Part shown: one piece after another, positions 1 through 64,000 of the stretch
How positions within the stretch are numbered: the first letter of the stretch is position 1
How the letters are laid out: every line of letters starts with the position of its first letter
Origin: Mesotaenium endlicherianum
Taxonomy: Eukaryota
Reading direction: 5' to 3'
Assembly: GCA_009602735.1 (NCBI GenBank)
Contig: WELA01001569.1
Location: forward strand, 1 to 64,000
Length of the DNA stretch: 64,000 nt
The notes under the pieces: model-generated
What the model saw: only the letters and a program-made list of their open reading frames with translations
What the model was told of the DNA's origin: nothing
Database searches by the model: none
Made by a program: the position numbers and the translations under genes

Positions 1-74
1 ACAATACCACTCCAAATATATTTGAAAACATTAAAATATATGCAAACTAATATATAATAACTCAAATCACTACA
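1..74 (-). mobile_element. Terminal 74 bp of a family-B LTR (element or solo LTR continues left of the window)
   Basis: Near-identical to the ends of the LTRs finishing at 55913 and 62091 (...ctcaaatcactaca). It is followed by gctat rather than the PPT, so on the minus strand it is a 5' or solo LTR start. Confidence 0.9.
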
Positions 75-959
75 GCTATACATCCTAATACCGACTAGAA
101 TTGACTACCGTAAAAAAATATGTATCTACATAGCGTAGATAAACCCCCATCTTTATAATTTGAACCTCAAGGTTTATTGATCTACATAACGTAGGTAAAT
201 TGCAACCTCTAATATTGAAATTTCAAAAACTCAAATTTGTTAAGCATGAGTCTCCCACTTTTTACACATTCCAAACCTTTAAGTTCAAACATGTGGAGGT
301 TGTGAGTTGTAGGAAGTGTGTTAACGAAGAGACTGTTGGTTGTTGTACGAAGTGAGCGATATTAAGCTGAGTTTAATGTGGGATATTAGCTCAAAGGTAA
401 GAGGATTGCTTGTGCACAAAACAAACTTCACAATAGTCTAAGTGAAGTATGAATTTGTCGATCAATAATTAGTTGACTACAGAATTTGAAGTCTCCTGTA
501 ATAAGGTGTAATGCAAGGAGTATTTGAGAAGTCATTTTAAACCTAGTATCTCATGTTTGCGTCAAGCTCGTTACATTGGGCAAACTTGAAACTTGTTTTC
601 AACCTGATGAATTGTATGACTTGAAACTTTTACATGACGACAACTCGTTTGTTTATCAAGTGCTGTCAAGGTGCGCACACTGTATTTGCTTCAGCCACCC
701 ATATTTTCAAATTTTGCTCCGCTTCAAGTGAATGATTGGGGCTTCCTAAAACGCTTGATTGCAAGTTTCAAACGAGGAGTGCCTAATAATTTCAAATTCT
801 CTCGTCATGTTGCTATCATGTTCGTTAGATAAAAACTTCAGAATGTTTGGAGTGCGACATCTGGAGGTTGGAATTTGGACTCAGCCAAAATTCATAGATT
901 TCCAATAAACATTGACACTGAGACCAAGTTTGCCAAGTTTGCCAATTTCGGAGCATAGG

Positions 960-2485
960 TGTCGTGCCTAACAGCGTCAAACCCCTGGCACGTGCGTAGC
1001 TTCTCAGCACGTGTGCCTTCAACCTGGTCGACGTGTCGGTGCGGTGCTGCACGTGGGAAAATTGACCGAGTTGATGGTCCCCTGCACGTGTGTCGGTGGC
1101 GGACTGGCTGGGGTTGACCCATTCCTGGTCTTTTTGCACTTGCATCATGCGATGAAGCATCCCACACTCAGTGCTTTCCATGCTCAACCAGTTTTCCATT
1201 CCACCCTATCAAAACTTAGTAGAAATTTTCAAAAACTTATCTCATCCTCAGCTTCCCTTACAAGGACAGAAGCGTTTACTTCCACACAGGCTTTCACCCA
1301 AGTTGAGGATTTACAGAATGATCAAGTTTTGTCGTTTGCAGAAATCACGTCTAAACAGCTTAACAGGCAATGCCAGATTTAGAGAACGTCGCCCTTCAAG
1401 GCTTACGCTTAACTTCCATAAGTCACAGCTTACAAAACTCTGAAACTGCACATCTATGCTGGCCTGGTCTGAGCTCTTCACTCAACACCGCACCTTAACA
1501 GCTCTTCACTGCTTGGCTGGGCTCACTCAATTTTTCACTGAGAGCTTTACTTGTTAAGACTACTCTTGCTATCAGCAATTCAACAATTGAGAATTCTGAG
1601 AACTTAGAAACTAACACAGCACTCACCATTTTAAGTGGCTCTCGCATGCTTGTGGCGTTTGACCCAAAGCTGTGCTAATCTCCTAACAGATTCTATTCTG
1701 CAGCTCTCTACTTTCTACCAACGAGATCCTCTCTTGGGAACTCCTGAGGTCTAACCTTTCTATGATACACTCAAGAAGAAATCTTCCAGCGTCGGCAGAA
1801 GCGTGGCGTCTCGGCTCTTCTATGGCCTTGGGAACTCCTTCTTCTTTGTGCTCCTTCTGCTCCTCCAACTTCCTTTGACAACGATGCGAGCAAGAATGAG
1901 GCAGCTTCAGGCAGGACTCGTGCCTTTCACAGGCACCACACATTATCCTCTCTCGAGAATGCCTGTGCTTAGTCACAGTGCTTAGCTTGCATGCCGTCCT
2001 TACCTACCAGCTCTCATACAGCTTAGGAGTTGTCATTCCGCATGCATGCATGCCTTGGGATTGTTGCGCGTGACTGCTTAGCCCTTCAGCTGACAATCAG
2101 ACCTATGTGGCTGGTTGGCAGCGTTTAGGATGAACGCTCAAGGCGTGACTAGTCACCTGAGGGTCTTGGCCGAGGTGGCACACAACGCCTCTGCAACATC
2201 CCTGCTGTACTTGGCTTAGATAGCCAATTGATCAGTACCTTTCCAAGCACTTGCTGGTTCCATACCCCTAGCCTTTCGGCTGACTACTCCGCCCAAATCC
2301 CCATCCATCCCTGGGTGTGCGTGTGACGTGTCGTGACCACTTTGACAGTGATAACGACTTTGACATGACCGCTGACTGAGATAACTTGGTCCTTTGGTCG
2401 GTGAGTCAACACTAACTTCCCGTACTTGGACGGCCGTGGCTTGCGCTGTGCGTGCGGCACCGTCAAGTGGATAGCAGTCGCGGCA
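960..2485 (-). mobile_element. Solo LTR, family C (~1.5 kb)
   Basis: TG...CA ends (tgtcgtg...cgcggca). Reverse complement of the split copy at 47806-49133 + 62092-62327. Flanks tagg/tggg resemble a 4-bp TSD with one mismatch. Strand is given only relative to the other copy. Confidence 0.75.
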
Positions 2486-3949
2486 TGGGGTGGAAACTTG
2501 CATAAAGTTTTGCGAAACCTTTTTTTTTTGTTGCTTGATTTCATTGAGTACGTGCCTGAACTTCTTTCAAGTTTTAAACTTCTGCGTAACTTTTTGATTT
2601 GATGATTTTGTGTTACTACGTTGTATATAGCATTAGTATCTGCTTTGCATAGACCAAATATTAATGTTTTGTGTAACTTGAAACTACTTCGAATATTTGC
2701 GTAATTCCTCCTCAAATCCTAAATAGAGTTTCTCCCAGTTTCTCCCATGCATGCTCCCTATAGTCCGGACTGCATTTCCGGAGGACTGTCGCAGGCATGT
2801 GCCTTTCCTTGCACCTTCCATTTGGGACTGGAAGTGGCGAAAACTGGCGAAAACCGCCAAAAACAGTGCCAGGTGATTTCAAGTTTCCCGCCTCATCCAG
2901 CTTCCGTCGCCCAATATCTGCTTGCTATCCCGGTACTGCTGCGTGCGCACGCTCGATGAAACTTACATTCACACGCTTTGTTTTGGGCCCGTCAATTTTC
3001 TAGTCCATCTTTCGCAGGCATGCATGATAGCAGGCAATCATCTACAATCACCCCCACGATTTAAACTAATGTCGATTTGACTAAGTTTTTTAGATGTTGC
3101 GGAAACCGACTTGAAGTAAGAAATGTCTTACAAAGTTCAAATGAGGGGGGTCGACTAGGATATTATTGTCCATTAAACAATGCTGCAAGAACTTCCACAT
3201 TTTGGTCGAATCTCACTCATAAGTGCTCAAAAGGCTACCGGGCATTAGCAATCCAGATAGCTCTAGATCGAAGGAGCAGACCGGACAAACGGTGACCGGT
3301 AAGTACGGACGAGCCTGGCGGGAGTTTGGGCGGGACACTCCAACTTGAATTGCTCTCAAGTTGTCAAGGCGCGACGAGAAGCTCACGATCGGAGAGCCGA
3401 GAGCAGCCGAGAGGAGCACCATGCAGTCGCACCATGCATCAACTCCATCTCCAGCGACGGCATGACGGCCCTCGAGGCCCATCAGGCAATGTACGCCCCA
3501 CACTCGAACCGTAACATCCCAAGACTGGAGGAACTGGAGCAGGCTGGTATCAGCTGGAATTGTTGATATTCAATTTTCCAAGTGCTTCAAAGCTCGATCT
3601 AGCTCGATCTAGCTCGACCTAGCTGGAGAAGATATGAACACAAGCACCAACTATAGCACCAGACTAGCATAGGCAAACGGGAACGGGGAGTCTTCACGGT
3701 CTTGTGTTCTTAAAGTTGTTCTTTGAAGTAGAGAGGACATTTTAAGTGTACCAGTATGATCTGGGATCTTGTATCTTTTTAGTATGCCGTAGGGCAAACA
3801 GTATATATACACATATGCTTGCGTGTCTGAGTGATGAATCGTTCAGTCCTCTAAGTAACAGTCGGAGCCATATCCAGTCACAAACTTGAGTGCCTGAATT
3901 TTGCTTCTGCTTTCAAAATCGGGAGTTTGCTGTGTGTTCTTGCTTCAGA

Positions 3950-15755
<11,806 letters not shown>

Positions 15756-17224
15756 GCAGGGGAGTTAAGAGATAGAGGTTGAGACGCGATGCGGCACTTG
15801 CGTTTTGCGACCCTTGCTTTTCCGACACTTGCGCCGTGACACTTGCGCGTGCAAGCACGTGGCCGGAAGACTGGGGAGAGCTTCGTGCAGCAACATGTTG
15901 TGAGAGTCGACAGGAGTGGACAGGAAGTGGAGTGGGGAAAAGCAGCCAGCTTGCACTGGACAAGAGGCGGCGCATGAGATTCTCCTTTGTGAGAGGCCCT
16001 CTGACTTCCTTGGTTATTTATTGCAGGGTAGTAGGTGGACGAAGAAACAGCATCATAGTTTGTAATAACATCATTCAATAGCATGTAGATGGGGGCCCTT
16101 AACTAGTTGTGTGTGCACGGCTGCGAGAGCATGTAGGTTGGGGGCACAGGTTTCTCCTCAGGCTTGCTGGTAGGGCATGGTTCACTTGACCCTGAATGAG
16201 CGTGCTTGTGGGGGATGTTTGTATAACTACTAATTCTGGCACAAGGTTTTTTGAAGCTGGATACTAGAGGTCATGAGAGTGATTATAAGAGGACTTAGAT
16301 CTGGTAGCAGGTACCAGTTAGGTGCCTCGACTTGAAGATTGAAGGTTGTCGCCTCCTGTGGCTCAATATGAATGTCGAATCTTAATAGCTGCCTCTGTGA
16401 GTAACGTCTTCAAGTTGTTATGGAAAACAATTTAAAGACTATCTTGTGTGCTCCACTACCCGATTCCTGTGTTTGCAGTGTACAACAACTATGCCTGAAT
16501 TTAGATTCTGTAGGTGAGTGCATTCTGTATGCATTTTCTGAGGAATTCGGTGTATACCTTGGATGATAGATTGGACTGTCTTCCACCAGGCTACATATTC
16601 CCATACCAGGCACATGTGTTTGAGGTCGGAGCATGTCTTGTTCAGTGGAAATCCTTTCCTGTGCCTTTGAAGGGAGTGCATATTTCAGCTAGGTTTATTA
16701 TTACACTCTAAACGTAGATGGTCTTCATACACATTCTTTGCAATTATCTTCGTCCTTCCATTCACTTCATTTCATTGATTTGGCGCAGTGATGTATGTAG
16801 AATGTCTTCTGCTCTACAAGCCGCGCACACGCCATGCACCTCGACGGTATGAAGAAGGTATTTGCAGCACGCTCGCGCCCTAAAATGAGAGGGGAGCTTG
16901 CGGCTACAGGTGCACGCGCTCAATCCAGGGCCACAGTACAGTCACAAGTGCATTGAGAAGGGAAGCACTTCGCACATCAGCCACAGCTCTTGTGCCAACA
17001 ACATAGCTCACAATTAAGTCACCTTACCTCCACGATTGACTTTGTGCACACATCAAAACGAGAAGTCAAACTATATTTCCAGCTCAAGCTTTGGAACTTC
17101 TCCAGTATATCATTCAGGCTTGAAAGGACAACACACAGCTGCCAGCTGCCAGGTAGCAAGACAATGATTAGCAGCTGGATTGTTTGCATTTTACAGTCCC
17201 ATTGAGTCCCATATAGGGAGGTCG

Positions 17225-18619
17225 TTAGGCAGGTGTTTGTGGATTGCTGCTGGAGCTGTTAGTCTCCTTGGCCTTCGACTCCTGCTCCAAAAGCCACTCG
17301 CGCTTGTAGGAGTCGAGTACTTGATCGTTCGTACTGCACATAAGAAGCAAAGTTTCGGAATAAATGCCGGGGACTTGCTTTGGTCAGCTCCATACGTCCA
17401 GGCTGACCAGGAAAACAAAAAACATACCAAGATGGCTGAGCCTTTAAATTTGTCTCTACCTCATGACATGAGACGAGAAGTTTTGGTCAACGGGTTTGAT
17501 ACAAGGAAAGACAACAGTCACCGCAAGGATGGTATGAATGGGCCACTTTGTCCTGGAGGTACAAAATAGGCTACTCACTGCTTCTGAACTTCTACTTCAA
17601 AAAGGAACACTATCTCAAAACTATCTTCCCAGATTGGTACTATGGCATCTGGCATGCATTTGCTCGACTTGTGGGGATAGAGAAAAAATGGCATCCCCAC
17701 CTACAAGGTTATTTGCAGCTAAGGGTCCCTCTTCACATTTTTTAGACAATCCTGACAGCAAGCAGGTCAAGCCAAGATCGTGATAAGGTAGAGACAGGAT
17801 GAAATGTTAAGACACATGCGGGATGGCTCAGAAGTCATACAACTTATAGAGGCACTCGTTGAGCTGCTTGGCCTGCGCTCTGCAGGCCCATACAACTGAC
17901 ATCACCCGCCCTCTCGCGCAATCGGCAAACTCCTTGGCAGCCCCATCACATTCCTTCAAGGCCCTTGCCTTCATCTTACTGCGTAGAGCTTGCACCCCCA
18001 ACAGATAAGAGCGCAATAACAGTTTCAGCCGGTCTCAGCAGGTAACCAGTCACAGCCCAATCCAATCCCAGGCTTGAAGCAATATACAGGGATTCCCCCA
18101 TATGAGCTAAGTCTGGTTCAAACTCTTGCAAATATACTCTTGCTCATGGGTGTGAGAGAAGTCTCCCTGAACTCCAAAATTTTTCCCAGTATCTCATACA
18201 AAGTATGATGGACTGCTAGCCACACGGTTAGGCTCTCAGGTAAAGCTGCAAAGAACCGCCACGCAGGTGGGCCAATAGTACCTTGATCTCATGTATTGAG
18301 GGGAGGAACGGAAAGAAAAAGCTGGTCACTCTTTAGACAGAAGTGTCCAAACACACGAAAAGTTGCATATAAAATGTCTACAAAGTCTTGATAGAGCCTT
18401 AAATGCGAATGTTTGAAATGAATGTGCCTGTCCAGAAGAACCGATGACGACATTTGGCCAGAAGCTTCTCACGGCTATAAATTCTTTCAAGGGTATTTTC
18501 TAACAATTCTCGAAGACTTCTGCGTTCCAGGCAAAGCATTAATTAGAAGGTGGGGCGATCTAACCTTCTTCAACCTTCTTTTGAGTTCTTACTTCACTCT
18601 TTGAGCCCGTGCTCATCAT
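17225..18619 (-). CDS. CMC1: CMC1-like twin-CX9C mitochondrial cytochrome c oxidase assembly protein, ~103 aa, 3 exons
   Basis: Exons 18619-18565, 17988-17841, 17333-17225 give MMSTGSKSEVRTQKKVEEALRSKMKARALKECDGAAKEFADCARGRVMSVVWACRAQAKQLNECLYKFTNDQVLDSYKREWL... with two CX9C motifs. Confidence 0.88.
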
Positions 18620-19262
18620 CTTGAAGGGCTGCTAAAAATCTGCACCAAGCTGGTGCTAGAAGACAAAGAAGATCACATATACATTGGTCTTAGAGGAGTA
18701 CGTTTGTACATCCTGTGCCTAGTTCAGGAGCATGATTTGAGGATCTCTGAACTGTCTTTTGCACTCTTAATGTCGTTATATAAAAGTCGGAAACAAATAC
18801 AAGCAGGGTGTGATCACTGATCCGCTTCCTTACAACTCTCCTACTGTACATTTACAATGGGCTTTTACAAAGACGCAGTTCAATTATATCGATATTTCCT
18901 TTCCGATGTCCTTGTTTTGATCAGTGAAGGTGAGGCTTCGAGTCACAAAAGGTCCGAGCTGATTTCCAACACAACCTATCGCTTGCAACAATAATTAGCT
19001 GTAGATGAGTATATAGGTAGCGCACGGAGCGTGGCAAAATCGCTGTCAGCTCGTTAAGAGAGGGTTATGAAAACGAACTTTGATTCTTCCACATACATGA
19101 AGATAAAGAGATACGTAATAAGTGCGGGGTACGATGCCGCTAGAGCTATAGAGGGACATGGTTGGAAGTCTTCGTTGTTGAATTGATCTGGTGTTGAGGT
19201 AGAATTAGGGAACAAACCCCTTCGTGCCTCATGACTCTAGCTTGTGATCATTTTTGACAGTC

Positions 19263-20324
19263 ATGTCATCACAAGAAGATGCAAGGATGAGTGAGTCCAT
19301 ACCAGGTGGTCGTGAACGTGGCAATGTATTGGCACAGCTTGCGGCGAAGGACATGGCAAGACGAGCTGAGGCTGATAAGCAGATAGGGAAAGCTGAAGAT
19401 GTTAGTGACCCTGAAGAATCAGCAGCTAGATTCTATAGCTCCTTCACAGTGCAGCGGGAGAAGCTTCAGGTGGACCTTGACAAAATCGCAAGTAGCCAAG
19501 ACTTGGGAGATGATGAGATGCGTGGTTTCTTGGAGAGTAAGTCAGAGGAGATTAAGGCACTTGATGACACAGTTACAGCGGCTGCATTCTATTTACCGCC
19601 ATACGACCTGAAATCGGCCCAGGCATCAGTTGCTGCCCTTAAGAAGCAAGTAGAGGATACCAAGTTGGAGAGGTTGCCCAAGAAGAAGTTCAGTTTCAAG
19701 ACAAAGAAGCCTCCCACAATAGTTGGCAGAAAGTCCAGGCAGGAGCTCCAGTCAAATACACCAGTAGATGCAAAGCTAGATTCCCTATCACCCTTCATAC
19801 CTTCTGGTCCAGAAATAAAGGATAGGGAGCACGTCACAGTCGAGCTTTCCCGGGATGAGCTAGCACAAGCTGATTGTACACTCAGCAATATTACAAATTG
19901 CAAGATTTACCTCAATGGTCCTATGAGAGCACTGTTCATACACGGAGTCAGAGATTCTGAGATATACGCAGGGGCGGTACAGGGCGCTGTGCATGTCGAA
20001 GATGTGAACAGGAGCCTGCTTGTGCTTGCAGCTCACCAGGTTAGGATACACTCATCAAAAGATACTGGCTTCTGCTTAAGACTGCGCAGCAGGCCCATCA
20101 TTGAAAACTCCAGTGCAATCCGCTTTGGCCCCTTCATACAGCACAATGGGGCGAGCCAGCAAGATCTGGAAAGTGCACAGTTAGCTGAGGAAACAGGACT
20201 GTGGAAGAGTGTGGATGATTTCACTTGGCTTCGCGGCGGGCAGTCGCCTAATTGGTCTCTACTACCAGAAGAGGAACAAGCCAAAATTGCAATTCGCGTA
20301 TCCTCAGTCAATGGAGGACAATGA
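19263..20324 (+). CDS. TBCC: Tubulin-folding cofactor C (TBCC/TFCC), single exon, ~353 aa
   Basis: N-terminal helical bundle with LPPYDLK, then PKKKFSFK, then a C-terminal beta-helix domain with HQVRIH, RSRPIIE and VDDFTWLR-SPNW motifs. The first ATG is at 19263 (the ORF track starts at a TTG). Confidence 0.95.
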   Translation: MSSQEDARMSESIPGGRERGNVLAQLAAKDMARRAEADKQIGKAEDVSDPEESAARFYSSFTVQREKLQVDLDKIASSQDLGDDEMRGFLESKSEEIKALDDTVTAAAFYLPPYDLKSAQASVAALKKQVEDTKLERLPKKKFSFKTKKPPTIVGRKSRQELQSNTPVDAKLDSLSPFIPSGPEIKDREHVTVELSRDELAQADCTLSNITNCKIYLNGPMRALFIHGVRDSEIYAGAVQGAVHVEDVNRSLLVLAAHQVRIHSSKDTGFCLRLRSRPIIENSSAIRFGPFIQHNGASQQDLESAQLAEETGLWKSVDDFTWLRGGQSPNWSLLPEEEQAKIAIRVSSVNGGQ

Positions 20325-21081
20325 AATACTGGACCTAGAACACTAGGCTTCATTAAAATTAAGAGAATAGGTGCCGCACTGCTTCATTTTCATGTCATTT
20401 GATTGTGTGCTACATCGTGTCAGAGAGTCAGAGAAGTTCATCTTCCACTTGCAGAGACTCAGACATAGTTGGCAAGAATTAGGCCATGGTCGTTCAGGTG
20501 CAGGGGTGGCACTTGTATGACACCATCATGAAGTTGATTGTTGTTAGCAAGTTAGTCAAGATCGGCTTCGACACGAACGGCATGAAGTAGCTAACTCTTC
20601 AGAATGTAGAACCCCAGGAGGCTTTCTGGAACTAGTGGATAGCTGCTGTAAAATCAATCAGCAGCAGAGTAGATGAAGACTGGGGGGGCGTATGCTGTGC
20701 AAGGCATGTCAAACGTCACCCATCCTACCTTTTGAAGAAAGTAAAATGAAACCTACCAGTGAATGTATTATTTTCATTTGACCTGCTGTCGTCAGCACAG
20801 CTGCACATATAAATAAATACAGAAGTGATAATGACTGGTACCGGCGGGCCAGCCATGATACTCCGCTCAGGAGCCAGACGTAAGAAAGGTGCTTGCATAT
20901 TCTTTCTTTAGTGGCCACAATTTGTGGTGTTGAGTTTTATTGCTCGTAGATGAAGAAAATAGGAAATTGCAGCCTGCCGCCCAACTTTTAAAAGTATAAT
21001 TTCCAGTAGGAACTCCAAAGTATGACATTTGCATCACTACATAACAATAACAAAACTGGCATGCATGTTACATGTACCTAC

Positions 21082-22885
21082 TCATGACCTTGCTGTAGCT
21101 TGAGAGCCTTCACCCTCCTCTTTGTCATGCTTCTGGAAGAATTGCAAAGACTTCACGAAGAAGGGACGGACTATGTTGACCTCCATGGCAGACAAGTTCG
21201 TGAGCTGCAGCAAGGGCACAATGAACCACATTACTTCCTCGGAACCAAAGCACATAGAAATCCTGCTCCTTCTCCTGCACATAGAGAGCTAGCATGTGTG
21301 CAAAGGCTTTTGACAGCTGACCTTAATGGCATTCCTCCTGCCTTCCAAGAATTGAAGACCTGATTCAATTTTGTGAAACCGCACATCGCGGATATCCTTC
21401 AAGAGAGTCCTCACCTGTCAGCAAACTCCAGGTTACAGCATGAGTCTTTCTAAAAAAACAGCTCCAAACTTTATGTCCAATTTGGAAGGTCCTACCGCAA
21501 TGCAAGAATGCTTGCAATAGATACTTTCTCTAGGGGCAGAACCTCCATATATACCAATGAAGCATGACCTGGAGGTCCTCACCTGGTACTTGTCTTGGAT
21601 GTTCAAGCCGTGGCTGAAGTTGCAACATCCACAACATATGAAGATACAAATTAGGGCCAGCTTAACATAGTCACAGCAAAAGAGTGCCACGAGTGCTTTC
21701 TTGTGGCCTCCCATGACCCCCAGCCATAGCTACTACCATATCCTTATCTAAGACTTATGCGCATCTGCACGCCCTCATCAGCAACCCGAAGGAGTAGCCA
21801 CAGGCTAAACCATAACCTAACCAGCGAGGTACTCTTGTATCACGTGTTTACACTAAAGCTGGCCTGCAAGACTAGCTCTGCAGGTTTGCCAGGTCTTTTT
21901 TCATACTAAGAGTAGCTTACAACAGTAGCTACAAGTCAGACAAGCTTTGACCTCTAGATGAAGGTGTAAATGCAAGTAACTTTTGTTTCATGATAGCTGG
22001 GTTCTTACATACAACATAGCAATATATGAAACTTTGACTGGCTTAAAGGCGTGAAGAAGAAACACATGCTCATTGGCGGCAGAGTAGACAGGGCAATGAT
22101 ATGTAAGATTCATCAATCACAAGCCGGGCATAGCAAAACTCACCTCTCAGACTCAAACAGCAGCTCAGCGATTTCCATGTAGTGAAATGGAAGCGGCTGA
22201 AACTCTCTTGACGATTCCCTCTCCAACTCCAGCACTCTCGTTAGCTCATCTGTCTATGACACCCCAAAGCCAAATGGTCTGAACTTGTGTGAAGAAAAGA
22301 CGTATCACCCTGCTGTATTGGTGGTCAATGGGTGCTATTATAGCTCCTTGGTACTTCAAGTGAACAGGGTAAGTTTGGAACAAGTTGAAGAGAGCAGCCT
22401 TACCAATCTTCATCCACTCGGGCGTTTGAATGGCACACTTCCTTCTCTTCTTAAGTGCGAGAGCCAGCCACAAGGGCACTTCAACTGGAAGCTGAGGGAA
22501 GAATGGACCAAACTCACCCTGCAAATATAAAACAATAGTTCAGCTTCACCTGTTCATGGTGAGCAGTCGAGCACATCATTTTTACATTACAAGGGGTCTT
22601 AAGTAGGTAGGTTGTGCACCATGTGCATGCACCTACTCAAAGTAGAAAAGTAGTAGAGCTTACACAGATGAGGCCGAGCTTCTCCATCCGAAAGTTGGGT
22701 ACGATGGATATAAGTCCATCTTCAGCTAAAAACTCAATCTGAATCAAGGACCACTTACAAGAACGTCAACTAAAAGTGTATGTTTCACAGAAGAACTTTG
22801 AATGCTTCAGCAAAAAAATATCCGAGCGTTGATATGATCTCCTTACCTCGGCCCCTGAAAACGTTTGCTCTTGATTGTCAGTCAT
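21082..22885 (-). CDS. PSF2: DNA replication GINS complex subunit PSF2, ~193 aa, 7 exons
   Basis: Exons 22885-22847, 22738-22664, 22518-22404, 22249-22144, 21613-21583, 21414-21322, 21204-21082 (582 nt). Motifs [44 protein letters not shown] and [14 protein letters not shown]. Confidence 0.95.
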
Positions 22886-23516
22886 CTCTATTCCTCATTG
22901 TCAATCTTTCTTTGTCCGAACTTACTGCTATGCATGTACCTGAATCAACATGATGTACGTCTGCTATATGTCAATGATGCTTTACACTTCCGGGGCAGTC
23001 TGCCCCTACTATCTACTACCTTGAAGCAACTCCTGTACCACGAGGCCTTATCATCACCTTCAGTTTCTACTATCAGCAAGTTTTCCCTGGGCTATGTGTG
23101 CTTCCACCCTAACAATAAGTCTTTTATTCACTGCTCACTTAGAGCAGGGTGTGCTGGAGACACTTTTCTAGACTGACATACAACTGTTACAATCATGGAA
23201 GCAATCTTATGATACCGTTCGCACCAGCGATGAAGTCATTACAACAGCTGCTACATAGTCATAAGCATGCGAGAGGGAAACTCGGAAGCAGGGCATCCTA
23301 CTCTGAAGTCCTCGCCAAGAACATAATTAAGCTAAGCTCATCGTATATAAATAATAATTTATGTTGCGCGCTAGTACTCCTGCAGTTATTTCGAAGTGCT
23401 TCGAATGGCTTCCGAAGACCAAAAAGCGGAATTTATGCAGTCTGCACTTCGAGTGATGAGTTCGAGCTGATTCGAGCCAGTTCGAGCCTATACGACGGAA
23501 GTCCGCGAGAGTGCCG

Positions 23517-23524
23517 TTTCCCGC
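23517..23524 (+). promoter_or_regulatory. Consensus E2F site (TTTCCCGC) in the divergent PSF2/RUK intergenic region
   Basis: Exact match to TTTSSCGC upstream of a replication gene; function is inferred. Confidence 0.55.
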
Positions 23525-23928
23525 GCCCCTTGTCAGTTGGAAGTTCATATTCAAAAATGTCCAGAAGTCACCCAAGGTTAAGGTGAGTACAAGAGCAGGA
23601 TTAAACGGAGACCTGGCAGCCTGTTTGGAAAAAGTGTTGAAAAAGAACATTAGAGATTTTACACTCGGGCGTTTCCTTCTGTTCTAATCTGGTGCCCCGG
23701 GACTATCGTCGATCTGAACTAAAGCATCCATCAACAGCTACGTAGGAGAAACATTGCTTGATTTGTAACTTATAAGAGCCTTCGTCTATAATCACATATA
23801 ATGATCCAAGGAGCAGCAACCTGATGATGAATTCGTCAACTTAGATACCCTGAATAGAGTAACCAATAAGAAGCCAATACCAGATCTGGAGGCCTGTCAG
23901 TTATGCTGACGGTCGACAAGTCGGCCGT

Positions 23929-26900
23929 ATGAATAACTACCACATTTATGACCAAATTGGGAAGGGGCGGAACTCGGTACGACGCCATTGTCTAGCCTCT
24001 CAGTCTGCAGTTTGCATACGTTGATCTGGTTGACTCCAAGTAGTCTTGCATGTTGATACTCCATGTACTATCACTACTTCAGTATACTTGCATTCTACAA
24101 ACATACTGGGAAATTGTGAGGAGCTCTGACCGAGGCTTTATCTATGGTGTCTTGCAGGTTGTGTACAAAGCAAGGAAGATCAAATCTATCCAATACTTTG
24201 CAGTAAAGAGTGTTGAGAAGGCAGATAAAGAAAGGTTTCTCAGAGAGGTAAATGCCAAAGGGCGCTCGCTACCTGAGACTTTGACGACTTTGGGGTAAAT
24301 GACTTAGTGCGGGGAAGTGAACAGCCCACATTGGTTCAGGATTGGTACTGTTATGAATATGTAAGACTGCGGGGTTAACGTGGTTTACTTCTTGTGCAGG
24401 TTCGCATTCTGCACTCCCTTAAGCACGATAACGTGCTCAGATTCGAAGCCTGGTAAGTACCTCAATGCAGCTTTCAAGTTCCAAACTTCTTTCATGTGAC
24501 ATGTTGCTGCTGGAACAAGCACGCAGCATGAATATATGTAGGCAGATTAATCTTTGATCAAGTTCGAGCTGGGGCGGAGTAGACTCTTCAGTTCCACCGT
24601 GCACGAACATCACAGTAAGAAAAGTCATGGGCTCCCGAGGTGGCTACTGCTGTTCCCAAGAGGAGTATGGGTTGTTCTTCCACAGCCTACAGTCAGGCCA
24701 GGCTTCCTTCCCCAGATCTTCACCTGGTCACTTTTATACGAAACTGCATTGGAGGTCTTATAGTCAGCATCCGCTGCGTGGTCTCGCTAACTGCTTGTGC
24801 AGGTACGAGACAACAAATCATCTTTGGATCATTCTCGAGTACTGCGTCGGCGGTGATCTGTATAAACTACTCGAGCAGGTGGGGATTATACATAGTAATC
24901 ATCGCTTGACCTATTATAGTACTGTGCTGCTATGCTCGTGCTAGGCACCTTGGGTAAATTGTGCTCCTGTCGTATGTTGGAAATATGGTAACGACCTAGT
25001 AAAGTCACTGCAAAAATTTGCAGCAAGACCTTTCCAAGGAACAGGGGATCAACCTCTGATGATATATGTGGGGTCCTGTCTGGGGTCTGCAGGACGTCAA
25101 ACTGCCGGAGGACTCGATTCATGACTTTGCTCGAGACCTCGTCAAGGCCCTGCAGTAAGGCTTCCAGCTCGCAGTAGCCATGTCATGTTACGTTCACTTT
25201 GTGAAGTGTGAGGCTTGCAGGTTGAGCGCGCCTGCAAGCGTGCCAGTGAGAGGGACTAGGTGCTTATTGTGTTAATAGTGCAATCAGTGGCTTCCATGCT
25301 AAGGTGATGTGGATAATGAAACTCTGCAGGTTCTTACACGCAAATGGGATTGTGTACTGCGACCTGAAGCCCTCGAATGTGCTTCTCGACGAGAATGGCC
25401 GGCTTAAGGTACTCTCAACTTCCCCTTGAGAGTCCATCACTTTCCATGAAGGTCATCTCCTTGCTGTACAGTAAGAAGGTGGAGGCCCTGGCAGGCCAGG
25501 TTGTGTTCACACAGGTACTAACTTAAGAGGGCCTGGCAAGCCAGGCTGTGTTCACACTGGAACTGACCTTGAGGTTCGTGACCTCCTTCCAGCTCTGCGA
25601 CTTTGGGTTGGCGCGTCACCTTAATGACATCGCCAAGAAGTCAGTGCAGCAGGTACGTCGCTCGCCACCCACTCGTGTGCACGTTGAGCAATGCAGGAAA
25701 GCTTAGGTGCTGTTGGCTGCCAGTCATTGGCTGCCAGTCATGGGCTGCCAGTCATGGGCTGCCCGTCAAGGGCAGCCTAAGTAAGAGCTTCACGAGAGCT
25801 TGCTTGAAGAGCTCCAAGTAGGGCTTTGTGCATGGCACTTCATGCATGGCACTGTTGGCGGAGGACTGGCTGGGAGGCACTAGTGCCGTCACTCGGTTCC
25901 ATACTCTCACCATACAAGTACGCAAGGATGGCAGAGATAGTATGGCAAAGGACACTACCCGTCTCATTGCAGCCCAAAGTGCGCCAAAGCGAAAGGAACG
26001 CACAGGGTAGCTCAGCAGCCTAGCCACGACAGCCCCAATACTGGCAGGAGAATGAGGGAAGTCTTGCAGCCAAGTCAAGGACCTTGTTCACACAGCACCC
26101 TTAGTTGGCAGGAAAATAGTGAAGGTCTAGAAGCCCAGCCAACTAGCCTGGCCTTCTTCTGGCAGCACCCACACTAGCAAAAGAGCAAGAGGGAAGTATA
26201 GCAGGGAAGCCACGGGCGCCCATGCTTAGTAGAAGAAGGGGGAAGTGTGGCAGCCCAGCCACGAGCCTTCTCCTGCCAGCACCCGCACTTGGCAGGAGAA
26301 CAAGGAGAGTCAGAAACCTAGCCATGTCCCCTCTTATCTGCCTGCAAAAAGCACGTTCAACAGAAGGCACGGGGACCTGGAACTTCTTATATGAGCTGAC
26401 AGACGGCGCCTGTGACACTTGGCAGCTCTCGGAGGCCGACAGGGGGACCCCCTTCTACATGGCCCCGGAGCTGTTCGAGGAGGTCGGCGTCCACTCCTTC
26501 AGCTCCGACTTTTGGGCCCTGGGGTGCCTCATGTACGAGCTCTACTCGGGCAAGCCCCCCTTCTGCTCCTCCAGCTTCAACCAGCTCGTGACGTCCATCC
26601 TCACAGAGCCCCCCCCTCCTCTGCCCGGCAACCCGAGCCAGGAGTTTCAGGACCTCGTGTTTGGGCTCCTGCGAAAGGACCCCCTGGATCGCATCCAATG
26701 GGAGGAGCTCAGGGAGCATCCCTTCTGGAGAGCCGATCTGACCTCCATGCCGCTGCCACCTCAGCCTGCCCTGGAGCACTACCTGGGGCAGAGAGCCGCG
26801 AGCCAGAACCAGGCCCCGGAGCAGCCTCCTGGCTCCAAAGAGGGAGCCCACACCAAGAGCCACGTCCATCCCAGCGAACCCGGGCACAGAAGAGTCGCGC

Positions 26901-29900
26901 TGAGTGATGTGAGAGATGTGGACATAAATGCTGGTGACGGAGGAGGAGGAGGGGTTGGGGGCGGGCACGGGCACGGGCAGACTGCTGCTGCAGCAGCAGC
27001 AGCAGCAGCAAACAGGAAGCAGAACTCCAGCAGGCACTTGCAGGAGCTCCCCTACAATCAGAACATGCAAGCCGCCGGCGTCGACATCATGCGCCTGTCG
27101 AAGATTGTGCGCACCAACCTGCAGAGGGAGGCCGACGGGGAAACCTACAGGCAGGGGACAGGGGCAGGGGCAGGGGCAGGGGCAGGAGCGGGGTCGGGCG
27201 GGGGGGCGGGGGCGAGGGCGTCTATGCATCGCTCCCACGACGACATAGTGCTCGAGAATTTTGATCTGGAGCTGGACTTTGCGGAGAGGTCTGAGCACAC
27301 CCACACAGGGGAGGACGTTGCCCAGGGCTCGGGGGGGGGGGACTCGGGCTCGCACGAGAGTAGCGGCGGCGGAGGCGGCCAAGCCCAGTCCCACTCGGCA
27401 GCCTCTCAGAACCAGTCCCACAGCCGCTCCCACTCGCAGACCCAGTCCCATTCGCACTCCCACTCCCACTCCCACTCCCACTCGCAGTCTCAGTCCCAGT
27501 CCCAATCCCAGTCCCACTCGCACTCCCACTCCCACTCCAGAAGCACAGCGTCTGGCGATACAGACATGGACCCCTCCAGCACGTCTGCAGCCCCAGCCTT
27601 GCACCAAGCTCAAGGCCCCGCCCTGGGGGGGGCTCCAGCTGGCAGCGAGAGGAGTAGACGGCAGACAGACCACGCTCGGGGGGCTCCATCAGCCTGGGAG
27701 CGGGAGCGGGAGCGCGAGCATGAGGAGGAGTCCATGTCTTCTGCGCTCCATGGTGCCGACGCCGCCGGGCGCACCAACGCGGCGACAGCTGTCCCTGGAG
27801 CTTCAGAGGCTGCAGCGCCTCCGCGGCCCGACCTCGGTGCCGCTGCTGCCACGCCTTCCAAGCTTGGGAAGAAGGCGCAGAGAGGAGGACCAGGTGCCGC
27901 TGCCCCTGCAAACCCCAGCCAGCAGCAGAAGGAGGGCGAGGAGGCAGAGGCAGCCGCAGCTGCAGTAGCGTCAGCTGCAGCGGCAGCGGCGTCGAACGGT
28001 CTCCCCTACGACGGGCAGCTCTTGCGCCCTGTGTCCCTCTCCGACGTCCTCTGGCACCCCTCGGACCTCTCCGTAAAGCCCATCATGCTGAACAGGAGGA
28101 TCGAGCGGCTGCCGGAGCCCACGTTTGATCCCCGCCAGCTGCACGTGCACGCGCTCTCGGCCGCCGAGCTTGCGTCCGCCCCCCCGCAGCAGGCGGGCGC
28201 GCTCCTGTCCAAGCTGGCGGCCACCATCGGCAGCGCGAGCGCCGCGCCGCCCAGCGAGAAGCTGAACGCGCTGCGGTACCTGGAGACGCTTAGCCGCGAC
28301 GCGGAGGCTGCCAACGTCCTCGTCAACAGCGCGCTCATGCCCGCGCTCGTGAAGCTGCTGCGCATGGGCAAGACGGCGGCCTACAAGGTCCAGGTCACGC
28401 TCGTCATGGGCCTGCTCGTGCGCCACGCCACGACGATCCAGGAGGAGCTCGCGGGCACGGGCATCGTGTCGGTGCTCACCGACGCCCTCCGCGACCGCAA
28501 CGAGAAGGTGCGCCGGCGCGCCATGGCCACCCTGGGGGAGCTCATCTTCTACATCGCGACGCAGAACCCCGCCGGCGTCGACGGCACCTCCAAGGGGTCC
28601 TCTGCCTGGCAGGTAGCGTATAACTTGCCCACAAAACCCACGCCACCCACGTCGTCCACGTCACTCACAATATCCTATGTCATCCACATCGTCCACGTCA
28701 CCCATGCCGGTGTCGCGAACCTTCCACCTCACTCTCCGGAGCTTTTGCCCCGTCGCACGTGCAGGTTTTTTTGTCGTCACATGGCCCTCTGATACGGTGC
28801 TCCTTACAGCAAGACACACGCAAGGGAAAGCTGAGCCCCGCGTGATGCGCTCTGACACGTTGGGCTTGCACTCAGAGTCTGGACCTGAACCCAAATGACT
28901 CCGCCGAAATGGCAGAACGCCAATACTTTTGCAAGCTGCAAGAGTCAGGAAACTGTTAAGGTGGAAGGCCTTCTGAATCAGCTGCACAACAACTGTTTCT
29001 GTGTCCTCGTAATCGGTTATGGGAGGGAGCAATCGCCGGTAAACAAGAGGGTGTACGTGTTCTGAGAGGGGGGCCGGGGGGGGAGTGCGCGAGGGCAAGC
29101 AGCCTAACTGCTGCACCGCCCCTCTTCCATTGCCCGAAAGGGAACCGAAAGGGGAATCAAACACACACCCACCTTGCTGCAACACCTTGGTGCAACACCT
29201 GGCTCTGACACCTGGCTGCACCACCTGGTGTAGACACATGGCTGCAACTGACACCTGGCTGCTGTGGCACCTGGCGCTCTTGCCGCAAGTGCGTGCAGGT
29301 CCCGCAGACGACAGTGACGCTGATCGCCTCCATGCTGCGGCGGGGCGAGGACGAGGTCACCCAGCAGTACGCCGTGAAGACAATCGAGAACGTCGTCAGC
29401 GAGGGCGGCGCGTGGGCGGCCAAGTTCTCGACGCACGAGATCGTGGCCAACCTCTGCCACATCATCCGCAGCGCGGGCGGCGGCGGCGGCGGCGGGGGCG
29501 GCGCGGGTGGCACCGCCGCNNNNNNNNNNNNNNNNNNNNNNNNNNNNNNNNNNNNNNNNNNNNNNNNNNNNNNNNNNNNNNNNNNNNNNNNNNNNNNNNN
29601 NNNNNNNNNNNNNNNNNNNNNNNNNNNNNNNNNNNNNNNNNNNNNNNNNNNNNNNNNNNNNNNNNNNNNNNNNNNNNNNNNNNNNNNNNNNNNNNNNNNN
29701 NNNNNNNNNNNNNNNNNNNNNNNNNNNNNNNNNNNNNNNNNNNNNNNNNNNNNNNNNNNNNNNNNNNNNNNNNNNNNNNNNNNNNNNNNNNNNNNNNNNN
29801 NNNNNNNNNNNNNNNNNNNNNNNNNNNNNNNNNNNNNNNNNNNNNNNNNNNNNNNNNNNNNNNNNNNNNNNNNNNNNNNNNNNNNNNNNNNNNNNNNNNN

Positions 29901-32900
29901 NNNNNNNNNNNNNNNNNNNNNNNNNNNNNNNNNNNNNNNNNNNNNNNNNNNNNNNNNNNNNNNNNNNNNNNNNNNNNNNNNNNNNNNNNNNNNNNNNNNN
30001 NNNNNNNNNNNNNNNNNNNNNNNNNNNNNNNNNNNNNNNNNNNNNNNNNNNNNNNNNNNNNNNNNNNNNNNNNNNNNNNNNNNNNNNNNNNNNNNNNNNN
30101 NNNNNNNNNNNNNNNNNNNNNNNNNNNNNNNNNNNNNNNNNNNNNNNNNNNNNNNNNNNNNNNNNNNNNNNNNNNNNNNNNNNNNNNNNNNNNNNNNNNN
30201 NNNNNNNNNNNNNNNNNNNNNNNNNNNNNNNNNNNNNNNNNNNNNNNNGCGGCGGCGCCGTTAGCGGCACTGGCGGCGGCGGTGCAGGGGCCGGGGCCGC
30301 AGCCGCCGCGGCCGCAACGGCGCGCCACCTGGCAGCCCTCACGGAGGACCGCCAGCTCGTGTCCAATGTGGCGGCGCTCGTGGAGCACACCTCGGAGGTG
30401 GTCCGGGGCAAGGCGCTCGTGTGCGTGGCGCTGCTGTGCCAGACGCACCCCCCCCGCGTGCTGCACCAACTGTGCAACTCCAAGCTTGTCCCAGCCATCG
30501 AGCGCGTGAGCAAGGATAAGGACGCGTACGTGCAGCAGTGCCTGGCGGCCCTGGTGCAGGCAGTGGCCACCATTGTGCCCTCGCTCCTCGCGCAACTCGA
30601 GGCGGAGATAGACAACCCAAGCGCGGGCCAGGGCCAGCACCACCAGAGCCCGGCAGGGGCAGGCAAGGGGCAGGCAACACCTGGCACGCTGCGGCGGGCG
30701 GTCCACGTGACGGGGGCGGCGGTGGCGGGCGCCAGCCCTGGAAAGGCGTACGGGGGCGGGGGCAGAGGTGCAGACAGGGCTCACCAGCTGCAGCAGCAGC
30801 AGCAGCAGCCGCAGGTGTTGCTGGAGCACTTCTCTGTTCTGTTGCACCTGGTGTCGAGCCAGGTGTTCCGGAAGCACATCGTGAACGAGGAGCTGCTGCG
30901 CCACCTGTCGCGCCTGGTGGCCCGGATGGAAGGTACCTCCTTCCAGGTGAGAGAGAACTCCCCCAACACCCCCCCCCCCCCAAACAAAAAAAGCTCCTCT
31001 TCTTGATCAAGTCCGCACCTCCACACCTCCACGCATGCACAAGACGGACTTTCTCGTTCCCCAATGCCATCAGCACTGCTTGTGCCAGCGCGCACAGGCC
31101 CCCTTCAGGGCACTGCCTCATCAGCACGACTCTGGGAGAATTTTCCGAGCGAGTCTTTACAGTGGTGCATTCTCGCAAGTCCACGCGTCGCCAGAAGCAC
31201 TAACGCGAGCCACTGAAGGAAGGATGGCCAGACAGGGCAGTGCTCGCAGCTGCGTCCTCTTCATCTCTCGCGCCTCTTAGCATCCGGGGGTCGATGTACC
31301 TCAGGGGAACGGCCGCGGCTTCGAGCATTCCCTGTGGCCCACACAACTGATTTGGATTGAATTCAAGGGACGGCATGGCCCGGGATTGCGCAGACGTCTC
31401 CGTTGCATTGGTCCAGCCAGAAGTATTCTTTAGAACGCTGTCGAGGAGTGGTGCCATCGTCCCGGCGCACGCAAGCGCGCAGCACTCAGCCGGAACGCCG
31501 CAGCTGGCTGACACCCTCTAACCACTGCGTCGCGCTTTCAGCCCTTGCTGCCATGCCCTTGCTGCTCTGCCCTGCCCTGGCCTAACCTTCTTACCCTGCC
31601 CAGCCCTGGCCTCGCCTGACCTTTCTGCCCTCATTTGCCCTGCTCTGTGCCCTGCCCTGCCCTGCCCTGGCCTAACTCTTCCACCTTGCTGCCCTGCCCT
31701 TCTTTCCCTGCCTGTCCTGCCCCAGCCTAATCTTTCTGCCCTGCCCTGCACTGCCCTCTCTGCACTGCCCTGTTCAGGGGCAGGAGGAATTCCAGTCGAC
31801 GCTGCTGCAGGTGCTGGACTCGCTGGCGCAGCACCCGGGGCTGCTGCTGGAGCACCAGGAGCTCCTGCTGGCGCACACACTACCCTCCCTGGCCTCCCTC
31901 TACACCAAGGCCGCCAACGGCGACGCACGCTTCATGTGCCTCAAGATCCTCTGCGACGTGCTGGCGACGTATTTGGAGGCCATCTCGGCGGCGGACACGT
32001 CGGCGGCGGGCATGTCACCCGACTCCGCGGCGCCTGGGACAGCGGCGGCGGCGGGGGGGCCCGGGGCCGGCGGCGGCGTGAGGGCCAGCCTGGCGGCGCG
32101 CGAGCTGCCCGGGACGAGGGGCAGGGAGTTCCTGTCGGAGGTCTCGCAGGCGCGGCTGGGCGAGCTCGTGCACGGCTGGTTCCTGCACCTGTACCCGTCG
32201 CTGATCGACGACGAGGACCCCACGCCCATGTACGCGCACCGGCTGCTGGCGGCGCTCTTGGACCGGGGGATCGTCCAGGTGGCGGACCTGGAGCGGCTGG
32301 AGCTCACGCCGCGGCTGTTCGAGCGGCTGCTGGACCTCCAGGGCGGCAGCGTCAGCCTGCACGTGGTGCGCCTGTGCTGCCAGCTGGCGGCGTCGCCCGA
32401 GGTCGCGTCAGAGGCGCTCTCGCGCTTGCGCGTGATGGGCGGCGTCGGCGAGCTCCTTGAGATGGTCATCCTGCAAAAGATGGAGGACTTCCTGGAGCCC
32501 GTGGTCACACTGGTGCTGTGCTTCCTGGAGCGCGAGCTGCACCACCGCGACAACAACGACGAGGAGGGCGTGATTGCCGACGTCGCCGACCTCTGCTTCT
32601 TCAGCGGCATGTTTGTGGAGGCCCTCAAGAGCCGCAACGCCGACGTCGCCGACATCGCGGCCGAGTGCCTGATGCTCATCATGGACGTGGCGCCCGCGGA
32701 GGGCGCCCACGGGGTGCTCGAGCGCCTGCAGGACGCGGCCGACGTGCTGGCGTCGTTCTCCTCTCAGGGCCCCCCCGAGCTGGTGTCCAAGCTGCAGTTC
32801 TACCTGCTGCAGGTCATCGTCCTTGCGCTGTCGGAGCAGCCGGCCGAGCTCGTGAGCCCGGAGGACGTGGAGGCGCTGGAGAACGCGATAAGGCCGCTGT

Positions 32901-32983
32901 GCGCGCCCGACGACGACGACAGCGTAGATCCCAAGGTGGCCGCTGCAGCGGAGCACTTGCTGTCTCTCTTGCAAGAAGACTAG
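23929..32983 (+). CDS. RUK: RUNKEL/ULK4-family Ser/Thr kinase-like protein with C-terminal HEAT/ARM repeats
   Basis: Exons 23929-23976, 24158-24247, 24400-24452, 24803-24878, 25093-25154, 25330-25408, 25593-25652, 26426-28612, 29299-(gap)-30946, 31778-32983. Motifs MNNYHIYDQIGKG, YFAVKSVEK, YCDLKPSN, LCDFGL, RGTPFYMAPE, LWHPSDLSVKPIM and KVRRRAMATLGELIFYIATQ are typical of plant RUK. Structure inside the gap is unknown. Confidence 0.93.
29520..30248. other. Assembly gap (N run) within the RUK coding region
   Basis: N run between two GGC-rich tracts. Confidence 0.99.
31553..31772. repeat. Intronic (CCCTG)n-rich degenerate repeat
   Basis: Directly visible; it runs up to the last RUK splice acceptor. 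Confidence 0.8.
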
Positions 32984-35868
32984 GCCTCGCAGGCAACCTC
33001 TCTCGACCTTACTTACGCTAGAGCTTAGTCAATACATTGTTCCCTCCTTTCTTTGAGCTTTCTCCTCCAGCTAGGACTTAGACATGATGCAGCCACTAGA
33101 TAGGGCACAGCAGTGCCTTTAAAATTCGCGATCCACGCCTCTTTGAAGCAGATGTCACCAGCCAGACGCTCAGGATCCAGTATACGCGACTATATGTGGG
33201 CCCAGGTACTAGATGCGTCATAAATTTATGCAGAGAACTTTATACGGCAGGTGTAAGGCTGAATGTGGTTGTCATAAGATCCACCTCCATCGTGGACCTT
33301 TACCCAGACTTCAATTCTGCCGGCTTTGCTGCACATGATGTATAAGTTGGACAAGTGTGCAAACCTAGAGAACAATTGGTCTTAATTTGAGCATAATGAA
33401 GGGCAAGTACTATATGCAGCTGGCTGGTATGACGTGACAGTTATGATGTCTTCTTGTGTCCTTAGCTTTCTAGAGGAAAGGGGGGACTAGAAACACATAT
33501 CTCACTTGTTGAAGTGATTAATCGAAGTCCATGCTTGGGTGGTTTTCTTTGATTTATGACATATATGTGGTGACAAACACTTGCACTATGACGTCTATTT
33601 GAATTTGAAAGATGAATACTCCTCGCTCTTCTAGCGTGTGCTGACTCAATGGCAAGCATGCAATCCACCGTATGTACTTTTTGAAAAGATTTGCTAGCTA
33701 GTCATCTAATTTCTCTTGATTCACCTGCGTTCTTTGAAATTTAATTTGCCCACATCCCAAACGTCACTTTTGAGCCGCTAATAATGTCAAAACATTATAG
33801 TCAGCTATTTACTAATAAAATTGCACGCGGCCAGTGTGCGGAGCGGAGGAGAGCAGTTAAGTAGAAGTAGTAGTACAGAAGGGGTGCCATAAGGTCACAA
33901 AATGAAATACAAATAGCAATTGGGACGTCACATGTCTAGTATACAGATTCTCCAATTATTGATTGTAAAGTCTACTATATTGAACTTCCACTACATTGCT
34001 ATCCATATTATTACACCATGCTCGTGCCAACTCATCGAAGTTGATGTATCTACATCAATTTTCACTATAGATAGCTAGCTACTTTTGCAAATATGCCGTT
34101 GAGGACTTGGGAGTTCTAGTTTTCAACTGTTATTTGTCCGCATATTTGGTTCTTTCTATGACGTGTTAACAAACACAGACCGTGAGCGATATGATACATA
34201 TTGCAATTTCGACATACACTTGGGCCCACTCTAGAAATGGTGCAGCGACGCAGAACAAATATTTTGGGTTTCTTAACCACTTACTAATGACTGGGAAGTG
34301 CTCTGGGACCTGTGCCATTGACGTGATCTGTGGCCCTTCCCATTCCCAGACTTCAAAATTCTGAATTTACAATCTCAAAAGTAAATACATTGACTTGAAT
34401 AGTCCAAAATTCATATTTGAAAGTCACCGACGCCTGCGACACCTGTAAATCAATTTGAAGTTTGAAAGTCAATGTTGCAAGAAAATGTCAATTTGAGTAC
34501 GCTATTGTCTTGTTTGTGATTGGTTTAAATTTATGCACGTGTACATAACGTTATGCTGTGACCTTGGCAGCCTGAAAATAAAGAGTCGTGAAAGTCATCT
34601 ATATATGAAAAAGACAAATTTACACTTGGCACGTTCATCTTAAACAAACAAGTGCTTCTTGATTAGCATTGACCCCAAGTATGTGTGGGTGCAAAGCGGT
34701 TTTTGATGAGACAAATTACTAAAATACGTATAGAGGATTTGTTTATTACCACATGTATGTACAGTTTCATACTTATTTCAAATGTACGTATGGCACATGC
34801 AAGGCTCGTCATTCTAGGGTTTGAGTGAGAATGTGACGTGCCACAAGAATTCGCATGCAACCCTACATGATAGATTCCTCCTCGCTTTCATTTCCATATT
34901 TTCATATTTCCATATTTCATTTCCACTGTTCAAAGTGAAACGGTGTCACGAAGCAGATTTGTCAAACACGTTAAAAAATTTCTCCACAAGTTTTTTCCAT
35001 ACCTTCTTTTTGCACCTTTATTTTCTAATGATCATTTAGCCGGGAAATGATATATCACTTGAAAAAACCTACAAAAACACGAGCCCTTTTCACTATAACC
35101 TCTAAAATTGTAATGATATTGGTTAGATATAAGATTCATTGATATATATAATAGAAAATAAGTTCAGTCTACTGTATTATAATAATCAAGTCTGCTGGAT
35201 TATTAATATACTTAGTTTAATGACTCAGCCCAGGGGCAGTAGGCTGAAGTCAACTTAGGTCAGCTTGCTCACTTAGGTCAGCTTGCTGACACATTCTTTG
35301 ACAGTCAGCTGACTGCCGTATTCGGTAGCAGTGAACTGCCTAGTTATGCATCTAAGTGTGGTGTGCTAGACGAGTGGCCAGATGACACCCTTAGGGTGGA
35401 TGGCGATTCGGGATGATGGAGATGGCTGTGGATTTGGTTAGCTGAGGTCCTACCGACGTGGCTAACTCCCGGGTAGGGGGTGCCATTGCACTTGCCGTTG
35501 AACAGTAAACTCATTCAATGTACATATGCTAGGTATTGCTCTCGACTTCGGCATTCGGAAACGTGGCCAACTCTCTTGTATAGCTTACAAAGAGAGATCT
35601 GAATCCAAGACGAGAAGCGATTGATGTTAATTGTCTTCTAACCTTGCTTATGTATGAGTTTATTGATTGCATGATTGATGCTCGTTTACTTGCATTTGAC
35701 TTGTGAGTATCATATGCTGCTAGCATAATGTCCTTTGCTGTTTAATCAGTTAACGGAAAACACCATAAGATTACTTGTTGATATGAAGATCTTTAATTAT
35801 TTAATTATTGCCTATTGGTAAGTCGATTCATTTCAGTGGTATCGGAGTAGTTATCACAATAGTCTTGT

Positions 35869-38203
35869 ATGGTAAGGACGAGGTCTCACGCCAGCAACTC
35901 TCGGGAGATGGAGGGTGAGGACAATGACAACACGGTAGAAGGGCAAAACGAAAGTTGCGTCTTTGGACCCCGTACCTACTTAGAAACACTGCATGATGCA
36001 GGAGCTAGAGAAGCTGCAGAGGCGGCAGCAGCTCTTGCTGCAGTAGAAGCTCAACTTGCTGAGGATGAGCGTTTAGCCAAAGAGGTACAGGACGCAGTAA
36101 ACAGGAGGGCCCCTGATGAAAGGACAGTGAAGGAGCAGATGGCAGAGAGGGCCAATCTCCAAAACCAACCTCCCGCTGTGCCTACAGTTATACCTCTCCC
36201 TCAGATTCGCAGACAACTGAGTGCAACAGGCATAGCCGGAGCAACAGCAATCGGGCAAGCCAAAGCTGCTACTAATCGAGCTAATGTTGATGCTGTTGCG
36301 CTTGCTGGGCTACCACCTCAAAATATAGATCTGGGAGTATTATTTGTGCAGATGCAATCGCAAATGGCGAGCATGTATCAGTCCCAGCAGGAGGACAAAA
36401 GAATCATAATGACACTGCTGCGTGACAGAGACCAACTGGGTTCTCACACCACTAGTGGTGGTGGCAGAGGTTCTAGTAAGCCTAAGCCAAAACCTCCTCA
36501 GGACCATGATCCTGAGGGAAACAAAAAGTATTACCTGATCAAGTTTCTTGCTGATGTTGAGCAGTGGCTGAAGAACTATCCAGAACTGCAGGACTACGAG
36601 AAAGTCAGGCACACTGGTGCTCTATTAAATGGCAATACAACAGACTGGTGGCTGTATTGGAAAGGAGAGCGTAAGGCTTAACAACTTGGTGACCCTACTT
36701 GGGTAGAGTTTGTCGAGAAACTGCATGAGAAGTTTGATGTTATCAATCAGCAGGAGAAAGTTGAAAGTTATCTATGCAATGATCTCCTTGACACTGAAGC
36801 AGACCACTTCAGTTGCTGAATTTTCTCAGAAGTTCTAGGAGAACATGATGAAGCAGCCGGAATTGCCGGAGCGTTATAGGATAGCAAACTTCAGGTATGG
36901 CTTGAAGCCCGAGGTCTCCGGTCATTTTGCTGAAAAGAAGTATGAAAAATTAGCTGACTTGATCCAAGATGCTGATGCCTAGAATCAGCAACAGTTCAAT
37001 TACAAGTGCCAGAGTAATGCTTTGGTGTCTAAGATTGTCAAAAAGCCAGATGGCTCCTACAATGCCATTGAAGGAGATCAGGTTGAGGACGATCAAGGTG
37101 ATGAGTAGGAATATGAGTACAATGTTATACAGTCTAGAGGGAGAGGTGGATGCTCTTGACGTGGCTATGGAAGAGGTGGTGGTAGGACTAAGCCGAGACC
37201 AGCCTCAGCAAAATCTATTTGCTTTCATCGCTAGGAGTTGGGCCACTACAGAGAGCAGTGTCTTAGAAAACACCTTCCAAAGGTTGAGAGAAAGGATCAG
37301 CCTTAAAAAGACAACAACAGTCAATAATCCAGTCTACTGACTGTGAGGATGCTAGAGATAGTGAGTCGTCACTAGCTGCCCTCGTAGCAGGTATTATGGT
37401 CCTGCTGAACTGGATTCACTATGCAGGCCTGACAACCAGATAAAGGAGACCATCAGCAATATAGATCTCCAGAGAGAGCACACTGTGGATGACCTTGTTC
37501 CCCTTGATGTCCAACATTTCTTTGCTAAGTCAGGAGAACAATGTGAAAGTCAGGAGAAGTCAGTCCCCTCCATCCTACTGCATTGTATGAGTGCAGGTAG
37601 GAAGGTGAGGGCATTCATTGACGGAGGGGCGTCACATATTTTTATCCATAAGGACTTAGTTAAGCGGCTAAGGCTGCCTACTGTCACCCAAGGGAATAGA
37701 AAAATATTTCTTGAAGATGCCTCAAGTATCCCGGGAGGAGTTATAACCAAGTCCATTGAGGTCCAGTTAGGTTCTGGCATTGCAGTTCTAACTGAAACGC
37801 TTACATTTGAGATACTCAACATTGGCTTTTATGATCTCGTGCTAGGAAGGTCCTGGCTTAATAGACATCAAGCTGAAGTGTGTTAGAGAAGAGGTACAGT
37901 TAAAGTGAGAGGAGCCAGTGATGGGCAGACTAACTTGGCACCCACCAGTGCTCTTCCTCTTGTCCTGTATGGATGGTAACTGAAGGAAAAGGAGAGGCTT
38001 CTAGGAGGGTGCGAATTGCTGAATGCAATGGAGTTCATCGAAAGCTGGAACCAGAAGGAAGACAGAATGTTCTGTGTGGTGCTAAAAGAGGTACCTCCTC
38101 AACCTGAAAAGTGGCTGAGAAGAAGGTGAGTCATCCGGAACACCCCACCGCTGCAAAAGTTGTTGCTCAGTATACTAATGTTTTTAACATGCCTCCAAGA
38201 TTG
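35869..38203 (+). pseudogene. gag-pol: A1 gag-protease pseudogene
   Basis: Collinear with A2 gag/pol but carries premature stops (e.g. 36679-36681) and indels. Confidence 0.9.
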
Positions 38204-38957
38204 TGTAATGAATCAGTATATTAGTGGTTATAATATTCATTTAAATATAATAGTTAATCAAGTTCAGCCTGCTGAACTTTAGTTAGTAGTCAGTCTGCTG
38301 GACTTTACATAATTATCAGTTTAATGACTCAGTAAAAAGCAGCAGGCTGAAAGTCCATATAAGTCAGCTTGCTGACACATTCTTTGACAGCAAGCTGACT
38401 TCCGTACTCGGTAGCAGCGAACTGCCTTGACATGCATCTAAGTGCGATATGCTAGATGAATAGCCAGATGACATCCCTATGATGGATGGCTATTCGGGAT
38501 GATGGGAGATGGCGGTGGATTTGGTTAACCGAGGTCCTACCAACGTGGTTAACTCCCGGGTAGGCGGTGCCATCGCACTGACCGTTGAACAGTAAACTCA
38601 TTCCATGTACATATGCTAGGCATTGCTCTCGAGTTCGGCATTCGGAAACGAGGCCAACTCTCTTGTACAGCTTACTGAGAGAGATCTGAATCCAAGGCGA
38701 GAAGCCATTGATACGCACTGTCTTCTAACCTTGCTTATGTATGAGTTTACTGATTTGCATCATTGATGCTAGTTTACTCGCATTTGACTTACGAGTATTA
38801 TTCCCTGCTAGTGTATTGTCCTTTGCCGTTTAACTAGTTAACGGAAATACCATAAAGATTACTTGCTGATATAAAGATCTTTATTAATTGTTAATCGCCT
38901 ATTTGGTAAGTCGATTCATTTCAGTGGTATCGGAGCAGTTATCACAGTCTTCTTTGT

Positions 38958-40436
38958 ATGGTAAGGACAAGGTCTCAAACTAGCAACTCCCGAGACATGG
39001 AGAACCAGGATAACGAGAATGTCGAAAACCAGGCGGAAAGCCATGTAGCGGGAAACCGTACCTATTCGGAAGCAGTAGCGGATACTGCAGCTAGGGAGGC
39101 TGCAGATGAGGCAGCTGCTATTGCCTCAGTCGCAGCTCAGCAAGCTGAGGAGGAGATAGCCAGACTAGAAGCTGAACAAGTAGCAAAGGCCGCTGAAGAT
39201 ATACAAAGGAGGGAAGGACAGCCAGCTGACGAGCGCACTGTTGAAGAACTTATGGCATCAAGGGCCAATGTTCTGAACCCACCTCCTGCCGTACAACTCA
39301 ATGTACCCCTAGGTCAAATACGTGACCGGCTGAATGCGGCAGGAATTGCTGCTGCAGGAGCAAGAGGGATTGTTGAGGACACTACTCAGCGAGTAGATGC
39401 CAATGCTGCTGCTGCATTTGCTAATCTACCACCCCAAAATGTAGACTTGGGAGCATTGTTCGTTCAGATGCAGTCGCAAATGGCGACCATGTATCAGTCC
39501 CAGCAGGAGGACAAAAGAATCATAATGTCCCTACTCCGGGACAGAGACCAACTGGGGTCTCACACCACTAGTGGTGGTGGCCGAGGGCCTAGTAAGCCCA
39601 AGCCGAAACCTCCCCAGGACTATGATCCTGAGGGAAACAGAAAATATTACCTGATCAAGTTTCTCGCGGATGTTGAGCAGTGGCTGGAGAACTACCCAGA
39701 ACTGCAAGATTACGAGAAGGTCAGGCACACCGGTGCGCTACTGAAAGGCAGTGCCGCAGACTGGTGGCTTTACTGGAAGGAAGAGCGTAAGGCTCGGCAA
39801 CTCGGTGACCCTACGTGGGTAGAGTTTGTCGAGAAGTTGCATGAGAAGTTTGATGTCATCAACCAGCAGGAGAAAGCTATCTATGCGATGATCTCCCTGA
39901 CACTGAAGCAGACCACTTCAGTTGCTGAGTTTGCTCAAAAGTTCCAAGAGAACATGATGAAGCAGCCTGATTTGCCAGAACGGTATAGGATAGCATACTT
40001 CAGGTATGGCTTGAAATCCGAGGTCTCTGGTCATTTTGCTGAGAAAAAGTATGAGAAACTGGCTGACTTGATCCAGGATGCTGACGCCTGGGATCAGCAG
40101 CAGTTCAATCACAAGCGCCAGAGTAACGCTTTGGTGTCTAAGATTGTCAAAAAGCCCCACGGTTCCTACAATGCAGTTGAAGGAGACCAGGCTGAGGATA
40201 ATCAGGGTGATGAATATGAGTATGAGTACAATGCTATTCAGTCTAGAGGTAGAGGTGGTCCCTCTCGAGGTGGCTATGGAAGGGGTGGTGGTAGGACTAA
40301 GCCGAGACCAGCCTCAGCAAAATCTACTTGCTACCATTGTCAGCAGAAAGGCCACTACAGAGAACAGTGTCCGGTCAAGCACCTGCCTAAGGTCGAGAGA
40401 AAAGACCAGCCTTTAAAAGACAGCAACAGTCAGTAA
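38958..40436 (+). CDS. gag: A2 Gag (capsid plus CCHC zinc knuckle), 492 aa
   Basis: LKGSAADWW capsid motif, RGRGG segment and [14 protein letters not shown] knuckle. Confidence 0.95.
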
Positions 40437-43400
40437 TCCAGTCTACTGACTGTGAGGATGCTAGAGATAGTGAGTCGTCACTAGCTGCCCTCGTAGCAGG
40501 TATTATGGGTCCTGCTGAACTGGATTCACTATGCATGCCTGACAACCAGATAAAGGAGACCATCAGCAATATAGACGTCCAGAGAGTGCACACTCTGGAT
40601 GCTCTTGTTCCACCTGATGTCCAACATTTCTTTGCTACGTCAGGAGAACAATGCGAAAGTCAGGAAAAGACAGTCCCCCCTATCCTACTGCATTGCATGA
40701 TTGCAGGTAGGAAGGTGAGGGCATTTGTTGACGGAGGGGCGTCACATACTTTTATCCACAAGGACTTAGTTAAGCGGCTAAGGCTGCCTACTGTCACCCA
40801 AGGGAATAGAAAAATATTCCTTGGAGATGCCTCAAGTATCCCGGGAGGAGTTATAACCAAGCCTATTGAGGTCCAGTTAGGTTCTGGCATTGCAGTTCTA
40901 ACTGAAACGCTTACATTTGAGGTACTCAACACTGGCTTTTATGATCTCGTGCTAGGCAGGTCCTGGCTTAATAGACATCAAGCTGAAGTGTGTTGGAGCA
41001 GAGGTACAGTTAAAGTGAGAGGAGCCAGTGATGGGCAGACTGACTTGGCACCCACCAGTGCTCTTCCTCTTGTCCTGTGTGGATGGCAAATGAAGGAAAA
41101 GAAGAGGCTTCCAGAAGGATGCAAGTTGCTGAATGCAATGGAGTTCGTCAAAAGCTGGAACCAGAAGGAAGACAGAATGTTCTGTCTGCTGCTAAGAGAG
41201 GTACCTCCTCAACCTGAAGAAGTGGTTGAGAAAAAGGTACACCCTCCGGAACACCCTACTGCTGCAAACATTGTTGCTCAGTACACGGATGTGTTTAATA
41301 TGCCTCCAGGACTACCCCCTAAGCGGGAAGTAGATCATAGGATTGATTTATTACCTGGTAGCCAGCCACCCTGGCAACGCACGTATGGCTTGTCTTATTT
41401 GGAGAGTGAGGAGTTGAAAACACAGATTGCAGAGCTGGAGGAAAATGGTTACATTTCTCCCAGTAAATCACCGTACGGCGCACCTATCCTATTTGTTAAG
41501 AAAAAGGATGGCAGTATGCGGATGTGTGTGGATTACAGAGCCCTGAACAGAATTACAGTAAAGAACAAGTATGCTTTACCCAGAATCGAGGACTTGCTTG
41601 ATACCCTGTCTGGCGCTAAGGTGTTCAGTAAGATAGATCTCAAGAGTGGTTATCATCAAATCAGAATTGCTGAGGGGGATGAACACAAGACTGCTTTCCG
41701 CACACGTTATGGACACTATGAGTTCAACGTGATGCCATTTGGACTGACTAATGCTCCTGCTACCTTTATGGGTGCTATGAATGACATTTTCAGACCTTAT
41801 TTGGATAAGTTTGTGCAAGTTTTCCTGGATGATATTTTAATTTTCTCTAAAGATGAAGCTCAGCACACTGAACACTTAAAGAAAGTGCTGGACACTCTGC
41901 GGAAAAATCACTTGTATGCTAAAATGAGCAAGTGTGATTTCTTTAAGGAAAGTATTGAATTCTTAGGCCACGTTGTCAGTAAAGAGGGCATCAGTGTGGA
42001 TCCTAAGAAAGTCCAGACCATAAGGGACTGGCCAGTACCACAGTCTGTCTCTGAAGTTAGATCCTTCCTCGGGTTGGCTAACTACTATAGGAGATTTATT
42101 GAGAATTATTCCACAAAGGCCAGTAAACTGACTGACCTTACTAAGAAAGACATCGGGTATGTGTGGGGGGAAGAGCAGCAGGCTGCCTTCCAGACCCTTA
42201 AAGATGCCCTTTGTTCTGCCCCAGTGCTAGCCGTGTATGACCCCAGCAAACCGGTGCAGGTGGTTACTGATGCCTCTGATTTTGCCATGGGTGCTATTTT
42301 GTTGCAGCCTGCTGACAAAACCACAAAGGATGGTAAGGTACGGCAGGAGTGGCATCCTGTGTTGTATGAGTCTATGAAATTTAATCCAGCGGAGATTAAT
42401 TACTCAGTGCATGATAAAGAGCTGCTAGCTATCATTCATGTACTCAAACAGTGGAGAGCATACTTACATGGTAAAGCTTTTAAGGTGATTACAGATCATC
42501 TAGCTCTGACCCACTTTCAGAAGAAGTCCAAGCTGTCGAGGAGGGAGAACCGCTGGAGCCAGATGCTGGAGCAGTTCCAAGTCCAGATCGACTACAAACC
42601 AGGGAAGTTGAATCCTGCTGATGCACTCTCTAGAAGACCTGACTTGCAAGAAAGGAACTTTAGTCAGCATGCTGTAGATAAAGTCCTGTGTGCACTCACT
42701 TCACTAAAGGTGAAAAAGTCCTTCCTTGAACAACTTAGGAAAGCCTACCTTTCTGACCCAACATTTGAGCCCAGCCCCACTACTAGTATGTGTCGTGCTA
42801 CCGCACTCGGGTATAAGCTCAAGGGAGGGGTCTGGGTCACGGAAACCACTTCAGAGAGGCTGAAGCTGGTCATTCCTCATAATTTGGAGATAAGGTCTCT
42901 CTTACTGAGTCAAGCTCATGACAGTCTCCCGGGTGGACATTTGGGGCAGGCCAAAACTGTTGGCAAACTGGCAAAACATTATCATTGGGAGGGGTTACCC
43001 CGGGAGGTCTTGAAATATGTCAAGTCCTGTGACCAGTGTCAGAGAAATAAGTCTCGGCACACACCACCCGGAGGTCTCTTGCAATCGCTACCCATCCCAG
43101 CGGGACGCTGGGAAACTATATCCATGGACTGGGTGGTCTCACTACCAAGAACTGCCAACGGGCATGATTCAATACTGGTAGTCGTGGATAAACTGACAAA
43201 AATGGTCATTTTTATCCCCACAACTGTCAAAGTGACTGCACTCGAAACAGCGAGACAGTTTTACAACCATGTAGTATGCCAACATGGGCTCCCTTCTAAT
43301 ATCATCTCAGACAGAGACTCAAAATTCACCTCTAAGTTCTGGAGAGCTTTAATGGGGTTAATGGGAGTCAAACAGCTGCTCAGCACAGCAAACCACCCTC

Positions 43401-44221
43401 AGACTGATGGGCAGACTGAAAGAACTAACCGAGTTCTGCAGGAGGTGCTGAGAGCATATATTAACCAAAAACAAGATAATTGGGATGACCTGTTGCCTCA
43501 AATTCAGTTTGCGGTCAACAGTGCGGTGCACGCGTCAACGGGCAAAACTCCTTTTGAACTCAGCCTGGGTAGAGTCCCTAAGTCTCCTCTAGATGTGCTA
43601 GGGGAATCTTTAACTCACCCTGAAGGGATTGACAACCCGGTCTCCCTCCAGTTAACTCAGGAGTTTGCTGACACCCTGTCAGAAGTCCAACGAAACTTGC
43701 ACACGGCCCAAGAAAACCAACAAAAATACGCTAATCAACACCGTCGGGAACTGACATTTTCCAAGGGGGATTTAGTCAAACTGCATTCTCAGCACCTGTA
43801 CCTCCCTGGTGTGGTCAAGAAAAAGCTTGGCCCTGTCTGGGTCGGTCCATATTCGGTGGTCCGTCGTGTCGGTCAGAATGCTTACAAACTGAACATGTCA
43901 GCTGAATACAAGGGGCACCCGGTCTTTAATGTCTCCTTCCTGGAACCGTACATCAAAGGTGATACACTGTTCACAGGTCGGTTCCCTGTCCAACCGGGAC
44001 CGGTCCCCGCTGTCCGGGACGGCGACCCTGAGGAATATGAGGTCGATGAGATTTTAGACGCTCGCTCGGTCCGTCGATCGTCTAAATATGTCATGAAATA
44101 CCTCATTCGATGGAAGGGTTACGATGCCTCTGGGGACACTTGGGAGTTTAAGGACCACTTGACCAATGCCAAAGGGGCGTTGACACGGTTCCACCTTCGG
44201 GCCGCTGGAGTCCCTCCATAA
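40412..44221 (+). CDS. pol: A2 Pol (PR-RT-RNaseH-IN-chromodomain), probably entered by -1 frameshift from gag
   Basis: [19 protein letters not shown] and VFLDD; RNase H TDASD; integrase HHCC, MDWV, SDRD and [11 protein letters not shown] motif; chromodomain EYEVDEIL...YLIRWKGY...TWE. The frame is open from the TTTAAAA site and the first ATG is at 40505. Confidence 0.95.
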
Positions 44222-44488
44222 CTGTCATTTCAGTTGACACGGGAAGGTGACAGGCGGTCCTGTCTCCATTTAAGTTGGAGGGGAAAATATATGACAGTTA
44301 GTGAGCGAGAGCGATAAAAACACACTCATACGTTTATGTGTAGCGCATCGCAACTACGTCAACTTTTAGCAATCATCCTGTAAGGTAAACAGCAGCGAAG
44401 CCACTATACTAAATACTAACATACTTCCTGCAATCCCTATGACAAAGGTCCATATCCTACTAACTTGTGCCCTGGTTACATGTGCAGG

Positions 44489-46165
44489 ATGGCGCCCACC
44501 ACACAAAAGGAGGACAGAAAGCGCAAGGCAGAAGAAGCCAGGAGGACAATGGAGCAATACCAGAAGGAGCTGGCGGCGACGTCCCTCACCAGGAGAGAAC
44601 AAGAAAGGGTCCGCAAACAACAAGAGGCGGCAGAAGAGGCACAGAGGAAGAAGGATCAGGAAGCGGAAAACCTCAGGAAGGCTGAGGAGGAGAGACAGAA
44701 GAAACAGCAAGAAGAAGCGGCAGCGGCAGAAGAGGAGAAAAGAAAAAAGATTGAAGCGGACAGACAGAAGAGCTTGGCCACTTACAGGTATACTGTGGTG
44801 GGTGGCCAAAACTTCGATAACCTGAAGGAAGCATTGCTGGCAGCCCAGGAGATCAACAGGCTGGAACAGACAACACTGCTACAGAAGGAAGGAGCTACAG
44901 CACTGGACAGGTACATCGAGACACACACCGGCGTGGTCCTTTACGAAGATTATGCTAAGATGGTGGGCTATACAGCAGAGCAGGCCCGGTATCTCGCAGA
45001 TGATTCAGAGGACAAGCCGGTCCCCATACCGGGAATAGTGGGAGATCAGAGACTCATCCGGATGGTGAGCATGCGGCCCGATAGCTTTAAGGATACGGTA
45101 TTCTACCTCACACTCCTGCCAGCTTACAATGAAGTTGAGAGAAGGAGCTGGGAGTACTTGGCCAGGGAAGCAGGACAGCAGATGTTCTCTCCCCACTGGT
45201 TCCCGTGTAAACTGAGGAAGGCTGAGCACGGACCCCAGTACTACCAGCAGCCAACAGACTGGAGGTGGATGACCGTCACAAATAAGAAGCAGGAGTGTGA
45301 CCGAGCCCAACCGGATGACTTCCACTATGGCCTAGACGGCTATCTCATCCTACCACCTCACATTGCCCCTTGGGACCCCAGGCTGAATGGATGCCTGAGC
45401 AATATGAATGCAGAGACCAAGGAACATAGGAGGAGGGGAAGAGAGTACTTCTCTAAGGGAAAGCATGCCTTTGTCAAATGGGCAAAGAATGCAGGCCGGA
45501 TAGATATCAGTAGGCTGAAGGCCAAGCAACCTCCAGCGCGCCCTAAGAAAGGGAGGTCGGTAGACTACTCCATGTCTACTAGGGAGCAGGACGACTTAGT
45601 GGACGAGACCCCTACTCTCTCCGAGGAGGAGGATGAGGAGGATGAGGAAGAAGAACAAGGCAGAGGAGAAGCATCAGCAGCGGGTACTCAGGATACCCAG
45701 GGACAGGCAGTGGCACTTCCTAAAGAACCACGATCAGGTGTGTGGAATGTGATCCCCGTTATGGCGACAACTGGACCCCGCGCTCGCTCCCCCAGCCAAC
45801 CTGCCCAAGCAGGGGAAGAAGCTGATCTGACTGTACTGGGCAGCAGACACAGACAGAAATCCCCAGAGGACACGGGTGTCAGAAGAGGGACACGCGGGTG
45901 GGTTAGAGGTATGCCAGCCTCCCCCTCCGCTCAGGGGCATGTACCTCTAGCCAATGTATTTCAGCATTCTACTGGAATGCCTGTCTATGTGGGAATCAAC
46001 ACCCAAGTGGTTGAAGAGCAGGCCACCATCCTCCGTTCTCCTCGAGGTCCAACTTTAGAGCAAACAGGGTTCTTTAGAAGGCCAGCTGACAGACCTAGAG
46101 GGCTGTCCAGATCTAGGTCCAGATCTCCGTCTCCTGACCCTGAAGCCCCAGGAACAACCCCTTAA
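44489..46165 (+). CDS. A2 ORF3, ~558 aa protein of unknown function (coiled-coil N-terminus, aromatic-rich central region, acidic and RS-rich tail)
   Basis: Uninterrupted 1.7-kb sense ORF between pol and the 3' LTR. The ATG lies just after TACTAAC...TGCAG|G. Confidence 0.8.
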   Translation: MAPTTQKEDRKRKAEEARRTMEQYQKELAATSLTRREQERVRKQQEAAEEAQRKKDQEAENLRKAEEERQKKQQEEAAAAEEEKRKKIEADRQKSLATYRYTVVGGQNFDNLKEALLAAQEINRLEQTTLLQKEGATALDRYIETHTGVVLYEDYAKMVGYTAEQARYLADDSEDKPVPIPGIVGDQRLIRMVSMRPDSFKDTVFYLTLLPAYNEVERRSWEYLAREAGQQMFSPHWFPCKLRKAEHGPQYYQQPTDWRWMTVTNKKQECDRAQPDDFHYGLDGYLILPPHIAPWDPRLNGCLSNMNAETKEHRRRGREYFSKGKHAFVKWAKNAGRIDISRLKAKQPPARPKKGRSVDYSMSTREQDDLVDETPTLSEEEDEEDEEEEQGRGEASAAGTQDTQGQAVALPKEPRSGVWNVIPVMATTGPRARSPSQPAQAGEEADLTVLGSRHRQKSPEDTGVRRGTRGWVRGMPASPSAQGHVPLANVFQHSTGMPVYVGINTQVVEEQATILRSPRGPTLEQTGFFRRPADRPRGLSRSRSRSPSPDPEAPGTTP

Positions 46166-49100
46166 GGTGACAGATTGAAGAGGCAGTCAGTAAGGGAGGC
46201 TGGTCAGGTTCAGTTCCCTTATTTAAAATTTCTGCAGTTTAATGTTGTCGAGGCGACAACAAGTTAAGTTGGAGGGATTGTAATGAATCAGTATATTAGT
46301 GGTTATAATATTTATTTAAATATAATAGTTAATCAAGTTCAGCCTGCTGAACTTTAGTTAGTAGTCAGTCTGCTGGACTTTACATAATTATCAGTTTAAT
46401 GACTCAGTAAAAAGCAGCAGGCTGAAAGTCCATATAAGTCAGCTTGCTGACACATTCTTTGACAGCAAGCTGACTTCCGTACTCGGTAGCAGCGAACTGC
46501 CTTGATATGCATCTAAGTGCGATATGCTAGATGAATAGCCAGATGACATCCCTATGATGGATGGCTATTCGGGATGATGGGAGATGGCGGTGGATTTGGT
46601 TAACCGAGGTCCTACCAACGTGGTTAACTCCCGGGTAGGCGGTGCCATCGCACTGACCGTTGAACAGTAAACTCATTCCATGTACATATGCTAGGCATTG
46701 CCCTCGAGTTCGGCATTCGGAAACGAGGCCAACTCTCTTGTACAGCTTACTGAGAGAGATCTGAATCCAAGGCGAGAAGCCATTGATACGCACTGTCTTC
46801 TAACCTTGCTTATGTATGAGTTTACTGATTTGCATCATTGATGCTAGTTTACTCGCATTTGACTTACGAGTATTATTCCCTGTTAGTGTATTGTCCTTTG
46901 CCGTTTAACTAGTTAACGGAAATACCATAAGATTACTTGCTGATATAAAGATCTTTATTAATTGTTAATCGCCTATTTGGTAAGTCGATTCATTTCAGAT
47001 TGCCCCTTCAGAGAGAAGTAGATCATAAGATTGATTTATTACCTGGGAGTCAACCACCTTGGCAACGTACATATGGCTTGTCTCATGTGGAGAGTGAAGA
47101 TTTAAAAACACATATTGCAGAGCTGGAGAAAAATGGTTATACTTCTCCCAGTAAATCACCTTACGGTGCGCCCATCTTATTTGTTAAGATGAAGTGTGAC
47201 GTTTCTGCTTTTCGGGAGGATCTTTTCCTCGATATTCAAGGAATGTTTAAATGAAGTGGAAAGAAAATCTATATTCTTGTGCAAATTGACAAATCCTCGA
47301 GAAAGCGAAAATGAAAACTAACTTAGAATGTGTGCTTGTGAGAGTTGCACTCAAAATGACTCTACAGGTATTTATACCTGCACAACGTGAGGCACTGGAG
47401 TGCTTCGAGTCACCACCTAGGGCACTGGTTCATGTTCAACGTAAACGGACGTAGGGGTACGACCCATTTGGCCGAATGCTCGAAACGCGCCGTTTGGCCG
47501 TTTGGTGACTTTTCGACGGTTTCCGAAAAACCGTTTCACGCCAAACGGGCGTATTTGCGTTCACGCGACTTTTTGAAAAGTCGCGACTGTTCGCGGAGTC
47601 GCGTACACGTGCTTTCGTCATGAATCAGTAGTTACAAATAACTACTTCGCCAATTGGTTAGGTGTGAACGTTTCAAAAGACGAGTCGCGGGTTCAAATCC
47701 GCTCGGATGCAAAATCGCATTGCATATTATGTGTCGTTTGACTTTTACGACTGTTTCTTCGTATTAACGACTGGTTGTAAATGCAAAATCTATGACTGTG
47801 CATTATGTCGCGACTTCTATCCGTTTGACGGTGCCGCACACGCAGCGCAAGCTACGGCCACCCAGGTACGGAAAGTCAACGTTGACTCACCGACCACTTG
47901 ACTGACTACGTCGCAGTCAGCGGTTATGTCGGCGTCAAGACCACTGGCAAGGGGTCAATGTCAATGTGCCCCACACCCAGGGATGGGGGAGGTTTTGACA
48001 GCATAGACAGCCGCGAGGCTAGAAGCTAGGGATTAGTGATGAGCCGCCCAGCAGGTACCAAGTCAGGTACTGTGTGACTGGCAGATTAAGCCAGGTCAAG
48101 CCCGCAATGCCCAGATAGGTTACGGCCGCCCGGTTGGGAATCTTGAGCACGTGGCATTTGCTTGTACACGTCGCTCAGGAGTTCTTAGCCATGAGCCAAT
48201 TAGGCGTGACTGCCAGCTGAGAAGCTAAGCAGCCACGCGCGACAGTCACGAGGTGTGCATGCATGCCGAGTGACTACGAGTTTGAGTTGAGCATGGCTAG
48301 GCAGAAGCGACATGCAGCTAAGCTTTGTGATTAAGCACGGCATTCTCAAAAGATGACGCTCTGTGGTGCCTGCGGAAGGCACGAATCTTGCCTGAGACAT
48401 GTCATTCACTCTCACGCACTTTTGCCAAGAACCAGAAGGAGCAGAAGGAGCAGAAAGAAGGAGAAGAAGGGCGCGAAGAAGAAGAAGGAGTTCCCAAGGC
48501 CATTGGAGAGCCGAGGCCCCACGCTTCTGCCGACGCTGAAGATTCTTCTCAGTGTATCATAGATAAGTTAGGATTGTAGGAGTTCCCAAGAGGGAATCTC
48601 ACTGTTGAAAGTAGGAGAACTGCAAAATAGAATCTGCTAGGAGGTTAGCGCAGATTCGGCCGAACGCCACTAGTGTGGGTGAAGCAGCCTTAAAATGGTG
48701 AGTTGTGTGTTAGTTTCCAAGTTCTCAGAAGTCGCATTCGCATCTCGAAGAGAAAGAGTAGTATTGGCAGATAAAGCTCTCAGTGAAGAACTGAGTGAGC
48801 CTAGCCTGGCAGTGAAGAGCTGTTAAGGCGCGGTGTTAAGTGAAGAGCTTGACCCAAGCCAGCATAGACATGTAGTTTCAGAGTTTTGTAAGCTGAGACT
48901 TTGTGAAAGTTAAGCGAAAGCCTGAAGGGCAATTTTCTTTGAATCTGACGTTGTATGTCAAGCTGCTTGAAGTGTGATTTTTGCAAATTACGATTTGCTC
49001 GCCTGTGAACCCAAGAACCTTAAGGCATAAAGCCTATGTGGAAGTAAGAGACTTCCGTCCTTATAAGAGGAATTAAGGCAAGGCAAGTATTTTTAAAAAA

Positions 49101-49564
49101 AATTGCTAAGTCTTAGGATAAGTAGATGGTGGGTGTAGTGAAACAGATAGATAAAGTACTTAGTGAAACATAATAGTTTATCTATTCAAGACAAAGATCT
49201 TTGAACACAAGTGGTAGCTTCTTGAAAGAGAGATGGCTTCTTGAAAGTTAATATACTTCTGGATTTTGGCAAGTACAAGAGTGATTCTGGAATGTCTTTC
49301 TATGTTCTAGCTCTTGTTTATATACTTGCTACACAAGTAATTTCTAGGAAAGTGTATGTTGATGTGTTGGCACCCAACACATCCCAAAACTTGCCACCTC
49401 TTTCTAGAATAATGTACACATGTCCTTTTGACCTAAAAATGGCACATTTGACTTTTGCCACATGGAGTTCTTCTAGGTCTTTCCTCTAACTTCGAAAATG
49501 CCTTGGAAGGTTCAAAGGACATGAACCAAGTTACTAGAGTACCTATTCACACTTGACTCCACAC

Positions 49565-49863
49565 NNNNNNNNNNNNNNNNNNNNNNNNNNNNNNNNNNNN
49601 NNNNNNNNNNNNNNNNNNNNNNNNNNNNNNNNNNNNNNNNNNNNNNNNNNNNNNNNNNNNNNNNNNNNNNNNNNNNNNNNNNNNNNNNNNNNNNNNNNNN
49701 NNNNNNNNNNNNNNNNNNNNNNNNNNNNNNNNNNNNNNNNNNNNNNNNNNNNNNNNNNNNNNNNNNNNNNNNNNNNNNNNNNNNNNNNNNNNNNNNNNNN
49801 NNNNNNNNNNNNNNNNNNNNNNNNNNNNNNNNNNNNNNNNNNNNNNNNNNNNNNNNNNNNNNN
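49565..49863. other. Assembly gap (N run) between duplicated B-LTR segments
   Basis: N run. Confidence 0.99.
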
Positions 49864-50505
49864 GTGGTAGCTTCTTGAAAGAGAGATGGCTTCTTGAAAG
49901 TTAATATACTTCTGGATTTTGGCAAGTACAAGAGTGATTCTGGAATGTCTTTCTATGTTCTAGCTCTTGTTTATATACTTGCTACACAAGTAATTTCTAG
50001 GAAAGTGTATGTTGATGTGTTGGCACCCAACACATCCCAAAACTTGCCACCTCTTTCTAGAATAATGTACACATGTCCTTTTGACCTAAAAATGGCACAT
50101 TTGACTTTTGCCACATGGAGTTCTTCTAGGTCTTTCCTCTAACTTCGAAAATGCCTTGGAAGGTTCAAAGGACATGTGTAGTGAAACAGATAGATAAAGT
50201 ACTTAGTAAAACAGAATAGTTTATCTACCAGAGTCTTGAGTTTCAGAGCATTCCAAGTTCAGGGGAAGGCACAATGTCAGAAGGCATATTCTGCCCTAAC
50301 AATGCCAGCAGCCTGACCCCCTTCTACTTAGAGCATCATATCTCTCTCACCAGTGCTTCAAATTGAGCAAACTTGGACTCTAAATGACCGGCTACTCATG
50401 GACTACAGCCAGGTAAATTTTCAGAATTTATTATGCAGAGACCTATCACCAGTAGCAGTTTTAGTTTTCTGTCCAGAAACTGCAAGAACAGAAGAGTGTC
50501 TAATG

Positions 50506-53500
50506 TCAATTTTTCCTCTTTCTTGTTCTTGCAGGCTGCCTCCAAGGGGTCTTCTGCTGCTTCTTGATGGTGGCAGGCTGCCTCCCTGAAGTCTTCGGGC
50601 TTCTAGTAGAGAGACTTGGGGCTGGTCCAAGATGGGGGTTGGCGGCATGGAAGCGCTTCAACTTTCTCTGAACTTTGTCAAGGTAGTGCGCCGCCACCCA
50701 ACTATTCTCCGAATCTGGATATCCTTTCCACTTGATCAAGTATTGCTGCTGTCTCCTGAAATTTCTCATAGCCACTATGTCTTCCACTTCGTACTCCAAA
50801 TGATCATCCACTATTGTTGGGGCTGGTGGGGTTGTCACACGTCCTGGGAACTTGTTGTCGGGTTGCACATATGGCTTGAAGAGGGAAGCGTGGAATACGG
50901 GGTCGATGTGCATAGTCTGGGGAAGTTCTAGCTTGAAAGCAACGGGGTTGACTTGCTGGATAATCTTGAAGGGTCCCAAATACTTGGGAGAGAACTTGCT
51001 GCCGGCAGGCCTGTTGTTCAGGGAAATGTTCTTGGATGATAGTAACACGTTGTCACCCACTCTGTACGTAATTTCTCTTCTGGATCTGTTCGCCACTCTT
51101 GCTTGAGCATCTTGCGCGTGTTGTAGAGCTTTCTTCGCTGCTGTAAGGGCTGCTTCTAATGTCTCCATAAAATCTGTGGCTGCAGGTACTTCATCATGGC
51201 CAGCCGTGAAGCTCAGTGGCGTGGTCGGATGGAAGCCATAGTTGAGGAAGAATGGGGACTCTTGGGTAGAGGCCTGCGTAGTGTTGTTGTAGGCAAACTC
51301 GAGGGGGGTCAAGTACATGTCCCAGTCTTGCTCGAGGGTAGACACGTAGGCCTTTAGAGAGGTCTTTAGGGTACGATTCATACGCTCGGTTTGCCCATCT
51401 GATTGTGGGTGGTAGGCAGTAGACATATCCAGCGATGTACCCAAGTTCTTGAAGAGATTTTTCCAGAAATGGCTTGTGAATCTTGGATCTCTATCTGACA
51501 CAATTCTTGATGGTAGTCCATGGAGTCGGAAGATGTTGTCAAAGATGAGTCTTGCAAGTTGTGGTGCTGTAGCCTTAGTCGTCGTGGGAATAAAATGAGC
51601 CATCTTGGTAAGTCTGTCCACCGCCGTGAGTATTGCATTATGGCCTCGAGGTGTCACGGGCAAGTCCACGATAAGGTCCATTGAGATGTCCGTCCATTGT
51701 CTTTCGGGGATTGGTAGTGGTTGGAGGAGTCCTCCCGCCTTTTGCGATGATGGCTTGATTCTTTGGCATGTGTCACAGCTCCTGCAGTACTCCTTGACTT
51801 GCTTAGACATGCCTGGCCAACAATAAGTCCTAGCTAGAACGCCCGTGGTCCTTAGGATTCCAAAGTGTCCTCCAAGAGGGTTGTCGTGTGCTTCTCGTAG
51901 AAGCAAGAGCCGGAGGTCTAAGTCATTAGGAACACATCTCTGGCCCGTATCTTGCCTCACCCAATAATTGCCTTCTTGCTTCTTGCATGGGTCCAAGGCT
52001 GCTTCTCCGTTCTTGTAGTAAGGGTCTCTTTCATAGGCGGCTGAAAATCGAGCTTCCAGATCTGTCTTCAGGGATACCATCACTGCATTTAATTGCAGTC
52101 TTGAGAGGGGGTCAGCCGGGTTTGTCTTGCCGGGCTGGTACTGAATCGTGATGTTGTATTGTTGCAAGTATCCGCTCCATCTTGCTTGTCTCCTTGAGAG
52201 ATACGGCTGCGTTTGGAGGTGCTTTAACGCCTCGTGGTCCGTGGTGACCAGTACTTTGCGTCCTTCAACGTAGCAGCGCCAAACCTTCAAGGCATGTACA
52301 ATCGCCAATGCCTCTCGCTCCGTGGTTGTATAATTTTGCTCGGCTGGATTTAGCTTCCTTGACTCGTAGGCGATGGGCTGCAGTCCCTTGCCTTGGTCTT
52401 GAAGCAGGATTGCTCCTATTGCATAGGAAGATGCATCGGTGATGACGTGGAAGGGCCAATCTGGGTTTGGACTTGGGAGTGTGAGCACCGGGGATGTGGT
52501 CAATCTTCGCTTTAACTCTTGAAATGCCTCTTCCTCTTTCTCGGTCCATGTATATAGCCTGTCCTTCTTGAGTAGATCTGTCAGGGGGGCTGCTATGTGC
52601 GAGAAGCCTTGGATGAATTTTCTGTACCAATTGGCAAATCCCAAGAATGACTGGAGTTCTTTCTTGGTCGTGGGGGTTGGCCATTCCTCCACCACCGTGG
52701 TCTTCTTGGGGTCTATCTTGATGCCATCAGCAGTCACGTGGAGACCTAGGAACTCCACTTCTTGTTTGGCAAACTCGCATTTTGACTCCTTCGCAAACAG
52801 CTTGTTTTGCTTCAATACTTCAAGGACTTCTTTCAAGTGTCTCGCATGCTCTTCAAGGGTCTTGCTGTAGATAAGGATGTCATCGATGAATACCACCACA
52901 AATCTGTCCAACATGGGCTGAAATATGGTGTTCATCATAGTCATGAAAGTTGCTGGCGCGTTGGTGAGTCCAAATGGCAGGACCATGAACTCAAAATGTC
53001 CATATCTTGTCCTGAATGCCGTCTTCTCTATGTCCGGTTCTGCGATGCGAATCTGGTGGTAGCCGCTCCGTAAGTCAATCTTCGTGAAGTACTTGGCTCC
53101 AACCAGCCGGTCCATGAGCTCATCCATGCGCGGCAGCGGGTATCGATTCTTGATGGTGATCTTGTTGAGGGCGCGATAGTCCACACACATCCTCAAGGTA
53201 CCATCTTTCTTCTTGACAAATAGCACCGGGGCTCCAAATGGCGACTTGCTAGGTCGAATGAAGCCATGCTCCAGTAGCTCCTTGATTTGCTTCTTGACTT
53301 CGTCTAGCTCCGTGTATGACATTTTGAACGTAGGCCGAGAGATGGGCTTGCTTCCGGGCTCCAACTCTATCTTGTGGTCTACGAATCTTTTGGGGGGTAG
53401 GCCCTTGGGCAATTCCGGGGAGAACACTTCTTTGTAGTCCTCTAAGACTTCTTGTATCTCCTTGGGAACGGGGCTGCCTTCTTGACTCTCGATGTCTTTC

Positions 53501-54114
53501 TTGATGTCTTTTGGCGTGATCAAGGCCAAAAGAAGCTCGTGTCCCTTCCTCACAAGTCTCTTGAGTTGGAGGGCGGACAATAGTATCTCGTGTGCCGGCT
53601 TCTGGATGTCTTGGGTCTGGATATTCTGGATTGCGCGCAAAATACAGATTCTTGAAGTGATGTCATTCTTGATCTTGATAGTACCGGTCCTCCAATCAAC
53701 TTGGGGGTTGTGCTTGGTCAACCAAGGCGTCCCTAGGATGACGTCGTACTTGCCCAATTGCATGGGGGAGAACACTACTCTATCCTTGAAGGACTTGATA
53801 GAGAGTGCCAAGGGGTACGTCTTCTTGGAAGGGGTAGTATAGGAGAATCCATCGGGCATCATAATCTCCTCGTCGTGGTCAAGAGTTCGCATAGTAATAC
53901 CGTGCTTGGTGGCAAAATCTGCAGCAATGAAGTTGCCTTGAGCTCCGCTATCCACCAAGATGTGGACCTTCTCTCCTCCAAGGTAACCTCTCAAACTCAT
54001 TGGGGCTGGAACGTCGTCTTCAACGGGGGTCTCCACCTCACTTGGCGTGTTGCCTTCTCGTGAAGTGGGTCTTGGGGTGGTAGGCTCCTGGCCTACCGGC
54101 GCTGTCCGTTTTTT
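50506..54114 (-). CDS. pol: B1 Pol (PR-RT-RNaseH-IN-chromodomain), intact, -1 frame relative to gag
   Basis: [32 protein letters not shown] integrase, GPF, chromodomain EYEVEDIV...YLIKWKGY...SW and a basic tail. Confidence 0.95.
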
Positions 54115-55373
54115 GACAACTTTTTGGGGCATGAAAGTGCACGATGGCCCTTTTCCTTGCAATAAAAGCATAGTCCAGCCGTCATGAGAGCTTCTTTTTC
54201 AGCCGGGGAGAGTCTTGCTTTCACTCCTTGCTGGTTTCTTGCATCATAAGTGTCATTGGAGGGTCTTCCACTCTTCCGGGCAGCCGCGGGGTCCCTTTTA
54301 ATAACTCCGATTTCCATGGGTGTGGGTCCAGATTCGGATGTGGAAGGGGCTGCGTACACCCGCGTCGTCGGTACCCGTGAAGATGAAGGCACGGAGTGCT
54401 TGAAATCCAAGGTATCCACCTTTTGGGCCACTTCAATGATCTTTGAGAAGTCCGTCAAGTCGCGTAACTCCACTTCCTTTGCCACCTTGGGTTTGAGGCC
54501 AAAGATGTAGCGGTCAATCTTCTCCTCGAGAGACATGTTGGGGATCTCAAGAGTGAGGGCGTGAAATCTGGATGTATACTCTTGAACGGACGTCGTTTGC
54601 TTGAGATGGTGGAGCTTTCCTCGGGCAATCTTCTCCGCATTGATGGGCATGAATTGCTTCTTGAGGGCCTCACGAAAATCTGCCCATCTTGCATATGATG
54701 GTGGGGGCTCTTGGCCGAGCATGGGGTGCGCCATAGCTTGATATATAGCCGCTTGATAGTTACGCCACCATGATGTTGCTGCTCCTCTAAGTAAGGTAAC
54801 GGCAAAGGGAACGTAGTCCTCCTCGGGTACTTCAAGGAATGCGAGGTACGTCTCCACTTGGTAGAGCCATAAATTCAGGTTGGCACCTTTCCCGGGGTTG
54901 AAAGTGTCGGGTTTGCCGGGCTTGATGAGTTTCCTTGCTCTCGTTGGCTCTTGTGGAGGCGCTTGAGCCGGGGCTGGATTTTGAGCATTGCTCGCAATAG
55001 GGGCAACCATGGCAGCCATAGCTTCTCTTGACGCTTGCACGGTTGCTTCATAGGTGGCCAAGCCCACTTGGTTGTGGACGGTCATTAGGAAGGCTGCCCA
55101 CTCATTTGCGGGAACTCCTTGTGGTGGGGTCAACTTTGCTATAGCGGCTGCCACGGGATTTGACGGTGCTCCTCCTTGTGGTGCTTCTTGTTGTTGGAGA
55201 TTTCCTTGAGTAGGCTCTCCCATCGACGCTGGAGGAGGGTGTGCTCCTCCTTGTGGTGCTTCTTGTTGTTGCAGATTTTCTTGAGTGGGCTCTCCCATCG
55301 GCGCTGGAGGAGGGTGTCTTGGAGAGGAAGGGCTTCCTTCGAAAGCTTGCTGTTGGTCTTGAGGATCGGCCAT
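54093..55373 (-). CDS. gag: B1 Gag, 426 aa
   Basis: [27 protein letters not shown] and [14 protein letters not shown]. Confidence 0.95.
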
Positions 55374-55950
55374 CTTCTTGTGCTACCAAAGTGCCTAGCT
55401 CCGATACCACTGTAGTGAAACAGATAGATAAAGTACTTAGTAAAACAGAATACTTTATCTATTCAAGACAAGGATCTTTGAACACAAGTGGTAGCTTCTT
55501 GAAAGAGAGATGGCTTCTTGAAAGTTAATATATTTCTGGATTTTGGCAAGTACAAGAGTGATTCTGGAATGTCTTTCTATGTTCTAGCTCTTGTTTATAT
55601 ACTTGCTACATAAGTAATTTCTAGGAAGGTGTATGTTGATGTGTTGGCACCCAACACATCCCAAAACTTGCCACCTCTTTCTAGAATAATGTACACATGT
55701 CCTTTTGACCTAAAAATGGCACATTTGACTTTTGCCACATGGAGTTCTTCTAGGTCTTTCCTCTAACTTCGAAAATGCCTTGGAAGGTTCAAAGGACATG
55801 AACCAAGTTACTAGAGTACCTATTCACACTTGACTCCACACAATACTACTCCAAATATATTTGAAAACATTAAAATATATGCAAACTAATATATAATAAC
55901 TCAAATCACTACATCACCCCCCCGATAGAAAAAGCGACGTCTCGGCGCGT

Positions 55951-56073
55951 CAAGTCAGGTCTTACACATGTGGAGCAAACTAGTCAACAGTTTCAAGTCA
56001 GATGCCACACATGTGAAGAGGACTAGTCAAAGGCGCCAAGTCAGGTGCTACACATGTAAGGTAGACTAGGCAA
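55951..56073. repeat. Three imperfect 43-bp tandem units in the B 3' UTR next to the PPT
   Basis: Units start at 55951, 55994 and 56037, each caagtcag-N5-acacatgt-N7-actag.caa. Confidence 0.8.
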
Positions 56074-56682
56074 GGTCGTAGGTGGTGTGACCTTATTGGC
56101 TAGCCTACTCCTTAATGATAAAGAAAATTGTACAAGTTGGCCCAGAATCTGCCACGAACTCAAAAATTCATAGCGGCCACAGAACTGCTCCAAATCTGAA
56201 AATTCGAGTGCCAGACGGACCGCGTCGGAGAACTCTACCGGGTCACCAAATTTGAGAGCATTCTCATTTCTGGAGTGTCGTTGAGAGCTGAGAGAGTAGG
56301 CACTCCTCCAAATCTGTGCAGAAACTTCTGAAAATCATAAGTCCTTCTATACTTCTCCAAATTCTGCAAACTAAGTCTCAAACTGGGCGCTGTAAGATGT
56401 TCTACCAGAGTCTTGAGTTTCAGAGCATTCCAAGTTCAGGGGAGGGCACAATGTCAGAAGGCATATTCTGCCCTAACAATGCCAGCAGCCTGACCCCCTT
56501 CTACTTAGAGCATCATATCTCTCTCACCAGTGCTCCAAATTGAGCAAACTTGGACTCTAAATGACCGGCTACTCATGGACTACAGCCAGGTAAATTTTCA
56601 GAATTTATTATGCAGAGACCTATTACCAGTAGCAGTTTTAGTTTTCTGTCCAGAAACTGCGAGAAGAGAAGAGTGTCTAATG

Positions 56683-59600
56683 TCAATTTTTCCTCTTTCT
56701 TGTTCTTGCAGGCTGCCTCCAAGGGGTCTTCTGCTGCTTCTTGATGGTGGCAGGCTGCCTCCCTGAAGTCTTCGGGCTTCTAGTAGAGAGACTTGGGGCT
56801 GGTCCAAGATGGGGGTTGGCGGCATGGAAGCGCTTCAACTTTCTCTGAACTTTGTCAAGGTAGTGCGCCGCCACCCAACTATTCTCCGAATCTGGATATC
56901 CTTTCCACTTGATCAAGTATTGCTGCTGTCTCCTGAAATTTCTCATAGCCACTATGTCTTCCACTTCGTACTCCAAATGATCATCCACTATTGTTGGGGC
57001 TGGTGGGGTTGTCACACGTCCTGGGAACTTGTTGTCGGGTTGCACATATGGCTTGAAGAGGGAAGCGTGGAATACGGGGTCGATGTGCATAGTCTGGGGA
57101 AGTTCTAGCTTGAAAGCAACGGGGTTGACTTGCTGGATAATCTTGAAGGGTCCCAAATACTTGGGAGAGAACTTGCTGCCGGCAGGCCTGTTGTTCAGGG
57201 AAATGTTCTTGGATGATAGTAACACGTTGTCACCCACTCTGTACGTAATTTCTCTTCTGGATCTGTTCGCCACTCTTGCTTGAGCATCTTGCGCGTGTTG
57301 TAGAGCTTTCTTCGCTGCTGTAAGGGCTGCTTCTAATGTCTCCATAAAATCTGTGGCTGCAGGTACTTCATCATGGCCAGCCGTGAAGCTCAGTGGCGTG
57401 GTCGGATGGAAGCCATAGTTGAGGAAGAATGGGGACTCTTGGGTAGAGGCCTGCGTAGTGTTGTTGTAGGCAAACTCGAGGGGGGTCAAGTACATGTCCC
57501 AGTCTTGCTCGAGGGTAGACACGTAGGCCTTTAGAGAGGTCTTTAGGGTACGATTCATACGCTCGGTTTGCCCATCTGATTGTGGGTGGTAGGCAGTAGA
57601 CATATCCAGCGATGTACCCAAGTTCTTGAAGAGATTTTTCCAGAAATGGCTTGTGAATCTTGGATCTCTATCTGACACAATTCTTGATGGTAGTCCATGG
57701 AGTCGGAAGATGTTGTCAAAGATGAGTCTTGCAAGTTGTGGTGCTGTAGCCTTAGTCGTCGTGGGAATAAAATGAGCCATCTTGGTAAGTCTGTCCACCA
57801 CCGTGAGTATTGCATTATGGCCTCGAGGTGTCACGGGCAAGTCCACGATAAGGTCCATTGAGATGTCCGTCCATTGTCTTTCGGGGATTGGTAGTGGTTG
57901 GAGGAGTCCTCCCGCCTTTTGCGATGATGGCTTGATTCTTTGGCATGTGTCACAGCTCCTGCAGTACTCCTTGACTTGCTTAGACATGCCTGGCCAACAA
58001 TAAGTCCTAGCTAGAACGCCCGTGGTCCTTAGGATTCCAAAGTGTCCTCCAAGAGGGTTGTCGTGTGCTTCTCGTAGAAGCAAGAGCCGGAGGTCTATGT
58101 CATTAGGAACACATCTCTGGCCCGTATCTTGCCTCACCCAATAATTGCCTTCTTGCTTCTTGCATGGGTCCAAGGCTGCTTCTCCGTTCTTGTAGTAAGG
58201 GTCTCTTTCATAGGCGGCTGAAAATCGAGCTTCCAGATCTGTCTTCAGGGATACCATCACTGCATTTAATTGCAGTCTTGAGAGGGGGTCAGCCGGGTTT
58301 GTCTTGCCGGGCTGGTACTGAATCGTGATGTTGTATTGTTGCAAGTATCCGCTCCATCTTGCTTGTCTCCTTGAGAGATACGGCTGCGTTTGGAGGTGCT
58401 TTAACGCCTCGTGGTCCGTGGTGACCAGTACTTTGCGTCCTTCAACGTAGCAGCGCCAAACCTTCAAGGCATGTACAATCGCCAATGCCTCTCGCTCCGT
58501 GGTTGTATAATTTTGCTCGGCTGGATTTAGCTTCCTTGACTCGTAGGCGATGGGCTGCAGTCCCTTGCCTTGGTCTTGAAGCAGGATTGCTCCTATTGCA
58601 TAGGAAGATGCATCGGTGATGACGTGGAAGGGCCAATCTGGGTTTGGACTTGGGAGTGTGAGCACCGGGGATGTGGTCAATCTTCGCTTTAACTCTTGAA
58701 ATGCCTCTTCCTCTTTCTCGGTCCATGTATATAGCCTGTCCTTCTTGAGTAGATCTGTCAGGGGGGCTGCTTATGTGCGAGAAGCCTTGGAAGAATTTTC
58801 TGTACCAATTGGCAAATCCCAAGAATGACTGGAGTTCTTTCTTGGTCGTGGGGGTTGGCCATTCCTCCACCACCGTGGTCTTCTTGGGGTCTATCTTGAT
58901 GCCATCAGCAGTCACGTGGAGACCTAGGAACTCCACTTCTTGTTTGGCAAACTCGCATTTTGACTCCTTCGCAAACAGCTTGTTTTGCTTCAATACTTCA
59001 AGGACTTCTTTCAAGTGTCTCGCATGCTCTTCAAGGGTCTTGCTGTAGATAAGGATGTCATCGATGAATACCACCACAAATCTGTCCAACATGGGCTGAA
59101 ATATGGTGTTCATCATAGTCATGAAAGTTGCTGGCGCGTTGGTGAGTCCAAATGGCAGGACCATGAACTCAAAATGTCCATATCTTGTCCTGAATGCCGT
59201 CTTCTCTATGTCCGGTTCTGCGATGCGAATCTGGTGGTAGCCGCTCCGTAAGTCAATCTTCGTGAAGTACTTGGCTCCAACCAGCCGGTCCATGAGCTCA
59301 TCCATGCGCGGCAGCGGGTATCGATTCTTGATGGTGATCTTGTTGAGGGCGCGATAGTCCACACACATCCTCAAGGTACCATCTTTCTTCTTGACAAATA
59401 GCACCGGGGCTCCAAATGGCGACTTGCTAGGTCGAATGAAGCCATGCTCCAGTAGCTCCTTGATTTGCTTCTTGACTTCGTCTAGCTCCGTGTATGACAT
59501 TTTGAACGTAGGCCGAGAGATGGGCTTGCTTCCGGGCTCCAACTCTATCTTGTGGTCTACGAATCTTTTGGGGGGTAGGCCCTTGGGCAATTCCGGGGAG

Positions 59601-60292
59601 AACACTTCTTTGTAGTCCTCAAAGACTTCTTGTATCTCCTTGGGAACGGGGCTGCCTTCTTGACTCTCGATGTCTTTCTTGATGTCTTTTGGCGTGATCA
59701 AGGCCAAAAGAAGCTCGTGTCCCTTCCTCACAAGTCTCTTGAGTTGGAGGGCGGACAATAGTATCTCGTGTGCCGGCTTCTGGATGTCTTGGGTCTGGAT
59801 ATTCTGGATTGCGCGCAAAATACAGATTCTTGAAGTGATGTCATTCTTGATCTTGATAGTACCGGTCCTCCAATCAACTTGGGGGTTGTGCTTGGTCAAC
59901 CAAGGCGTCCCTAGGATGACGTCGTACTTGCCCAATTGCATGGGGGAGAACACTACTCTATCCTTGAAGGACTTGATAGAGAGTGCCAAGGGGTACGTCT
60001 TCTTGGAAGGGGTAGTATAGGAGAATCCATCGGGCATCATAATCTCCTCGTCGTGGTCAAGAGTTCGCATAGTAATACCGTGCTTGGTGGCAAAATCTGC
60101 AGCAATGAAGTTGCCTTGAGCTCCGCTATCCACCAAGATGTGGACCTTCTCTCCTCCAAGGTAACCTCTCAAACTCATTGGGGCTGGAACGTCGTCTTCA
60201 ACGGGGGTCTCCACCTCACTTGGCGTGTTGCCTTCTCGTGAAGTGGGTCTTGGGGTGGTAGGCTCCTGGCCTACCGGCGCTGTCCGTTTTTT
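56683..60292 (-). pseudogene. pol: B2 Pol with a single-base frameshift near 58771
   Basis: Near-identical to B1 pol but reads ggggggctgcttatgtg where B1 reads ggggggctgctatgtg, which splits the ORF in two. Confidence 0.88.
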
Positions 60293-61551
60293 GACAACTT
60301 TTTGGGGCATGAAAGTGCACGATGGCCCTTTTCCTTGCAATAGAAGCATAGTCCAGCCGTCATGAGAGCTTCTTTTTCAGCCGGGGAGAGTCTTGCTTTC
60401 ACTCCTTGCTGGTTTCTTGCATCATAAGTGTCATTGGAGGGTCTTCCACTCTTCCGGGCAGCCGCGGGGTCCCTTTTAATAACTCCGATTTCCATGGGTG
60501 TGGGTCCAGATTCGGATGTGGAAGGGGCTGCGTACACCCGCGTCGTCGGTACCCGTGAAGATGAAGGCACGGAGTGCTTGAAATCCAAGGTATCCACCTT
60601 TTGGGCCACTTCAATGATCTTTGAGAAGTCCGTCAAGTCGCGTAACTCCACTTCCTTTGCCACCTTGGGTTTGAGGCCAAAGATGTAACGGTCAATCTTC
60701 TCCTCGAGAGACATGTTGGGGATCTCAAGAGTGAGGGCGTGAAATCTGGATGTATACTCTTGAACGGACGTCGTTTGCTTGAGATGGTGGAGCTTTCCTC
60801 GGGCAATCTTCTCCGCATTGATGGGCATGAATTGCTTCTTGAGGGCCTCACGAAAATCTGCCCATCTTGCATATGATGGTGGGGGCTCTTGGCCGAGCAT
60901 GGGGTGCGCCATAGCTTGATATATAGCCGCTTGATAGTTACGCCACCATGATGTTGCTGCTCCTCTAAGTAAGGTAACGGCAAAGGGAACGTAGTCCTCC
61001 TCGGGTACTTCAAGGAACGCGAGGTACGTCTCCACTTGGTAGAGCCATAAATTCAGGTTGGCACCTTTCCCGGGGTTGAAAGTGTCGGGTTTGCCGGGCT
61101 TGATGAGTTTCCTTGCTCTCGTTGGCTCTTGTGGAGGCGCTTGAGCCGGGGCTGGATTTTGAGCATTGCTCGCAATAGGGGCAACCATGGCAGCCATAGC
61201 TTCTCTTGACGCTTGCACGGTTGCTTCATAGGTGGCCAAGCCCACTTGGTTGTGGACGGTCATTAGGAAGGCTGCCCACTCATTTGCGGGAACTCCTTGT
61301 GGTGGGGTCAACTTTGCTATAGCGGCTGCCACGGGATTTGACGGTGCTCCTCCTTGTGGTGCTTCTTGTTGTTGCAGATTTCCTTGAGTAGGCTCTCCCA
61401 TCGACGCTGGAGGAGGGTGTGCTCCTCCTTGTGGTGCTTCTTGTTGTTGCAGATTTTCTTGAGTGGGCTCTCCCATCGGCGCTGGAGGAGGGTGTCTTGG
61501 AGAGGAAGGGCTTCCTTCGAAAGCTTGCTGTTGGTCTTGAGGATCGGCCAT
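60271..61551 (-). CDS. gag: B2 Gag, 426 aa, same translation as B1 Gag
   Basis: The ORF-track translation matches that of 54093-55373. Confidence 0.95.
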
Positions 61552-62782
61552 CTTCTTGTGCTACCAAAGTGCCTAGCTCCGATACCACTGTAGTGAAACA
61601 GATAGATAAAGTACTTAGTAAAACAGAATACTTTATCTATTCAAGACAAGGATCTTTGAACACAAGTGGTAGCTTCTTGAAAGAGAGATGGCTTCTTGAA
61701 AGTTAATATATTTCTGGATTTTGGCAAGTACAAGAGTGATTCTGGAATGTCTTTCTATGTTCTAGCTCTTGTTTATATACTTGCTACATAAGTAATTTCT
61801 AGGAAGGTGTATGTTGATGTGTTGGCACCCAACACATCCCAAAACTTGCCACCTCTTTCTAGAATAATGTACACATGTCCTTTTGACCTAAAAATGGCAC
61901 ATCTGACTTTTGCCACATGGAGTTCTTCTAGGTCTTTCCTCTAACTTCGAAAATGCCTTGGAAGGTTCAAAGGACATGAACCAAGTTACTAGAGTACCTA
62001 TTCACACTTGACTCCACACAATACTACTCCAAATATATTTGAAAACATTAAAATATATGCAAACTAATATATAATAACTTAAATCACTACAGTGAGAGCT
62101 GGTTGAAGGAGAACGTTGTTTGAGTGTTGATCATGGTTGCATGGTGCAAGTTCAGGAGCCCAGGGATGGGTTAACCCTGGTAAGGCTTGTCATCGACACC
62201 CGTGCGAAGGTCGATCGACCATGTTTGCCCACACGTGAGGAGGGCCACCGGCACATCAACCAGGTCGAAGGCACACGTGCTGGAAGGCTACGCACGTGCC
62301 GAGGGACCGACACTGTTAGGCACGACAATTATCCGAAATAATGACAATCATATCAACTTATTCAATCCAAGATTTATTAAGTTATCATCTCCTAATTGAT
62401 CAAAGTAACTTTATGAATAATTATGTCGTACTTTCGCGAAGTAGTCGAATTACGTTACGACGCTTCTTGCAATAGTATCTCGGTCGTTTCGCCAATCGAC
62501 CATGAATTAATCGGCACACGCGTGTGGCGATTTATTGAATATGATGCAATCATTTATCAAATAATATGATAAATAGAATAACGTACTTTAGGTAATTGGG
62601 AAAACGTCCCAAATACGCCTAAAATAGCTCGGATCGTTACACTCCTCCCCTCTTAAAAGAAGTTAACGTCCTCGTTAAGCGTACGTCTTTCAAGTCGTAA
62701 ATGTGTAAATACTAGCCTTGGCTAGCGGAAAACACTGGTGAGCGATTGGACTATGCATCATGACAGTGACGGAAAAGAGCGA

Positions 62783-64000
62783 TTAGTTGGCCGCGTCTCT
62801 TTTGCGTTTGTTCCTTGGCTTACGAATTGCACCGGGTAGCACACTTGCCGTGGTACAGAGCTGTTGAGCGGAAGCCCATCGTAACCAATATGGTTGAACC
62901 AGGTCCTTACAATTAAGTAGGATATCATCCTGAGGTTTGTACGAGTTCCAAATGGATTCGTAATCAAGCCACTTTATCAAAAGCTCCACGCGTGGAGGCT
63001 TATGACGAGTGTAGCGGTGTCCTAAGACCTCCTCTACATCCCAGGCCTTATCATCATCGACGAGTTCCAATTCGGGTGCTCGTGGATGATAGCGGCCATC
63101 GGACCTAAACAGCTTCAGTAAACTGACATGGAACACAGGATGCGTTTCCCCCATGGATTTAGGCAAATCCAGTCGGTATGCAACCTTTGCAATAACGATA
63201 AAAGGGCCTACCCACCGTGGCAGAAGCTTGCGCTTTCCTGGGTGCTTGAGTTGGAGGTTCTTAGTTTGCAAAAGTACTTTATTGCCAACTTGAAAATTGA
63301 ACTCAGTCCTGCGTGTGTCAGCAAACGTTTTTTGCCGATCTCAAGCAGCGGCTAAAGCCAGCTTCGCGTTTTTGTGCACCTCTTGCAGAGAATGGACAAA
63401 TAGGCGTACACTTGGCACTCTCATGGTTGACAGCCCCGCCTCAGCGTAAACGACGCGCGTGAGAGGAGTGTGCGGATGTCGCCCATAGTTGAGGAAAAAT
63501 GGAGTTTCCTTCACACTTTCCTGATAAGCATCATTAAGTGCGAACTCTGCAACTGAAAGGAGGGTGTCCCAGTCGTCTTGGCGAGGATTCACATAATGCC
63601 TAAGGAACTGTTGCAAAATGCAATTCATTCGTTCTGTCTGACCATCGGTCTGAGGATGGAAGCTAGTTGACATCTTAAGTTTCGTGCCGAAGTGCGAGCA
63701 AACTTCCTGCCAGAAGTGGCTCGTAAATCTAGTGTCACGATCACTTATGATCTCGTTCGGCATGCCATGCTACTTGAACACATGATCTACGAAGAGACGC
63801 GCGGTCACGACGGCATCAAGTGATGGTTTAGTGGCCACAAAGTGTACCATCTTAGTAAAACGATCTACGACCGTTAACACCCCATTGTGTCCTCTATCGG
63901 TGGTAGGCAATTCCACGACAAAGTCGAGGCTAATGCTTTCCCAAGGAGCACATGCAAGTTCCAATGGTTGCAACTTCCCAGCTGGCAACGTGTTGCTCGG
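62783..64000 (-). pseudogene. pol: Element D integrase-chromodomain region with in-frame stops
   Basis: Three same-frame fragments (WESISLDFV; SDRD...[16 protein letters not shown]...HPVFHVS...WDVEEVL...LIKWLDY) separated by stops at 63770 and 63341. Confidence 0.9.

Follow-up and report, generated by a model that had tools for sequence, protein, structure and literature searches.

A young chromovirus and its genomic surroundings

According to our analysis, positions 38204 to 46997 on the plus strand of the window, that is, of the whole stretch of 64,000 nucleotides (64 kb) that was analyzed, are occupied by a young, intact, full-length chromovirus LTR retrotransposon, in which a sense open reading frame, ORF3, lies between pol and the 3′ LTR. 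All features of the element given below are on the plus strand. The 5′ LTR (720 nt; 38204 to 38923) and the 3′ LTR (719 nt; 46279 to 46997) run from TG to CA, are 99.3% identical, with four substitutions and one indel between them, and are flanked by the 5-bp target-site duplication GATTG (38199 to 38203 and 46998 to 47002). The primer binding site (PBS) at 38925 to 38936 is presumably of the tRNA-Met type. It is followed by an intact gag gene (38958 to 40436), encoding a Ty3 capsid and a CCHC knuckle, and by an intact pol gene (40505 to 44221), in which Pfam profiles match, in order, PR, RT, RH, INT, SH3, and a chromodomain. A frameshift is predicted from a slippery heptamer, T TTA AAA, which stands in the gag register at 40412 to 40418 and from which the −1 frame runs open into pol. 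The chromodomain (about 44036 to 44194; PF00385, E 2e-8, pol residues 1178 to 1230) is a caged one, with Y, W, and Y at what we take to be the cage positions. A first copy of the polypurine tract, PPT1 (44270 to 44285), comes after pol, while the terminal polypurine tract (PPT) is found at 46264 to 46278. The order gag and then PR-RT-RH-INT, the chromodomain at the C-terminal end of INT, the TG...CA LTRs, the 5-bp duplication, the PBS, and the PPT are those of Ty3/gypsy chromoviruses.

The element is inserted in the pol gene of A1, an older, broken relative (35109 to 47189, plus strand; about 83% identical) that ends before any ORF3 position; beyond the insertion, the A1 pol starts again at 47003 and breaks off near 47190. 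The counterpart of the slippery site in A1 (near 37303) is interrupted by a stop, and a 41-nt imperfect palindrome found in both LTRs of the element (38361 to 38401 and 46436 to 46476) is present in A1 too. The best-ranked relatives of pol are 39 to 58% identical, and the named ones come mostly from green algae and land plants. In an RT-RH tree of 57 of 111 sequences, comprising all those with a name that cover the region, the nearest 25 of those without one, and the two elements of the window, the element groups with Closterium, one Haematococcus, and two unnamed elements, with weak support (0.86), and falls outside the angiosperm group. The tRNA-type PBS argues against a typical, self-priming member of Tcn1. 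Taken together with a RUNKEL-type gene of the host in the vicinity, these affinities make a green alga the probable host.

The rest of the window contains a host gene for a RUNKEL/ULK4-type kinase (23929 to 32983), the later exons of which have a GC3 of 0.88 to 0.96, a single-exon TBCC gene (19263 to 20324; GC3 0.47), and minus-strand exons at about 22140 to 22860 which, judging from a motif, presumably belong to a GINS Psf2 gene. The minus strand at 49133 to 62019 is occupied by a second chromovirus family, whose two tandem units have LTR-like repeats in common; there is no room for a third gene in it, because its pol ends close to the repeat. After the truncated end of A1, a repeat at 47805 to 49072 has about 74% inverted similarity to 1253 to 2486.

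Reading frame, conservation, and protein features of ORF3

ORF3 (44480 to 46165) is stop-free and encodes 561 amino acids from the ATG at 44480 or 558 from the ATG at 44489, with the next Met at 44549. The original prediction of an intact frame in the position of env holds, with its coordinates, and the length of ORF3 exceeds chance, since the longest stop-free run in 2,000 shuffles is 256 codons. An overlapping frame within ORF3 was considered and rejected, the longest one reaching 133 codons. The protein begins with a charged helical region (residues 4 to 98; 44489 to 44773), a predicted coiled coil consisting to 79% of E, K, R, Q, and A and containing the motifs RKRK and KRKK, which is followed by an aromatic-rich core with three Cys and seven His (residues 99 to 345; 44774 to 45514), by a basic patch and then an acidic run (residues 346 to 400; 45515 to 45679), and by a low-complexity tail rich in P, S, and G (residues 401 to 561; 45680 to 46162), with an RS motif at its end. 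Hydropathy and composition bear out this architecture as it had been described before, including the lack of a transmembrane helix: our hydropathy scan finds no transmembrane segment or signal peptide, the best 19-residue window scoring 0.77, and the N terminus is highly charged. ORF3 is not env-like, because it is without such a helix. It contains several NLS-like motifs, loose NES-like patterns, and one GW motif, in the tail.

Copies of the element were viewed through public sequencing runs, the reads and contigs of which were placed on the element. Among the 40 best-supported of 262 variant rows, 22 lie inside ORF3, and it should be kept in mind that related copies share ancestry. Between codons 5 and 401, all eight listed variants are synonymous, against an expected fraction of 0.21 to 0.29 (P about 4e-6 to 5e-5 if the variants are independent), whereas in the tail, between codons 429 and 515, this is true of 4 of 11 (Fisher P = 0.013 for the two regions); three more listed variants fall at codons 1 to 4. 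For comparison, 16 of the 25 listed pol variants are synonymous. A more distant sister, represented by a contig of 1,041 nt from run X5 and about 83% identical over 45296 to 46156, differs by 1-nt gaps in two pairs, each of which cancels out, and by a length change of 12 nt and, judged from this gap pattern, keeps the ORF3 frame. The LTRs of A1 and the element, which are similarly diverged, differ by 17 indels, 16 of which are not multiples of 3, although this is a rough control obtained with different aligners. Contigs that cover ORF3 in X1 and X4, runs that may stem from the source of the window itself, are nearly identical to it (0 to 7 differences per piece), and the depths in X4, 40 to 69 against 13 to 15 for single haplotypes, suggest by rough inference three to five close copies. 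On the other side, one contig of depth 2 has an uncompensated 1-nt deletion at 44995. In our estimate, the odds are good that ORF3 is a genuine coding gene and that purifying selection acts on its first 400 codons, the aromatic core included; constraint on the tail is poor, and the RS motif may not be conserved. Contigs of X1 and X5 that share the terminal PPT region differ in sequence upstream of 46239 to 46243; they are further members of the family in which the end of ORF3 has diverged or is absent.

ORF3 is an orphan protein with no detectable relative in the libraries searched. A word-seeded search of 5.8 billion proteins yielded no relative among 1,237 candidates with lengths of 308 to 982 or among 286 with lengths of 144 to 459, and a HMMER scan of 1.84 billion representative proteins yielded none at E 0.001, host-like ones included. 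No match was found in NCBIfam or among PDB sequences; PHROGs gave three rows, all with E of 0.2 or worse, and Rfam gave one match at chance level. None of 86 pattern matches in metagenome contigs and none of four viral contigs were related to ORF3, and neither the 120 relatives of pol nor the six frames of the window contained a relative. In Pfam, only Borrelia_P83 matched, on the coiled coil and with 15 bits against a cut-off of 33.6; profiles of known transposable element (TE) accessory domains (Athila ORF1, PMD, Transposase_28, DNMT, and DAM) and of dsRNA-binding domains did not match. A dsRNA-binding fold, suggested by secondary structure, was dropped. The best ESM Atlas scores, 0.83 and 0.88, are below the 0.9 level of a lead and identified no family. 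AlphaFold models built without an alignment reached a pLDDT of 33 and 43, and Foldseek returned nothing at E 0.001 for these models, which are too poor to inform. Among the findings that the original prediction had named as speaking against it were a match to a known TE or host domain and an ORF3 broken or neutrally evolving in sister copies: the searches found no relative, and the synonymous variants and the frame kept in the 83% sister do not point to the second.

Origin of the 3′ region and candidate splice signals

Within the window, a 13-mer shared by PPT1 and the terminal PPT occurs at 44270 and 46264 only, and ORF3 lies between these two copies. In runs X1, X4, X5, X15, X16, and X17, sequences leave that of the window at 44283/44285, after pol and PPT1, and continue into a different LTR-like sequence starting with TG. 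The sister elements which they represent are about 88% identical at the end of pol and end where ORF3 begins, and no ORF3-like sequence was seen after PPT1 in the reads and contigs of close sisters; PPT1 is the working 3′ end of these elements. In the window copy, PPT1 is followed at 44290 to 44304 by a relic of the LTR start of the sister family, with 14 of 15 nt matching, TG changed to TA, and an offset of 4 nt, a type of match of which 0.1 is expected by chance in the whole window. Because PPT1 and this dead LTR start precede ORF3, and because the sisters have another LTR directly after pol, ORF3 looks like an added 3′ cassette, and the sequence makes it probable that capture added ORF3, the second PPT, and the present LTR behind the old 3′ end. 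Alternatively, ORF3 may at first have been part of a longer LTR. The spacer before ORF3 is unlike the LTR of the element itself (score 37 against a shuffle mean of 34).

The leader of ORF3 contains signals of a candidate intron. A candidate splice donor, G/GTAAGT (the slash marks the splice position), lies at 38905 to 38911, near the end of the 5′ LTR, and is the same 7-mer as the host intron donor at 24453; GTAAGT at 38906 is unique in the 5′ LTR and internal region. Its conservation in A1 had been put forward as support, and the counterpart is indeed there (35817/35818), but it is weak and not independent evidence of splicing, because the donor falls within the final 22 nt of the LTR, a block identical in A1 and the element, and the end of the LTR is constrained anyway. 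Two matches to the branch-point sequence TACTAAC, at 44414 to 44420 and at 44458 to 44464, about 24 nt before the AG, are confirmed and make up two of the three plus-strand matches in the 64 kb; in 20,000 Markov resamples of the 267-nt spacer, the probability of at least two matches was 0.0006 and that of one in the −50 to −12 zone was 0.005. The proposed acceptor, GTGCAG/G (44482 to 44488), is likewise in place, its AG (44486 to 44487) being the first past the second branch point and separated by one G from the ATG at 44489. Of 15 TGCAG sites in the element, it alone has TACTAAC upstream. What the earlier description of this leader overlooked are a second in-frame ATG, at 44480 and thus upstream of the candidate acceptor, and two local donor-like sites between 44380 and 44390, GTAAGG (44380) and G/GTAAAC (44385), which would form an intron of 108 or 103 nt with the same acceptor.

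These signals are of the host type, as they match the six annotated introns of the kinase gene, in which seven exons, once joined, give 156 codons with kinase motifs and no stop. Five of the six introns end in TGCAG/G and two in GTGCAG/G, one starts with G/GTAAGT, and four have CTRAY within 60 nt; the local donors resemble the host donors GTAAGG and GTAAAT. The host introns are 152 to 350 nt long, compared with 5,582 nt for an intron from the LTR donor. We discarded another donor, at the gag ATG (38961), because a splice from it would be out of frame with ORF3. On these sequence grounds we lean toward the acceptor at 44487 being used; that it is joined to the LTR donor is a tentative proposal, and joining to a local donor is rather doubtful.

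RNA was viewed in five raw runs, read in part (6, 13, 24, 24, and 24%) and with a threshold of three reads for a joint. No junction from 38905 to 44488 was present in these portions, where the depth in the acceptor bin was under 3 (0, 0, and 2.3 in X9, X12, and X15), and no loose end at 44488 was present among 16 of 23 rows for X16, X17, X4, and X5, with a depth at the acceptor of 0 to 3; with both donor and acceptor included in the reference, the one joint listed is in pol. The RNA data are compatible with this splice and with its absence, the depth being too thin to decide. The RNA signal over ORF3 is weak and comes from both strands. Faint reads of presumed sense orientation begin near 44500 in X16 and X17, and in X17 reads of the opposite strand cross the acceptor, the signal near 44650 to 44725 being partly low-identity noise. 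A contig of X5 (44434 to 44679) crosses the acceptor unspliced; its branch point and AG are still compatible with splicing, its ATG at 44489 reads CTG, and it keeps the ATG at 44480, which splicing would remove, so that a spliced form of this copy would start at Met24. X5 is probably an RNA run, because it shares the dominant pol-end haplotype with X15 to X17 and has a minus-strand joint with canonical intron ends. That joint is in a contig of depth 3 which skips 44472 to 45944, with the minus-strand ends GAG/GTACAT and CCAG/G, as would be expected of a cryptic intron if an antisense transcript ran through ORF3. In three RNA runs, loose ends are abundant at 38923 and 39026; they point to transcription, together with flanking DNA, of two copies located elsewhere, one an LTR and the other a truncated LTR-gag piece.

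Possible roles of ORF3 and comparison with known systems

From anatomy and analogy we conclude, with a probability of about 0.4, that ORF3 acts in the nucleus as a helper of the full-length RNA of its element. Acquired as a cassette downstream of the old 3′ end and made from a spliced subgenomic RNA via the acceptor at 44487, ORF3 would be a soluble, self-associating nuclear protein that aids the synthesis or export of this RNA, in the manner of CERV or Rev. This role is plausible because a strong donor and acceptor flanking gag-pol would mean that unspliced RNA must still be exported; if the spliced form encoded a basic protein with a coiled coil and an RS tail, the export loop would be closed, while sisters that pass from pol and PPT1 into the other LTR would not need such a helper. 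Judged by composition, the broader statement that ORF3 is a nuclear nucleic-acid regulator has an even chance of being right. The boldest version is quite a long shot: an algal chromovirus would have become independently "complex" through a grafted orphan gene, spliced from the 5′ LTR donor, whose product is a Rev/CERV-type factor licensing export of the unspliced genome. If true, it would be the first Rev/CERV-type circuit in the green lineage, on a fold without known relative, and the cassette-less sisters in the same genomes would be natural controls.

ORF3 may instead be a genuine accessory gene driven by a promoter of its own in the spacer, where the relic LTR start lies, translated from an unspliced RNA or one with a leader intron of 103 to 108 nt, and acting not in RNA export but in chromatin or transcription, by anti-silencing or transactivation, like VANC or gene23 of Grande. 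The host-like local donors, the great length of an LTR-donor intron next to those of the host, and the ATG at 44480 kept in the X5 copy that lacks the one at 44489 agree with such an arrangement, and the acidic run beside the basic patch agrees with such a role; gene23 is nuclear and has its own promoter (PMC7264820), and VANC has a coiled coil according to the accessible part of PMC13547354. Nevertheless, X16 and X17 are without first-mate-minus reads in 44294 to 44437, at low depth and with the strand uncalibrated, and ORF3 matches none of the Pfam TE accessory families, so that we consider this explanation somewhat improbable. An action in the cytoplasm or particle, as a partner of Gag, an adaptor for nuclear import, or a suppressor of small-RNA silencing, is unlikely. 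It would suit the long coiled coil and basic surface, and the accessible parts of two reports describe TE accessory proteins as predicted to be interaction-rich (PMC13547354) and propose an RNA-silencing role for Tekay extra ORFs (PMC11728184), but the several NLS-like motifs speak against it, as do the single GW motif in the relaxed tail and the absence of a dsRNA-binding or other Pfam match.

A further explanation is that ORF3 is a passenger, carried in at the PPT out of the host or a different mobile element and useless to the element now, with a synonymous bias that predates capture. The junction visible after PPT1 and the close sisters without ORF3-like sequence would fit, and codon usage weakly hints at a different mobile origin, since it is slightly nearer to pol of the neighboring element B (r = 0.56) than to the element's own gag and pol (0.47 and 0.46), with a T3 of 0.17 against 0.27 to 0.29. 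Yet the synonymous variants separate close copies of the family, mostly 90 to 99% alike, so selection acted after these copies had split; moreover, the CpG depletion of ORF3 (0.42) equals that of gag (0.48) and pol (0.43), and the 1.84 billion proteins contained no host-like relative, which makes a useless passenger very improbable. An env-like membrane or movement protein is hardly credible and, as a membrane protein, largely excluded: its position between pol and the 3′ LTR, its sense strand, and an acceptor in front are as for Bagy2 (PMC7264820), and against these stand the low hydropathy, the charged N terminus, and the lack of a family match described above.

Extra ORFs as such are well known, thousands having been catalogued in plant LTR retrotransposons, with mostly obscure origin and function (PMC7264820 and the accessible text of PMC6317226). 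The original statement that they are uncommon in chromoviruses was overstated, since REXdb records sense 3′ extra ORFs (eORFs) in 18% of 782 Tekay chromoviruses; none is listed there for Chlamyvir (44 elements), Tcn1 (1,500), Reina, Galadriel, CRM, or unclassified chromoviruses (PMC6317226). ORF3 resembles the eORF-3′F class of plant Ty3/gypsy elements, described there as sense frames of at least 250 codons that separate pol from the 3′ LTR, form a heterogeneous set, and for the most part have no known domains (PMC6317226). It is set beside these eORFs by description; a difference is that its element carries a chromodomain with the cage and falls, loosely, among algal rather than angiosperm elements. 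The env-like ORFs of Athila, Bagy2, and SIRE share its position and sense strand, and splicing is reported for Bagy2, but they often have transmembrane segments, which ORF3 lacks, and belong to non-chromovirus or copia lineages (PMC7264820). Grande gene23, the Tekay 5′ aORF (PMC11728184), the fungal Boty brtn, and the "add. ORF" of fungal Gypsy elements (PMC2864245) are, as far as the accessible texts go, orphans conserved within their families, several with NLS, helices, and disorder; the ORFs of Grande and Boty are antisense and the sunflower Tekay aORF lies upstream of gag, whereas ORF3 is sense and downstream of pol. Algal Gypsy elements are described, in the accessible parts of two reports, with methyltransferases within pol (PMC5890265; bioRxiv 10.64898/2026.05.21.726589), and a sense third gene was not found for any algal chromovirus among the top-ranked matches of mainly non-subscription literature. 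PMC3605345 and PMC1142308 also entered this comparison.

Bdelloid rotifer LTR retrotransposons carry non-env, family-specific ORF3s behind pol, which are gained and lost among close families, are expressed from spliced messages, and in some cases have coiled coils; many encode GDSL, DEDDy, or transmembrane proteins, none of which the ORF3 studied here matches (accessible text of PMC5408684). The closest precedent for the proposed job, by analogy, is CERV of the Caenorhabditis elegans element Cer1, a nuclear non-env protein of 517 amino acids that is translated from a spliced mRNA, carries a coiled-coil domain and a Cys loop, and is needed to export unspliced genomic RNA of Cer1, as the accessible part of its description states (PMC10309623). 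Cer1 is a nematode Gypsy element, ORF3 is known from sequence alone, and the searches of Pfam, PDB sequences, and the 1.84 billion proteins gave no sequence link from ORF3 to CERV or Rev. The claim of an undescribed system therefore does not stand, its kind being known from Tekay, fungal Gypsy elements, and nematode CERV: the layout with an extra 3′ gene is already known, and the protein itself is new. What this locus offers is an intact young copy, signs of selection on an orphan core, and a capture scar, namely the old PPT and dead LTR start, together with close sisters in which no ORF3 is seen at that place, which makes the gain and the job of the gene testable. Should ORF3 be an RNA export factor, the green lineage would have a parallel to Rev and CERV; otherwise ORF3 adds another orphan to the known accessory genes, in a chromovirus group for which REXdb lists no such ORF.
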